From positions 5,464,871 through 5,528,870 of the forward strand of contig NC_134025.1 in NCBI RefSeq assembly GCF_964204645.1: DNA of 64,000 bases. Reading direction: 5' to 3'. The position numbers and the translations under genes are program-made. This document shows, one piece after another, positions 1 to 64,000 of the stretch. The notes under the pieces were generated by a model. The model saw only the letters and a program-made list of their open reading frames with translations, did not search any database and had not been told where the DNA came from. Numbering within the stretch: the stretch's first letter is position 1; each line of letters opens with the position of its first letter. The DNA comes from Tubulanus polymorphus (Eukaryota > Animalia > Nemertea).

Positions 1-2152
1 ATGCAGGAAATCACAACAATATTCGCACCTCCGTTCAATCATGCGTTTCTCCCACAAGACGACCGCTTTTAGCAATTGCCTGTTCTGCAATCGGGTTTTT
101 GTTTGTCTGCGTTCAAATGAAATTGACCGTTACCGTGTAATTCGAGTCGTAATCGATTCATCACTGTATGAAATATTGGCACTTTCGGTTATTATTTATC
201 TACCGTACGAATTGTGTTCGGTGAAATTTAGCTTCTGATTGTATTGTAACTGCCTTATTGTCTTGTTTCACCCGGTTTTAGTTTGAATGGAAATATTTCA
301 TCCGCGAGAAAAAAAAATCGTTATCACAAACGTCACTTCCGGTATCGCCTATTGTTCCGTTCGGCTAAACCGCCATTTTTATTTTCGTTGTAGTTTGGAG
401 AAGCTGGTGAAGGTGTTGAGAAGAAAACTTCACGGCATGTCGAACGTAACAGTGCTCGAATAGCGTCGGAGAAAACAATCGCAATCAGAGTTAAAGAATC
501 TCTTGTAGTTCCAGGAAATTGCATTCCAAGTATTCTATTCTCTTTTCTCGCTCGCTTGGATGAAGCGGCGATTGAAATAAGAATGTTTTCCAAAATGAAT
601 ATATTGTGCAGCATCGTTTTCCATCATTAGTTAGATATAGCTTTGCAGTGCTGTTTCGTGATGTGTAAACTATAATATTAATCGTAATAAGATTTAACAC
701 CGTCCGTATTTCTGAATGGTTTATGCATGTACGCGAACTTTTTCGAGTGTCCTAAAAACGTGTTTATGGTTTGAATATGCTGCATTCCGAGATAAATCCA
801 TCTTATTTAAGAGTAGAATCATTTTTCACAAACATGTTATGCTAGACTAGATGAAGACAAACATTATTTGCAGAAAATGTGTTACCGTTGTCTTTATATC
901 TATTGAACGATTTAGTCTATAAAAGATTATATGATTAATGTTAAATATCGAGTCTTCCTATTTATATATATACGTACGTAATGTTCATGCAATATCTTTA
1001 TTCATATTATTCAGTATTTTTGTACTTAAAAAAGATTTTATCATGGGTTTTATGGTGATAGACTTTTTTTCGTTTGTATTTGTGATAATTGTGCAATATA
1101 TAATGGCATAGATAAATTGTATTGGATTAAATTGCGAACAATCGTTTTTCTGGTCAGTAGATTACTATGTTCGAACCAAATGTTTACGAAAGCTTTAAAT
1201 TGTAGACCCACAGATTGCTTAACAAAAATAGTTAAAGTATTGATTGATAAGTTTGCATTTCGAAGATCTTTCTTTGTTTTCGTTGACAACCAAAGAAAGA
1301 AAGCCTACTTTGTTGTAGTGTAATGGCCTATTTATTGGCAAATTTTCTCCCGATGCTTTTGAACTTATGACCTCATTTGATAGATTTGTATTCCAAACAG
1401 ATTAGAATGTATTTTGCAAAAATCAAATCATTTGTTATAACTTAGAGCGTATACTATGGAGACCCAAATTTTGATATGAACAGAAAACCGTCGATTAAGG
1501 TCTTCCAAACTCTGTCACTTACGCTTCCTTAGTTCATTTTTGCTGTGAATCTTCAATATGTTGACAATATTTATTATATATAATGAAGAATATTGTCTAT
1601 ATATATATATATACCAATGTATGAATTTTTTGTGTCATGTGTGTCCGACAGTCTAAAATAAAATCTACCAGTCTCCACAAACTAAGAATCGTTGGCTATA
1701 TTTTTCTGGAAGCTTTTCTTTGTGTTAATCCTTTTCAATCAATGACACTAAGGGATATATTTATTATTAGAATAGATTTATTAGACAATAAGTACGTTGA
1801 CGCTTCATGAAATAACGCTGATTCAGATTGAAACTCCGTGTTTTTCACACAAAGAACTACCTTTTCCTTCACTTGAACTGCTCGGCCTCGATATTCTTCC
1901 TGGAATGATAAAATTTTACAACACAGGTCAGAATGATAAGTCGTACTAAAAGATTCTGTTTAATGACTACGACACAAACATATTTAACAGTATTTCATCA
2001 AACGTCGGCACATTGTCTTTCAAGTGTTGGCGACCGAGGAATTTGCAAACGTTTTAATTATTGTTTCCGGGGCCCAACGAGAACATAAAAATCTAAAACG
2101 CTGATTATTCTATTACAAATATTAATTTACTCCACGTACGGTTTTGTCGATG

Positions 2153-2184
2153 GAAAATCGCGCGCCGGTGTCGCGCGATTTTTC
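2153..2184. repeat. GC-rich hairpin: gaaaatcgcgcg-ccggtgt-cgcgcgatttttc (12-bp arms, 7-bp loop).
   Basis: Read directly. It is unusual against the AT-rich surroundings. Confidence 0.7.
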
Positions 2185-5100
2185 ATATTAATTTAGAAAT
2201 TTAAGTGTAATGTACACAACGACCATTCCAGATTCATGACTGCGCGATGTTATAACAGGCGTTTAGATCATTTGCATGTCGCCCTGTCAAAGTTAAATTT
2301 ACCTAGCTTCGAGTATATTGATCTTTCATCAGGCAATCTATTGCAATATATCGGAACACATTAACGCTCGACAAAACTACAGAATTTTCGCCAAACATTT
2401 TGTAAATATTGCAATTAACTAATTTGCCGGTTTTGTTCGACGGACGGACGCAAGAGAGGATCATTGCCACGAACAATTACGGAAAATATCATTCACGCTG
2501 CTACTACAACATTTTAGCTGCATCCGATTTTCTTTGATCTCGCATTTCAGTTTGCTCAATTGCGTACGGTCAGTCGGAGTAGATGTGAATGTGGATCACA
2601 TTGAAAAATGGAATTCTAATTGAATCTAATGACGATGAATCGAAATTACTGATAATGACCCGTGACTGATTATAGACATCATGAACGGCTCCACGTTGAT
2701 TTTTAATTTTTCATTAAACTTCATCATCTGCATTGTCTACCGGGTCCCAAACATAGCTACCTCCGCGTTTTTAATGAATGTACGCCGTTTAAGAGTTTAT
2801 TTCACAGAGGGAAAAATAGAGCCATTCGCTCGATACCATGGAGACATAACCTGTCATATTAGAAAAAAAAATCAGAATTGACATCCGGCGACAAAATCCA
2901 CTTCAAAATTCATGATGCTTATTTTGTGCAGGCGTATTGAAATCTCAGCGTTAGGTTGAGTATATTTTCGCTTTGGTTGTTTATTAAATTCGACGGCAAC
3001 CTGGCGATTAAGAGCGTTATCCCAAATTATACAATGTTGCGATACAAAGCTTTTTCTTTTCGGGGATGATGCACCAAAAAAAGAACGCGCGTGCACGGAC
3101 GTATGTCCGGACGCCGAGAGCTACAGGTGCCGGCAATCGTCCATAATTAATTACTAAATCAGCGGTGGGAAGTAGGGGGAAATTTTTACTACTTCATCAT
3201 TTCATGTCAGAATGATACAACGCGTAATGCCCTGTTAGTCCATTTCACTTTGTTTTTAGCGGAGTCATTTTCACAAAGTGTCAATAGTTGATAAATGACG
3301 GATCTTTTTGTAGGTTTGTTGCAGCCACCGCCGCTTCGGCATTTTCTCACGCATCGCGCCTGATCTTTCAAACCTTTTAATTAAATCCTAATTAGGACGA
3401 TTTTCTAAGAAACAGGCGCGCTAATAGTTATGGCAAGCAAGACGTCACGTACGCCAGCGAGATATTAGGATTGCGAGCCGTCACGACCAGGCACCCGGAC
3501 CTCGGTTTACTCCGAGTTTTCTGGTCGTCGGCTCGATCCATCAACCTCGAATGACAGTACAGCAATTTACTGCAATGATCATCTCACACAAACGCCCGTT
3601 TTACGGTGGCGTCTAACAAATAATGTTTTGTTTATCTATTTGAGAAATTGCAGAACTTTGTTGATTTTCTAGCAGCCTGACGAATCGCTTAATAATGATC
3701 GGTGACACAGCGCCGCAAATTTAGATCGTATCAATTCATTATCGAATACAAATGTCGACACGAATTTATTCGGGATCATTTCGGCTTTTGTCAAGATTCT
3801 TGACACCCTGCGAAACACCGCCGGAAGTTCAAATCTAACAAAAAGCCACCCAACGTTAAACATTTTCTTTACGCTTTTGTCAATAAGAGCGAAAAAAAGT
3901 CGCCGCGTATGAAATATAGCGGATTTCCATTTTCTGTGTCTGATGTGTGAAGAATTGATTTTCTGCTACAGTCGGGGTGACTGAAATATTTCTCCACCAC
4001 TTTGGCGGCTAGACATTAATAATGTATTCGTTAAAACAATGATCAATACAAAACAATTAGAGGCGAAAGCGAAAACTTGCATTGACAGGTTGGAAACTGT
4101 ATTAAGAAGATATATCGTGTTGCATTGGATTCCGTTTCTTGGATTGTTTTTGCGTTTGAAACCTAATACCGAAGACGTGGTCGCCTATACTTGCGATAAC
4201 ACGGACTTCGCGGTGCAAACGTGCTTTTCTGATGAAAATGATTATGGCTACGAATATTTTCTGAATCCGGAACGTGCGGCGCATGCGGGTCGATGTGGTA
4301 TCGCATTTTGAGTATTCTACGCGAGTAAAAGGAGGATGAAAATGTGTCAGATGTTTCGGAGGCGTTCGTCGCCGTCGACTGACTTGAGTAAACTTTTCAT
4401 CATTTCCATTTAATGGGCAACACACTAACATGAGGCAGTTTTAATGAAAACGGCAACACGATACGGCTTCAGTTTGTTCAATGCATATATTTGATCAAGG
4501 GAAAGCTAAACTCAGGCAATCGATGGTCGCAACCTGCATAGCCATATCGGATCAATAGCGATATGTACTGCTATAGCCACGTGGCTTTTCATATTACCCA
4601 ACAGATTTTATAATTCAGAATAATTGCTTCCTTCAATGAAGGTTATAATTATTTAAGTATAGGGAAACCTTGTCGGTGTGGCGATTCTCCCAGGTGGGTT
4701 ATCGGGCAATATGGTGGGGTTTGATCACTCATTTTCCAAATTTCCAATTTTTACGTTAAAAATCCTTTTTGTTCATAACACGAAATAATTCATCCTTATA
4801 TCTTTTTAATGCATGTGATGAAATAAACAGACCTTTTCAAATCAAATCGGTGTTTGTGATTTAGCATTGGCTCCATGGTTATCGTAAGTTTTAATGTAGA
4901 TCTATCTGATATGTATTTGAATATTGTGATTTATCATATTCCTCATTTTGGACCGTTGTTTAATCCTGACAAATCATCTCCTTTAAACTTTCTTTGCGTC
5001 AAAAGTCAGTCGAAATTCCATTATTCACATCGAAATAACTACGAGAGAAACGCTATTTCAAACGAGTTTCATATCGAAATCAGTCTCATTGTACCGCGGG

Positions 5101-8100
5101 TTGAATCACTTTACGAGTCACAATGACAAATTTAATCCTTTTAATTAAAACCGATCCTCACAATAGAGTTTTTAAGCTGAGAGTAAACTTCGCCAATTCT
5201 GCTGTCATAATTTGTTAAAATGATGATGAAGTTATTCTCATCGACTTCAAGCTACTCGTCGTCTTGTTTTCAAGAGACAATGAATCTTTTAGATCTTGTT
5301 CTGTACTCTGAGGTCAGGGTAGGAGGGTGTACAACTGTTCGAGTTCTTAAAACGTTTGAAGCTATTCAAACTACTTTAGCACGTCTCTATTTCAAACTAC
5401 AGATCATGATAAAAAATCGTGTTTCAAATCAGGGACATCACTCCCAAACTTAACGTTGTTATGGGTAACACATCCGTGTTATCCTCCTACTAGAGCGCCG
5501 TACAGGATCTCTTGCGAATGTTTTATGTGGTTTTTTCGAAATCGAATATTCCAAAAGTCTCAAAATAAAGAGAAGAAATTGCTTGGGTGTTACATTGAAT
5601 TTCTTCTGGTGCTGTGTGTCATCCAGACAAGAATGCGAATTGAGATAATTTTGAGTTAGTATTGACACTGGGATTAGGTCTCCCCCAATTCATTTTATTA
5701 GATATTTTCTCCTTTCTGCAAGTCGGTATCGTCACGTTTTTGGCGTTCCCCTCGGAACTGTAATCTACAGCAACTCGGTTATCTATCACTGCGGCAAGAT
5801 TCATTACGCGATCCGTGGAATTATTAATTTGATTTGAACATGGGGCCCCATGTTTACATTCGTGGATTGAAATTAGTTGCGCGCGCTCCGCCAGCGCCGG
5901 ATATTCGCCAAGATGGTCGTGGAAAAGCGATAACTTGTCAATCGGAACGCCAGGCACGTCTGCCAACCACCTTAACGCGAACAACCGACATATGTAGAAT
6001 TAGAAGACACCAAACGAAAGTAAATAAAGTCAAATCGACGATGAACATGAAAAAGTAAATTACTTCTACTGCGTTGCACCCGTCCTCTCTTAAATATGCA
6101 ATTACGTTGATTAAGGCCGACGATTTACTTCGTAATTGAGTACGCCTCTGGCGCGCTTTCCCAGTTTTTCGAAGCACGTTCAGAACACTAAACACGTTCT
6201 TCGGAAACTTTTTATACGTCTCTGGGCAGTGGACTCAAACTCGAAACTCCGTCCGCTTGTTTGCTTCTTGTATTATAAATAGTAAACACACGTTCGGTAA
6301 ATATGAACTTTTATTATCGCATAGTAAGTTCACTTCATTAATAACGAATAAATAATCACCAGCCGAAGACGAGCCGTCCTCCGCTATTCAACCGAAATTA
6401 TACGGTATGATTTTACAAATCATCTGTAAACACGAAACCGATTCTCCTTCAAGAATATACACGGTCTCGTCTGTGTATATGTTATACTTGAGGTGCGACC
6501 CTAACAAACACTTAGACAGCTTACCATTTATCAATAATGTTTTTTGACACCCGACTTCGCCATACTTATTGTCTAGGTTGTAACGATTAAGGTTAGCTCT
6601 TTCGGCGTGCTTTATAGACTTCGACTTTTCATTCAAATCGTTTCTAGTCATTCATGCTACATTCTTCGCTTGAATTTCAGGGAACTATATAGAAAAAAGC
6701 GACCGAATGCGGAATTATTTAATCGTGGTTTATTATAATTTTTCGTCAATGAATATGATTGTTGTACAAAAGTAATGTTCACTCAATTGCATCCATTCAC
6801 GCTTTCTTTGTGAAGGTGTTTGCCTCAAAAATAAAACCGAATAGAAACTGAATTTATGTGCGAGTATTCTTTATTACTTTTTGAAATGTCTTCCTTCGTC
6901 GGTCTATTGAATTTTCTTCGGGTGTTCTTCGTGAGAGTAAATTTTGCCTATTGAACACGCACGCTCGAGACCACCTACGAGTAATAAAACAACCCCTAAA
7001 ACGTGCGTTTCTCTATTCATATATACATGGAAGTTAATTCGGTTATTTTCACCCCGCCTGATGCGTAATATTTGCGAATTAGCAAGTGAATTAATGTTAT
7101 TCTAGTAATTATTTGCGAGATATTCACGCGTTTATTATAGAACTACGAAGTTCTCATGTGTCAGCAACTCTTGGCCACGAAGCATCAATACGATTTTTGG
7201 GAATTCTAAAAAGAAATACCGAAGACTACCCCCTTATCAAAAATGATGTCAGAAAAAAATTTAAAATATGAATAATCACCCATAAAATATGAATTATGTG
7301 TCTGGCACACTTAGCAGTATCTGCGACAAGTAATGCCGTGCAATGATCTTGTATTACCACTTAAATTACTGCGGACTTGTCAACTTATATTGTTACTAAT
7401 ACATGATTTATATTGCAGCGAATAAACAAATTTCACCCAATTTATTCAAAGCATATATAGTTAATAATAATAATTGTATTTGCATACGATAACGGTACAA
7501 CAATTCGCATAGCCGGATCACATGTCACTTCCGCCTTAAAACTAGCCAAATTAAGCCTATAGCCCTCATTAACATAACCATTATCATAATATGGCATTTA
7601 GACTGGAATGATATAAAATGCAGAATGTGGCTCTATCTTCGAAAAGTATTTTTTCAGAATTTTCAGCAGATTTTAGTATTAATTTTTTCCATTGATTTAC
7701 GAGAGGGCCTTAGTGTGTGTGATAAAATGGATTTACGAGTAATATTATGATTAATGGTATGTTGACTTATTCGTCTAAAATAAATAGAATATTGATCTCT
7801 ATGTATTGGCGTTGGGCAGATATGTGATCGAGTGTCAAGTAGTAATAAATTCAAAATATGTCAATATCTTTAACAAATAAACAAATCCCGAAGAAAGAAG
7901 TAAAGGGTAAATACCTCAGCTATTCACATTTATCGAATTTCTTGGAAGAGGTGATAGTCAGTCAACCAGTCAATTAATACATAAATAAAGTCTGCTTGAT
8001 CAACTCAAGGATATCAAATTATATAGTGTTCTGTACCTAGACCCTACCTGTTTATGAATATGTTGCCTATACTATCGATCTTCGACTAAATATATGATTG

Positions 8101-10550
8101 GTTCAATGCCATTTGAGCTTTTGAAGATTGCACTTTTGTAAAAAAGCAGCAGACAAACAAAGCGTAATTCTTTTATATCAAAATCGTTTGGAAGTAGGCC
8201 CAAGCGGTTTGTGATTCCTCAATTCTGGCAAAATGAGGGTAGATATCGCAACATCTGGCTAGGCACATTTGAAGACAAATTTTCAATTTATGCAACCATG
8301 CAATTTGTCGCTGTTATATTGGTGTTTGCGATAAGGAAATGACTTCATCATCTATTCCCCGATGATTGATAGTCGTATATTGAGACCCCATTTGATTAAT
8401 AACCCTGATAACACTGAGTCAGCCGCTGTTTTGCATTATTATTTATGTTTATATATGGGTGGATAAAAATCAAGACAAATAAGGCAATGTATAAATCAAG
8501 AATTTTTTTTCTGAATTCAGAAACATCCTTGCTCTCTAATAACGATATGGCTGATTTTCATTACTTCATAAAAGCTGTGAAATTGAAGTGGATCAAATAA
8601 AATGGTGTCAAATGTGGTTTCCCGAACTCTGGTTTCTCGTGTATATCTTGTTGTTCGTCTTCAGTATAGAGACTGGTCTTTAAATAGGTTCGTGATCTTT
8701 GTAATGATTTTCTTCGCACAGGAAACCGCCACTTAAAACGGCATTGATTCCAAATCTATATATCGCACGACAACTTTACTTCCTGTTTGGCAGATAGCTA
8801 AACTACAAGATATCGAATTCGAGCGCTTTTGTGAGAAAAACAGGACATAGCATTTTGCTCTTTGACTTTTCGCAATACATAGGTTCCATCGCATTAATGT
8901 GACATCTTAGTCTGACCTCGTAGCGACTCAGTAAATAGCCTTATTTGCACAAACAGAATTGATAAGATATATTTCGCATATAGATAGTCACCTATAAAAC
9001 TGGGCTACGACGTAGCCCTTCTATTTACCATATTTCGCAATTATCAACGGTCTTATCTCCAATACGGACCTTACGTATACACCAAACATATTTTTAAGCA
9101 ATCTCTCGTTTGTTTGTTTGCATATTACTCGCCTGTTTATTTTGTAGTAAGTGCGATATTTCATTCAGAAATCACCTTTATTCAAACACCATCCAAACAA
9201 CGAAGAACGCTCAATAGAATCAAGAAGAATTATCTAAGGGTCGATGTTATTTCGTGATGGATTTATTACGTGTTACCCCCCTTCCGACATCTAAAGTCTA
9301 AAGGCTCGATATGTTGGCGTTTAGTACAGATTGATCAATGATTGAACCTTTCGTGCGTCAAGGTCTCCTAAAAAATACCTTCATTAGATATATGGCTCTC
9401 GGCGAAATAACAAATATTTCGTTTCAATTTGAGCATTTTTATCATTTATGAATTCACAAAATTATTCATTTATAAATATTAATGTATATACATCTTGAAC
9501 ATGTATATATTATATTCAAAATGATAGTACATGTACTACCATAACATAGTATTGCTCAGTTCTAGATTTTATTGGACAATTTAAATGGGAATATGAGGAA
9601 AGTAAACCTATACGATGCGTTTTATAAAACAAATTTTACGATTTTTCGAGTGGACCAGTTTATCGGGATCGGGACAAAAGTCAAGGTTTTGGGCGCAATC
9701 AGTCGATAACGTTCGATTCTGAACAATAACGCGTCAGGCGTTGCTCGCAAGATTAAAGCCGAATTTTGCCCGATTTCCTTATCAGTTACCGCGATAAACT
9801 GAAATAGCATTTTCTACGATGAATAACGTTAGTAATCCTTATGTAGAAGAATTAGTAAAATCTGAGGGATTCTTACTTGGAAACCGCTATGTAGGTTTAT
9901 TATCGAAGTATGTGACAAAGCTTTTATCTTATCACTTCGCCTTATTATGCTATATAAGTTACTTGGAACTGTATTTGCATATCAATGTAAGGTATTCCAT
10001 AAAATTCTAAATGCATCATGAATTCTAATTCGAAATATGTTTCAAGAGCTCTAGGTTCTCCGGGCGTATCAATGGTGGAAACTATCTTCGTATATGAAGA
10101 CAATCTCATTCATGCTAGAGAAAATCTATCCTCCTTTTCAGAAAATCTTGATCTAGATCTGGATCTTGAATTATTCGAAGATATATATGTCTAGAGACCA
10201 TGAACTACATTCCCGCGGCGTCCCGAGAACAAATGTCAACGATTTAAACTCGTTGAAAATGTCAAATATTTTGGCCGGCGTTGACAACGGAAAAAGATTG
10301 ATTCGCCAAACAGAGCAACTAATTTTAGAGCACTTCAAATATGAGCGTTTACAATAATATCAGACTTGAGTTTACGTTTCGAAGATTGATCGAATTAAAA
10401 ATGCGACGAAATTTGACATAAACAGGTCGATACAATGACACTTGCTCTATCAATTTGATTGATTTATCAGCCGAAAAAAGTCTGGTCACCCACGCCACCG
10501 TCTGGAAAATGCCGCAAAATTCACAAATGCAAAAATAATTCGTGCCCGTG

Positions 10551-10614
10551 TATATATATATCGCTATAATAATACGACAAAGGACAAAATACATATATAT
10601 ATATATATATATAT
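10551..10614. repeat. (TA)n microsatellites.
   Basis: tatatatata is at 10551-10560, and (at)11 runs 10593-10614. The long ORFs listed on both strands here are repeat artefacts. Confidence 0.9.
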
Positions 10615-13600
10615 TTGATAAGATAAGAGGCCTTCCGGTTGCTAGGTCTGTCGTGTTCATGACTGTTTTATTTTTCACAAATAGGAATTTAGAAAATTGC
10701 CTGCCACATCGCCTTATCATCTATTTCTACTAGGTGAACAATATAGAGTTTTTCCACGATTTTCAGACAAATGTTCGTAAAAATTTATTGCTAATTTGCG
10801 CGATTGGACGTAGATGATTCGCTCAACAACCATAATTAATAGCATGCTTAGTTTTTATTTTTTATTTTATAGCACCCCTTGGACGATGAACGTATCCTAA
10901 AACATGCAGCTTCGTCATTCGTAACCCATTATGAAATGACTCGATCACGGTGAAACCCGTGATTAACTTTTGTATGACCGGAAATTTTGAATGATTCGAT
11001 TGTTTTTGCACGACGGGCAATAATTTGTCGTCATCCGCCTCGAACAGATCAATCTAAAGCCGATGACAGGGTTTATTTGCGCGATGTCTCGCCCCAGGGT
11101 AGCCAGCCCTCTCGCCCGTGTGCCGCACGACATATTAGCGGATGAATTATCATTTGTATCGGCCAATTATCAACATATTGAATGCGATCCCCCAAATCAT
11201 AATCACCATCTTGCGATATAATTTTTCCTTGAACGCATCACAGGTAATAACCCGAGGAAACAATTTTCAATTTCAATCAAACGATTTTCATTTGCTTAAA
11301 AATCCGAAGCGTATTATTGTTATTCGTCGGACAGGAATCTAACGAATGAAAATATTTGAACGATATATTGTGTAAAGCTAGTTATTTGAGCGTGCTTCTG
11401 AAAAGGATAAACAAACTCTTGATAATTTACAACTATACTCATAAAATTAAAATAATATTTGTCGTCGCTATACCTGTCGTTTGTGAACAGCAGTAATACA
11501 TATGAATTAGCTCTATTTACGTTTACTGTTCAGCTTATCAGGCTCTTTTCTAGTCGGTAAATTTACTTACTCATTGCAAATAGATTCAAGCCATGTCTAG
11601 CAGCAATTTATGGAATCTCTTCCAATATTGATACTACTCCAGTCATTTTTCTATTCGTACTTTCTGTAAGACTTACGTCTCCGTGTAAAAACACCCAGCT
11701 TGTAATCCGCGAGATAACGGGTTTTTGCGATGTTCGCTTAAAGATCATTTTCCGTAAGGAGATTAATATAAATGAATTGGTATTTCAAATAAATCATTTA
11801 TGGTAGGTTATAAAATGCTTTTTCGTATGCTTCTCATCTATTTCATGTTCAAAACGCCAGAGATCCAACCGCCACAATTTACCTGATAGATCTTATTGGT
11901 CGTATATATCGTCTTTACTTAATCTTCAAATATAACGGAAAATTCATCTTGTAAAATTGAATTGTCAATCGTTAATGTTCCTTCTATTCGTACTCGATGG
12001 AAACAAGATCGTCGTGATCCCCATCGTAAATCTTTGATTCATTGATTCATTGTCAGAAGCGACTACTAATCATAACTCCCAAAAACTCGAATTGCTGTAA
12101 ATCCTGAAGAAAGTGCCACAATCGGCCTCGCAATCCTTCGGAACCGTTGTTTGGTTTATGTCTTGTCAAACATGCCCATCCAATCGGGCAAAGTTGATCA
12201 AGCATAATCACTACGTTTAACCGATATCTTCCGAATTTTCTCTATGTTTTATTAACGAAAATCTGCGTTGATTTACTCCCATTTTGACCATGCTGATTTC
12301 GCCGTGAATCTAGCCATTCTGTTTCCCTAAAACGGTTCATCCGATCCTTCCTCAAATATAACGACGCCTCGCAAATAATACCCGAGCAAAACCAAATAGA
12401 ATCAACCCCTATAGCATCAGCGGTGAATTTGTACTATTTTGACGTCAATAATCGTATTTGGCATGGCATCTGTTCGGGCATTTAGTACGATGATAATGAT
12501 ATAGTAGTGGTGTACCTGGCAATGTTTTTTTTCAATATCAAATAAGATATTCAATGGACGGGGATATATTGAGGGATTGCTTTCATCTTCGGTGTCTGTT
12601 TTTGTGGCAGAACACTCGATTGCACAGACATAAGTAACATAGACGGTGCGGAATGCAAAGCGACGTTCGCGCCCGTTATTGCTGTGTTTAATATCGCCAT
12701 GTTTACATGTGCCCCGGAGAAGGAAATGAACAGGCAGATTAGCTGGCGGTTTTTGCCCTGTTCTCTCTGAAGCAGGATATTAAAAATTTCACTGCTGCCG
12801 CGAATGGCAATAATGTCGGTTCTTATTTCATGAAACGGCTCGGAACGAAGCATTTAATCTGGCATCATCGAATTTCTGGCGGAGATCGAAGAAGACGGTA
12901 ACGCATAATTAGATCTAGCACTCGTCCGAGCGAGCAGTCTGCGAATTAGACTGGTCGCCGCGATCATAGAAGATTATCGAGGTAGAAATGCGATGAGCCG
13001 AGGTATTGTTCAAGTACGCGATGCGACGTTCTTTGAAGCTCCTTCGGTGTGTTTTTTCTTATTTCGTTGAGTTGTTCATTTGGTGGTCGGGTTACACGTC
13101 GGCGCTCGTATACAACATGCATAAATCATTGGCGTGTCTTTTTGTTGTTGGAATGGAATACCGATCAAAAGCGCGTATAGTGGGTTCTCTTCATTAACAG
13201 AACTGGCCAAACAACTCCGTGAAACCTGGTACACAACTGTAAATACGTCCTAAGATCACACAAAGAGAAAGATTAATATTTACAAACTCTCTCGTGTCTG
13301 AGGACTGTCATATCCTCCTTTTGTACTCGTTTGACACAGACAAGCGCGCAGCAATATCCGAAGATTCCTTCGAACAAACCTGCGACGCCCGGTGTTTACC
13401 TACACTAAAACGGCTTTTTCGCCGCATTGCCACCCAGTGAATTAAACCGCTTTTTAAACTACGCATAAAAGCGGCATTCGCGTTTTTGATAAAGTCAACT
13501 ACGTTTCATTGTGATCGTTCTATCATCGGCCTAATTCTGGAGTCGTGGCTCGTTATTCGCGACATCCCGTATATAAGCGCTAGAACATCAGTGAAAAGTT

Positions 13601-16600
13601 GGTAAATCACCATATTCAAAATTCGAACTGAACACAAATTCACAATTGTTTAAAGAAAATAAATCGTTGAGAAAAAAATCTTTCAAAAGTGGTTATTTTG
13701 CTCAAACTGGAAGTGCGATAACAGAAACGTTGATTGGTCGCGATAATCCCGCCTTGTGGAGTGTTGATAGGATAAATTGTTTTTCTATTTTACCAAAAGA
13801 ACGCATGTCGCTCTTTGTCCTGTCGATTTAACTCGGGTTTCAGTGAGCAACAATAAAAAAGCATATCAAAGATCACCAACTATTCTCAATCGAGGAAATC
13901 AATGCATTCCCATTCATCGTTCATGCAATTCAAATTTTTCGGTGTCGCGTTCTTCTTTTTCCTTTTTTCGTCTGCATTAATTAGAAGATCACGCAAATTG
14001 ATGACGATTAGATTTGGATGGATTAATTCTGTAATAGGCTTTTCTCTCCGATCAATCTCTTTCCTGTTGTCTATAGCCAGGCAGAAGATGCGAGGGACAT
14101 ATGGCATGCGGCGCGGCTTCCTTGCCTCAGTTCGGCAGAACAGTTGGCAAAAGACGGGACGTGACTCGGCATCAACTAGTCGACTTTTAAAATGGAGCGT
14201 CGCTTTTTCACACACTATCCGGGTCCGTGCGCCCTATTCAGATCCTCAGATTCACAGTTAAGAAAGGCCAAAGAATATTAAAGGTCTCCTCTATCTAATT
14301 CCTGATTGAAATATGTTTTATGGACTGAGCACAGATTGCGGGTTGGCGGATCTAAAGTGACCATTGTTTTCGGTTATCTTTGTTCAGTGAGTTTACTATC
14401 AGTTTGGCGTCTGCGTCATAAAAAAAGAAATTATTTTTTTCTAAAATAATTTCCATACAGATTTTCAGGAACAAAGGGTGTTTCTTGTTATATTTACATC
14501 TTACGTTATCGAATTTACACACATCTTAACGACGAAAGACAAAAGAAAATTGTCGAAAATGTCAAGGGTTTTTATTGCCGTAAAGAGTATGAACATAATT
14601 TAGAGTTAACGTCCACCCAGAACTCTTCATTAGTTTTTTTCTCGGAAAGACAAAGATAAACCCCCCACGCTATGCAGTAATAAATTTGGAAGTCGGATCT
14701 GTTAGTCACTTTTCTAAATAGGAGATTCTGAAAGCTTTTTAACAACTCAGTTCCATAAAATAAAAATTCACCATTCAGATTTTGAGTCGACCAACAACAA
14801 TCATAAACTACCTTCGATGCCGAAATGTTGTCGCCATAGAGATAAACGACGTTTCCTGATAAGAAATTGCATGGGTCTAAATATACTCCACCGAGCCGGC
14901 ATTAGGATGGAATCGGCATCATATTTCAATGTCCCCTATGTAAATATTAATTTCGAGACTGTTGTCGTTTAATGGATGCATCTAGCACGAGTAGGGTTAG
15001 ATATAAACCATTAGTCATCATGCTACTTATCATCATTGCACATAAAAATGTTCTATATGTATTTATATATCTATATGCGGAGAGGGAATACGGAAATTCT
15101 ATATTATGGTCGAGAATTGTATATTCATAATCATTCACATGTCTACTGGATATCCCCCTGTATATATATACATACTATCGGTCGCATAAGGCGTTATCAA
15201 CTTTGTTATTTCTAGATATATAATTAATTCTGATAACTTCCTAGAATCGTTGTTTTATCTTGTCTCTATCTAGACAGACGAAAAAATATTATCTGCCTTT
15301 TTGAACAAATAGAAACAACGATGCGTTGAACTTTTAGTGCTGAAGAGATTTTTAATTTTTGACACTTTCAAGAATAATCAACATCAAATAAAAATTTTTT
15401 CTACATTTTTACCTGTAATCTTATAAAAGATATGTCCCTCGTTTGCTTTCAGCGGCAATGTTATGCGATTTTAATAAATGACTACCGTTCGATTAAATTT
15501 TCATTTCCCCGATGAAGACATTTCTAAACGCCCAGACGTGATAAATGTCACATAATAATGGGGCTTCATTGAAGAGCCGTTTAGAAACGACCTGCAAGGT
15601 GTAATTATGCTTAAAGATGGGTTTCCTGAAGCCATACTACGTCGAATAAAGACTATCAGTTTTTAGCGCTTCGTAGCGGAAGCAATTGAGTGGAAAATTA
15701 CGAATTTAGACTAAATAACATCCTATTACGACGCCGAGAATACGATGAAACTTGCTCCACGCGGACCGTATGTTTTTTCTATTAGCTATCAATAGAGAGG
15801 GTTTTCACAAAGGTTTCAATTCTTGAAAATACAAAATCAAAACGTCTCCAGATGATGGACAGAGGATATATGTACATACTTATACTTATATACATATACA
15901 TCGAAATCATATCTCAAATAGCTTTAACGGTATTATGATATTTGTGGAAGTTTTACGACAAGTCATTGACGCATTGAAACCGGGTGTAAAATATCGTGGG
16001 TGTATTTTATGGTGCTGTTTGATCAAAAGCGTTCCACGGTGTTATATACGCTGTGAAATCATAAGCATCATTTCACAGCCTGAATCATTCCATTCGTCGC
16101 GTTGAAAAGCATGAAATATTTCCGATTTTCCGGTGACCACCGCCGCTGAATACCGTACCGTCCTCCGTCGAGAGCCGATAAATGTCGGAGTCAAATTCTT
16201 TCCTTTGTAAATCGTCGATCGTGTGTGAGCGTCGATGTTAATCCTCGGAACATGTAAGTACTGTGCGAGAGGAAGTTCTTTTATCGAGTCGCTAAATTGA
16301 CAAATTTCAGTTGAACGGAGTCTCCCGGTACGCGATCCGGTGGTTTTCGCAATGTTCTCTATTATCTCGGTGATAAAGACATTTTTTGCAACGGAAGTAA
16401 ATAAAGTGGTCCATTCAACTAGGAAGCGGCGTAATTTACAGGGGTTATTGTTTCGATCATACCAGTACCGTGTGATAGCGGCATCGTGATCACTCTGTTT
16501 TTCCCAAATCCCCGGGAATCTATCAAATAAAATCCGTGCTTCTCTTTCCAGTATATTTATTAGTGTAAAACCGCAATGTCATTAATATTCGTCTCATGAA

Positions 16601-19600
16601 AAGTCTATCTCCGAGAATTAATGTTATTTGTCCATGAGATTCCCTCGGAAGATATTTACAATACGGGGATTAGGTGAAAATTTGATAAAATAAAATGATC
16701 TATTTGTGATGATGTTGGGCATTCCGTTACGTCAGCGGTGTTGATGGGATGTTATAGAAGCTGCACGAAACGCTTCGGTATTAATTACTGGGGGTCGGTC
16801 GTTTTAATCTAGTTCTAATCAGCCCGATCAAGCGGTTGTGTTTTGGGTGCAAATATCGTTTATTATAGAGCTTTGTGCTTTACTGCGATATCGGCAGACA
16901 TTCCGGCCGCTGCGCACCTGTCATCGGCGGCCATTTTAGATCAATGCGCGCACGGATCCCGCCGCACGAAAATGAGTTGCACTTTGTCTTAATGTAATTC
17001 GCTTGTCGTCGCGCTTACAGAATTTATACGTTAATTGCATGTCCGAAGAATGCTTTTGTATTCACTGTGCGATATTGATATTGATGTTCATTGCTCCTTG
17101 GAGACGATCGTCCATGATTTTACAACGAATTAACACCGAGCGAAAATCGTTTAATCAGTTCGATGATTAAATGCTGTCGCAGCCGATAGTCGGATTTGCG
17201 AGACATTCTAACTAAATTACCGCCAATTGCTGCATTTTTTAGGCTTCAAATCTAATTCCTGGCTATCCTTCTTGTTTGCCGAAGCCAATGTAAACGTCGC
17301 TTGTGCGCTGTCTGACTTTTGAAGTAATCTTTTGGGCGTAAAATTACATAAAACTGCCTTCGGTTCTCTCGTAAACTTACCTAGCCAACTAACAAAAACG
17401 CCGCCGAAAGGTGTACGTATACACCTTTCTATGAATGAACTTGACAGCAAAAGAGAATATTCTATGTCTTCATATGAAACTTTTGTCGCGTATTTTTGAC
17501 TATGCGGTCGGTGTGAATAGTGTTATTTCTTTAACAACCGGAAGAAGTCGGTAAAACATTCGCGTTCAACAATTGTATTACAAACTTTAAGACAAATTGC
17601 ATGATTTATGTCGACAAATTGCCGCGAGACTCTTAAATGAATTTGACGAGACAATTACCTATAGATTATAGAAAAGGTCCCGCAAGTATGGCACCTTTTT
17701 GCCCGTAAAATCTGACGGGAGCAATAATCGGTTTCATTTGCATTCATATTAAGGAACCGACCGCGCAGTCAACCGTTGAGTGTACGTGTCCAGCTCAAAG
17801 GATCGGAGCTGAGTTTCATTAGGCGAAGTCGCCATTTATCCCGATTTTTCTTTATCAACTCTATACGAGAAGGAAAAAGCGTAGGAAGCGAATAGAAATA
17901 AAATTTTACCTCATTCGAGACGCGTATATTATAGACCATCCTGATAGTGTCGCCATGTTGTCCGTGTTTCTTGGTATTTTTCACATTGTCACGGATCTGT
18001 TTCACACTGACTCGCTTTCAGCAGAAATATCCCTACACTATATTTTCCACCATTTTTTTCTCGAAGAATAAAAGGGTAAACGAATACACTGTCTGCTTGC
18101 ATTCTTTCCGGAGAAAATGGAGAATGCGCTGCCGGCGTACGCTGATAGCTTGAGCAAACTTTTCTCTCGACTCTGGCCAGTCATAGCTCAGATTTTTATT
18201 TGAATTCGTTCGTGTTGACTTTGGAAAATAAAATACACTATTGCCGGTATATTCCCTCTCTACTCGAGATAATATTGATCACTATGATGTATGGCACATA
18301 TAGCAGATGGGTGATGATGACATCCATACAGATTCATATATTTTCGAATGCTGCAAATTTAATATCGACGCTTTGGTCGAGTGCTTCCTCTGATGAGGGT
18401 ATAAAAGAACGACAAAATACTCATTTAAGACGAAGGCAGTTACGCTGGATGAAATGTATTCTTTGATCAATGTTTTCATATTGATATGTTAGATATCTTT
18501 TCTCATCCTATTAGCAAAATAATATATTCTATGGCCAAGTGTTTAGAAGCAGTCAATCTTATTCGATCAAGAATTAAGTATTTCTTCGCATCCACGTATT
18601 TTTCACTTTATGATACAGATATGAGGCGTAATTAGTTTAAATATATATGTATTCATTGCCACCAGCGGAATTTTTATCACGATCGCAATAATCCTTTAGG
18701 GAATCAGATATTAAAAGGAACATTAATCCATATCTCAAAGGCGTCCATGGAAACTTTCATAACTTCGAATCCTTTTCCGATTTATCGCGAGAACAAAGTG
18801 TCACAATGGATGGTCTGGTGGGTCTATTGTCAACGCTTCATTGTTATTGTACCGCTCGAGGCTGGATACTTACGTTTTATTATGGCGAGCGACTGATTTC
18901 CAGTGCCGATACTCGATGCTCGGGGCCCGTTCTTTAGAAACCGCGGATCAGCGCCAATCGCCAGCTCCAGAGACGAAGACGCCGGAAATGTGTTCCTTTA
19001 GGGTGTTCAAGGGCCTGTACTAGTTGCGACAAAGGTGATTCGTGGAGGGAGGCGATAACAGATTATCAGCTATTTAGGGCCACTTGACAGCGTGCCACGC
19101 TGCATCCACACCCCATATGTTCACCTGAAGTCAGCGCCCAAGTGAGCCACTTCAATTTACCAAATGCGTTGGTCTTTCCATATGGAACTCATAGCCAAAT
19201 TGCGGTAAATTTAACAAAAGAAAATTATTAAGGTCATTTTGTGTGTAATGGGTAAGAAGGCAAAAATAGACGCACACCTTCCTGACACCACAAACCCGGC
19301 AAAGTAATCAATGTATATTTCTGAACATTGCTTCCGTCTAAATGATCTTTCTAGTTAACGTATTTCTATTCTTTAATTTGTTCATGTTTTATATTACTAG
19401 TCAATAATTATTATGGACGAAAGATTCATCCACGGAACGAATATTCGTTCTATATTACTCTTGCGATCAAACGCATCGACGACAAAATATTATGGATTGG
19501 TTTTTCGATTTATTTGATAATCTCGACGAGCGGCGCGAAGAGTATACGATGTTCCGTGCATGAGACTCGAATCATCATCGCCCAAAGCATCTGAGGAACA

Positions 19601-22600
19601 CTTCGAAGCATAATGAATTTCACGGTGCTGCAAAGCGATTCACTGGCAGCTGATAAAATACGACATTTATTACAGTCTTGCTTTCCTTGTTACATGACGA
19701 GTTCCTTTCATGGCATTTGGCTTCATTTGTCAGAGGAGACAATAACTGTACGCTGCAATTGAGAGACCTCGGGGTCGATCGACAGTTTATGAGGTGTTTA
19801 GCTTATTTGATGAGAAATTGAGTACCTTTATGAGGCGCGTTGTCTTCATTTGTGAAGGTGCGGTACATCTCAATTTCTGCTCGTTGTGTCTCCACGAAAA
19901 AAAAACGTCTTAAACATATATATTATCACAAACCAAAGAAGACGATGTAATTATAACAAAGTGCAATATTATTCCTTCTCTAACTTATTGTCTTTATTTC
20001 TAATTGTCACGTACTTCACGATACAATCATTTTGTGTATTAAATAGCAGTGGCCATTATAGTTTAGTATATGTCCATCATGCTCGAACGTAAAATTGACC
20101 ATTAATCTAATAGGTGGGATGCAGGTTCATTGAAATTCATCTTATTAATCAAAGATCAGTTGCGGTAGTGGCATTTTACGATTTTTCTTGTGAATAGAAT
20201 GACATGGTCAAGCTGACCATTAGCTAAGGATAATCCGACGCAGGACGTAGGTTACTGTTTGCCAGCGTTTCGTATAAGCCCCATTTTACAGGACAGAAAT
20301 AAATCGCCGTAATGGATAAACATGTCGCTTGATGGTTTTACTAACACGTTTACGACTTGGATAATATAAAAGTAAACGGGCCTATTTTTTTCGGCCGTTA
20401 CCCGTGGACAGTAAGCCAACTAAACGAGCAAAATATGGAAACGAGCCGCTAGGTTTTACGCTGCTACCTGCCCATGGCAACAACTGAGTTTTGAGGATTA
20501 TGAGCTAAGCTTATGTGCAAACTCAAGAAACAGTCGAATATGCGCCACCTACACAGACGCATCTTGTAATATGTCATGTTCTTGCTCTTCCTGCTTGATT
20601 TTCGTATGAAATTACATCGGCACGCCATTGTTACGCACTACTATATTTAAACGATCCATCTTTCTATATCATACCGATTGTCTGTTATATAAAGATAGCC
20701 AAAGTCTCACCGCACTAATCGATGTACAGCTGCCTGGAATTCGATAACCATTAGAATTTGTTTTTACGAAAAGATGCGTTCTTTGCGCGGGAAGCCTGTA
20801 AAAAGGCGGCTTCACGCCTACAACTGTTCAATCGAAGCCAGCAAGAAACCACAACTATACCAGTAACAGATGCACGATATTGGAATTATTCATCGCCTCG
20901 ATTTTTTATTGCGGGTTATTAATATCATCCCTGTGTTTAAAGTGGTTAGGAGACTCAATTAAGAACGGCACCAGCGCGATATACGCACGCCGAATCAGTG
21001 TCACAGATTGTCAGAAAATTATGACACATGATTTTGCATAATGAAATTCGTGGTTTTCATGAACCAGGGAATGTATTTTTTTTCAAATTTTGCGTTAATT
21101 TGACATTCTCACACTTGATTAGTGCGGGCAGATAGGCAGTACGCGCGATGAGTACAATACGGGTTCAACTAAACACGATAAACAATGCACGGCACCGCTA
21201 AGACAGGCTGGTGCATTTTGTTAACATGAACTGGAACCGAAATTTTCAATTGTGTATTTCGATTTCAACAAAAATGTATGTAAATTTTGTCCTTCGAATT
21301 CCGATTTCAAAGCCCATATCTTGTTCCCGGCAGGTGTTTGTGACTGTAGGGGAAACGATGAATAAATACGAGATTATGACAGGTAGGTTATGATGAGGAT
21401 GATAATGAACTTGTGTGACACATGTGAAACCGACGAGTCTTTTGTCCTACCAAATAGTATAAATGAGTGACCTCTTATCAAACTACTCCCTTCCCAAAAA
21501 ACAACGATATAACCTCACAAGCGGCGTCATGGAACGACAGTCAAGTCCGTGTAATTATCATACATCGATTTATCTGTCGTTTGGAATGCGATCGGATAAA
21601 AGCTCAACCCAGTGAAGTGAAGTATGTATCGACATCATGCTGCAGGTGGACCACTTGGGCACGGTTTTATTACTATATAGACGCGTGTATGATATGAACG
21701 CATCGTGATTATATCAAGACACACGATGATCAAACTTTAAATAGTTTCACTGGGCGGTTTATCTTGAATTCTGGGTTTTTAGGCAATCCTTATTCCATGT
21801 GCGATGGGTCGAACTGACAGAAATTATTTGTTCATTTCTTAAATGAATTGTAAACATTTTTCTAACCACTGCTGGCCCTTTGTTTGATATTCTCCTTGAC
21901 TTGTCCTACGATGTCATCGAAAAAGGTCGATCAAGATTAGAAACTATATTTTTGTTTAAGTTTTGGCCCAGTAGTCTGACACTCAAAAAGTGAACTATAG
22001 CCAATGCTATGATCATTGCTTTTTGAAGCGTGCGTCAGGGATGCTATCAGAAAAAGCTTTTGATAGTACCCATATAGAGTGACATCTGAAAAACAAAAAC
22101 CCTTGGAAAATGATATGCAAAAAGACGTACGGCTAATGGATGACAGTTTTTGAAGTTATTATAAACGGAGATACGTCACAGCTGTCAGTTCTTTTATAAT
22201 ATTGTCCAAGGACATCGAAATGGCATGAAAAGCAAAAAGAATGCCTTTCAAAGTGTGATTTCGAGCTGCCAGTCACAGCATTCTGACAGTTCGAGTTAAC
22301 CACAGTGCTCTATAGAGCAAGTATGGGTCTTCTGCACGAAAAACGTGACAATTCGTCAATAACAACAATAAACACAAAATAATTGAGAGGCTCAGAATTA
22401 GCAGAACACAATAAATAAACACGTATACCTTTATGCAGGTTGATACCGTGCACTGGGATGAACTATAGAGGCGAATTATTATTATACAATACGTTCTATT
22501 CGGGTGTACGTTGCTTTGATATCCTGAACCCAGACTACGATACATATGTCAGATATCGTTGAATATAGTGTTATGCCTGTATTTTTAATCAAGTCAGAAT

Positions 22601-23146
22601 TGTTGTATGTCTGTATGTGTTTGTGATGCGTCTCGACGTGTGATGAGATCATCTATTTCAGATCGACACATTCCACGGCGACGGCGAGCGCGAGAGAGTG
22701 TCGCGGATTCGCCCGAAGATGATTTTCAGCGTATGAGAGGAATTTTGGCGTGAGAAATCGGCTTTCAACCTTGCAAAATCTCTGATTATTAGTATTTAAG
22801 CCTGCAGCGATATTTGACAGGAGGCGACGATATCTGTAACACAGCAGACAAAGCAATATCGTTTTAAGCGCTTCTTACCTTGTCTTGCTGCAGTGCGCTT
22901 CGTCGCGATGTGAAACATGAATCTGAAATGCTTTATAGCTTCATTTGATTTCTCGTTCATTTTTCTGTTCTGATAATTTGTCAAAGTCCATAACCTTTGA
23001 CCATAAAAAGGGGGCAACGAACTTCATTTGTTCCTCTAGATTATGAATACTGAAATGCTAAAGAAACTCGTAATTGTAATTCGCTAGATATTCCAGATCA
23101 ATCGTCCAGTGTCCGTAGAATACAACATCGCATGGTATTAGTCTAT

Positions 23147-23196
23147 CCATGGACGTATAAACTAGTTTATACGTCCATGGACTCGAGAGTCCATGG
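23147..23196. repeat. Two overlapping perfect or near-perfect palindromes built on three CCATGG cores.
   Basis: 23147-23180, ccatggacgtataaactagtttatacgtccatgg, is a perfect 34-bp palindrome. 23175-23196, ccatggactcgagagtccatgg, has 9-bp arms around cgag. Confidence 0.9.
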
Positions 23197-26100
23197 TCTA
23201 TCGTATTCAATAACCCCGCGTTTGTGAATTGGAAGCGTTTTTCTATATTTTGCTAGTACTACATGGTATTTCAGCGCACGTTAATTACCTAGGAAAACGG
23301 CGCTTAATTATTAGCTGCCAGCGTTCAATAGTTTAAGCATAGATGCGATTACCACTTTGTCATTTGATAATAATTATTGCAACCGACATAGAAGTGCAAA
23401 AGATGTCAAGAGTACCACCACGGAGCCGGGCATCTGTTCCCTATACAATACGCACATACAAATACATACATAATATGCGGTGACAATAAGTATTTTCATT
23501 GTGTACGATTGAAAAAATGTGGTAATCAAATCCGCAAGTGAAAGTGTTCTGACTGAAATACAACGAAAACAAAACAACCTGTTCATTACACATGCAAGTC
23601 GTATAAAGTTGAATAAGATTTTCATCTCCACAAGGACAAAGTTTATTTCTGCATACCGACTATTTTTGATAGATTTCTTACAAATAATCTTGAAATGGTA
23701 ACGAAAACCGCCATATCAGACCATGGACTCTAGAATCCGATCAGACAGACAGAAGTACTTCGATATTTTTTTTTCATCTGAAGCCGTATAAAAAGATGAT
23801 ATAACGTTATTATTGCCAGATCTTGTAGTAGTAGAAGAGGGAAACTGGTCGCATCGACGAGTGATTAATAAGGAAAATAGCACAAAATCGTTGTTGGTGT
23901 CCCATCGACCTATCTTCGCGCTTGGTTGAAATGAGTTCGTATCTCTCTATCAATGAAGTATCTGATCGATGAAAACGTACTCGCTCAAATTGGCTCTCAC
24001 CCGTCCGATGGTGCTGACGTTTTCTTTTTGATATCCCGCGACCTCCAGTCCGTCGCTTATTTTTATCGCAGGTAGAAAATAATGTAAATATCGATAAGAA
24101 AAATGCATTCTAACGAGAAACTACAAACTATTGTTGAACACATTTATTGCCTATGCACTGTGGATAATTATGTAGAAGGAAATGATATATTGCGGCGTAT
24201 TTTTTATTTTGAAAGATTCTTTGTAACATCAACATATCTCATATACATTGCATTTGTTGTGTTTGCATTTCATCAAATAGATTTTCACTTGAAGTTTAAG
24301 GTTATCCTGGTGAAAACGAATATAAATTTCACGATATTCATTATATTAGAGAACTATTTCGCTGTATTGGAATCATTCGGTTCTATCAGTTTGTCGTTTT
24401 TCAAATGATGTTGTTAAAGACGTGGTTTTCTAGCAATTCCCAATTGTATACATATATCGAAATGGATATCAACTTCATTCAGAAACTTCTGAGATCCTCG
24501 AAACGAAACGTTAATTCTTTTATAATCGCATTATGAAATCGTTATGAAAACCTTGGTAATTGATCAAAGCAAAGTTTCTACAGGATGAATAAGGTTCCAT
24601 TAGTGACCATTACGGCTAACAAAACAACTACTCCAAGCGAGAAGCATCGTTTACGAAACGTGTAAAAAATACTTCCGAGCCTTGGGGGTGTGGTTCTTGA
24701 AATTTGGCGAGATCAAACCAACCGCCACTTGTCGATATAGTAATGTTGCTATGATGATAATGATGGGAAATTCTATACAACTGAACAATTTGCAATGAAA
24801 CGAATAGACGGGCACCAAAGTACAAAAAAGTCCTCTAGAAATTAAGTTCCGTTCAACAGAGATACCATATAAGTTTTCATGTGAATTTTCTTTGCGACGA
24901 AAGGGTTAATGTTTTTGAATCAGAACAGAAATACCTACCTCACTTTAAAAAACCAATTTGGAAATATTCCTGCATTATTTTCATAAATTGTGTCTTTATA
25001 TCTTTTTATAGTTGGTAATGAAATTTTCTATGCGCATTGAAGTAATCATATCTATAAGTTAGAATATATATCTGGATGGGGCTCAGAGGTTTCAGTAGCT
25101 TGGCTAGTCCATCATTTTGATTTTATTTTGGCTTAAATTATGTTTTGTCTTTTTGTGCAATACTTTCGCTGGTGGAGAAAATGAGATAGAAACTGACGGT
25201 TTTGTTGTTGTACGCACGTGTAGGTTATAATATTAGAGTCGGAAAAGTAGTTGAATGAAGTGAAGAGCGAATCTGTTTCTGTCGTCAATATCACTTGACA
25301 CGAAAACTTCGACGTATATATTTTAGTCATAATATCTGCCAGAAACTCCTGACATACTTCCGATCATGAAATAATTCGTAGTTTCTTCCCGGTCATTTAC
25401 TATACGCAGGTGTGATTTATATATACTTAACAAATATACGTTAAATTGTCGTGTTAAACATATGATATATACATTCTGTAATTTGAATAACCGGTAGAAG
25501 AAATTTCGCTGCCGCGCGCTATACCACCATCTGCGGAAACTTTTCTCCGGCGACTTAGTTCTGGAATCTTGATGCGAACAATGATATGCATCCATTATAG
25601 AATTATAAACTGACTAGGAAAACAGACTTGCACAGTCTCTCAAAGCATTTTGCGTTGTTCGGGATGTGATAGACTATTCAATAGCGACAAATTGAGTGGT
25701 TTGAAATCTCCATAATATTGATTACAAATTCAGCGTTCTCTCTTCAGTCCGTGTCACAGGTGTCTCCGCTGTCATCTCCTCGGTAGCTTGCTACCGTTCT
25801 AGTAGCTTAAATACATATATTTGTGAATATTCAATTCTTAGCAACGAAATGGAAATTTGATTCGCTCACTTAAACTATATTTTACCAGTATTTTGCCCAA
25901 TTTTTAGGAGAAATGCATATGGATTTAATTCATTGTTCCATCAGGAAAGGTATTTCCTAGAACTAGACCGATGGAAATCCGAACCAATGGATTTATACTG
26001 ATAAAATATGTACAAGCGCCCGAAAGGAAAACCAAATTAAACCGCCTCAAAATAAACATCGCTCAAATAAGAAATTTACGAAGATGCAAGTTTAATATAT

Positions 26101-26479
26101 TTCATATAGAAACCAAAGTATTTAATCGTTTTATATTAAAGAATAGAGTAAGTGTTCGATACAGAGTTTTGTCTAATTTGATTGTAACACAAAGAAGAGG
26201 TTCCACTTTTTTTCCGATGATATATAAATGCAGAAGTATATGGGATTTTGCCGTAAGAAAATCGTATCTCTTCGTCTCTCTCTCTGATCAACGAGAAATA
26301 CCGAACCTGTAGGATAACGATTAAATTTAAGTTGTAATAGTTTTCCGATAATCTCGTATTCGAAGTGAATTAAATAGTGTTATATACCTGTGTATGAAAA
26401 CTGATAGTGGTTCGGTATTTCTATTTAGCAGCTGGCATTTTCCCTTCGTATACAAAAACCGTTCGAATACATTTACCAT

Positions 26480-26995
26480 TCGACTAATACAAAAACTAAT
26501 ATTTTCAATCATAATAATAATACGTATTATTATCATCATTAAAATCATCATTATATTTAATTTAGTAAATATTTATATTAATCAATTAATTACGAATCTG
26601 GTGATTTCTTTTACGTGTAGCTTAACTATATGTATGTACAACCTTTGGAAATATTCGACTAGAGGTCCCTACAGACAGATGACCGGGCGCAGGGCGGGAA
26701 TTTCTACGGCCATTACGTGGCCATTTTCTCCTACATAGAGAACTAGATCTTGTAGTAAAGAAGCTAAAAGGTTTGGTTCTACAATTTGTACAAAATAAGT
26801 TACAAGCAAAATAAATGTCTCTGATTTATATGTATATATAGATATATTCGACTCCGGGTCTTCTGACTCTCTGTACATATTTGATATATTTATATATATA
26901 TAATGAATGAATGAATGTATATATAGGAACAATATACATACCAATGAAAAGGTACGGGCTCATTTTCGGTCTGAGCTCCACACACACGCACACGT
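26480..26995. repeat. Low-complexity / microsatellite-rich tract ((ATT/ATC)n, (TA)n, (AATG)3, (CA)n) just 3' of FoxA.
   Basis: Repeats seen include ataataataatacgtattattatcatcatt, tatatatatataatgaatgaatgaatgtatatat and cacacacgcacacg. ORFs 26394-26738 (+) and 26327-26551 (-) are artefacts of this tract. Confidence 0.8.
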
Positions 26996-27063
26996 AAACT
27001 AAGATCCACATTAATACTCCATTTGGTTTAAATATTCGAACTAAAGTTTTTTAATCGTTAATG

Positions 27064-28461
27064 TTATAAACTTGCTGTAACAGCGGACGAGTGAGGTACG
27101 TGGTAACCTTTATAATAGTCTGTCATGCTAACTTGGTTGTGGTCTTTGACACCGCCTCCGTGGTGGACCGGAGTAAGTTGGTTATAGTTCCCGTAACTTG
27201 CTTGCAAAGATTCGTACATTTTTAGATCCATTTTGCTTTCGGCGGATGACATGAGATTTGTGATGGAGAACGGATGGTTGAATTGATTCAGTTGTCCGTG
27301 ATGGTGGGGATGATGCGGATGACCCATGAGGCCCGATGTGTCATGAGTGAGGGATCTCAGGTCCGGATGGTGATGTTGGAGTTGTTGGGGCTGCTGCTGC
27401 TGTTGCTGCTGCTGTTGCTGTTGTTGATGTTGTTGTTGATTCACCGACGGCTGATGATGGTCCATTCGGTCCATTCGATCCATTCGGTCCATTCGGTCCA
27501 TGGGATGATTTTGATGATGAAGATGATGATGGTGAGGAGGTGTTGTGTTGTGATCATGGTTATTGTTCAACGGTTCTGGCTTGACCCCTGAGATACTTTG
27601 CGGCGAAGTAACGGATTCACACGGACTGAGCGGAGGCGACGAACACGATTTGCTTCCATTCAACGATTTGTCTGAATTTTCCGAATTCTCATCACGTTGT
27701 GTCTGCCTCAGCACCTCTTTTTTCGGACATTTGAAGCGCTTTTGTCGGCGAAGATAGCAACCGTTTTCGAACATATTTCCCGAGTCCGGATGCAAGGTCC
27801 AATAACTACCTTTTCCGGGTCGATCGGGTGTACGGGGTACTTTTACGAAACAGTCATTGAACGACAAACTATGCCTGATTGAGTTTTGCCAGCGTTGTTG
27901 ATTCTGACGGTAAAACGGAAACAGGTCCATGATGAACTGATAGATTTCGCTAAGCGTGCACATTTTATTCGGAGACTGTTGAATAGCCATGGTAATCAAC
28001 GAAATATACGAATACGGCGGTTTTGCGTGAGTGTAACTTCGACGATACGTTTTCTCTCGGGCTCGGTTGATGGCTTGGGCGCGATTATAGTCCATAATTG
28101 CCGGTGACATAGCACCGTTCATCGTGTTCATAGTTCCCATCGAAGCCATGCCGTTCATGCTACCCATAGTGTTCATATTGTTCATGCTGTTCATATTACC
28201 TGACATGGACATACCCATACCACTCATTCCAACTCCGCTTGCGCCCATGCTTCCCATACTCATAGGCTGTGGCGAATAACTCATATTGCCCATAGACATA
28301 CTTCCCATGCTGCCCATGGTGCCCATAGCGTTCATCGTGGGCGATATACTCATAGAATAGCCACTGCTACACGAGGCATCGTACGGTGACTTGGTAGACA
28401 ACATCTTGCTAACTCTGACCAAGTCCTGGCTGTATGAAGTGACGTTAGTATCTGTACTCAC
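27064..28461 (-). CDS. foxA: Forkhead box A (FoxA / fork head / HNF3-like) transcription factor, main coding exon.
   Basis: A 465-codon ORF carries a forkhead domain, '[101 protein letters not shown]', that is near-identical to vertebrate FoxA1/2 as I recall them. The N-terminus is the Met/Ser/Asn/Gly-rich type typical of FoxA. The C-terminus has the FoxA activation motif '[11 protein letters not shown]...KMDLKMYE'. The true start is uncertain: the track 'M' at 28461 is GTG, the first in-frame ATG is at 28404-28402, and a good acceptor (aaattccag|CG) at 28480-28481 could extend the exon to 28479. Confidence 0.93.
27385..27440 (-). repeat. Imperfect (CAG/CAA)n trinucleotide repeat inside the FoxA coding sequence (poly-Gln, about 20 Q).
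   Basis: The plus strand reads ctgctgctgctgttgctgctgctgttgctgttgttgatgttgttgttg, which translates on the minus strand as [17 protein letters not shown]. Confidence 0.9.
27459..27502 (-). repeat. A 9-bp tandem repeat (about 4.5 copies) inside the FoxA coding sequence, encoding (Met-Asp-Arg)4.
   Basis: The plus strand reads ggtccattc ggtccattc gatccattc ggtccattc ggtccatgg, which encodes [14 protein letters not shown] on the minus strand. Confidence 0.9.
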
Positions 28462-28559
28462 TTTTAGGTTGATCGCTCGCTGGAATTTGTGTACTCTACC
28501 AAGTGTTGAAGTAAACTATGCCTGTGGAAGGTTGACCCAAGGTAAATACTTCAATACCA

Positions 28560-28760
28560 ACACTGTCAAACCACGCCTTGTGTCGTTAATACATGCAAAT
28601 GTTTTATCGTCGCATTATCAATGGCTTTGATTGGACAGAATCGTCGCCGCCCTTTTGTTAAGTTCTTCTATTCTGGTGTGTAAGCGGCTTTGCTATTGGC
28701 TTGACAAGGCGACATGGAATGGTTGACAGCGCGCGGCGGTATCGCCGGCGTAGCTGATGT
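28560..28760 (-). promoter_or_regulatory. Candidate FoxA proximal promoter.
   Basis: A GC-rich patch 100-300 bp 5' of the FoxA ORF carries two CCAAT boxes on the minus strand (plus-strand gattgg at 28629-28634 and attggc at 28695-28700) and the CpG-rich stretch gcgcgcggcggtatcgccggcg. Confidence 0.3.
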
Positions 28761-31700
28761 GAGTGGGCATCGTATAAGTGTTTTTCTGGCAAGTTTAGTC
28801 AAAGTTTCCCTGAAAAAAAAACCTGATGATAAACGCTGAAAATATTTTCGAGATAATCTCTTTTCCAAATTTACGGAGTTTTTGCAAGAATTCAATATCT
28901 AAGACGCAAAATCATTCCATATAGTAGAATCGTTTTCTGACGGTTCCCATTCTAAACGTATAAGCCATACGTTTTATGCTCGGGCACGTACGCGGGGCTT
29001 CTAGTTGCTAAGACATGATACTCCCTTTTTTAAATCGAATAAAGCCTTCGTAGGCGCTTGAATGGAATCAAATCGGCCCACAAAGAACTAAATCTGTGAA
29101 GCGTTCAAAGCAATATAACACACCAACAAATAACTATATTTCCGCCGTTGGCTCGTTTTTTATCCCAGTGGTTTAGAAGAGCACACCTGCTTGAAAAAAG
29201 ACGATTCTCACTGGTTATCGTGTATGCTCTTCATTACAGAATGTGTTGACTGAGGTGTAGTAATGTAAAGGGTAAAGCACAAATATCCGTGCGTATAGAA
29301 TTGTAATAAAATTCGTCAGTTTTCATGGTTCGGACAATACGGTTTGTTTGTTAAGAGGTTCTTTGCCGGTATGCTTGCCTAATTTGTCGTGTCGAAGAGA
29401 TGAAGATAATGTCAACAAGTTAGTATATAAACAGTTTATCGTCAACACGTTAATGAAAGCTGAACTCATAATTCAATTCTAAGGAGAGATCACGGGGAGA
29501 TTGGAACTCCGAGAGAGTTCCAGCACGCGGTTATGAGGAATATCATCCGGTGCGGAGGACTGGTGGGCGACGCAATCAATGTCGTTAAATCCGGTGCCGT
29601 TGAAAAGACTCCAACAGTGCGAGTGGTCGGGGGTCGGCGGTGCGAAAAGATTTTCGAGATCTCAGTGAAAATAAACGACTATGGCCGGCGTTCATATTCA
29701 GCAACAATTTCAAAGTAATTGTGAATGGGTAATTTAACCGCGTCTAGACATCTTGTTGTTTTATATTCAATTTTACTTATTCAGAATTGTGAAGGTATGG
29801 CACCACATCACTGTCTCCATTTTTAAGAGAACACGAGGTAGAAAATTGTCTTTGAATCAAATCAATATTTTCCTGATAATGCTATTTGATACGTATGTGG
29901 TCTAAACTCACTGATCTAATGGTCCACGGACACGGGCCGGTTTCATATTCAACGACTTGCACAGAACGTTCAATTAACCTCGATAACAGAAGGCTTATAA
30001 TGAAATGTAGCTCCATAAGTTGCCTGTAAAACAGGACCCAGAACGGATTCTTACGTGTTTTTTCACTTTTACTCGGCTTCATTGAAGTAAATCTCAAATT
30101 ACCTCCTTTGGTGATTTTGAAAGTAGTTTCTTACGGTCAACTACGCTGAAGCTAGAATTTGAAGCCGACGAGAATGCGCATATTATTGTAAATTCGCGGC
30201 GTGCAAATTAGCTTAATTCTTTTACTGCGACTTCGCGGCTATAAATAAAAGGCGATTGACCATTGCTGAACAATTATGTCCCTCCACTGGCCATATAATC
30301 ATATCAACACCTGGTCCGACACCTTTCTTTAATTCAACCTGTAAATGTGTGTGGCCGTATATTATTATTATGATCTTTATGACCAAATTGTATATACGCC
30401 AGTTACCTGTCCTTACGAGTCATTGTTCCCTTTATCAGGTGTTGTTTGGAATTCATAATGGCTGACAATAGAGATTTATATTAGTGGGAGGAACGGTGTT
30501 TGTGTTTCAATTTTCCCACCGATTTTTCGTGTTGTTTCGGCAATTATTGCGATTTAAGTTGTCGTCTACCTCCAAATAGTGGACGCTCTTCTTGCATATG
30601 GCGGCCACTCAATCTCGCGCCAGCAGGTCGCAAGGACCCAGGATCGTCAGAGGCAAATCTTCAAGCACTGCGACAGATGACTGATACCAAGAACTGAACG
30701 ACCCCAATCACGGCTAAAACGATCAAACACTTGAAGTTAGCCCACAGATGGGAGAATTGGCCGCTGTTCTCTCCGAATAACCCAAATCAAGAATTAATGT
30801 TCAATTTATTATCGGTAATTTCACCCCGAAATGGCCAGATATTTGACTTCATTCTAATTTTGTTGTAAACTTGGATTCTTCTTGGATTCTTCTAAGGATG
30901 TTTGGTTGTCGATTGGATGAGGATATGTCGTATCGGCCTATCACCGATTGTTAAGAGACACACCACACAAAAATATAAGAAAGTAAAACGTTTTGCTTTT
31001 TTCGAGTTTACTCTAAACTTGGCTTCTAGTCAAGGACGAATTTCATTACTACAAACGATTTTACTTCAAAATATTTCGTGGATACCACTGAGGCGTTTGG
31101 ATACGTGTGTCTTTGATTTTTGGTGCTGGCACAAAGACACCCCGTAGGTATTGTTTTCATAGAAAAGCTAAGCTTTCAATGCGTCGCGTATAATAGTAAA
31201 AGATGAACAACGCGCATTCTAATGTCTGAGCGCATCAGACCTCGTGACTATAAAGTGCCATTAATTGAAGGCTTTGTCGTCGCTAATTGATTGATTTGAG
31301 GATTTTACGGAGCTTTTCTAAACACGGGATGATTTTGAACTGTTGCCACCATCCGCCTATCCATTACAAACGACACTTCTCAATCAGAATGTTTGATTTC
31401 GTTCACACTTCTGGCATGAAAGGCTTTTTTACGGTGACAGCGAACCCACTATTTTAGTGACGTCGTGTTGCGTCAACATCACGTATCTCGTGGTGCTTGA
31501 CAACGAAAACAATTTGTCCGAGAATTTTGGGAGATTTAATCAGATTTTACGAACTGCAGTCGATATCATTTTGCATAAATGAAGATCTCTTAGGCGTTAA
31601 GCATTGTAAAACAACAATCTCAATGGCAAGCAAACGAATGATTGAGCTACTTAATCCAAACTAGGGATGTTCACTTCCCTGGCGCAACCGTGAAGTGAAG

Positions 31701-34672
31701 ACTTACTTATAATACCAATTTTTATCGCAAAAAGTATGAAGGTATCAATACAACTTGTAATGGTGCATTTTTAGAAATATTTGAATGACTCGGGTGTCTT
31801 AAACCGGATGAAACATTTTTAGTTCGCAGTTCCTTGGCAAATATCTGCGTGTCTTTTCCGTACTCATTTAATTTGTCGCACATATACAATCGTCCTTAAG
31901 CAGCCCAAAGACGTTGCAGAGGTCAATTCATAAATTTTTTCAAATCGAAAATAAGATGTTATTCTCAATTCTTGAAATTCTTATTCCCATAAGCAATACG
32001 CGAATCTTGGGACAGCATTGTGACATATGTCTATCGGTCGTTTCTACAGCGATGTACTTTCATACGGATATTTTGACATGTTTCTATATTGATTATACCT
32101 TATTATACCTTATCAATCATCAAGAATATTTCATTTATACTGAATGCTGATTCATCGACTCTAAAACGAAACCTGAATTAAGTACATACAATGACAGAAA
32201 AAACCCTGGTTGGTGTAAACAACCGGGGAGGCTGGCTGTGACTGTTAGCGGTAAAATCCCCTCAGTAAAAATGATAAGTTAATTAATTCAATTTATTCTG
32301 AAAATGTATTGTATTCTAAGAATTTATTTAAGACTTAAGTGCAACAAATGAGTCCATTGCACAATTCCAATATATTGCAGTATTATTGCAAAAACATTTG
32401 GGAAATATCTTGCTTTGAAATGTTCTCGAAAAATTGCCAAGTGGGGATTTTTGGGATTTGTAGATTAACCTACTTTGACTTTGGGGAATTCAACCCAGAG
32501 GATTTTCACCTAGATTCTAGGATGAACGGCGTATATCACTGTTCAATTGTCGGAATAAAACATCATGCACTGTTTGCGATAAGTTGTTACACGGTAAATA
32601 TTTTTCCAATGGATCAGTGGATAAAACATATTTGACCAGGTCTTGATCATATTTACTCGATTTTTGACACCGCCATGTTCGCGATGGTTTTACACGGCTC
32701 GTATCAACATAAAATACAACATCGTTGACAATAGAAATACCATATCCGATGGGCACTATTAGAGGCGATAAAGCGGATTTTCTACACTTAATGTCTGGAT
32801 TAAAAAATTGCATTTCAGAAAAATTTAGATTGATCCCCACAATATCCACAGCTGCGCCTTTCAGTCACTGCCGATTAACAGGCGCGCAAATCGCGACAAT
32901 AACAATGATCGCGCAGATTCCACCGAAAGGTGGCCATGGTAATTAACCATATTAATACCGATAATAACTTCAGCCGCATTCTTTGGATTTCTTTAGCTCG
33001 ACTGAAGAACACCTCCACCGGCAAACAAACGTTAGAAACCTTCAGAAATTCCTGGCCATTATCCGACAAGAATAGACCGGAAAGTTTAGACTCCTTAATT
33101 CAGAAAAGGATCCCAATGCTCGATCCTCGAAACATTTTGTAGGAGGCTATATTGTAGTTTAGGAACAAGACTTGGTATTCCTACCCCACAGTTTGAGAAC
33201 AGATTTTTGTAAGCGATGAAGTGGCCTCGAGGGTACTCAACGCAGCATGAAATGAACAACAAGATGGTTCGACTTTTGATAGATTTTATACGTGCGATTT
33301 CCCGTGACAATGCTTCACAACACTCTCACTTAAGATAATGAAAGTCGATTGTGCACCCTTACTTACTCTATCTGAAAATTGGCTCGGTCGGCTGCCTATG
33401 TTATCCATACATATAGTTCTAACGAAAAGAGTGTATTTATTCAACAAAATGCCGGCATTCTTATTTTAGACTGGCCCAAAACTGGAAATTCATCCATACT
33501 CACTGAATTCTCATGAGTGATCTGGCTCAACCCAATGACGTTATCATCGATCGCTATAAACTATAAACGACAAATCCATTCTCTAATCTACGAAATGGTA
33601 GAAAAAATAACTGATACATAACTAATAATGTGATCGGGTTGAATTTGTATTATTTTGTAGCCGTTTCAATGAATCTTCATAGCAGCTTACAAAACGACTG
33701 TATGACATTACAACGTACACGAATACGGGCGACGATAGAATACAATATTGTCATTACAAACCAAAGTATCACTGGTCGAATATTATTCTAGGTTTATCTT
33801 ATGATCATTTTCGAATGTTTTCTCTCCACCTTTTCATTGTCTTATAAGATACTCGCGTGTTTAACCGCTGGTTCGTGTAGACCGCGTGAACTTCACGATC
33901 CATCGCAGGCGCGCATGTGTTACGAGTAAAGGTCGATAACCGCAGTGGAAAAATGCTGTTTTCCACAAATTCATTCTTAAAATAGTCTTACCTTTTTATC
34001 ATCGACCATCTTATTGTATTAATCCTCACATATATAGTCTCGTTACATACGAATTCAAGTTCTTACATTCAACATTCAAAATGTCATTGTCAAACCGAGG
34101 AAAATACATTATATCTATTTCAAAGTAACATTAACTCTTTGCATGCAACTTTGTTAAATTTTCAGATCTCAGAATTCTCTGATTTGTTCTTAACTACTTT
34201 CAGTACATGATAATAAAGCAATTATGAGGGCTTTATACTAACAGGGACATAGTAAAACTATATATTTTCTGTTTCAGAACAACCTATTCTATCTAAAAAT
34301 CTATACTTTTCAAAAATTTTGCTGTCTGGGGTAAGATGAGGGACCCCAGAAGGCCCCACCCAGGGTGTGGTTGTACTAAATAAGCCTGTTTTTTTTACAG
34401 TAATTAGCCAAGGAAAAAAAGAGATCAGAGAGAAACTGATTATAATTCTCCATTTTATCCAAGCTAGGGCCGTTGTTGATCACTGGGAAAAGTTTTGGGG
34501 TCCTTGGGTCATTATGATGGTCAATATCTCAAGGTCAACGAAAGGTCAAAAAATCAAATTTTAAAAAATTATTTTTTAATTTCAGTCAATATGTCTTCTC
34601 TAGTATCCTCTATTGCTGAGTATCCTCTCATGAGCTGAAATAAAGTATTCCTCGAGGTGTCTCCGAATATTA

Positions 34673-34733
34673 GGGGGTCTTTGTGACCCCCTAAATTCCC
34701 AGAGGGGTCACCCTAAATTCCCAGAGGGGTCAA
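34673..34733. repeat. Inverted repeat gggggtc-tttgt-gaccccc followed by two tandem copies of ctaaattcccagaggggtca; part of a repeat-like element (about 34320-34760).
   Basis: Read directly from the sequence. GGGGTCA/TGACCCC units recur at 34342 (gggacccc), 34496 (ggggtcc), 34507 (gggtca), 34674, 34704 and 34725. Confidence 0.6.
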
Positions 34734-37700
34734 AATGACAGAAAATCTACAAAAAGTCAGTGTAATTTGAATGACATACTTCACTGATGCGACTACGCCG
34801 GCCAAAAATAAACACTGATAAGAGTTAGAATGATACAGTGTATGTAGTGCTACTGTGAAAATCTATCTATGTCAGGTATGCGCCGTGTCTAAACGCTCTG
34901 TCATAGGCCTATGTGCTGTATACACAGCTGGTGCTTGTATGGATATAGGAACAGCTTCAGTGTGTTGCCAAGGCCTCCGCGTGATAACAGACATAACATG
35001 AAGTACAGAGCTCGATGTATATTCCATCTATAGGGCCATAGCAACACTACCCGTTATATGATGTAACGTCACGCACATTTCAAAGGTTTGACGACCGTTA
35101 CTTCCGGTCACCCCCAGCATGCATAGAGTTAATTCTGGAGCAAAAATATCAGTTAGAACCGGGGGTTGGTGTGCGGGTTCTGTGTAGCCGGGGTTGATGG
35201 GCACCGACATTTCATATGAATTACAAAAACGTCGCGTCGTTTTGTACTGCGTAGACATATTGCTTCATTGATAAAAACTGTAAGCGGAACTTATCTTGAA
35301 GTTGGTCTGGTTTTTAAGAAATGCGTCCCCAGAGGTTCACTGTGACGGAGCTGTCTATGCTATTTATACTGACGAATGAATATATTTTCACACAGGGCCT
35401 CTCAAATAACTCGCCTTTTAACCTCGATATATCTGAGTTATAATGTATTGTCTCGTATTTCTCCCAGTATCATATTAAAAGGTGAACCACCTCAAACGTA
35501 CAGTTACAGACAAATATTCCACCATCTAGTGAATATAGTTTCTATTTGGGCGCTGCAAAAGATGGAAATTATCGTACATAGTGGGTGATATTTTGACACA
35601 TCTACGGTAGGTTCAGTTTTCATAAGTAAGGTCTTTTGACATCAGTTTTAGCTTCATTGTTTTCAAGCAGTTTCAAATTGCATTCAAAAAGCGCAATACT
35701 TATATGGGTAAATAAATCGTATTGTGCGCTAGTCGTTTCGTCAAATAAATGCAGATAAGAGCACGTGTGCTTTGCGACGGATGGGGTATCATTTAGAATA
35801 AGGCTAATTTTCACAGGAATCGGTTTTCACGTATAACGTTGACCCTGGTTAGTAGCATGATGGATGAGTACGCTTTATAGCATAGATCAGAACTCTTCCG
35901 AAAATATCCGTAAAAAATCTTCACGAATTCTGCCACTCGCATGCACCGTCCTCTTAGATCAGAAATCTAAGAAAAGAATCTCACGGAATTCTCCGGGAAA
36001 TTCTGTAATGTCTAATATAACAAAAGTAGAAATTATATAATTGTATTATCTCTAAATTTCATTATTCAACCTATGGACGTATATTTTCACATTTCTTAGA
36101 ACACTCCACTTGCAAATGCTGGCTTTAAGGTAAGATGCTTAAATGAACCGTACATAGCGCGACCGGGTGCGTTTGCCTCCCGAAATCGTGGAAATATCCC
36201 TTATTGCGAATATCATTGTTATATCCAATAGAATTGCCCTTTCCGGGTTTCTCTGCCCCCTCCCCCAAGAAATTAAAATGCTAGGTACTGATTGCTTTTC
36301 TGATCGTAAAAAACAACCGTAAGATATCTTCCACTTATAAGATCTCATCGTATACACACAATGAATTGTAATAAATTGTAGATCACATCGTGGTTCACAG
36401 TGATATCGATTGTTGCTTGGATTTGAAAGTAAACGGAATTTCTTTACTTATACAGTGTAGGTTATACGTACAAACCAAATTTAAGAACACGACTGTGGTA
36501 TTTGTTTCGTATACTTTATTCGAACACGCATGTATTCTGATTTGCGTGAATCCCGAGAGATGGCGAAGTAGTTGGAGTTAGATAAAATGTTCGCATTATT
36601 TTATGGCGTTCATTTATGGCATGGTGTATGTGAATCTCAAGAGATGTCGAAGCTGTCGGATAACGGCGATCAGGCAAGTTAAAACAGTAGTCGTCCCTGG
36701 ATCCGCCCCTGCGTTCTAAATTCCTGGATCACCGATTGGTGAAGCATAACTCCCCTGGCTGTTCAGCCGCTAATACTACGTGCATGTGAAATTATTGATT
36801 TTTTCCAGAAAAACCACGTGTTACGTTTACGGCAAACACCTAATTGGTGAAGCTTATTGCCGACCGGGTCTAAGGTACCTCCCAAAAAAGATGAATTTAA
36901 ATGCATTCTTATCATATACCCACATCGATAGAATAGTTTGGACGGAAAAAATTGGGAATCCCTTAGATCCGCACCTGATATTTGATTATGGTTTTACTCG
37001 TAGGCCCTAATGAAAATTACACCACTACCATTATTCTCTCAATAAATGGGAGTATGAAAACTTCGAAAAAGAAAAGGCGAAATAAATTTATCTCTTTATA
37101 TTTTGCCCTTTGGTACGTGTTATATCGTTACACCTAACAAGCAGATATAATTTCACGAGACTATAATAAGATCCAATAACATGTAATACAAAAATATTCT
37201 TATTTTTCTAGCGCTCTTTCGTAGAATTTACCTATCATCATTACAGAGCGTATTTTGCACGCTCGATCGATTTTAAGCGAACAAAAACTGAAACACATCT
37301 CAAATCAGACGACATGTCATTTAGTGCTGCTGTATATACTCGATTCGCGCGCTTCTCTCCTGACGGCTTGAAAATTTCGTTTTGCAAAGCGTGGCTAGCA
37401 CACTTGATGGGACCTTTGTGGGGAAACATTCGCCCAGGGCGTGAATCGTTTACGATGCAAACTATAGTAGATGAGGTAGGCCTTGTTGATGTTGTACGGT
37501 TCGCAAACACGTAATTTATATATATACTATTATGTATATGATCTAGATGTCATTTGCGCGCAAAGGGCAGACTTTCTTTTGTAAAGTGTGATATTTTCGT
37601 AAATGTTTTTTACATGAAAAAAAGGAATATTCATTTGTCTCCCAAAATTTCAAGAGTTCAAGCCTTGGGTATCTCGTACTTGTTTTAGAACTAAGTTGAA

Positions 37701-40416
37701 CAAAGTTAAAAGTAGACAATTTGGTATACAAAATCACTCTAATTAAAAGATTCATTTTTGCAAAGTAGATGATAGTTAATAGACATCTGTTAACCACTAT
37801 CGAATGAGCAAGCAAGGCTGGCGTTCAAGAAGTTATCAAAGCTGACAACATTTGTCACGTCTCCGACTGGTAGTAACTTATCTTGTTTTTTTTGCAAATA
37901 ATTATTGCACCTAATGCGATAGGTTTGTCAATCATTGTTTCCCTGTCATTATTTGAGAATTACAAATTCCGATATTGCTGGGAATCCAAAATACAATGAT
38001 ATAAACATGTTTAGGATTTCTCTTGGCCTTCCAAAGGTCGACTAAAATGGTCATATGACCGATGTGCTTAAACCCATCGACTTAGTCATCTATATTCGGG
38101 ACCGTTCGTCTCTAAGCAGGCCCGTGCGTGAGAAATATGCGGGTCGGTTCGTTTGTTATTTGGTTGGAATAGAATGGGGGTCTGGGGGCTCCTGGTAAAA
38201 GTTTGAAAATCTGATGCTCATATGACCTCTGAGCGATTTCCGTTGTCAAGGTCTGAATAAATGAACAAAGATCTTATGCATGTTGTAGTAGTTGAAAGTG
38301 TAATACGTTTGAGCTTGATAATATTTTCAAATCAAAAACGAATTTTTCGTTCGATCCCCCACGCTACAGGCCTACCCAGCAAATTTAAAAAAAAACCAAA
38401 CAAACACTGACACGGCATTTCATTTTACAGACGGAACTGACGTATATTTATAAGACTTGTTCATTATCATGAATGTTTGAGGATGCCGGGTTTCATTATC
38501 ACATGAACATGTGGTCATTATGCCCATGGTTGAACTTCGGTTAACCTGACTCGAACCTGACACAGCCAACACGAGCTGTTTGCGCGTCACCACAAAAGGA
38601 ATGATGGGTCGTGACCACTAGTCAGGACAATAGCATTACAACACGTACCGACGTGCAGAGCGACGACGTTTGTCAAATACATTTAAAATTAAACTCCAAT
38701 TGCCTTTTAAAATGATAAACCAGAAAAGGCACAAAGGGCGCGGTCAAGTCGCGAGGACATTATAAAACTAGAATAAGTAATGCGGACTTTAAGATATCGA
38801 ATGATTTTGAGGATAGCAAAAATTATTCTAATCCAATTTTGCTCAATTTTGAAGTTTATGACTAGATAAGATTGGACTCATGTAATGCAATAATTGTTTT
38901 TAACAGTTGGTACTGGCATCATACTAGGTGTACATGCCAAAACCAGCTCAAAATTAGGTTGAAGGCGCCTCCCGAGACGATTGCAGGTGTCAAGACAGTA
39001 TGTTATGAAACAAGACAGCAACGTGTAAACCAACATTTATAAGGGGCCGATTTTGTTGTGGCTTAGTTCTACGGGGGTTTGCTTCATTAGATTCAGAATC
39101 TACTTATTGTCATTACGGAACAATTAAAGCAACTCAAACGCCGCATTTACGACGGGTGACAGATGGACAGACCTCGGGGCTTCATCTTCGAGTATCGCAC
39201 GACTTTTCTCCTTGAGTTACAACGCACGATCAATCAATACATTATTATTCTGAATGTTTCACAGGACTGGACAACGACGCATCACAAAAAGCGCATCCGC
39301 GTCCATCAACACAATGTGACTACCTGTGTAGTTCGTGTCCGTTATACTTCACCTCATATGATATTGAACATTCGCATGGGCTGCACTTGAAAAACATCAA
39401 TGGGAAATAACAACAATTAGAAAATGAATTTCCAAGCATTACAAATAAACATTTTTCTTAAAAAGAAGATATTCTAAGCTGATGAGGTGAAATGATAAAA
39501 AACATCGGGATTTTTACGCATTTTCTGCTCAGTTACACCATGGACTCTTGTGAGTCCATGTCCATGGGTCATTTTGGTTTGTAATGTAATCGAATTTATT
39601 TTATATAATAAATGCCTATTTCTATTATGTCTATATTTTTAACGAACAATTCAACCACGCTTTGTTATGTACTTGAAATGCGGCTTTTTTCACAATGTTT
39701 CGATGTATACGTCACAGTATGATATTTCAAACGGGATAGTTCGATCTGCAATCATAATGGCTTTATAATGCCCTTGTCTTGGTTTTGGACGTTCGCTGGT
39801 TTTCCCTGGGGGTTCAAAATGATCCCTAGTTAAGGTCAGAGTGTGTGTCATGACCACCTCTAATCGTCATTATCGTCTCATTGGGGCGTCTTCGTAACAC
39901 GTGCCGCATTCACGACTGTTCAAACGCATTGATGTAATTCGCCGCAACGAATCTTAATCGAAGAGTAAACTCGATTACGTTCTCGAAATACAACTCTTTG
40001 AAATGAGAGATAATTGTCGTCCTGAACACGCGCTTGGCCCCGAATGAACCCAGACCAGCTATACGCGATCCCGTTTCAATGAAATTCAGTTTAAATATCG
40101 TATTTCCGTTACTGACTTGGATTAATATTTCATCGCATCATTTGTGACATATCGTGGCTCGACGACAAATTTCTATTAAACTTGGGCGTTAAGACGTGCC
40201 GGTGTGTATAAACGTAAGATCACAACGAGACAATATACGACATTCAACTCATTCGATTAGAAATGATAGTAAAACGAAACATCGATTCGCTTAATTTCCT
40301 ATTCTCATCGAGCTATTGTCATAGATTGAATCCTTGCTTAGGAAGCTGATTAGGGTCAAACACTCGGCACGTCTTCAGCAACTTTTCACCTTTCTCGAAT
40401 CGTGATGTTTGCTGGT

Positions 40417-40460
40417 GTATATATATACTATATGTATGTATGTATGTATGTATATATATT
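40417..40460. repeat. Microsatellite (TATG)n flanked by (TA)n.
   Basis: The sequence reads tatatatatactatatgtatgtatgtatgtatgtatatatatt. Confidence 0.9.
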
Positions 40461-41099
40461 GACGTGGGAATTTTTAATGGTCGGAGCCAGGTTCATCGGT
40501 TATGCGAGAAAGGTTGAATGTGGGCATCATTGACAAAGACGAAGTAAAGCCCAATAAACCGCCCCACTAAAGAAATGGCCTGGAGAATTTCCTTCTTCTT
40601 CCGAACAACCATGACTCAAAAATCACGGAAGATCAATTGTCCCTCTGTCGTTCCACACAAGCGAAATAACCACTGCATGTATGATAAATGTAATAATACT
40701 ACCGGATTCATGAAACCGCTAGTGATGAAAAGAAATACAAAATGAAAAAAAAATGTCTAAGTCTTTAAAGAATTTCGGCGTAAGAGCGGCGTTGGTTTGG
40801 ATTACGTGATGACCCGAGAAAAAGAAACGAATCATTATTATTTTGTTCAAATTTCCGAATGCAAACAAAAGAAATTTGCCATTTCGCGGGTTTCGAGTCT
40901 CATGATGAATTTTAGATATATATGTACATATGTATAATTTATCACACTATGGGGACTTCGCTGGTGATGCCCAGCTTGCTGGCCAGTTCAGCTGACCAAT
41001 TGCATTCGAGACGCAACGCGAGAGGAGGGAGAGAGTGAGGAAATACGTCGAGGCGGTGAGACGTACTTTAAGCAGAGGCAGCACGCGCTCGTTCGTCCG

Positions 41100-41170
41100 A
41101 GCCGAGGGGTATAAAAAATGGGAAACGTCTAAAACGCATCATGGAAATAATGATTAAGCCACAGGTAAGG
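41100..41170 (+). promoter_or_regulatory. Candidate promoter and short 5' exon, possibly an alternative first exon of the downstream nuclear receptor gene.
   Basis: A CCAAT motif sits at about 41008 (gctgaccaattgc) inside a GC-rich island (40960-41280). TATAAAAA is at 41110-41117. ATG at 41141 is followed by 8 codons (MEIMIKPQ) and the consensus donor cag|GTAAGG at 41165. The phase-0 end is compatible with the phase-0 acceptor of the DBD exon at 45878. Confidence 0.35.
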
Positions 41171-44100
41171 AATGACCAAATAATTTCTAGGAAAGCCACG
41201 AAACACGAGACAGGAAGTGCGGCAGCGACTTCCGTGCAACAGTCAGCGGTATCACGACAGCGATAGATAATGAATATATGCCCATTAATCTGAAGTTATT
41301 ACGATATCATGCAGTAGATATTCATTCCATCAACAATCTGAATGCTGACCGATTGGAAATTAATTTTTTCTCGATTATCATGAGCACTTGAAAATTAAAC
41401 ATCACAGGTCATCTTCGGATTTTCGTTTGGATTCATTTCAGCGGAAAACTTCTGGGGAAATTGGGGAGGTTCCTGGCAAATAATACACAAAATACATTTA
41501 CGTACTTTTTATCATATATAATATGAATTTGCAATTCATTTCATAATTCTTTGAATTTATATGCATATTGAATTAGATGTTAAGTACGAGATTATGATAG
41601 CAGCAATGTGCTACGCAGGATCGTAAATCTGAGATGTTAATGTTTAACTGTGAAAAGCTTCGAAATTTGTTGCTGATTGGAAATTGTTGAGAGATCTGCT
41701 ACGATAGAAAATTGATTTTTCTTTTGTCGGATTTTATTGCCTGACCAAATGCATTGTGTTTGTAGTAGATTTTACGCATCAAATCTCTATGTTTACCGCA
41801 GATGTTAATAATACGATTAACAACTCGCATGGCATGTTGAATATCAGAGCAAACCTTACAAAATCGTATAAAATATTTTTGTTCATGTTTTAGTTAACCA
41901 TGCTGTCCATTCATACGATTTGTTATGATTTTGTGTAATAATTTTGCGGTATTTGGTCACCTATTTCCTAGTCTAGACCATGGACTGCCCTTTGTAGCCT
42001 GAATAGTACGCGTGAACTTTTTCTGAGCTGACCTGAATTTAGCGAGTAGTTCAAGGCATCTCTAAACAACCTCCAGAACTAAATGTGTAAATTGTGTCAA
42101 CTGCGAATGTCCCAGTAACTAAGAGACCATGAGGGTCAAAGGCTAACGGTGGTCTTGGTATCTTAGTTATAAGGTGATGAAAGCTTACTATTTCTAACAC
42201 TATTAGTTGATTTAGTTCTGAGGGTTTGGAGTAAGTGGAAGTTGCAAATTACTAGTGAATTTTTGCCCTTTGAGAAGTGCATATCGTTGCTTTGTGTGTT
42301 TTGTTTCTTTTCCATTTCTTAGTTCTTGATTAGTTTTGAAATGTGGAATTAACTATGGCAAGTGTCGCATTTATCTTTGATGGAAATTGAAGAAGTGAAA
42401 ATGAAATTGAAGCTATCGCGTTTTAGAAACAGTTGTTTCTTATTCCAAATCAGATTCGTTATTTTCCAATCCATCGCTTGTTGTTTATGGTCTTGAAGCG
42501 CTTCCACCATTCATGAATGACCATATTATTGTTTAATGGTGATTAATATTTACAACTGAAGGTCGGTTCGTGCCAGCCAGATTGGTCGATATTACTACCG
42601 GAAAGTTTGGATTGGAACTTTACAACCTACTATCTATAACGTCATGATAAATCTGCAAATATTCATTTATATACTCGGTGCCTGGGATTGCATCTGAATT
42701 ATTGACATATTTACGACATTTAATATTTCGTAGTAAATTCAGTCGGTCTCAACCAAGAATCAGTTTAAGTTATCGTCAGGTATGAGGCGGATATAGACGA
42801 TATATATCTGTATTCGAATTGAAAAAATGTCTGAAAAAATATGCAAAAATTTTACGCATTAGATCCGCTTTATAAAGATTTGAATTACAAAATGGTAGCT
42901 AACAGTTATCAGATATACACCGACCATGAATTTTGTTCTTTCTCTTTCACTTACAGTGCAGCCGAACTTAAACATTCAGCCTTATCTCCAGATGACAAAC
43001 CCAATAAAAGCTCGTTCCACTATAAGCCACCCGGCTTCGTTTTTCAACCTATATACTAAAAATTGTTTGGATAAACGTCCGGTTGCCGATCGCCGCGAGA
43101 TTTCGGCCGCCGATCATTTTACCGCCTGAACAATAGATTTTAGAATTTGAATTCCATCGTCGTTATCGGAGCTAGTAACCCTTGAGGTTAGCTAAAGGGC
43201 AATATTAACCGAATGGTCAGTGCAAATATTCTTCGGATTCGAAGTAATCAGAATTTCAACGCTTTAAGATTTTAGTACGAAAAGTATGACTTTGTTGTTA
43301 GTATATATATAGCATTGATAGAATTCATATATTCGAAACAGTGAAATGAATATTCGAATACACTTTTTATTTCTACGGAAGAAAAAATAGCTCAGTTGCA
43401 AATTGCGTCTCGATATTTCGAAACAATCTTTTCTTTTGTAACTGTCGCATCATCCGACGATTCCCCCATTTAAAACCGAGAAAGCAATCGATGCATTGTG
43501 CCTCAGCCTCAAGCGATCACAGTTACCCAGTTTTCTTTGGCTGCGCATGCTCATTCGAACCAACGGGCGCATGTACTTTTTTCTGGCCATTCAGAAAAAA
43601 AATACGCTCGTTGTTAGCTTAGGTCTCAAGTAATGTTCGATCGACTTAGCCCGAATGGAGTTCGAGAATTTTCAGGTAAGACCGTATGAAAAAGCGGTTG
43701 ATAGATTTGTGTATTTATTTGAGAGCTGTTTGCACTTTATATTCCAACTGACCCCTCGGTGACTGTAGCTTGTATACGTATAATGTATTACAGATAGCAT
43801 ATTTATGTTAATCAAGTTCCACACATCTAATTCACTCCGCCCTTCACTACTATCGATTGTAGACCTCTGGTTGTAGAACTGCTACAACCGCATTTTACGT
43901 TCTTAGTGAACGACGCGATGATGACGAGGACGATACCGTTTGCCAAAATATCAACGACGAATATTTCGCTATATCATGTTTTCTGATCTGATCTCTACGG
44001 TTCATTCACTCAGAGATGTTCTTCATAAGGGTGACCTGTACTTTTTGAGATCTAAAAACTTGGCCTATTTTCTACTCACAAGTTTTTGGTCACTGACTAA

Positions 44101-45877
44101 CCAATGGTAGAGTGTTTTTGGTCGTAAAAATTTACCGACACGTTTCGGCATGGTTTCGCTGATCAAAACGGTTCGGAAGGATTTCATTATTTGAAGATTG
44201 TACGGTAAAAAAACAAGTTTGCGTTGCGGAAAAAGTCGATGTCATGCATACTCAGACGCCAAACGGGTTGCGCGATCACGGGTTTTCAGGACGTAACAAA
44301 AATGTTATTGAGGTGAGATATTTTTCGGATTCAAGTGACTTATTTTTGATTTTATCTTCTTTGGTATTAAGACTTATTAATACAGTTTTACGGCGAGACA
44401 TTCTGTTATGATTTTATCTATCACTATCAGTCTTCGACAACTACGGATTTTCACGTGAAATATGGTCGGTTTTAGATAAGCATCTAATATTGAATTGAAA
44501 TAATCACAGATGTGTTTATTAAATATCTGGCTTATTTCGTTAATGTGAGAATGAATGTCTGCCATTTTGTACTCCTTGCTGAGATATCGAACCAGTGACT
44601 CACAAAAAGTACACGGGAACCATTCATTATTTTGTACTTTGTAGTTGTCATGGCTTCCTCACTTTTTATAGATTGCTCTGCTTTTAAATTATTCGGACCT
44701 TTGCTCAAAATAAATTTGATTTCGCGAAATTCCATTTGAGTAGTACCATCAGATTCGTTAATCATCATTCATAATATCATGGAGGTGGGAGAGACCTTCC
44801 TGACTATGTTATTACCTTTTAACACTTCGATATAAATGCAAGGTTTAATCAAGTTTTAACGAGGAAACTGTTATTCATCTCTGTATAGATTTACACCTGT
44901 TATTATTTCAGACTAACCGATATCGACACAATTTACTCAATTATTTTTGGCAGGCTAAAATGTGTGAAAATACTGAATAAAATCGTTACTATTTTCTGGC
45001 AATACTTTTCACCTAAAACTATGATAATGTTTTTGATGAATTCTGTGTGTAATAATTATTTTATTCTAAATAGGTGTAAAGTGCAAAAGAGCCGGAATTG
45101 AAAAAATATTTAATCAAATTATTTGAATTTATCCACAGACTAATGTCATACCTTTCCAATCTTGAAAATTTCTTACTTTAGAGAAATATGGCTTTTAGGT
45201 CAAATGCCAAAGAGAAATTGAATGTAGTTTAGATAAGGGTAAAATATGAACCTGAGTTTGGTATATGTAATGGATATAACATGTTTAAAGATCTGAATTA
45301 TCATTCGTCATCGGATCAACACATTCAGTAAAAATAGTGTCTTATTCGTAGACGTGCTTTTGGATTGATAAATTGTAAAAAATGAATGAATTTACTTTGA
45401 TATCTGGAACAGATTGCGCAAATAGATTATTTTTGATGTTTTGACTTATTTTAATTCTTATGTTTTTATGTTGAATACAAATGAGCTACGTAAACGTCTA
45501 CACGTATTTATAAACCTTTGATGCTACGCTAACTTTGATATCTCAAACTGAAATCATATCATTTACACCAGTTTCAATTGCAAATCCAATAAAAGTACCC
45601 CGTGGCCATTAACTCAAAAAGATATATTTCATGAAATGATGAATTCGCCCCATGTGCTTGATTACTATCTTTAGATATGTTATTATGTCTTCAAGAAGAA
45701 AAAAATACTTTGAATTTGAAATGACACAAAACATTCACTGCGCATTGTGTGCAATTAGATAGAAAAGTTTTAGAGCCCATTATTTATCTGAATGAAACGA
45801 TTCGTTGTTCAGAGTAATCCAGTGTTACTGTATCTCCAGGTGATGAGTCATATTTGTCTTATGTTTGATATTTGCAG

Positions 45878-45982
45878 GAGCGCGACTGTATGAAAGCCCA
45901 GCTGCAGCATGTTCTTTGTCGAGTCTGCGGAGATAGAGCGTCCGGACTGCACTACGGAGTTTTTGCCTGCGAAGGCTGCAAG
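45878..45982 (+). CDS. Nuclear receptor NR1 subfamily (E75/Rev-erb/PPAR-like), exon encoding DBD zinc finger I.
   Basis: The exon encodes '[35 protein letters not shown]', the nuclear-receptor P-box finger. It ends at aag|GTAAAA (donor at 45983). It starts after the acceptor tttgcag at 45871-45877; the in-frame ATG at 45890 is a possible start if no coding exon lies upstream. Confidence 0.85.
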
Positions 45983-48900
45983 GTAAAAAGCTGTTGTATC
46001 CTCTCTTCTGCATCAGTCGTCCTTTTTCAAATGATTCGATATTAGCAAGAATTTTTCAATATCTTGATGATATTTTGTCGATCGTTTTAGGCATTTGATG
46101 TCGAAATTATTTGTCGACTAATAACCACGCTATTATCGGCATAAGCCGGGGATTCACGAAAATGTTGAAACTTTCTCTGGATACATTCCATTCCGGAATC
46201 TGTTGATTAGTGGGTTTTTTATAAATACAAATCAAAATCTCAGTGAGGGCATATCAATTTATCTTCGACCAAATTTGCGGAAGAATTTACATAATTCAAT
46301 CTGTATAGCCCGGTCAATTTCTGCGACTTTGATTGGAAGGGATTTAATTTCGAGAAGAGTAAGGTTTCGGGTTTATTATCCCAACTGTAATTACTACATA
46401 ATGTCATTATCTATTTCGTTACATTAAAGGGATCAATGGACATGGCCATAAATTCTCTGTGTCAGTCTGTCCGCTCAAATCTATTGATTATAGGCAAATG
46501 ATTCTAATCAGAGGATCGAATCAAGAGATTGACTCATCATGAGCTCAATAAGAATTCGGATTTCATCAAGAAATCTGCAAGTACCTCGGAAATTCCCACC
46601 AGTATATAGAAGAATCCACGCGTCCTGAAGCAATTCCCATAAGGAGGTCATCTAGACAGTGACCGCGCTGTAGGTTGTATTTGGTTACGCCGACACCTCG
46701 TGACATCTTAATGACTTTCGCAAGTTTTCATCGTTCATCGCGTGGAACAGCAGTTGCAACCAGTGGACCACAAAGATCTTGTTAATTAAATATTTGTTAA
46801 AATTGATGATACCAAATACACCAAGTTCATCTTGATAGCTATAGCTATTTCGCTGTGTTTAGATTAGATTATGCTTATGGAATGATGAAATGCATAAATT
46901 GACACATATGAACGGTATATATTCGAAAGCGGAATGGAAACTAATGAAATGTTACGATTTGCGCTCGGTGGAAACCTTTCGACCTTATAACATCGATATC
47001 AAATGAACCTTCGGGCTGAGCCTAATTAGAATTTTAGACGACTTCCTCTGCATTCGTAATAATCTACATATATAATATGATAGTCAGTCGGGTTGGCTAA
47101 TGCAGTCAGTTAATTATCCGTGCTAACAAGTTTTCACCGGAAAATTGATTATTACATCTGTCTAACATGAGGTTTACCATTTTACCGATTTTCGAAAGAG
47201 ATCTGAATAGACGGTTATTACTCGACCTGCATCGCCGTTAACCGAAAATAAGTTAACATTCCCGTGTAACAGCCTATAGCCGAAAAATCGTATACCCTTT
47301 CGTCTGATATAAATTCTAGTTTTATTACCATCACCGGTGAAAAACGTCTGCGAATAATTTCGGTGCAGACGAAACGCGCGAATATGAGTGAAGAAAAGAT
47401 TTCTAAAAGTACACAACTACAAAAGATTCGTTTGGGCAATATTATCCTCAACGTTGTCTGACACGGACGGTGTGTTGCGCGCGCTGAGATGAATACCCGT
47501 GTGTTCCAGAAAAATAATGCTAACCACTTTGTGGGCTTTAGTTTTGATTGTCCGACAACTATAGCCCACTGAGTCTGATAGAACGTAGCTGAATAGGGAA
47601 AGGTCTTGTTTCTGTGCCATTTAGACGGTGTTCTTCGTGGTTTCTAACTGGTGCTTAATAACCGACTTTCTTCCGTCTATCACCTTTATCTCGCAAATAT
47701 TTGTGTCTTGAAGTTGTGGTCAATTTGGGATGTCAATAGATGAGCAAGTTGAGTTGGCCCGCCCCTACCTCCGAGGTTGACCACTTTCTTACAATGTTCT
47801 CATTCATAATCGCAAAATTATTCAATGCAGCCGCAACAAAAGAAGTTATCTATGTAACAACGTTTGTTCTTGATGAATTATCAATACTGCAATGAGCTGG
47901 TGGTACTCGAATAAAATGGCGGACTCTGTGCTGCAAATTCAATGAAGTGTGTTCTCGACGTAAATATGCAAATGACCTTAGTAAGGTCAGCTGTAGCCGG
48001 CACTATCGCCTTGAGGGCAAACTTGTACTCGAGGATGGCCTCAGAATTGTATAAATATATACCCTTGTCTCAACTAGATTCGATTGACTAGTTGAGTCGT
48101 GCACCGTCGTCCCAATTCCCCCTCAAGGGTATTACATTTCGATGAGCAGAATGGCGTAAATCATACGGACGGAACAATTGAATTACAAGGCAGATTTCAT
48201 GAGATCTAAGTAGAAAATCATCACCAAAAAGATCAATATACCCCCGATATACAAATCTGGCTTCTCGGTCATTAAAGTTCTGAAAATAGCTTTAATACAA
48301 ATACATGACTCAGCTCAGCGAGGATAATAAGTACGAAGTTGGTTTCTTCCAGTTCGGAGGAAATGAAAATTTGGTACACGAAAACCGAGTAAATATACAC
48401 AGCGGATCAAATCCGTCGGACCAATTCACGTTATTAAGTTGTTAATACGAGGGAAATATGATTTCTGTTTGGAATCTGGGCAATAATCCGATTGTATAAA
48501 CTTATTGGTCAATACGTGTCTATCTATGTAATATAGATTCATCTCGGTTGACAGGCCGGACATTCCTGATATATCGGCGCATTGTAATCATACAATTTGA
48601 AAATCCTAATTCAATATACTATGTTGTATCAAATAAACAGAAGCATCGACGTTCATTTGTAAATAGCGAAATACCTTTTCTTCTTTTCTTCCCATTCTCT
48701 TGAAAATCTACGATTGATGTCAACATATTTTTCTTTCTAACCTCCTTGACTTGGATTCATTTTGTTTGCGTTAGGTTCCTTGTTAGCAACTACAGCAGCT
48801 GGACTCTATATCAGATATCTGTTTAACTCCGTTTAATGTTTGTTGAAATCTTTTTATGACACTATTATATGAAATATATAACATAATTCGGATATCGTTA

Positions 48901-49023
48901 ATGTCAGACACATTTTCACAGTCCCAAGAGGTCCGATTTTAGCGGAGTCTACCGTACATGTTTGAGATATTTTTGATGGATTTTATAGAAATCTTAATTC
49001 ATAATCATAATTTTCTATTTCAG

Positions 49024-49168
49024 GGATTTTTTCGACGTACGTTGAAACATAATTTGCAATACAAAAAATGTCAGAATCCGAAAGGATGTCTGATAATGAG
49101 GATCAACCGGAACCGTTGCCAGTACTGTCGCATGAAGAAGTGTTTTTCTGTGGGCATGTCTCACGATG
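49024..49168 (+). CDS. Same nuclear receptor gene, exon encoding DBD zinc finger II.
   Basis: Encodes 'GFFRRTLKHNLQYKKCQNPKGCLIMRINRNRCQYCRMKKCFSVGMSHD', a D-box finger with the RINRNRCQYCR motif of NR1D/E. Acceptor is ttttctatttcag; donor is GTAAGT at 49169. It joins the previous exon in phase 0. Confidence 0.9.
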
Positions 49169-49263
49169 GTAAGTCCGTAAGAAATATATAGATATATGTA
49201 TTTTTATTTTATTTCATGCGTATGGAGTTAATAAGTTGGTTTATTGGATCACTTTGTTTACAG

Positions 49264-49469
49264 CTGTGCGATTGGGTCGGTGTCCGAAAAAAGATCGACC
49301 GAGCTCGTCATTCATGGTACATCTTCCAAAAACGGCTAACGGAACAGTGGACACTAAACGTCAAATACAAGCCGAACAAATGATTCTGAATATTCACAAA
49401 GCGCTGCGTGAGCTGCCGACCACCGGGATTAAACTAAACGGCATTTACGATGGGGAGGGTTATCAGAAG
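49264..49469 (+). CDS. Same nuclear receptor gene, exon encoding the T/A-box and hinge.
   Basis: Encodes '(D)AVRLGRCPKKDRPSS...GIYDGEGYQK'. The split codon g|ct gives GMSHD-AVRLGR, matching the conserved GMSRDAVRFGR of E75/Rev-erb. Acceptor is tttgtttacag; donor is aag|GTAACA. Confidence 0.85.
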
Positions 49470-49578
49470 GTAACAACATTCATATTTCTGCATTTCAATT
49501 AAATGTGTGAAGATGTTCTGTTGTTTTGCAAAAAAATCTTCTCCGAAATAAACAGAAACGAATTATTTTCCATTTCAG

Positions 49579-49951
49579 ACTCAAGAAATGCCAGACGGTA
49601 CAAGATACATAGCGCATATAGTCAAGATATTTGATTATGTAAATCGTGTAACGGCCTTCGCGCGGGGCATCCCTCAATTTTCTTCCTTGAGCATTTCCGA
49701 CCAACATACACTATTAAAAAACGGCGCGATGGAATTATCGGCGCTGATCGATTTCAACGAATTTCGCAACGCGAAAGAAGAGGGTTTTAAACCAAGCGTA
49801 ATATACAGTTTGACCAGGGAAGTCTGGAACAATCAGGAAGTGGTCCACGGACTATGCGAGGAATACTACAACTTCGCGACAAAACTTGACAAACTAAAAC
49901 TTACCGATGTCGAAACTGCACTGTATATGGCTCTAGTGCTATTTTGTTCTG
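49579..49951 (+). CDS. Same nuclear receptor gene, first exon of the ligand-binding domain.
   Basis: Encodes 'TQEMPDGTRYIAHIVKIFDYVNRVTAFARGIPQFSSLSISDQHTLLKNGAMELSAL...ALYMALVLFCS', whose helix 3-5 signature 'F..IP.F..L...DQ..LLK.G..E' is nuclear-receptor. Acceptor is ttccatttcag; donor is tct g|GTAGGT in phase 1. Confidence 0.85.
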
Positions 49952-50153
49952 GTAGGTAATTTAGTTCAGGCCATTTTGTTAGATTATGATACATATGTGT
50001 TAATTGAAAAATGACTATATAAATCTCCTCGAAGATGTAAGAGATACTGATTTGATCTTCATATGAATAAAAGGAATGGGTTTCGAATGCAGTATGCTCA
50101 AAAGATTCAATAATTATTCGCTGTTAACTAACCTAGCGATATGTATGATTTCA

Positions 50154-51055
50154 GATCGCGAGAGTTTAGAAGATTGCAAAGTGGTAGAAGATATCGAAAT
50201 GGCGTTAGCCATGGCTCTGAAAACCCAATTCTCCATTAACCACGCCGAATCACCGAACGCTTTTGCCACCGTACTTTATCTAATTGTTGATCTCAGGGCA
50301 TTGTCAGTGAAATACTGGGAACTTATACTAAAGGCGCCAGTCAATGCAGCATCCGATGATGCTCATATAGAACTAGGACTATCAGAAACCGACGAGCCAA
50401 ATAAAGCAACACCTGTCAACGCAAATGATCAATTGGGCAGGGAGTTGCCGGCATCTGACGGTCACAATAGTGATGTTAAAATCGAAGCAGTTTCTTATCC
50501 CATAAACGATCACCAACAACGGCGAAGTCCAGGTCAGAATGGCTGTTCGCCCAGATCCTCCGTGTCGGACGATACCTCATCGGTCGGGAATAGCAGCTTG
50601 AAAAATCTGGAAGACTACTATCAGAAACATTCGACGACGAAACGAAATAGCATCAACGAAGAGACATGTAGTAAAAGATCGAGCGTGTCGTCGAGCAGGT
50701 CTTCTCCCGAACAGATAGACCGGCCATTCGATTATAGCTTGAAACAAAGGTCACCGGACAACAACTCGCACCTCGTCGTGCCGCAAATGCCGCCTGTCTT
50801 AACCGTTGCACGATCGATGGAACATCAACGCCCTTTGGACTTTACAGCGCAACAACATCGCCATTCGAGCCTGGCGCTTTCACCCGCGCAACAAGAACTG
50901 CTTTACAAAACGAGACTTTTAGCTGAACACAACCATTACATGCAACTTCACTACGCATTCAACGGTATTCAATCGCATTTTCCAATCTATCCCACGGAAT
51001 GTGTTCCCGGTCTCCGTCGGTTTTTCCCGCAAAACAGGGGCCAACAAAATAGATG
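50154..51055 (+). CDS. Same nuclear receptor gene, last exon (LBD helices 7-11 plus a long Ser-rich C-terminal tail).
   Basis: Phase-1 junction G+AT gives 'LVLFCS-D-RESLEDCKVVEDIEMALAMALK...FATVLYLIVDLRALSVKYWELILK', the NR helix 7-10 pattern 'LVLFSPDR'. No AF-2 (helix 12) motif is visible, as in Rev-erb. The coding sequence ends at a TGA. By my count the ORF spans 50075-51055; the ORF track lists it as 50076-51056. Confidence 0.85.
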
Positions 51056-54000
51056 ATTTTTCATTGACGTAGGATTTTTGAAATTTTCAGAATATATTGT
51101 CCCGGTGTACGACTCCATGTGTTACTCTATTAACATGCGTATATAATGCTTTTTTGCTTAGAAGAAAATCGACCCTTGAATTTGTATACTAGTCATTTAA
51201 GAGTTCCACAAGTAAGCCAGCATCATTAGCAAAGTTTATCCATATATAGTCAACCGCTATAGGCGCCACCGGTGAATTATTGAATGAATTGTTATACAGA
51301 TATATTTATTATTATCAAATTATATAGACACATACGTAAGATTATTTATATGTTGTGAATTATGATATGGAGATTTTGTGAGTTCGTTGTTTTTGACAGA
51401 AATTATGAAATGGTCCCGGTATCCAGTATGCCAAACAGTACATCCAACTGATTCATGTGTGCCTCTTTTCATGATATGGGATGTTGTTGAAAAGATAGTG
51501 ATGTGGTGTTATAGCTTGCTATTGTATAAAATATCTTGATTATTATCTAAAATAGAGTGATTTATGTAAGAAGTATATTTGTAAATATTATGTGATTGTA
51601 TGATGAATTGTGAGGTTCTTTAACCATTCAAAAAATCTAATTTTGTTGACCTATACACGCCAACTGTGCTGGAATTTCATACATTGTATCACAATCGATT
51701 TTAGATATTTTGTAGTCTGAACATCCGATCTGTTGAGGGCTTTAGGGCACAATTAGATTTGATTTTTGAGAGGCATTGAACAAATATGGGCATTAAAATC
51801 ATCATTGGGAAAGTGGGTGCTACAATAGGAAGAGTAATTATGATTGCTTCTTCAATAAAATCACGGATTTCGAAATGTACTTTAATCTGTGAGAATTTAA
51901 TCATGTTAATCGTCAAAAATTCTTTTTCTCTTCCCTACACATTCATTTGAGTGTAAACAGCTCAATGTGCTATAGTAACGATATCGTACAACCTGGGACG
52001 GTGCAATAAAAGCCAAACCCTGCCAAAAAGCTACGGTGGTCATAAACACACAAATAGGCTTTGCTGAAAATCGAGTCTTCGCGCAACTCGTCGTCATTGA
52101 TAAACCATTTGTGTTATTTGCATTTGCAAGGTTTTCTACTTTTAGGGAAGCAGCGAAATTTCTTTTTCACAATATAGAATTGCATCATATTCTCCAAAAA
52201 AGAGGCTCCAGCTCAAACATTAGAACACAAATGTTCGGGTTTCCATCATCGTGAATTCATGCTGTTGCAGTCATTCTAAAAATGCTTATGAAGCTATTAT
52301 CTTTGTCTCCGATATTTTCTACATGGTTTGTCAGTTTTTTTTTGTGCCATAATTAGTTCTTTTGCCATAAGCGTTTTATTCATTCATTTCTTATACAATA
52401 TTTTATTGTGCTTTTTAATCGAATGGAATGTATTCTGCATTCATACTAGACATATACCCGAAGAAAAAATGATATGATATGGTTTTAATTTAGATCGTAG
52501 TTGGTAAAATGTCGAATTTTAAGACTTCCTTCTAGTCAGACGTCTTCATTTTGAACGATCAGCTCGAGGTTGTTCCCGTGTTAGGGATTTAAATGGCCAG
52601 TGTTGCACGTCGACACATGCAGTCGATTATCAAAAAATTGGCTTATCAAGCCCATTGTCCACGACAGCGTTTAATCGATCCTTTTTTGCCCTGGGTGAAT
52701 TGCAAAAACCATATTGTCGTTGAGACGAAAAATACATTTTATATTGTCAATAATAATGTGACGTTCGATAGATTGGTCACTTTCATGATAGACCCGGGGT
52801 CAAGTCATCCCCAGAGATATCTGATTCTTATTGTAACCCTCTACAGTGGAACTGATACCAAACGTGTATCTGAGATACCCAGCATCAGTCACGTTGTGCC
52901 AGTAATCCTTAATCAATGGGAATGTTCTTTTTAGATCTTCGGCGCACGAATGGTTATTGTAAGAGGTATTGGAACAATATTTGTCGACATGATTATATAT
53001 GAAGGCCTATGATATTGATATATTATTGAAATAAAGATATCATTATGAATGAATTATAAATTTGCGAATTCGTTCTTTTATATTTTTACGTACATATATT
53101 CAGGTGGAGTAGATATCACTGCTTCCAAAGCGAAATGTTGAAATGGATGGAGATATCCATTCACTTACACATCTTTGTGATTAGCTGGATTTTAGAGAAA
53201 ATCATCTTGACAAAATACTCCAAGGCTGGAAGGACCAACATGGACCATAGATGCGGGCTTACTTCGTCGAGTAAAAAAGTGATATTCAGAATTTTGCCTA
53301 TTTCGCTGTGGAAGAAACATTGGTCATTTGGTAATTGGTTTTCTAATGATTTATATATTAAGAGTGGCTTCATTTGTCAGTTTTAGTTTTCGTTGTTTAT
53401 CCCGATATACAAACACTACTGTGCTGTAATTATAACCCACCAAATCTCTTCAAAGGATATGCGGAACACATCAATGATATGATATACATCAATGATACAC
53501 ATTTATTTCTATTTCCGAATTGATTCGCAATTTGATGCTATTACATAGGTGACAAAAAGCTTTTCAATATTTTCCTCTCGTTAGTCAATAAATCTATTCC
53601 AGCTGACAATTTCTCCCAAAAGCTGGTATCAATTTTCTGATTTAACACCATCAGAATATATCGAAAAAGTTTGGACGAATTAAATGAATATTGAAAAAAA
53701 TCTAAACCTTTTACTGAGTCCATATGATAGTTGTTGGTTGTAAACTAACTGTGACGCGGATGGTAATATTTCTATCGAATCTGAATCAGTACAAATGTCT
53801 CCTTAGCTAGGATGTGAATGGAGTGAGTATATTTTCACGGAAGACAATCGAGTAAATTGCAACGTATCGACATTAAGGGACCATTGGCGGTTAAGTAAGA
53901 GATCCCGCTGTCATCGGCGCGGTTATTAAACTAATTACGGCGAAGAGACCCGACCATGTGGTGCCGGGGCGAGCAAAGTGCGATGGAGGAAAAGTAGAAT

Positions 54001-54195
54001 CAATCACACGCACACCGGTATATCACCACCAAGAGAAATTACAGGTGTTTATCCCATATCAATATCCCTCAGATTGAAACATAAATACTAAAACTTCCAA
54101 TAGATTCGACAAATGTGATTTCAGACGAATAAACGGCACTAGAACATGGATAGTTGTTTTTCGAGGGGACCAGTATCGTGGTCGCCTGACACATA

Positions 54196-54208
54196 AGTTA
54201 TTTATTTT
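54196..54208 (-). terminator. Polyadenylation signal of the CNPase-like gene.
   Basis: The plus strand reads ttatttatt (54198-54206), which is AATAAATAA on the minus strand, about 15 nt 3' of the stop codon. Confidence 0.4.
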
Positions 54209-54220
54209 GAAGTAAAAGCA

Positions 54221-54807
54221 TTAGAGATAAAAGTTGAATTTTGTAGCGAGGAACATTGGCATTTTTGTGTAGACGAAAAATCTCCCCTGGCCGTAGTATC
54301 TCACCTGCATTTTATCATTTAAATCGAAATGTGCCGTATTCGACAAACATTTTTGTTCACATTGTATTATGTCAACAAGATCCAAGCCGGTCGTAACCGC
54401 AGAGACATCTTTAGCACAACCCAATGTTATATGCCCTTTGCTTCCAAAACCGGAGGTCGGATGGAAATTGGGTGGATACGAAGTCGAGCCCATTCCGAGG
54501 TTTATGTCGTTACAACAGCCTTGGTAGCAAGGTGCAGAGCGGTCTTTACAATTACCGTCAGTATCATTCTGCGCCCAGAGAGGTAACTGTCGCTCGGTTA
54601 AACGAACTCGTGCGCCGAGCGTTCGTGGTGTCAGTAGAAAACCAACGACTTCGATGACATAGAAAGACCCTAAAGCTTCGCGAACTGCGCGTCTTTGCTC
54701 GTAAGTGGAACATTCGGGTACCGTTCCGCGTCCACAGAACATGGCCGTGACATGAAGAGGCATACTGTACTTTGTCATGTCGGAGTAGTAAGTGGACAGA
54801 TCAAAAC
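54221..54807 (-). CDS. CNPase-like 2',3'-cyclic-nucleotide 3'-phosphodiesterase (2H phosphoesterase superfamily), terminal coding exon.
   Basis: Two H-x-T motifs are present ('MPLHVTAMFCG' and 'KGHITLGCAKDVSAVTTGLDLVDII'). 'LLTPRTLGARVRLTERQLPLW' closely parallels human CNP '[22 protein letters not shown]' and '[22 protein letters not shown]' as I recall them. Acceptor is catttcatatacttttag at 54808-54809. A stop follows, with AATAAATAA about 15 nt downstream on the minus strand. Confidence 0.85.
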
Positions 54808-54898
54808 CTAAAAGTATATGAAATGGAAATATAGATGGATTGGAAAAGAGCAGATGTAGAATTTACTTTCTACCGTTAGAAGAAATCTTCATTTATAC

Positions 54899-55042
54899 CT
54901 GGAGTAACGTTGAAATTTGAAAGCATTTCTGACCGAACGTTTCGTAGCTGAATTAGCTCTTGGAATATCGTTCTGCCTTGATTTTCTAACCAGTGTGCGC
55001 TATTATCACCCAAAAACCATCCATAAAACAAAGGCTGCTTTG
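54899..55042 (-). CDS. CNPase-like gene, preceding exon.
   Basis: Minus-strand translation 'KQPLFYGWFLGDNSAHWLENQGRTIFQELIQLRNVRSEMLSNFNVTP' matches CNP '[43 protein letters not shown]'. Acceptor is ccttttttcag (AG at 55044-55043); donor is cca g|GTATAA at 54898. The 91-nt intron and phase-1 junction give '...NVTP-G-FDLSTYYSDMTKYSMPLHVTA', which parallels CNP 'QFVPGDEP...MDLVTYFGK...HCTT'. Confidence 0.8.
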
Positions 55043-55179
55043 CTGAAAAAAGGCAAGGAGTGTGTTTTAAAAAGGTTTCATGAAATTATAAATGACTTTC
55101 AATGAAAACTACTTTTTAATAAATGAATTATCAATTGTGCCTGAAAATCTTCTGTTTGTTGAGATTTACCTTCAATTAC

Positions 55180-55230
55180 CAGTGCCATCCAAAATATCAT
55201 AATATTTCGAGAAAACATCATTTTCATGAA
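55180..55230 (-). CDS. CNPase-like gene, probable 51-nt upstream exon.
   Basis: It is flanked by the acceptor ctattcgcag (AG at 55232-55231) and the donor g|GTAATT (55179-55178). It encodes '(x)HENDVFSKYYDILDGT', and its phase-1 end joins the phase-2 start of the next exon to give '...DGTAKQPLFYGWFL'. Further 5' exons (a kinase-like domain, if present) were not resolved. Confidence 0.5.
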
Positions 55231-57582
55231 CTGCGAATAGAACTAAATAGAGGTTAATCATAAAGAAGAGAAACCGAAGAAAGTCTAAATGGCAATATGT
55301 AAAACGCAATCGTAAACATTATATAGTGTTGGAAATATCAGCGTATTATAGCCTAGATTTATTTCAGGGAGACGTCACAATTTCTTTACCTTTAACAAAG
55401 AGTAGGCCTATATATCACTAGTAGTACCGCGAATGTTGACTATACTTTTGTTTTGAAAATGAATTTTGCTTTCGATCATTAATTGAACGGTATAGAGAAC
55501 GATTTGATTTGAACATTATCTAATCATTGCAACAAATCTAGTACTAATGCTTAACTAGATCAAGATAAGACGCTTTGGAAATCATCCAAAATTGCAATAA
55601 CCGTATTTCCGAACTGGGTACATTTTTCATCGTTTTTTGGAATTAAAAAAAATAAATTTATCATCTTTCATTCTAAGCACGATAAGTATATATACTTATA
55701 GAGCTGATAATCTTGGTTTTTTTTAAGATAAATCAACTTATTTTATAAAATCGATTGGTCAAAGGATGTGGACTCAATCTCAATCCTGGTACGAATAAGT
55801 TATTTTATACATAATATCTACAAACGGTTGCTCTTAATGAAAGTGCATTTGTTTACACCAAAGAGCAGCACGGAAATTCTATATTACATGTTCGTGTTGA
55901 ATCTGATCCCGATCATTTTGTAAATTCTAGTCACAAAAAAATATAATCGTTAATTGTTGAATGCTGACACTGTAATATAGTAATCCTGTATCTCATATCA
56001 TAGCATTTGTCACTAAACCACATGAGACCGGGGTGCGTGGCGACGTGTGGCTCTTTTTGGGTTTGATAAGCGCTGCGTGATAAGTATAGACGCCAGACGC
56101 GGTAAGTTGAATAACAATATTGGATTTTTTACAGTTCTTCCCAAAAAGACCATCATACTTTTGAAACTGGAATCGTCGTTCTTTCAATATCATTTCCTAC
56201 GAAACGCGACAAGCCAACAACCCTTGCGCACTGGAGTTTTGGCGATACATAAAGGCAACTGCTGAACTTGGGAAAATCATCACTTATGTTTGGACAAATA
56301 AGCAAGTAAATAAAGATGTGCGTCTGGATAAACGAGAAAGTTAAGCTGTTCTGGGGCCGTTTCAATAGAAGCTCGTGAAATTCGGAATCAACAATTGAAT
56401 ATAAATGTCTTCAGTCAATCGCCAAAAGTTTCGTAAACATAATTATTTACATTAGTAATTTGTATTTCGATGCGTTTGTACATATCGTTGAATAGGGAGG
56501 ATTTTCTCCCACTTTCGCGGCACAAAGTCTCTTTCAATCGGCGAACAATGCATGTGAGAAGACGCAGTCGGGAGCTCGTATTCTTCTAGGAGAAAATTGC
56601 AACAATACGATATAAGAAGTCTGAAATATTAGCTCATTGAGGACGAAAAAATACCTTTTCGTATCATAAGGATGATTTTTACTGTACTCAATTCACCGTA
56701 ATTTCGATACAATTTTCACGAGTAAACAAGTGAAATTTGGATTTTCCATATGCTCTATTGACTGGGTATTTACATATTCATATACCCCAGCTTTTCGATG
56801 TAGCAAAATTAGGCCTTTTATCCCACTGCGTTTAATGAACGTTTGAAGTAGAAATTCTATGACGACCCAGCGATCGTCCCAGAATGGCACGCAACGTTTG
56901 CTGAAACTACATCCGGTGGTTTCGGTTGTCAGCGGTACATCAAAGCACCATATTTCCCCCATACATTCACACCATAATAACAGTTCATTCTATGAAAAAC
57001 TTACAAATTATCATCATTGTATTGTAATATTATCAATATCGTGACGCGGTGGCGCAGAAGAATATAATGACTTTAATAATTAATATGGTATTAGCTGGTT
57101 TGCATGCGTACTGAAAAAGGCAAAGCAGGCATGTAAGTAAGGCCGCGAATGAACTTTCTATTGTGAGTTATTCTGATTAATAGATAATTAGGTTGAATTA
57201 CAGGTTTCAATGTTACTGTCACATCATGCACTGATGAAATGAATCAAGTAGTTAATCTTTATCGGTTTCGAATTTTTCGGCCATGTGTTTCGTATCTGTT
57301 TACGCATACTCTGCCCACGATATTTTCACGAATGATATATCTGAATGAGTTATATTTCATTGTGCGTATGCTATCTATATACGAACGCACAATGGTTATT
57401 TTCGAAAATCCATTTTGAATTCACCTTTCCAGGAACGACTCCCCGCGAGTGAAAAGCGCCGACCTTTTGGATTTGAGGGATCGCGTTGAATTGTATTCGA
57501 AAAAAGTCATCTTTTTATTATGACCGAATAAAAAGGACAACTCGATCAAAACAAAAGAGAAAAGTCCAAAAACATCTTAATC

Positions 57583-57791
57583 ATGATCGAACCGAAGTGG
57601 AGTTTTTGGGATATATTTTGCGCGGTGGTAGCGCGATTGATTTTTGCTCTCCACTGCATCATAGCAGCATGGAAGGTGGTCATGGATTATCAAAACCACG
57701 TTTACTGGTTGGTATTGCTAGGTCTGATCGGTTTGGTGGCCGATGGCATCTATGTGATCATAATAAAAAAGGGAAACGTCCATTTCAAATG
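57583..57791 (+). CDS. TMEM26-like multi-pass transmembrane protein, exon 1 (ATG start).
   Basis: ATG at 57583. 'MIEPKWSFWDIFCAVVARLIFALHCIIAAWKVVMDYQNHVYWLVLLGLIGLVADGIYVIIIKKGNVHFKW' is hydrophobic and resembles the TMEM26 N-terminus (..RLLFLLHSLVGVWRV..YWLLALLNLL..KFKRGRGYKW) as I recall it. Donor is caaatg|GTAAGT in phase 2. A TATA-like 'ctatatac' lies about 200 nt upstream. Confidence 0.75.
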
Positions 57792-59196
57792 GTAAGTATC
57801 ATTGATTCATTCACCCTAAAAACTCATAACTAAATGAATGAACATCAAGTTGATTTAATTTGATGACTTAGACTCCAATCATGTCGAATTTAACCAATTC
57901 GGATGACCGTTCAAATCGAATATCTTTTAGAATATTTTCTGATTCAAAATGGGATAATTAAACAAACGCCTTAGTCGGACAGACTTGCATGGTCCATAAA
58001 AATCCAACTTTAGTTTACTCTAAGGTACCCAGCAGCAATCTGATTTCAAGTCTACTTTAATATGTTTCTGATATCATCAGATATGACTGCTGTACGATTC
58101 TATGACATCAAAACCGCAGCTGAAACTTACAATCAAACAGCAACGCAACGCGTGTATATATATATCATATACAATGAACATTATCATATTGTTATTTGAT
58201 GCGTTTCCTTTTTTAAAAGAAACCTGGTTACTTTGTGACATACTACCTACTAACGCTAGCGGTTGCACCTCGGGCGGTGCTGTAAAAATAACCAGCTCAT
58301 ATACGAAACAATTTACCTCAATTTCAATTGCCATTGGCTTTTCGCTAGATTGATCAATTCTCATCACAGTTAAGCTACATGTATGTATATTTTTGGGAAA
58401 AAAGCTTTCGACTGGCGGGGAACTAGAAACCATCGCACAAAAGTCAATTCCTGTAATCTATTCCCAAGCAAGACTCGAGTTTACGACAGGGAACTTACTT
58501 ATTTCGGTTTTCGTAAAAGTGTCACCGATAGGTATAAACAACTGGAAAAGCGCGTGATCAATAAATGAAACCACGGCAGCGAATTAAAAACAAATCTTGA
58601 AATATAAATCAACGTCCTGCTGCGTCTCTGACTCTAGAAAGACTATCGTCATTCACCATGTGTCTAATTTGCATAATGGAGAAGCGGTCAAATCATTGAA
58701 ACTTGGATGAACAGGATCAATCAGTATTTGATGTCACTGGCCATAGCTGATTACAGTCAATAATGAATATGTTTCTTGGTGAAAACTGATGCGCAAATCA
58801 CATAAACACCTGTCTCTATTACGCATCGTATTATTTTTGGTCATGCATGAACGATGATTTCAGAACGCTGCAAATGACTAGGATCGGACCACTAGTTTAT
58901 CCTCACTTAGTAATATTTATACTTTCTTTTAATTTTTTTTTTTTATATTCAGCCAGGGCATTAGGCGCATTTTTCATGAAAAGTTGGGACCTCGGGGTCC
59001 CTTTATGGTCTTTTTCATCAGTACGTTTTATGATGTAGAAAATGTAACTTTTCAATTCATCTAATAGTGATGCAACTTTTGTGACTTAAAAATATAATAA
59101 TAAAGATAATATACAATAATAATTCAGTCGCTTCAGTCGCCGAAATATCGCTGTTTTGATTAAGTTTTGTATTCAAATGATTCTTATTAAATTAAG

Positions 59197-59386
59197 GTTG
59201 CGTCCATGTATTATCTTCTACCTGAGTTCAATTATACCATCGATTTGGCTGCTGGAGCTGAAGATGTACGATATCAGAGTAGCGATCAAAAACGATTTCG
59301 ATGCAGGTCGCAACGATGTACTGCAGCTTGAAAAAACGACTATCGTTAACCGACTCGTCCATTACAATATGACCTTTTTCACCGGA
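59197..59386 (+). CDS. TMEM26-like gene, exon 2.
   Basis: Acceptor is ttcttattaaattaag. The junction tg+g gives 'KW-LRPCIIFYLSSIIPSIWLLELK', which matches TMEM26 '[25 protein letters not shown]'. Donor is gga|GTGAGT at 59387, phase 0. This exon is the real origin of the stand-alone ORF 59156-59443 in the track. Confidence 0.75.
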
Positions 59387-59680
59387 GTGAGTGGTTTTAC
59401 ATTTTCTTCATATGGCTTTAAATGGTTGATTCAAAATAACTAAAACCCGGATGTGCGAATGAATGAGTTGAATTGAATTCAATCTATTTTCAGCAATATT
59501 GAGCTATCGTATCATTATTCCAATAACTAATTATAGTGGGTTAATTGTTTTCATAAGATAATAGTAATGCTTATAGTAATAGTAAACAGTATTGATAATC
59601 GTAGCACATGACATTGTTTAATATGTAATAATCGTTTATATAAATATAATCTGAAACTGAATCTGATTTTTTTATTTCAG

Positions 59681-59852
59681 ACAACCTTGCCTTTTGAGAG
59701 TGCTCCTCGATTGTGGGTGAATTCTTTGGAGCAATGCTTGATGTTCATATTGATTCTAGCTCGATGGTTACTACCCAAAGGAGATGTTGTAAAAGACTAC
59801 ATCCCGCTTTTGTTGATGGTGTTCCTTGGAATGGCCGCTGACATAATACAAT
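59681..59852 (+). CDS. TMEM26-like gene, exon 3.
   Basis: Acceptor is tttttatttcag. It encodes 'TTLPFESAPRLWVNSLEQCLMFILILARWLLPKGDVVKDYIPLLLMVFLGMAADIIQ', which matches TMEM26 'IIGRWLLPIGGG...LLLMFVGTAADIL'. Donor is caa t|GTACGT in phase 1. The track 'M' at 59687 is TTG. Confidence 0.75.
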
Positions 59853-60150
59853 GTACGTGTTTAGTATATGTACATGTTGTCCCCGCAAGCTAGGACATTT
59901 CAAAACTATTGTTTGAAATAATCCTTCTGTTCCGAATCCAATTTCTCGACGATTTTATTGAATGATTCGATAATTGATCGGGATGCGGGCTATAATGAGA
60001 TAAGATAATAATTCTTAGTTATCACCTAAGGGTACCTACAATGTTTCATTTCATCACCTGCTGTTCAGTTTACTGGGCCATAAATACATACATCTTCGCC
60101 TTTTGTTTACCAGGGAGTTGCCGAAACAATTTTTATATTTTCATTTTCAG

Positions 60151-60311
60151 TCTTCGATGTATTCAAGGAACCGCCACTTCGCTACCATGAAGGCATCGTA
60201 TACCTGATACTAGTCCTAATTACTGTCAGCTTGATACCGTTTATTCTCGTACCAACTGTCGCCTCAAGATCGACCCCTATGGAACCCAAATACGGGCAAA
60301 CGGGCCAAAAG
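60151..60311 (+). CDS. TMEM26-like gene, exon 4.
   Basis: Acceptor is ttttcattttcag. Phase-1 start t+tc gives 'F-FDVFKEPPLRYHEGIVYLILVLITVSLIPFILVPTVASRSTPMEPKYGQTGQK', a transmembrane segment. Donor is aag|GTCAGA. Confidence 0.7.
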
Positions 60312-60594
60312 GTCAGAGCGTTCTCTGAAGTATATAACATATATATACAATATATAATATAACTCAAATACTTCAAGTCGACTAGAGTGAAATAAGATTT
60401 ATCGGAATTAAATTTGATCATTCGAAATACATCATCTTGTTTACATTAATAGACAGATTTTTGCTAAAGGGTTGAAAACATAGATAGACACATCACGATG
60501 CGGTGGTATTCTTTGATGTTGAATCGAAGGAAACAACTGCTGAACTCACGATGATTATTGGCCGAATATAAACGATATCCATTTTTTGTTTCAG

Positions 60595-60690
60595 CCAGCA
60601 GAAGGTGAAACTACTACGAGCAAAGGGTGTGGTCCTAAAGCCTGCCAATCAGCTGAAGTACTGGGGATTCTCGCAACTTTATTTCTGCAG
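60595..60690 (+). CDS. TMEM26-like gene, exon 5, which ends at an apparent GC donor.
   Basis: Acceptor is ttttttgtttcag. It encodes 'PAEGETTTSKGCGPKACQSAEVLGILATLFLQ' over 32 codons in phase 0. The only phase-compatible 5' splice site is cag|GCAAGT at 60691. The next in-frame stop is 7 codons downstream. Confidence 0.6.
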
Positions 60691-61625
60691 GCAAGTTTTC
60701 TATCTATTTAAGTCGGTACCGGTGCCGATGGGTCGCGACAAAATGCTAAAATCGTCATTGACCTGACGCAGAGAATTTGACGACATAATAATTTATTTCA
60801 TTCAGCGAATTGATCGCAGTACAGACCCTGCGGGCGATGAACAGTACCGTTATACAATAACATAGTTTTTAATAATAAGTCAATTCGAACGACATAAAAA
60901 GAAAAATATTTGCGTTCATCGGTGTTTTGCATTGCATTGAAAGCGTATATTATCCTTTGGGCGTTAAGAATTCAAAGTTCAACTTACTATTTAAACTATG
61001 TTTTAAATTTCAAAGTTCTTCGCCAAAATCTATCATCGATCAATTTATCATTAATAAATGGATAAACTCGAAAGTGTAGCGCTTTTGTTCGTCGAATTGA
61101 ATAGAAAACTCTTTATGAAAGTCACATTTTGCTAAATTGTAATTTTCAAGACGCTATATTTCACAATGGTCGGTGTTAGATTTGTAATTTGTTACGCCCA
61201 AAATCAACGGTTTCTTATATCGAACGACCGCTTGACATTTTACTGACATGCTCATCTGTTATTTCAATCATTCGCATACGTGCATACTTTCTCTGCAAGA
61301 AATCAAGTGCAATATGACCATGTGCCAATTCTAGATTGGATATTTTCTTTCATAGATATATAATGCAATCTCATGCAAAATATGAAATAATGTAATCTCA
61401 TGCAATATCGACGGAAAGAAAGAAAATGGTCGATTAATCTGAGGATACATTTGAAATAGAAAAATATTTATAACGGACAAATTCTATCAATTGCAACAAT
61501 GAGAGAAACCAAAAGATCCAAAATCTATTAATTTCGGATGAAGTTATAATGCTTATATTGTGCTCTTTTATCCTCCTATTATAACGCATAAGTAATTTAA
61601 GAAGTACGTATTTCTTCTAATGTAG

Positions 61626-61820
61626 GACATGCCATTCTTGATATTCCGGTGCATTCTTTTGGGCCATTATTCCGTCGTGAGCTACATGACGTTTTTCTTC
61701 TGCGTAAAGAACGGCCTCACTATCGGCATTCTGCTCTACCGCTTGGGAATCGTCTACATCGAAGGCAACAAGAAAAAGGATTATTCCGAAATCGACGACC
61801 CCGGTGACATGGGATATTAG
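61626..61820 (+). CDS. TMEM26-like gene, terminal exon.
   Basis: Acceptor is ttcttctaatgtag. It encodes 'DMPFLIFRCILLGHYSVVSYMTFFFCVKNGLTIGILLYRLGIVYIEGNKKKDYSEIDDPGDMGY*'. With exon 5 this gives 'FLQDMPFLIFRC', which matches TMEM26 'FIQDGPFLVVRL...LQLYRLVVL'. Confidence 0.75.
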   Translation, partial: DMPFLIFRCILLGHYSVVSYMTFFFCVKNGLTIGILLYRLGIVYIEGNKKKDYSEIDDPGDMGY

Positions 61821-64000
61821 CTGGATTCCTGGTGAAGTTAGTTTTCTCTCAATTACGTTTTCCGTTAATACTGGTATATCCGAAACGAATGTAATTAGAA
61901 TTTAAAGTCAACATTACAATTATGATAGAAATTCGGTATCATATGCATATATTTTATTTCGATCAATCAAATCTTTCCATGTAAGAACGAATTCCCAGAT
62001 GCAAGGCTGGTAATATTTGCATTTTGAAAATAAAGAATATATATGCAGCAAAAATAACATAGAAAATTTGATATTAGAAAATCGGGCAAGCACGTATCGA
62101 ATCCAGAGACCCGCAGCACCGAGTGACTCGAAATAAACTGATCGGCTCCAAATCGGTCTAAATTTGCCAACAAAAAATTCAAACAATCTTTACAGCTCTT
62201 ACTTTACATATGAAATGATTAAAGTCAATTTTAGGACTGATAATCAGTCTGGTCTCTGAGGTCGTTTCTGAATCTAAGCCTTATGTTTTCTAACTAAAAA
62301 TAAAACTTCTTAAAATTCTTAAATTCATCCATATTAATTGCGACGAATTGCCACCAGTGAAAATGAAATATACATGAGAAATTTCTATTCTTTATTGCTT
62401 TTGTTAATTATATTTATATATGATGAATATAGAGTAACTCGTACTTAACGTAAGATAAACTAAGCAGCTACATCGTTTCTATATATGTATATTATATCTT
62501 CTTAGCCGCGGAAATCAGTTGTATATGCAGGAATGTCTTTAGGCGAGAAATATGAAACGTTGGATAATTTCTAAAAATCAGATCGAAACATAAAATATTG
62601 TAGATTTCTTGGGCCAACTATTAAACATAAGAATTCTTGCAAGGGTCCGTAGTTACTTCACAACAATAACGACTGCCTACGTGTACGTATATGAGGTTCA
62701 TTTATCTAGATTCGGTTACAATTTGGGCATTCGGGAAAATTCAAATTATATACGAACAATTTTTAGATCAATCTAATATGAAATCTAGATACAAAAAATC
62801 TAAATCACGTATAAAACTCGTTACTCGTAGGTGCGAATATGGCGGAATATCTACGGATTTCCATTTTGGGAAATTGTTTTTTTTTTAGATTTCTACGCAA
62901 AATTGTTGCTATAAAAACTAATTGTTAATTGTTAAAAACCTTACCGGACAACAAACATTGAATGTAATAAAGATTGTTTCGTTCTGAAGTAAGATATATT
63001 TGTTTTTTCATCGAATGAACGATGTTGTTACGGAGTCCTTGGGGCAGATTTTATTGACGATCATAAACTTTTAACTCTAGGGTTAAATGATTTATCGGTC
63101 TTATTCCCTCCTCCGGGTTAAAGTTTAAACTGGTCTCTAAAACTGGTTCCTGGAGCTTTGAAACTGGAAGCAAGCAGGTAAATTGCAGTCATCCCAGCGG
63201 CGTTCAAAGTACGGTACTAAGCGCTCACACGATTATTCGAGGCCTATTCAGTACCGTACCGGCTGATCGGCACTTCTGAGCTGTAGCTAGATGTTTAATC
63301 CAAATACAATGATTCTATCCTCTTAATTAAAGAATGCTAGAAAAAAAAAACAAATAAAAGGACTATTTTCAATAAGAGATCAACTTTATTTAAAATATAA
63401 CATAGGATTTTCTCTCATATTCTGTTATAGAAACCCTACAATATTTACAACTTATTTTAGGTTAAACATCTGAATATATACTTTAAATATATATAAATTT
63501 ACGGAAAAAAGAAAAAGAATCAACAATCAAATAACAATTGGACGGATATACGATCACATTTTCAATTGGAAATTGTAGGAATATGATAATTTTTGATTTT
63601 CTTGACAACAATTGTGTAAAGATCAAATATGGTAGTTTCGTTCTTCGGCGACAAAGGAATGTTTTCTTGGTTAAACTCGTAGAACTTGACCAAATAAATG
63701 AACCAATATCACAGACAGTTTTTAATCAAATACCCCGTAAAATAACTCGCGCCAACGAAGGTATAAATCTCTTTTATTAAACTATGTATTGATGTGATAA
63801 ACATTAAATTTGTCTCTAACTAGAAAAAGATCATCAAACGCCTGTGCCATGTTCAAACAAGACTTTAATGGCTTAATATACACACAAACATGACGACAGT
63901 CAATCACGGCATCACTTCAGGCTGTTTACGTATAAAAATGAAGGTTCGTTTTCCACACCGCGGTTTGCAAATCGGAATCAAATTTCCTCCGTACAGATAC

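What the first reader, a model, noticed from the sequence alone, without database searches (positions are those of the whole stretch)
23147..23730. Recurrent 11-mer ACCATGGACTC and palindromic CCATGGACTC...GAGTCCATGG structures at four sites.
ccatggact(c) occurs at 23175 (inside the double palindrome), 23721, 39538 (ccatggactcttgtgagtccatg-tccatggg) and 41978. Two of these sites have the same inverted-repeat architecture with a 3-5 nt spacer. About 0.03 chance occurrences of an 11-mer are expected in 64 kb, so this is either a family of short foldback/MITE-like elements (23147-23730 may be one unit of about 580 bp bounded by the motif) or a reused protein-binding palindrome. All copies lie in the non-coding interval around FoxA and the nuclear receptor.
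Basis: seen in the sequence. Interest (0 to 1): 0.5.

Follow-up and report, generated by a model that had tools for sequence, protein, structure and literature searches.

The report
Short transposon remnants flanking FoxA
The repeated CCATGGACTC palindromes are most likely small leftovers of one cut-and-paste transposon family in non-coding DNA around FoxA, because two of them sit between 7-bp target-site duplications; this is ordinary genome debris, not a 580-bp element or a demonstrated regulatory site.

Summary
CCATGGACT occurs 5 times (0.24 expected). There is a perfect 36-nt palindrome at 23146-23181. The same inverted repeat, CATGGACTC-N2/4-GAGTCCATG, occurs at 23176-23195 and 39539-39560. 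Word counts alone are weak evidence, because a 12-mer seen three times arises by chance in 25-50% of simulated windows.

The decisive feature is new. The double palindrome is a 48-bp insert (23148-23195) that starts CATGGAC and ends GTCCATG. It is flanked exactly by the direct repeat GTCTATC. The copy at 23722-23739 (CATGGACTCTAGAATCCG) starts in the same register and is flanked by ATCAGAC on both sides. None of 22 other short palindromes in the window has such flanks.

These two are therefore separate insertions with their own target-site duplications. The 580-bp "unit" between them is not an element. Copies share at most about 21-24 nt, and self-BLAST finds no longer repeat.

Best reading (confidence about 0.58): excision footprints or extreme deletion derivatives of a DNA transposon with CATGGAC termini and 7-bp target duplications. 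It resembles the P superfamily in these respects, but membership is untestable here. The motif is not enriched at FoxA loci of five other molluscs. Genome-wide copy number could not be checked. Interest is low.

The parts
23141..23147 (.). Left target-site duplication GTCTATC of cluster A
   Evidence: An identical 7-mer recurs at 23196-23202. It ends immediately before CATGGAC.
23148..23195 (.). Cluster A: 48-bp insert, CATGGACGTATAAACTAGTTTATACGTCCATGGACTCGAGAGTCCATG, with 7-nt terminal inverted repeat CATGGAC/GTCCATG
   Evidence: This is the only CATGGA...TCCATG pair in the window flanked by identical 7-mers. It is also the only TSD+TIR structure of 100 bp or less found in a blind scan.
23146..23181 (.). 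Perfect 18+18 nt palindrome inside cluster A (TCCATGGACGTATAAACT / AGTTTATACGTCCATGGA)
   Evidence: Arms are 100% complementary with 0 nt between them. Self-BLAST E is 5e-11. The DNA fold is -18.4 kcal/mol, z = -7.2.
23175..23196 (.). Second palindrome, CCATGGACTC ga GAGTCCATGG
   Evidence: Arms are 10 nt with a 2-nt spacer.
23196..23202 (.). Right target-site duplication GTCTATC of cluster A
   Evidence: It begins immediately after GTCCATG.
23715..23721 (.). Left target-site duplication ATCAGAC of cluster B
   Evidence: It is in the same register as in cluster A, ending right before CATGGAC.
23722..23739 (.). Cluster B: 18-bp insert CATGGACTCTAGAATCCG. It equals CATGGACTCT|AGAGTCCATG with one G>A change and a 2-nt AT deletion.
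   Evidence: It is 90% complementary over 21 nt to 23179-23199.
23740..23746 (.). Right target-site duplication ATCAGAC of cluster B, running into a (CAGA)n tract
39539..39566 (.). Cluster C: CATGGACTC ttgt GAGTCCATG followed by a tandem TCCATG duplicate. No 7-bp flanking repeat is found.
41971..41987 (+). Site D: a solitary end CATGGACTG (41979-41987) abutting the 8-bp palindrome GTCTAGAC (41971-41978). Removing CATGGAC restores the 10-bp palindrome AGTCTAGACT. No partner end is found.
   Evidence: This copy may be chance.
18743..18752 (-). Site E: a solitary TCCATGGACG (minus strand). It shares CATGGACG with the left end of cluster A. Membership is uncertain.

Best explanation
The motif copies are remnants of one family of cut-and-paste (class II) DNA transposons. 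The family's ends read 5'-CATGGAC(TCT / GTATAAACT)...GTCCATG-3', and it duplicates 7 bp of target on insertion.

Cluster A (23148-23195) and cluster B (23722-23739) are two independent insertion sites 540 bp apart. At each site nearly all of the element has been lost. What remains is the two inverted terminal stubs joined head to head, which makes a short palindrome, still bracketed by the intact target-site duplication. This is the classic structure of an end-joined excision footprint or an extreme internal-deletion derivative.

The AGAC that extends the motif to AGACCATGGACT is not part of the element. It is flanking target DNA (GATAGAC, ATCAGAC, TCTAGAC), which suggests a target preference for GTCT/AGAC next to the cut.

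What is shown directly: the flanking direct repeats, their shared register, the shared termini, and the lack of any longer homology. What is inferred: transposase action, excision followed by repair as the source of the palindromes, and the perfect 36-nt palindrome arising from fold-back or fill-in of a roughly 16-nt terminal overhang. Cluster C and sites D and E are assigned to the family only by their termini.
For: 1. Cluster A. Identical 7-mers GTCTATC abut a 48-bp insert whose ends are CATGGAC and GTCCATG. Identical 7-mers at two fixed boundaries occur with frequency 2.0e-4 in this window. Allowing +/-3 nt of slack at both boundaries gives P of about 0.01.

2. Cluster B. ATCAGAC flanks an 18-bp insert that begins CATGGACTCT in the same register. 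P is 0.010 per end for any insert of 10-60 nt.

3. Control. None of 22 other short palindromes in the window has a flanking direct repeat of 7 bp or more, even with +/-3 nt of slack. In a blind TSD+TIR scan, cluster A is the only hit with an insert of 100 bp or less.

4. Shared termini. CATGGACTC(T) is shared by A, B and C, with fillers of 2-4 nt. CCATGGAC occurs 10 times against 0.9 expected.

5. Flanks. Three ends abut AGAC, and site D abuts the perfect palindrome GTCTAGAC. This fits staggered-cut palindromic target sites as described for P (consensus ATRGTCCGGACWAT, PMC2577343) and Galileo (7-bp duplication, GTANTAC, PMC4168063).

6. Literature. [quoted passage not shown] P transposase leaves 17-nt terminal overhangs (PMC7776569).
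Against: - No full-length or longer copy, transposase fragment or shared internal sequence exists in the 64 kb.
- Clusters C, D and E have no detectable duplication or partner end.
- Cluster B's flanking repeat runs into a (CAGA)n tract. After correcting for about 10 candidate ends its P is only about 0.1.
- In a blind scan, TSD+TIR pairs arise by chance at about 1 per window for inserts up to 2 kb. The case therefore rests mainly on cluster A.
- There is no tail of diverged copies. The 14-mer with up to 3 mismatches gives 8 matches against 3 expected, and all of the excess is at the known sites.
- Genome-wide copy number and empty sites could not be examined, because the species is absent from the searchable collections (best FoxA hit 55-58% identity).
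Confidence: 0.58

Rival explanations
1. The palindromes are binding sites for a dimeric transcription factor. Candidates are a nuclear-receptor-type protein reading AGTCCA/TGGACT half-sites, or a factor reading GTCCATGGAC. On this view they form a homotypic cluster that regulates FoxA and/or the neighbouring E75-like receptor.
For: - All copies lie within about 14 kb of FoxA in non-coding DNA.
- The core is palindromic and recurs in two clusters of three copies.
- TGGACT/AGTCCA resembles an HNF4-type half-site, and GTCTAGAC at 41971 is the canonical Smad box. Both points are from my own knowledge and were not tested.
- Transposon-derived sequence can also be co-opted, so this rival is not strictly exclusive of the best explanation.
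Against: - It does not explain the 7-bp direct repeats flanking clusters A and B.
- The spacer between arms differs (2 vs 4 nt).
- A perfect 36-nt palindrome far exceeds what a binding site needs.
- The motif is not enriched within +/-10 kb of FoxA in chiton, abalone, scallop, limpet or another mollusc.
- These sites show no sequence conservation, although a different non-coding element (18141-18226) is conserved with the same loci.
Confidence: 0.12
2. The palindromes arose locally without any transposon. Template switching or hairpin-primed repair would have turned a quasi-palindrome around the self-complementary core TCCATGGA into perfect inverted repeats. The other copies and the flanking repeats would be coincidences.
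For: - Perfect zero-spacer palindromes are the expected product of fold-back synthesis.
- Word recurrence of this size is not rare: a 12-mer seen three times appears in 22-52% of simulated windows.
- An unrelated 12-mer is seen three times in this window.
- The 41978 copy shares only 12-13 nt.
Against: - The same 9-10-nt arm forms an inverted repeat at two loci 16 kb apart.
- The seeded recurrence test gives P of about 0.003-0.007.
- Direct 7-bp repeats abut the palindrome ends in the same register at two sites. A palindrome-making process produces inverted flanks, not direct ones.
Confidence: 0.18
3. 23147-23730 is a single foldback or MITE element of about 580 bp, bounded by inverted copies of the motif.
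For: A 21-nt, 90% complementary inverted repeat joins 23179-23199 and 23718-23738.
Against: - No direct repeat flanks that unit at any register.
- Each end has its own, different 7-bp duplication.
- Identity is highest at the inner side of the arms, not the outer.
- The interior has no second copy in the window and no protein-family match.
Confidence: 0.03

Closest known systems
Excision footprints and internal-deletion derivatives of cut-and-paste DNA transposons, with P-element footprints as the textbook case
   Same: Short inverted stubs of the two element ends are joined head to head and bracketed by an intact target-site duplication. [quoted passage not shown] P transposase cuts 17 nt inside each end (PMC7776569), so stubs of 9-16 nt as seen here are plausible.
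   Different: No parent element is known. Cluster A contains four terminal stubs (two nested palindromes) rather than two. Cluster C has no duplication.
P superfamily (P element, 1360, Galileo)
   Same: Target-site duplications are 7-8 bp; Galileo's are mostly 7 bp (PMC4168063). Termini begin CATG as in the D. melanogaster P element (my own knowledge). The target is palindromic with GTC...GAC: P consensus ATRGTCCGGACWAT (PMC2577343), against GTCTAGAC at site D and GTCT/AGAC next to three ends here.
   Different: No THAP/P-type transposase, long inverted repeat or subterminal binding sites can be shown. A survey of bivalve DNA transposons (PMC10294476) includes P among the superfamilies searched, but P is absent from the passages on what was found that I retrieved by term search.
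MITEs and foldback elements
   Same: They are short and non-coding, have terminal inverted repeats and hairpin potential, and are flanked by target duplications.
   Different: At 18-48 bp these inserts are far below MITE size (about 100-800 bp). No family of full copies is visible. The 580-bp candidate fails the duplication test.

Membership tests
Class II (TIR) DNA transposon remnant | Direct target-site duplication immediately flanking the insert | tested here: met
   GTCTATC lies on both sides of 23148-23195, and ATCAGAC on both sides of 23722-23739. Chance is 2e-4 per fixed boundary pair. Clusters C, D and E do not meet this feature.
Class II (TIR) DNA transposon remnant | Terminal inverted repeats at the insert boundaries | tested here: met
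   Cluster A has CATGGAC...GTCCATG. Cluster B's right end is degenerate (GAATCCG).
Class II (TIR) DNA transposon remnant | Several copies with the same ends at unrelated loci, genome-wide | tested here: inconclusive
   There are 4-5 loci in 64 kb. The genome itself is not available in any searchable collection. The metagenome scan gave only 15 unrelated hits.
Class II (TIR) DNA transposon remnant | Autonomous copy encoding a transposase | not testable with these tools
   None is present in the window. Stop-free segments near the sites have no Pfam match.
P superfamily | THAP-domain, GTP-dependent RNase H-fold transposase | not testable with these tools
   No coding copy is available.
P superfamily | Target-site duplication of 7-8 bp | tested here: met
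   The duplication is 7 bp at both A and B, compared with PMC4168063 and PMC1562414.
P superfamily | Palindromic target motif of the GTCC GGAC type | tested here: inconclusive
   GTCTAGAC abuts site D. GTCT/AGAC half-sites occur at A and B only on one side. Three sites are too few.
hAT superfamily | 8-bp duplication and YARNG termini | tested here: not met
   The duplications are exactly 7 bp. The termini read CATGG, where the third base T is not a purine. The criteria are taken from my own knowledge.
MITE of about 580 bp (23147-23730) | Duplication flanking the whole unit, and further copies of the interior | tested here: not met
   The flanks GTCTATC and ATCAGAC differ. No second copy of the interior exists in the window.
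Helitron 3' end | Hairpin followed by CTRR, with insertion between A and T | tested here: not met
   The ends read ...GGTCTAT|C...GGTCTGA|T and ...GGTCTAG|A. Only one of the three fits, and the sequence upstream of the hairpins is unrelated.
Conserved cis-regulatory palindrome | Presence or enrichment at orthologous loci, with fixed half-site spacing | tested here: inconclusive
   The motif is not enriched in five mollusc FoxA loci and the sites are not conserved. However, those species are distant (FoxA identity 58% or less). Spacing differs (2 vs 4 nt).

The most novel reading that the evidence does not exclude
An undescribed P-like cut-and-paste transposon family has been recently active in this lophotrochozoan lineage. 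Its transposase would make long staggered cuts (about 10-16 nt), so that excision leaves perfect palindromic footprints. Some of these cruciform-prone, transposon-derived palindromes may have been co-opted as factor-binding sites around FoxA and the E75-like receptor.
Probability: 0.12. Interest if true: 0.35.

Novelty: new member of a known kind. Interest (0 to 1): 0.17.

Why it matters
The finding has limited reach. It explains a striking sequence pattern next to a key developmental gene as transposon debris, not as a regulatory code. That guards against reading short palindromes in gene deserts as binding sites.

If the family is confirmed genome-wide, the termini (CATGGACTCT and CATGGACGTATAAACT), the 7-bp duplication and the GTCT/AGAC target bias would give a handle for annotating a DNA transposon family in a poorly sampled lophotrochozoan. 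The perfect palindromes would then mark recent excision activity.

Tried and rejected
- **Plain word statistics.** These are misleading because the motif was chosen post hoc, so I replaced them with a seeded test.
- **Self-BLAST of the window.** It found no dispersed repeat at all, so the flanks of the copies do not align beyond about 21-24 nt.
- **Diverged copies.** There is no excess beyond the known sites.
- **The 580-bp MITE.** It has no duplication at its boundaries.
- **Helitron ends.** CTRR and A|T junctions are inconsistent.
- **Short ORFs starting at the Kozak-like ACCATGG.** All stop within 5-22 codons, read directly.
- **RNA genes.** Rfam gave nothing for the whole window or for 38300-39700, and no tRNA was found. 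The 18-bp stem is too short for a microRNA precursor.
- **Transposase fragments.** No Pfam hit appeared in stop-free segments near the sites.
- **Public collections.** The viral scan gave 0 hits. The metagenome scan gave 15 unrelated hits of varied G+C with no flank similarity.
- **Literature search for the motif strings.** It returned only primers.
- **A candidate 1047-bp element, 38520-39566, with GGTCATT on both sides.** The left end (ATGCCCATGG) is out of register, and such 7-mer pairs are expected by chance at that distance.
- **Transcription-factor identities** (RFX, p53, AP-1, EBF and others). I considered these from memory, and none fits the core.

Full report
**Context**

The window is eukaryotic, from a lophotrochozoan. 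A single-exon FoxA gene lies on the minus strand at 27064-28461. Its best database hits are mollusc FoxA proteins at only 55-58% identity (chiton, abalone, scallop), so the species itself is not in the searchable collections.

An E75/Rev-erb-like nuclear receptor lies on the plus strand. Its DNA-binding-domain exons are at 45917-45982 and 49021-49170, and its ligand-binding-domain exons run from 49588 to 51056.

The finding's sites are therefore all non-coding. 23147-23730 lies 3.3-3.9 kb downstream of the FoxA stop codon. 39538 and 41978 lie in the divergent FoxA-receptor intergenic region.

Yes. CCATGGACT occurs five times (23175+, 23188-, 23721+, 39538+, 41978+) against 0.24 expected. The exact 11-mer occurs three times, plus two one-mismatch variants.

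The window holds three palindromes built on this motif:
- a perfect 18+18 palindrome at 23146-23181
- CCATGGACTC ga GAGTCCATGG at 23175-23196
- CATGGACTC ttgt GAGTCCATG at 39539-39560

In Markov simulations of the window, moderately G+C-rich 9-mers present at least 5 times are fully expected (9 observed, about 9 expected). Some 12-mer present at least 3 times turns up in 22-52% of windows. An unrelated 12-mer, CTATTTCGCTGT, does occur three times here with no flank similarity.

A fairer test takes the 66-nt palindrome cluster as the seed and counts other loci sharing at least 12 nt with it. This gives 3 loci against 0.16-0.27 expected, P of about 0.003-0.007. In addition, the same 9-10-nt arm forms an inverted repeat at two loci 16 kb apart. 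The recurrences at 23721 and 39538 are therefore not chance. The 12-13-nt match at 41978 could be.

**How far does the similarity extend?**

Self-BLAST of the window finds no dispersed repeat at all; only three local palindromes score. Oriented alignment of the copies shows identity over at most about 21-24 nt. There is no tail of more diverged copies. Nothing in the window looks like a family of full-length elements.

**The key observation: flanking direct repeats**

A search for direct repeats around each cluster showed that the whole double palindrome is a 48-bp insert at 23148-23195. It begins CATGGAC and ends GTCCATG. The identical 7-mer GTCTATC abuts it on both sides (23141-23147 and 23196-23202).

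The copy at 23721 is an 18-bp insert, CATGGACTCTAGAATCCG (23722-23739). It begins in the same register and is flanked by ATCAGAC on both sides (23715-23721 and 23740-23746). This insert equals the perfect 10+10 palindrome CATGGACTCT|AGAGTCCATG with one substitution and a 2-nt deletion.

The statistics are as follows:
- Identical 7-mers at two fixed boundaries occur with frequency 2.0e-4 in this window. For a fixed left boundary and any insert of 10-60 nt the frequency is 0.010.
- Allowing +/-3 nt of slack at both boundaries for cluster A gives about 0.01. Allowing about 10 candidate ends for cluster B gives about 0.1. The joint chance is of order 1e-3.
- None of 22 other short palindromes in the window has a flanking direct repeat of 7 nt or more, even with the same slack.
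- In a blind scan for a 7-bp duplication plus an inverted terminus, cluster A is the only hit with an insert of 100 bp or less. For inserts up to 2 kb the chance background is about 1 per window, so long-range pairs mean nothing.

A palindrome-making process would give inverted flanks. Direct flanks are the signature of a staggered-cut insertion.

**Consequences**

Clusters A and B are two separate insertion sites, each with its own target-site duplication. The 580-bp interval between them is ordinary host DNA, not an element. No duplication flanks it, and its interior has no second copy and no protein-family match.

The extension of the motif to AGACCATGGACT is explained by the flanks. The 7-mers next to CATGGACT-type ends are GATAGAC, ATCAGAC, TCTAGAC and GTTACAC, so the AGAC is target DNA, not element. 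At site D the flank is the perfect palindrome GTCTAGAC, and deleting CATGGAC restores AGTCTAGACT.

**Mechanism**

Cut-and-paste transposons that excise with staggered cuts leave terminal overhangs at the donor site. [quoted passage not shown] P transposase cuts 17 nt inside each end (PMC7776569).

Two inverted terminal stubs joined head to head form a short palindrome. This matches what is seen:
- cluster B has stubs of 10+10 nt
- the right half of cluster A has 9+10 nt with a 1-2-nt filler
- cluster C has 9-10 nt stubs with a 2-4-nt filler
- the left half of cluster A has 16+16 nt

Cluster A contains four stubs. They read left-end type CATGGACGTATAAACT and its inverse, then CATGGACTC and its inverse, with the middle two overlapping by CATG. 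I infer that each broken end was filled in or folded back, and that the two were joined through CATG microhomology. A deletion derivative of an element with subterminal repeats fits equally well.

The perfection of the 62 nt of palindromes plus duplications in cluster A suggests a recent event. Cluster B is slightly decayed. Cluster C lacks a duplication, and sites D and E are solitary ends with no partner within 8 kb. These three are assigned to the family only by their termini.

**Comparison with known families**

The closest match in behaviour is the P superfamily:
- target duplications are 7-8 bp; Galileo's are mostly 7 bp with consensus GTANTAC (PMC4168063), and P and its MITEs have 8 bp (PMC1562414)
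- the target is palindromic around GTCC GGAC for P (ATRGTCCGGACWAT, PMC2577343)
- the termini begin CATG (my own knowledge of the D. melanogaster P element)

Membership cannot be tested, because no transposase or long copy is available. A survey of bivalve transposons (PMC10294476) lists P among the superfamilies searched. [quoted passage not shown]

Other families fit less well. hAT fails on the 7-bp duplication and on CATGG, which does not match YARNG. Helitron ends fail on CTRR and A|T junctions. The inserts are far smaller than MITEs.

**Rival readings**

*A dimeric factor-binding palindrome.* This would explain the recurrence and the symmetry. It does not explain the direct flanking repeats, the variable spacer or a 36-nt perfect palindrome. 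The motif is not enriched within +/-10 kb of FoxA in five other molluscs. The sites are not conserved there, although another non-coding element (18141-18226) is. Those species are distant, so this evidence is weak, and co-option of transposon-derived sites is not excluded.

*Local palindrome formation plus coincidence.* This is disfavoured by the seeded test and by the duplications.

**Limits**

The case rests chiefly on cluster A, with cluster B in support. Viral and metagenome scans were uninformative, and no RNA family or tRNA matches the sites.

**Verdict**

The pattern is real and non-random. It is most likely debris from a DNA transposon family with 7-bp target duplications (confidence about 0.58). 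That makes it a new member of a known kind, of low general interest.

Noticed in passing
window 18141-18226: A conserved non-coding element downstream of FoxA. It matches the abalone FoxA locus (L018:29967-30051, 75.6% over 86 nt, E 6e-8) and the chiton locus (L016:19824-19873, 82% over 50 nt). This implies conservation across mollusc classes.
   Followed up: partly
window 42060-42232: An imperfect foldback of about 170 nt with nested inverted repeats (42068-42097/42197-42226 and 42116-42132/42153-42169). The DNA fold has z = -2.9. It lies 90 nt right of site D and may be a MITE-like hairpin.
   Followed up: partly
window 47973-47989: The palindrome TGACCTTA g TAAGGTCA is built from canonical nuclear-receptor half-sites. 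It lies in the intron between the two DNA-binding-domain exons of the E75-like receptor gene.
   Followed up: no
window 29502-29522: The inverted repeat TGGAACTC cgaga GAGTTCCA lies about 1 kb upstream of the FoxA start codon. It loosely resembles the TGGACTC..GAGTCCA arms but has no flanking duplication.
   Followed up: partly
window 24354, 46845, 53298: The 12-mer CTATTTCGCTGT occurs three times with no flank similarity. It served as a chance comparator for the finding.
   Followed up: yes
window 27461-27500: The FoxA coding sequence contains a tandem (Met-Asp-Arg)n repeat. This creates a coding copy of CCATGGAC unrelated to the non-coding family.
   Followed up: yes
window 54221-54778 (-): A 185-aa ORF matches the CNPase family (2',3'-cyclic nucleotide 3'-phosphodiesterase, PF05881, E 8.6e-26) downstream of the receptor gene.
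   Followed up: no
window 38513-38519 and 39567-39573: GGTCATT occurs on both sides of a 1047-bp segment that ends in cluster C. The left end (ATGCCCATGG) is out of register with CATGGAC, and such pairs are expected by chance at this distance.
   Followed up: yes

Follow-up and report, generated by a model that had tools for sequence, protein, structure and literature searches.

Mollusc nuclear receptors (NRs) that carry the name PPAR include the oyster receptor CgPPAR (CgNR1C), a protein of 499 aa with an ENPKG D-box and without H2, H2′, and H12 (PMC5398557) that groups with human PPARs (PP=1, ML bootstrap 78; PMC4070562), and the limpet receptor LgPPAR2, which is Lottia gigantea protein ID 238472 (PMC4388693; Kaur et al. 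2015). Published work on receptors of this type consists of in silico docking and expression, with no functional data on them in the literature searched. The window analyzed here, a 64,000-nucleotide stretch of Tubulanus polymorphus DNA (NC_134025.1, positions 5,464,871–5,528,870), contains a predicted five-exon NR gene on the + strand (window positions 45,878–51,056). This gene is an orthologue of the H12-less molluscan “PPAR” (CgNR1C/CgPPAR, LgPPAR2), a family already in the literature (PMC5398557, PMC4388693), and is an ordinary further member of a known, poorly studied receptor family rather than a new kind of receptor.

Gene structure and domain architecture

The locus is a genuine protein-coding NR gene. 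AG precedes every exon and GT follows every internal exon, and translation from the first in-frame ATG (45,890) yields a protein of 572 aa. Exon A (45,878–45,982; acceptor AG at 45,876–45,877, donor GT at 45,983) encodes the first zinc finger, while exon B (49,024–49,168), which ends in phase 1, encodes GFFRRTLKHNLQYKKC, the D-box, RINRNRCQYCR, and GMSHD. The C-terminal extension of the DNA-binding domain (DBD), the hinge, and helix 1 follow in exon C (49,264–49,469), and helices 3 to 8 of the ligand-binding domain (LBD), including the NR signature FARGIPQFSSLSISDQHTLLK, in exon D (49,579–49,951). The first part of exon E (50,155–50,330) encodes LBD helices 9 to 10/11, and the rest (50,343–51,056) encodes a Ser-rich tail and a TGA stop, without helix 12. 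An earlier reading made from the sequence alone (hereafter, the sequence-only reading) had proposed the same exon chain, which holds; its end coordinate of 51,055 was one base short, because the TGA occupies 51,054–51,056. An in-frame stop lies four codons 5′ of the exon A acceptor. All four introns interrupt the protein at positions identical to those in the Lottia orthologue (KB200650.1), among them CEGCK/GFF between exons A and B, GMSH[DE]/xVRLGR between exons B and C, and LFC[SP]/DRE at exon D.

Pfam searches detected zf-C4 at aa 9–77 (E=4.3e-29) and Hormone_recep at aa 168–322 (E=6.3e-12). The initial description of a divergent NR1-type receptor is right. Both zinc fingers are intact, with all eight zinc cysteines (C10, C13, C27, C30, C47, C53, C63, and C66) in invariant alignment columns, and the P-box is EGCKG. 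Every motif string quoted in the sequence-only reading is found in the exon-chain translation, in which GVFACEGCK, GFFRRT, LQYKKC, RINRNRCQYCR (49,099–49,131), and GMSHD are accompanied by the DBD C-terminal extension AVRLGRCPKKDRP, encoded across an intron at 49,168–49,301. The D-box, C-QNPKG-C (49,069–49,089), has five residues between its cysteines. The LBD is of the helical-sandwich type, with the NR signature FAxxIPxF...DQxxLLK and a helix 1 of sequence EQMILNIHKA (49,374–49,403). In an AlphaFold2 (AF2) model (pLDDT 77.8; approximately 85–97 in the LBD core and <50 from aa 338), the final LBD helix spans aa 308–331 (AFATVLYLIVDLRALSVKYWELIL), such that the LBD ends at helix 10/11. Alignments with PPARs and E78, which have PLL[QR]E[IV][YF], likewise revealed no counterpart of helix 12 in the window protein, and the absence of an AF-2 helix noted from the sequence is thereby upheld. 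The charge-clamp position of helix 3 is FAR, not FAK.

The tail, described beforehand as roughly 240 residues and Ser-rich, comprises 237 aa with 13.5% Ser, is lineage-specific, and is predicted to be disordered; full-length AF2 modeling placed a single low-confidence helix in it (aa 516–542; 50,883–50,963; pLDDT about 55). From its composition, the tail looks coding: GC content by codon position is 0.54/0.42/0.47, as compared to 0.54/0.34/0.46 in the LBD-coding portion of exon E and a flat profile of about 0.36–0.39 in intron 1, and the remaining five frames each contain 7–17 stops. An AF-2-independent activation function could reside in this long tail.

Membership of a lophotrochozoan receptor clade

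The best database matches of the assembled protein are mollusc and annelid proteins (about 360 aa, 42–45% identity over the DBD plus LBD). The clade formed by these proteins, from molluscs and the annelid Owenia, is marked by GVF[AS]CEGCK, GFFRR[TS], an xNPKG D-box, GMSH[DE]AVRLGRCPKKD[RK]P, whose DBD extension portion is invariant and characteristic of the clade, and the absence of helix 12. The window protein bears the clade DBD signature, with GMSHDAVRLGRCPKKDRP, which is common to the ~30 clade members listed. FACEGCK/FSCEGCK, GFFRRT, GMSH[DE], and AVRLGRCPKK, which the sequence-only reading had singled out, hardly vary among some 30 lophotrochozoan orthologues and are not peculiar to this gene; because of this conservation, the suggestion of a lineage-specific NR1 member does not hold. 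In trees of NR1 receptors, all distance-based (neighbor joining, NJ) and calculated from three column sets (all columns, LBD, and DBD plus C-terminal extension and helix 1 [DBD+CTE+H1]), the clade including the window protein was recovered with 99–100% bootstrap, with the window protein as its first branch. A clade HMM built without the window protein gave it 141 bits for the DBD and 161 bits for the LBD, ahead of 132 and 110 bits from the respective runner-up groups.

Within this clade, the Lottia member is P0002, and the published features of CgPPAR (499 aa, ENPKG, no H12) correspond to P0017. CgPPAR/CgNR1C-type receptors (KX591002 of Crassostrea gigas, LgPPAR2, and the Biomphalaria “PPAR alpha-like” protein P0012) share with the window protein the same DBD signature, the helix-1 motif EQM[IV]L.IH.A, and an LBD that stops after helix 10/11. 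The Tubulanus protein differs in having RINRNR where molluscs have RISRNR, in an A/B region of only 8 aa from the ATG at 45,890 (unless a 5′ exon is missing), and in its tail, whose sequence bears no relation to the long tails found in gastropods of the clade.

Relation to PPAR and E75/Rev-erb

The window receptor is not the canonical PPAR. PPARs (NR1C), including mollusc “PPAR delta-like” proteins, carry GFFRRT and GMSH, as does the window protein, and provide its nearest LBD by both sequence profile and fold. Outside its own clade, the LBD scores highest with the PPAR HMM (110 bits, versus 86 for E75 and 80 for Rev-erb), and PPARγ is the best match in the PDB by sequence and by Foldseek, which also returned LXR and RAR as LBD relatives; the best LBD-only Foldseek matches are PPARγ–NCoR2 inverse-agonist complexes. 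Bootstrap support for a sister grouping with PPARs was weak, at 50–63% in NJ trees from all columns, 43% from LBD columns, and 27% from DBD+CTE+H1 columns; published trees make the same placement (PP=1, BS=78; PMC4070562). These observations are consistent with a functional PPAR, that is, a fatty-acid- or xenobiotic-regulated RXR partner on DR1 whose only departure is the loss of helix 12, the mollusc label then being functionally right too. This interpretation is judged unlikely. PPARs of vertebrates, amphioxus, oyster, and octopus have the AF-2 core PLL[QR]E[IV][YF]; the window protein and its whole clade lack it, and without H12 classical ligand activation cannot work. A second mollusc paralogue (P0175 of Saccostrea, P0185 of Octopus, and P0201 of scallop) keeps helix 12 (PLLRE[IL]) and VRFGRMPK, groups with chordate PPARs (80% bootstrap), and fits the canonical PPAR role better. 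Furthermore, the helix 11 His with which PPARs contact ligand head groups aligns with Tyr in the window protein, and the DBD with its C-terminal extension scores nearer to NR1D than to PPAR (Rev-erb/E75 125/124 bits versus PPAR 116 bits for the DBD among named groups). PPARs also have GVH[AS]CEGCK and [IV]RFGRMP where the window clade has GVF[AS]CEGCK and VRLGRCPKK, and vertebrate PPARs have a 3-residue D-box in contrast to the 5-residue QNPKG. D-box length alone is not decisive, however, because H12-bearing invertebrate and mollusc PPAR-like proteins also have five residues; of the two marks of E75/Rev-erb proposed from the sequence, RINRNRCQYCR and a 5-residue D-box, both are present in the protein, but the latter does not discriminate.

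The mixture of E75/Rev-erb and PPAR signatures initially noted is borne out by these profile scores, the DBD being nearest to Rev-erb/E75 and the LBD to PPAR. Rev-erb/E75 supply the closest DBD among named groups, an ambulacrarian clade (see below) apart; the top-scoring PDB match of the DBD is that of Rev-erb (128 bits), the window protein has RINRNRCQYCR and a GRxPK-type extension in common with them, Rev-erb likewise lacks helix 12, and several clade members have been automatically named “E75-like” by NCBI. Even so, the gene is not an E75/Rev-erb (NR1D) orthologue. That it is an unusual one, as the sequence-only reading had considered for E75, and acts as a heme- or gas-regulated repressor is highly improbable and contradicted by the sequence. 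Among 46 E75/Rev-erb sequences listed, nearly all have AVRFGR[VI]PK[RK]EK, about three-quarters have the heme-ligand Cys motif [AV]CP[LM]N, and about six in ten have LHSEK by a strict pattern. In the window protein and its clade, VRLGRCPKKDRP stands in place of AVRFGR[VI]PK[RK]EK, and both axial heme ligands are missing from them: the Cys before helix 3 has no counterpart, and the position of the helix 11 His is occupied by Tyr. The LBD is also distant from that of Rev-erb/E75, as the scores above indicate, and the clade grouped with NR1D in 0%, 0%, and 2% of bootstraps across the three column sets. The Lottia genome holds both a true E75 (P0067) and the window-gene orthologue P0002; true E75s such as P0067 form a separate clade with AVRFGRVPK, the ACPLN cysteine, and the LHSEK histidine. 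E78 (NR1E) was rejected as an affiliation, having grouped with the clade in 4–6% of bootstraps and scored 112 bits (DBD) and 90 bits (LBD) by HMM, and no E78-type H12 (PPLFSEIFD) is found in the window protein. Least probable of all is a nonfunctional pseudogene or chance chain of open reading frames: the weak Kozak context of the ATG at 45,890 (T at −3) would fit it, but the exons run for 1731 nt with the frame kept and with no frameshift or internal stop, splice sites are all canonical and intron positions conserved with Lottia, clade-invariant residues including the zinc cysteines are all retained, and the tail shows coding periodicity, with a probability of 8e-8 for 237 stop-free codons arising by chance at its composition.

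Predicted function and possible deeper origin

In NRs, the EGCKG P-box specifies AGGTCA-type half-sites, and binding of the window protein to such sites is probable, possibly as a monomer or homodimer by means of its GRxP extension, which resembles that of Rev-erb, or in partnership with RXR. The charge clamp between helices 3 and 12 would be unable to form, so that classical ligand-dependent recruitment of LxxLL coactivators would be impossible, and from this loss of AF-2 coactivator recruitment a repressor or competitor role would in turn be expected. Such a receptor would repress constitutively or in a ligand-modulated manner, or compete for response elements, as Rev-erb does, the parallel being drawn because Rev-erb too is without helix 12; heme or gas sensing of the E75/Rev-erb type would not be predicted from the sequence. 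These predictions on DNA site, partner, and repression extrapolate from Rev-erb and from general NR principles. Taken jointly, the reading of the gene as a clade orthologue encoding an H12-less NR that binds AGGTCA and acts as a repressor or competitor without AF-2 coactivator recruitment is given a probability of roughly 0.65.

A further set of relatives is found in an ambulacrarian “NR1D2-like” clade of echinoderms and hemichordates (P0033–P0041 and P0070). These proteins have an extension, VRLGRCPKK, identical to that of the window clade, share CLIMRINRNRCQYCR and the helix-1 motif EQ[LM]IL.IH.A with the window protein, and, like it, lack both helix 12 and heme ligands. They differ in GVHACEGCK, GFFRRS, GMSKD, and KKCKP, and their LBD is nearer to E75/Rev-erb (P0033 distance 0.92–1.01, versus 1.07–1.26 to the lophotrochozoan clade). 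The ambulacrarian and lophotrochozoan clades came together in 67% of bootstraps with DBD+CTE+H1 columns and fell apart with all or LBD columns (joint in 33% and 15%, respectively). It is conceivable, if somewhat doubtful, that the two constitute one ancient bilaterian NR1 group, neither NR1C nor NR1D, that was lost in chordates and ecdysozoans. Such a group may be marked by VRLGRCPKK, a helix 1 of the form EQ[LM][IV]L.IH.A, and the absence of helix 12 and heme ligands, and its members may at present be masked by the names PPAR, E75-like, and Rev-erb-like. If this is true, it would represent a dedicated AF-2-less repressor lineage as old as the bilaterian ancestor.

Gene structure and neighboring genes

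Five forward-strand segments (45878–45982, 49024–49168, 49264–49469, 49579–49951, and 50155–51056), with AG...GT borders at every junction, join in frame into a receptor open reading frame (ORF) of 1731 nt ending in a TGA stop codon at 51054–51056. The sequence-only reading had put forward a five-exon protein here, and all of the motifs quoted there, including AVRLGRCPKKDRP, were found in the translation. Counted from the first in-frame ATG at 45890, the product has 572 amino acids and matches Pfam zf-C4 at residues 9–77 (E=4.3e-29) and Hormone_recep at residues 168–322 (E=6.3e-12). The first exon has a good acceptor (cag/GAG at 45878), and a genomic in-frame stop is located four codons upstream of it, so translation begins at 45890 or within an upstream exon not seen here. 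The exon chain is supported by the Lottia gene, in which four introns occupy exactly the protein positions observed in the window gene (CEGCK/GFF, GMSH[DE]/xVRLGR, before the helix-3 exon, and LFC[SP]/DRE). The Lottia gene has one additional 5′ coding exon of 23 amino acids, which hints at another 5′ exon in the window gene too; when 28500–45877 was searched by tblastn with orthologue N termini, only chance-level matches came back. Intron 1 (45983–49023) spans 3041 bp, and the remaining three introns 95, 109, and 203 bp. E75-type genes have an alternative first exon or promoter in the first intron.

The Ser-rich tail past the ligand-binding domain (LBD), previously estimated at about 240 residues, measured 237 amino acids with 13.5% Ser, and it behaves like coding sequence. 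GC content per codon position (0.54/0.42/0.47) resembles that of the LBD-encoding stretch of this exon, in contrast to the flat profile of intron 1. In the other five frames of the tail region, 7 to 17 stops occur, and the chance of a stop-free run as long as the tail is ∼8e-8.

Two further genes were detected in the window. A single reverse-strand ORF at 27064–28404 (446 amino acids from an ATG at 28404; Pfam Forkhead_N, Forkhead, and HNF_C) encodes a FoxA/HNF3 protein with Met/Ser/Gly-rich, His-rich, and poly-Gln stretches and one repeat, the best full-length match being from the chiton Liolophura (55%), an indication of a lophotrochozoan source lacking from the databases; an exact-sequence look-up gave no record of the ORF. 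FoxA and the receptor gene are on opposite strands, with FoxA ∼17.5 kb upstream; synteny between them was considered as support for orthology and discarded, since in the species with both listed (Liolophura, Dreissena, and Mya) the two genes have contigs of different lengths and hence different contigs. A reverse-strand ORF of 185 amino acids at 54221–54778 carries a 2′,3′-cyclic-nucleotide 3′-phosphodiesterase (CNPase) domain (Pfam E=8.6e-26) and covers profile positions 65–211 of 236; being a partial match, it probably represents a single exon of a larger gene converging on the receptor gene.

Placement in a lophotrochozoan receptor clade

A search of 5.8 billion proteins, of the kind proposed in the sequence-only reading, returned no close relative. 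The best matches were ∼360-residue proteins with 42 to 44% identity across the DNA-binding domain (DBD) and LBD, from molluscs (Patella, Lottia LOTGIDRAFT_238472, the chiton Liolophura, Haliotis, and many bivalves) and the annelid Owenia, followed by echinoderm and hemichordate proteins of ∼350 residues and then by E75s, Rev-erbs, and peroxisome proliferator-activated receptors (PPARs) at E ∼1e-50. HMMER was also run exhaustively against 1.84 billion cluster representatives; it gave the same picture and added long-tailed gastropod members (Aplysia, 1604; Physella, 1241; and Plakobranchus, 1832 amino acids). The motifs formerly described as unusual, and taken as possible marks of a lineage-specific NR1 receptor, proved to be a family signature: as judged by alignment, essentially all lophotrochozoan members contain GVF[AS]CEGCK, GFFRR[TS], and GMSH[DE]AVRLGRCPKKD[RK]P, together with a 5-residue D-box, typically xNPKG. 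Within this clade, divergent bivalve paralogues (P0226/P0410, Sinonovacula “PPAR,” 327 amino acids; P0243, Mya “E75-like,” 315 amino acids) have altered DBD motifs (GV[FL]CCEGCKGFFFR and GMSYE.VKMGR), pointing to lineage-specific duplication and relaxed constraint.

For phylogenetic analysis, 229 homologues were aligned, trimmed to 311 well-occupied columns, and reduced to 151 sequences, from which distance-based neighbor-joining trees were built with 200 bootstraps. A 32-member lophotrochozoan clade with 99% support contained the query, which branched first within it, followed by Owenia and the chiton. Canonical PPARs formed a separate clade (80%) comprising tunicate and amphioxus proteins, one hemichordate protein, and a mollusc “PPAR delta-like” paralogue (Saccostrea P0175, Octopus P0185, Mizuhopecten P0201, and Pinctada P0148), and this was sister to the lophotrochozoan clade in 50 to 63% of neighbor-joining replicates. 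We consider the query an orthologue and deep-branching member of the lophotrochozoan clade lacking helix 12, with a probability of about 0.9.

Domain scores against group HMMs built without the query agree with the mixture of E75/Rev-erb and PPAR signatures noticed earlier. The DBD scored 141 bits for its own clade, 132 for an ambulacrarian clade of echinoderm and hemichordate “NR1D2-like” proteins, 125 for Rev-erb, 124 for E75, 116 for PPAR, and 112 for E78; the corresponding LBD scores were 161, 84, 80, 86, 110, and 90 bits. Among the named groups, the DBD thus scores closest to Rev-erb/E75 and the LBD closest to PPAR. Sequence matches in the PDB were similarly divided, with the Rev-erb DBD strongest for the DBD (128 bits versus 109 for PPARγ) and PPARγ the best LBD match.

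Membership of a wider, ancient NR1 group apart from NR1C and NR1D, uniting the lophotrochozoan and ambulacrarian VRLGRCPKK clades, is a possible, though less likely, extension of this placement: the two clades grouped in 67% of bootstraps of the neighbor-joining distance trees for the DBD, its C-terminal extension (CTE), and LBD helix 1, and in 15 to 33% otherwise. The ambulacrarian clade (P0033–P0041 and P0070) has GMSKDAVRLGRCPKKCK and lacks both helix 12 and heme ligands. No canonical ambulacrarian E75/Rev-erb occurred among the best 150 representatives, and the clade may thus represent either NR1D in ambulacrarians or the lophotrochozoan clade's counterpart. Grouping of the lophotrochozoan clade with E78 was obtained in 4 to 6% of replicates. 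The earlier suggestion of an unusual E75 orthologue is rejected: the clade joined E75/Rev-erb in 0% of bootstraps with all columns, 0% with DBD+CTE+helix 1, and 2% with LBD columns.

Ligand-binding domain, tail, and predicted mode of action

The absence of helix 12 noted from the sequence was borne out by alignment and structure prediction. In a 16-sequence alignment, the AF-2 core (PLL[QR]E[IV][YF] or PLFSEIF) was present in vertebrate PPARs, amphioxus PPARG, oyster and octopus PPAR delta-like proteins, and E78, and absent from the query, its clade, the echinoderm clade, and Rev-erb. Short clade members all end 10 to 15 residues past helix 10/11. An AlphaFold2 model computed with a 38-sequence family alignment (pLDDT 77.8, pTM 0.78) had confident LBD helices, the final one at residues 308–331, and no order past residue 338. 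Foldseek comparison with the PDB ranked intact PPARγ first (E=1.3e-13), and the best LBD-only matches were PPARγ with NCoR2 and inverse agonists. A forward-strand scan for a downstream helix-12 exon yielded a single NLLFVEIY-like peptide at 55149, rejected as chance-level (∼0.2 expected) and lying past the opposite-strand CNPase gene.

Three features occur in most of the 46 E75/Rev-erb proteins in the tree: the pattern AVRFGR[VI]PK[RK]EK, a cysteine within [AV]CP[LM]N that precedes helix 3, and, in helix 11, the histidine of LHSEK. The query has VRLGRCPKKDRP in place of the first pattern, no cysteine in the segment matching [AV]CP[LM]N, and Tyr (KYWEL) at the helix-11 histidine position, which is also Tyr in molluscan clade members and Asn in the echinoderm clade. 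With neither the Cys nor the His ligand in the aligned query, the possibility of conserved heme binding raised in the sequence-only reading loses ground, and E75/Rev-erb-type heme sensing is not expected.

In the full-length AlphaFold2 prediction, residues 338–513 of the tail were disordered, with a lone helix at residues 516–542 (window 50883–50963; PAQQELLYKTRLLAEHNHYMQLHYAFN; pLDDT ∼55) that showed no conservation in the tails of other orthologues; BLASTP of the window tail against those of long orthologues gave no match below E=0.2. Heterobranch orthologues of 1241 to 1832 amino acids (P0121, P0122, P0123, and P0126, from Aplysia, Physella, Plakobranchus, and one Logan assembly) have a common C-terminal motif, RPRSxS...RLSRSNI[QHE][RK]LL, that pairs a basophilic-kinase-like site and an NR-box-like IxxLL; in receptors lacking helix 12, the motif could serve for intramolecular contacts or for partner binding. 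An apparent similarity of the window tail to this motif (RPRSxS...RLSRSNIxRLL) in a MAFFT alignment was dismissed, because equal or higher scores were obtained for 1644 of 2000 shuffled tails.

The query thus combines a DBD that has an intact EGCKG P-box and a basic, conserved extension of GRxP type, a folded, PPAR-like LBD with neither helix 12 nor heme ligands, and a non-conserved tail predicted to be disordered. The EGCKG P-box directs nuclear receptors to AGGTCA half-sites, and Rev-erb represses transcription or competes for response elements. By analogy, the receptor would recognize AGGTCA half-sites, and its GRxP extension, as in Rev-erb, may read the 5′ flank, permitting monomer or DR2-type binding; a heterodimer with RXR is a further possibility. 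Lacking helix 12, it would be unable to form the coactivator charge clamp; the expected outcome, as for Rev-erb, is repression of transcription or competition for response elements. We put such a repressor-type mechanism at even odds; a literature search found no functional assay on any clade member.

Naming and significance of the clade

The family is already published as a molluscan “PPAR” without helix 12, and the window gene is a deep-branching member of it rather than a lineage-specific invention or an odd E75. Lottia protein 238472 was assigned to NR1C as LgPPAR2, and gastropods were described as having two PPAR paralogues (Kaur et al. 2015, PMC4388693). CgNR1C grouped with human PPARs (PP=1, ML bootstrap 78; Vogeler et al. 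2014, PMC4070562), and its expression is high at gastrulation (PMC5041327). CgPPAR was subsequently cloned (six exons, 499 amino acids), has a D-box (ENPKG) unlike other PPARs, lacks H2, H2′, and H12, and, as its authors remarked, may not be ligand-activated (Vogeler et al. 2017, PMC5398557). Homologue P0017, with 499 amino acids and an ENPKG D-box, sits in the query's clade and is, by length and motif rather than accession, probably CgPPAR. The “NR1CDEF” group (Vogeler et al. 2014) was set aside as a less probable identity, as D-box and length fit CgPPAR/CgNR1C. Naming of the clade is inconsistent: CgPPAR was placed nearest LgPPAR1/BgPPAR1, with PPAR2 missing from oysters (Vogeler et al. 2017, PMC5398557), whereas the clade holds LgPPAR2 by protein ID and Saccostrea carries a helix 12-bearing “PPAR delta-like” paralogue (P0175). 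Automatic names for clade members include E75-like, PPAR alpha-like, PPAR gamma-like, and NR1D2-like.

The window gene is a deep-branching addition, from a lophotrochozoan not sampled before, that raises no new question alone, and the main practical value of the finding is correct annotation of the clade. In ecotoxicology papers, organotins and PPAR drugs are discussed as compounds that may act on the mollusc “PPAR.” The mollusc “PPAR” usually cited lacks helix 12; for ligand activation of the classical type, the second, helix 12-bearing paralogue is the better candidate. The deep-branching position of the window member shows that the clade signature, including loss of helix 12, is old and under constraint.

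What the first reader, a model, noticed from the sequence alone, without database searches (positions are those of the whole stretch)
54221..55640. CNPase-family 2H phosphoesterase gene in what looks like an invertebrate genome; N-terminal kinase-like half unresolved.
The catalytic-domain similarity to vertebrate CNP (H-x-T-x motifs, [19 protein letters not shown]) is strong across three small exons with 91-nt and 137-nt introns. Vertebrate CNP is a myelin marker, and invertebrate homologues are poorly characterised. A possible upstream fragment at about 55561-55640 (-) translates '...TQFGNTVIAILDDFQS', reminiscent of the CNP 'RILVLDDTN' P-loop-kinase-like region. Every frame between that fragment and 55230 is full of stops, so the 5' structure is unclear.
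Basis: partly seen in the sequence, partly recalled or inferred. Interest (0 to 1): 0.6.

Follow-up and report, generated by a model that had tools for sequence, protein, structure and literature searches.

The report
Kinase-less, probably secreted CNPase-like enzyme gene
This ribbon-worm gene encodes only the catalytic half of the myelin enzyme CNPase, preceded by what looks like a secretion signal instead of the usual kinase-like half, so the "missing" half is absent rather than unresolved.

Summary
The CNPase similarity is real. The spliced exons match Pfam CNPase at E 6.8e-34. They translate exactly to NCBI's 262-aa "2',3'-cyclic-nucleotide 3'-phosphodiesterase-like" protein of the nemertean Tubulanus polymorphus. 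Both H-x-T motifs are present, and an AlphaFold model superposes on mouse CNPase catalytic-domain crystal structures (TM 0.84-0.88).

The N-terminal half is resolved: there is no kinase-like domain. A profile built from 57 kinase halves finds nothing in the window. A divergent TMEM26-like gene starts 2.36 kb upstream. The first coding exon encodes a 20-residue hydrophobic, signal-peptide-like leader.

The Lineus longissimus orthologue has the leader and the start of the catalytic domain in a single exon and shares the phase-1 intron. That intron lies within seven alignment columns of one in kinase-bearing brachiopod and oyster genes, so the nemertean gene probably derives from a PNK/CPDase-type gene.

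Similar kinase-less forms with a signal peptide, often with a C-terminal hydrophobic tail, occur in Daphnia and springtails. They carry 4.5 times more N-glycosylation sequons than kinase-bearing relatives.

Best reading: a secreted or lumenal 2',3'-cyclic-nucleotide phosphodiesterase. Secretion and activity are inferred. The gene is already machine-annotated, so interest is moderate.

The parts
55170..55227 (-). Coding exon 1 (model A, the NCBI model). ATG at 55227. Encodes MKMMFSRNIMIFWMALVIE plus the first base of Ala20, a signal-peptide-like leader.
   Evidence: The spliced CDS translates exactly to P0001. ATG 55227 is the first start after an in-frame stop 6 codons upstream. Charged residues are K2 and R7, the 10-residue hydrophobic core is I9-I18 (Kyte-Doolittle maximum 2.7-2.9), and Ala is at -1.
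55043..55169 (-). Intron 1, 127 nt, phase 1, GT-AG. It lies exactly at the leader/catalytic-domain boundary.
   Evidence: GC 0.27 against 0.40-0.46 in exons 2 and 3.
54899..55042 (-). Coding exon 2. Start of the catalytic domain (AKQPLFYGWFL...NVTP).
54808..54898 (-). Intron 2, 91 nt, phase 1, GT-AG. It sits at CDS nucleotide 202, the same position and phase as the only intron of the Lineus orthologue.
54221..54807 (-). Coding exon 3, including the TAA stop (54223..54221). Holds the bulk of the catalytic domain.
54743..54754 (-). First 2H motif, H86-V-T88-A (mouse CNPase H230/T232).
   Evidence: Read directly. Invariant in alignments A1 and A2. Residue roles come from PMC4643303.
54422..54433 (-). 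Second 2H motif, H193-I-T195-L (mouse CNPase H309/T311).
54201..54206 (-). Candidate polyadenylation signal AATAAA, 14 nt after the stop codon.
   Evidence: Sequence only; its use has not been shown.
55180..55261 (-). Alternative first coding exon (model B). This is also hydrophobic and also has no kinase.
   Evidence: It cannot be told from model A without transcript data.

Best explanation
The locus is a small three-exon gene of the nemertean Tubulanus polymorphus. It encodes a stand-alone CNPase-family 2H phosphoesterase domain behind a short hydrophobic leader, with no PNK-like kinase domain and no CaaX box. The most likely mechanism has three steps. First, the leader acts as a cleavable signal peptide (predicted cut after Ala20), so the mature protein starts at the catalytic domain (KQPLFYGWFL) and is delivered to the secretory pathway as a soluble protein. 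Second, it hydrolyses 2',3'-cyclic phosphates of nucleotides, and possibly of RNA ends, to 2'-phosphates by the CNPase mechanism. In that mechanism His193 activates water, His86 protonates the 3'-O leaving group, Thr88 and Thr195 hold the phosphate, and Phe91 and Val205 sandwich the base. Third, outside the cell or in a lumen it would clear the 2',3'-cyclic products left by transferase-type RNases, as part of digestion, salvage or purine signalling. Shown here: family membership, intact catalytic residues, absence of the kinase, and conservation of the architecture in a second nemertean class. Inferred: secretion, activity, substrate and physiological role.
For: Family: Pfam CNPase at E 6.8e-34. 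PDB sequence hits to human, mouse and rat CNPase and goldfish RICH at E 1e-24 to 1e-20. An AF2 model (pLDDT 78, pTM 0.76) matches mouse CNPase catalytic-domain structures at Foldseek E 1.9e-16, target TM 0.84-0.88. Catalytic and binding residues: H86, T88, H193, T195 are invariant across 11 kinase-less homologues. F91 corresponds to F235, V205 to V321, F25 to Y168 and K191 to R307. No kinase: tblastn with a full-length fish CNP and a 57-sequence kinase HMM find nothing (best E 0.76, wrong strand, 24-30 kb away). A TMEM26-like gene starts head-to-head at 57583. Exact identity to NCBI's 262-aa model. Conservation: the Lineus orthologue encodes leader plus catalytic start in one exon, has an upstream in-frame stop, has no kinase within 10 kb on either side, and has the same phase-1 intron at CDS nt 202. 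Secretory targeting: the n/h/c layout of the leader, with residues 1-6 and 12-17 below pLDDT 50 in the model. Homologues have clear signal-peptide-like leaders and C-terminal hydrophobic tails (Lineus, Daphnia, Allacma, the Bradysia-labelled protein). N-glycosylation sequon density is 1.93 per 100 aa in kinase-less forms against 0.43 in kinase-bearing forms, Mann-Whitney p 6e-9. A Cys pattern (C92/C100, CC, CxxxC) is conserved among Tubulanus, Lineus and the metagenomic protein P0168.
Against: No dedicated signal-peptide or GPI predictor and no transcript data were available. Two overlapping first-exon models exist, so the exact N-terminus is uncertain. The Tubulanus protein itself has only two sequons, an odd number of cysteines (9) and no C-terminal tail. 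Its 150-189 insertion is modelled at low confidence. Tyr168 is replaced by Phe and Arg307 by Lys. The sequon test treats related sequences as independent. Activity and substrate are untested, and CNPase's own physiological substrate is still debated (PMC4643303, PMC10792529).
Confidence: 0.65

Rival explanations
1. It is an ordinary two-domain CNP / PNK-CPDase orthologue, and its kinase-encoding 5' exons were missed by both the gene model and this analysis.
For: A possible AG acceptor lies just upstream of the ATG (cag|ttcATG, in frame), so an upstream coding exon cannot be excluded from this exon alone. Most family members (83 of 153 with a near-complete domain) carry a P-loop domain.
Against: No kinase-like sequence on either strand of the window. 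This includes the 8.8 kb upstream on the gene's strand. A TMEM26-like gene on the other strand starts 2.36 kb upstream. In Lineus the leader and the catalytic start share one exon, with a stop 5 codons upstream and no kinase in 21.5 kb. NCBI's model is identical.
Confidence: 0.04
2. The hydrophobic N-terminus is an uncleaved membrane anchor or an organelle-targeting peptide, as in the mitochondrial CNP2 isoform, and the catalytic domain works inside the cell on the cytosolic or matrix side.
For: Vertebrate CNPase is membrane-tethered by prenylation, and its CNP2 isoform has an N-terminal mitochondrial signal (PMC7246452). Many invertebrate kinase-type homologues begin with MG, a myristoylation-like start (19 of 46), so membrane tethering is a recurrent theme. 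Tubulanus has few sequons.
Against: The hydrophobic core is only 10 residues, too short for a typical transmembrane helix. It is not an Arg-rich amphipathic presequence. Sequon enrichment, conserved cysteines and C-terminal GPI/TM-like tails in the kinase-less homologues point to a lumenal or extracellular domain.
Confidence: 0.15
3. It is a decaying or non-functional remnant of a PNK/CPDase gene that lost its 5' half.
For: Loss of the kinase half could be read as truncation. Tubulanus and Lineus proteins are only 38% identical. The Y168F and R307K substitutions.
Against: The reading frame is intact across three exons with canonical splice sites. All four catalytic residues are invariant in 11 kinase-less homologues from several phyla. 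The architecture and intron are retained in two nemertean classes. The core is modelled with high confidence.
Confidence: 0.06
4. It is a secreted 2H enzyme with a substrate other than 2',3'-cyclic nucleotides, for example 2'-5'-linked signalling nucleotides or RNA ends.
For: Other 2H phosphoesterases cleave 2',5'-oligoadenylate (PMC8406329, title and abstract seen). The protein has a 40-residue Cys-rich insertion (150-189) next to the second motif that vertebrate CNPase lacks.
Against: It belongs to the CNPase family proper, with the base-stacking Phe and Val and the beta5-alpha7 loop residues conserved. Nothing here tests any other substrate.
Confidence: 0.1

Closest known systems
[quoted passage not shown]
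   Same: Same Pfam family (PF05881), same predicted fold, both H-x-T motifs, and the Phe/Val base clamp. About 26-30% identity over the catalytic domain.
   Different: No N-terminal PNK-like P-loop domain and no C-terminal CaaX prenylation box (it ends FNFYL). It has a hydrophobic signal-peptide-like leader and a 40-residue Cys-rich insertion. It is not a myelin protein, because it comes from a nemertean.
Invertebrate and fungal PNK/CPDase tRNA-healing enzymes (lancelet PNK/CPDase, yeast Trl1 kinase-CPDase module)
   Same: Homologous CPDase domain. A phase-1 intron lies within seven alignment columns of the corresponding intron in the kinase-bearing Lingula and Saccostrea genes, which suggests descent from such a gene. 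The lancelet enzyme has measured CPDase and PNK activity (PMC5434554).
   Different: The kinase domain that defines a healing enzyme is absent. The predicted location is secretory, not nucleo-cytoplasmic, so a role in 5'-phosphate tRNA ligation is unlikely.
Machine-annotated kinase-less 'CNP-like' proteins of Lineus longissimus, Daphnia pulex/pulicaria, the springtails Allacma fusca and Orchesella, and a Bradysia-labelled record
   Same: Same architecture: a hydrophobic leader directly followed by the CNPase domain, with the four catalytic residues invariant. Lineus is the orthologue, with a shared intron.
   Different: Most relatives add a C-terminal hydrophobic GPI/TM-like tail that Tubulanus lacks. 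The Allacma gene has a different intron layout. A single origin of all kinase-less forms is not supported by the rough trees (NJ bootstrap at most 3 of 100).
Bacterial periplasmic CpdB (2',3'-cyclic-nucleotide 2'-phosphodiesterase/3'-nucleotidase)
   Same: A functional analogy only, from my own knowledge and not tested here: an exported enzyme that processes 2',3'-cyclic nucleotides released by RNase outside the cytoplasm.
   Different: Unrelated metallophosphoesterase fold and opposite regiochemistry (it yields 3'-nucleotides). It is not a homologue.

Membership tests
2H phosphoesterase superfamily / CNPase family (Pfam PF05881) | Two H-x-T/S-x motifs | tested here: met
   HVTA (residues 86-89) and HITL (193-196). 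Read from the sequence and invariant in alignments.
2H phosphoesterase superfamily / CNPase family (Pfam PF05881) | Profile match above the curated threshold | tested here: met
   117.9 bits against a cut-off of 25, E 6.8e-34, covering profile positions 2-211 of 236.
2H phosphoesterase superfamily / CNPase family (Pfam PF05881) | CNPase catalytic-domain fold | tested here: met
   The AF2 model (pLDDT 78) against mouse CNPase crystal structures gives Foldseek E about 1e-16 and target TM 0.84-0.88. This is a predicted structure, not a solved one.
2H phosphoesterase superfamily / CNPase family (Pfam PF05881) | Substrate-binding residues of CNPase (Tyr168, Phe235, Arg307, Val321) | tested here: met
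   F235 corresponds to F91 and V321 to V205. Y168 corresponds to F25 (aromatic kept, hydroxyl lost) and R307 to K191 (charge kept) (roles from PMC4643303).
2H phosphoesterase superfamily / CNPase family (Pfam PF05881) | 2',3'-cyclic nucleotide 3'-phosphodiesterase activity | not testable with these tools
   Needs an enzyme assay.
Two-domain CNP / PNK-CPDase architecture (orthologue of vertebrate CNP in the strict sense) | N-terminal P-loop PNK-like domain (Pfam AAA_33) upstream of the CNPase domain | tested here: not met
   tblastn and a 57-sequence kinase HMM find nothing in the window. Only PF05881 is recorded for the NCBI protein.
Two-domain CNP / PNK-CPDase architecture (orthologue of vertebrate CNP in the strict sense) | C-terminal CaaX prenylation motif (vertebrate CNP) | tested here: not met
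   The protein ends ...KFNFYL. Vertebrate-type homologues end CTIL, CTIM and similar.
Two-domain CNP / PNK-CPDase architecture (orthologue of vertebrate CNP in the strict sense) | Shared gene structure with kinase-bearing genes | tested here: inconclusive
   Phase-1 introns fall within 7 alignment columns of each other in Tubulanus, Lineus, Lingula and Saccostrea, but in a gappy loop.
Classical secretory-pathway proteins | Cleavable N-terminal signal peptide | tested here: inconclusive
   The heuristic n/h/c layout is met (K2 and R7; I9-I18; A at -1), and homologues have clear signal-peptide-like leaders. No SignalP-type predictor was available, and two alternative first exons exist.
Classical secretory-pathway proteins | Marks of lumenal or extracellular exposure (N-glycosylation sequons, conserved cysteines) | tested here: met
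   For the group, 1.93 against 0.43 sequons per 100 aa, p 6e-9, and a Cys pattern conserved among Tubulanus, Lineus and P0168. Tubulanus alone has only 2 sequons.
GPI-anchored / C-terminally anchored ecto-enzymes | C-terminal hydrophobic anchor signal | tested here: not met
   Absent in Tubulanus: the stop follows FNFYL directly and AATAAA lies 14 nt later. Present in Lineus, Daphnia, Allacma and others.

The most novel reading that the evidence does not exclude
Several protostome lineages (nemerteans, cladocerans, springtails) have moved the CNPase catalytic domain to the outside of the cell, as soluble or GPI/TM-anchored ecto-enzymes. This would create an extracellular 2',3'-cyclic-nucleotide (or cyclic-phosphate RNA-end) phosphodiesterase activity, a dedicated ecto-enzyme for a step that in mammals is attributed to the cytoplasmic, prenylated CNPase. 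It may have arisen more than once by loss of the kinase and gain of a signal peptide.
Probability: 0.3. Interest if true: 0.6.

Novelty: new variant of a known kind. Interest (0 to 1): 0.4.

Why it matters
CNPase is one of the most abundant myelin proteins, yet its physiological substrate is still debated. The family is usually described as a cytoplasmic kinase-plus-phosphodiesterase module related to tRNA healing enzymes.

A conserved subgroup that has dropped the kinase and appears to enter the secretory pathway would separate the phosphodiesterase chemistry from RNA repair. It would point to a role for 2',3'-cyclic nucleotide turnover outside the cell, in digestion, salvage or purinergic signalling.

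It would also supply small, single-domain natural enzymes for comparative biochemistry. For this scan, the practical result is narrower. The "unresolved N-terminal half" has a simple answer, and the gene is already in NCBI with the same model.

Tried and rejected
- **Kinase half upstream.** All were negative.
- **Exact look-up of the Tubulanus protein for annotated neighbours.** It is not on record. The same is true of Lingula isoform X2.
- **A kinase-bearing paralogue in nemerteans.** The word-indexed search with a 42-sequence profile returned only 7 hits, none nemertean. Names for 20 representative kinase-type proteins included no nemertean. This is inconclusive, not negative.
- **A single clade of all kinase-less forms.** One NJ tree groups them, but bootstrap support is at most 3 of 100, and only 40 of 100 for Tubulanus plus Lineus, with some undefined distances. 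Best-hit ranks are mixed for nemerteans and Daphnia. An 'F-x-P-T' motif before the second H-x-T looked like a shared derived character but also occurs in kinase-type proteins.
- **First bootstrap attempt.** It timed out.
- **AlphaFold-database fold search.** The library was unavailable.
- **Literature.** No paper in the held library links CNPase to Daphnia, Collembola or Nemertea, or describes a 2H phosphoesterase of this family with a signal peptide.
- **Rfam and tandem-repeat scans of 52-59 kb.** Nothing found.
- **Paralogues.** There is no second CNPase-like copy in the window.
Full report
**1. What is in the sequence**

On the minus strand between 55227 and 54221 there are three coding segments. 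Joined at canonical GT-AG sites, they give a 262-codon reading frame:
- exon 1, 55227..55170
- intron 1, 127 nt
- exon 2, 55042..54899
- intron 2, 91 nt
- exon 3, 54807..54221, including the TAA stop

The translation is identical, residue for residue, to protein P0001. NCBI and UniRef list that protein as [quoted passage not shown], on a 32-Mb scaffold.

Exons 2 and 3 have GC 0.40 and 0.46, against 0.27-0.29 for the introns. An AATAAA lies 14 nt after the stop.

**2. Is the CNPase similarity more than chance?**

Yes.
- The spliced product matches Pfam PF05881 (CNPase) at 117.9 bits against a cut-off of 25, E 6.8e-34.
- It matches the solved catalytic domains of human, mouse and rat CNPase and goldfish RICH at E 1e-24 to 1e-20.
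- An AlphaFold2 model built on 11 homologues has mean pLDDT 78 and pTM 0.76. Its only low-confidence parts are the N-terminal leader (residues 1-6 and 12-17 below pLDDT 50) and residues 150-189.
- That model hits mouse CNPase catalytic-domain crystal structures first, at Foldseek E 1.9e-16 and target-normalised TM 0.84-0.88.

Both 2H motifs are present: H86-V-T88-A at 54754..54743 and H193-I-T195-L at 54433..54422.

Using the residue roles in PMC4643303 and the alignments:

| Mouse CNPase residue | Tubulanus residue | Comment |
|---|---|---|
| Phe235 | F91 | base stacking conserved |
| Val321 | V205 | base stacking conserved |
| Tyr168 | F25 | aromatic kept, hydroxyl lost |
| Arg307 | K191 | charge kept |

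The enzyme therefore looks catalytically competent, but this is an inference.

**3. The N-terminal half**

I tested this in four ways.
- tblastn with a full-length fish CNP that has the P-loop domain finds only the catalytic exons.
- A profile HMM built from 57 kinase halves of family members, run with all filters off against every six-frame segment of the window, has a best E of 0.76. That hit is on the wrong strand and 24-30 kb away. The three minus-strand upstream segments it reports have E of 56 or more.
- At 57583..57795 on the plus strand there is an exon matching the N-terminus of TMEM26 (Pfam E 1.6e-11, profile positions 4-58). The two genes are therefore head-to-head with 2.36 kb between their start codons.

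There is no room for, and no trace of, a kinase half.

Instead, exon 1 encodes MKMMFSRNIMIFWMALVIE(A). It has two basic residues, a 10-residue hydrophobic core (I9-I18, Kyte-Doolittle maximum 2.7-2.9) and Ala at -1. This is the layout of a cleavable signal peptide. Cleavage after A20 would leave a mature protein that begins where the crystallised catalytic domains begin.

One uncertainty remains. A second ATG at 55261, in another frame, can be joined to exon 2 through a GT donor 10 nt upstream of the first (CTG|GTAATT). It gives MINLYLVLFAVHENDVFSKYYDILDGT|AKQ..., which is also hydrophobic at its start and also has no kinase. The donor of the NCBI model fits the consensus better. Only transcripts can decide between the two.

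**4. Evidence from relatives**

A profile search of 1.84 billion representative proteins found 479 family members.

*Kinase-bearing forms.* Most members carry a P-loop domain in front of the CNPase domain. They are annotated in locusts, krill, prawns, horseshoe crab, ostracods, brachiopods, molluscs, echinoderms, hemichordates and lancelets. Invertebrate homologues are therefore common, and the lancelet enzyme has been assayed (PMC5434554).

*Kinase-less forms with a hydrophobic leader.* A minority lack the kinase and start with a hydrophobic leader directly followed by the (P)LYYGWF motif. These are Lineus longissimus, Daphnia pulex and D. pulicaria, the springtails Allacma and Orchesella, a Bradysia-labelled record and several metagenomic proteins.
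- Several of these leaders have the typical n/h/c layout of a signal peptide, for example Allacma MKAFRLIQAVLLLAATYVTA|QD.
- Most of these proteins end in a hydrophobic tail typical of GPI signals or single-pass anchors.
- Their catalytic domains carry 1.93 N-x-S/T sequons per 100 residues, against 0.43 in kinase-bearing domains (Mann-Whitney p 6e-9). The sequences are not independent, which is a caveat.
- Tubulanus, Lineus and metagenomic P0168 share a cysteine pattern (C92/C100, CC, CxxxC) that vertebrate CNPase lacks.

Taken together, these features argue that the domain faces the lumen or the outside. The Tubulanus protein itself has no tail, only two sequons and nine cysteines, so it would be a soluble secreted or lumenal form.

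**5. The Lineus locus settles the architecture**

In the L. longissimus assembly the orthologue has two coding exons. The first encodes the leader and the first 47 residues of the catalytic domain without interruption. A stop lies five codons upstream of the ATG. The kinase HMM finds nothing in 21.5 kb. The upstream neighbour is an oppositely oriented ZGRF1-like helicase gene.

Its single intron is phase 1 at CDS nucleotide 202, exactly the position and phase of Tubulanus intron 2. Lineus is a pilidiophoran and Tubulanus a palaeonemertean. The kinase-less gene is therefore conserved in two nemertean classes.

Kinase-bearing genes of Lingula and Saccostrea also have a phase-1 intron within seven alignment columns of this site, in a gappy loop. 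This is consistent with descent of the nemertean gene from a PNK/CPDase-type gene whose 5' part was replaced.

The Allacma gene has only one intron, inside the leader. Rough NJ trees and best-hit ranks do not support a single origin of all kinase-less forms. How many times the kinase was lost stays open.

**6. How it most likely works**

| Step | Basis |
|---|---|
| Co-translational entry into the ER via the leader, with cleavage near A20|K21 | Inferred |
| Folding of a single CNPase domain, probably stabilised by disulfides in and around the 150-189 insertion | Inferred |
| Hydrolysis of 2',3'-cyclic phosphodiesters to 2'-phosphates by the two-histidine mechanism described for mouse CNPase (PMC4643303) | Residues shown, activity inferred |
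| Role in clearing the cyclic products of RNase action outside the cytoplasm | Speculative |

For the last step, cyclic nucleotides arise from RNA breakdown, and a 2',3'-cAMP-to-adenosine route is documented in mammals (PMC7246452).

Rivals, each with a refuting experiment in the structured fields, are:
- missed kinase exons (about 4%)
- an intracellular anchored or organellar enzyme (about 15%)
- a decaying remnant (about 6%)
- a secreted enzyme with a different substrate (about 10%)

**7. Comparison with what is known, and novelty**

It is a member of the CNPase family of 2H phosphoesterases, with all sequence and fold criteria met. It is not a two-domain CNP/PNK-CPDase, because the defining kinase domain and the vertebrate CaaX box were both tested and are absent.

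The gene is already in NCBI with the same model and a machine-given name. I found no paper in the held library that describes kinase-less, signal-peptide-bearing CNPase homologues.

I rate it a new variant of a known kind, of moderate interest. Secretion and activity are not demonstrated.

Noticed in passing
window 27064..28461 (-): A single long ORF (465 aa) encodes a FoxA/HNF3-type forkhead transcription factor: Pfam Forkhead 3.9e-38, Forkhead_N 5.5e-13, HNF_C 2.1e-7. It has His- and Gln-rich low-complexity runs.
   Followed up: partly
window 45869..51056 (+): A nuclear-receptor gene. C4 zinc-finger exons lie at 45869..46042 and 48943..49188, a ligand-binding-domain exon at 49588..49959 (Pfam Hormone_recep 1.8e-9), and a long Ser-rich C-terminal ORF at 50076..51056. 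It converges on the 3' end of the CNPase-like gene.
   Followed up: partly
window 57583..57795 (+): First coding exon of a TMEM26-like gene (Pfam Tmem26 1.6e-11, profile positions 4-58). It is head-to-head with the CNPase-like gene, with 2.36 kb between the start codons, so they may share a bidirectional promoter region.
   Followed up: partly
window 55320..55326 (-): A TATATAA sits about 60 nt upstream of the alternative ATG at 55261. If it is a real TATA box, the mRNA would include ATG 55261. That ATG would then be either the true start (model B) or an upstream ORF overlapping the NCBI start. The match carries little information in this AT-rich DNA.
   Followed up: no
family-wide (proteins P0008, P0015, P0018, P0022, P0026, P0037 and others): 19 of 46 kinase-bearing, non-CaaX (mostly invertebrate) family members begin with MG, and 13 fit a myristoylation-like pattern. 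None of 18 CaaX-ending vertebrate-type proteins does. The family may use three different membrane tethers: N-myristoyl, C-prenyl and GPI/TM.
   Followed up: partly
L002 12587..13133 (+), Allacma fusca contig: An Archease gene (cofactor of the RtcB tRNA ligase) lies about 5.5 kb downstream of the springtail kinase-less CNPase-like gene. This is probably coincidence, but it is notable given the family's link to tRNA ligation.
   Followed up: no
protein P0196 (labelled Bradysia odoriphaga): A kinase-less, signal-peptide-bearing CNPase-like protein deposited under a fungus-gnat name clusters tightly with springtail (Allacma-type) sequences. This could be contamination of that assembly or a real dipteran copy.
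   Followed up: no
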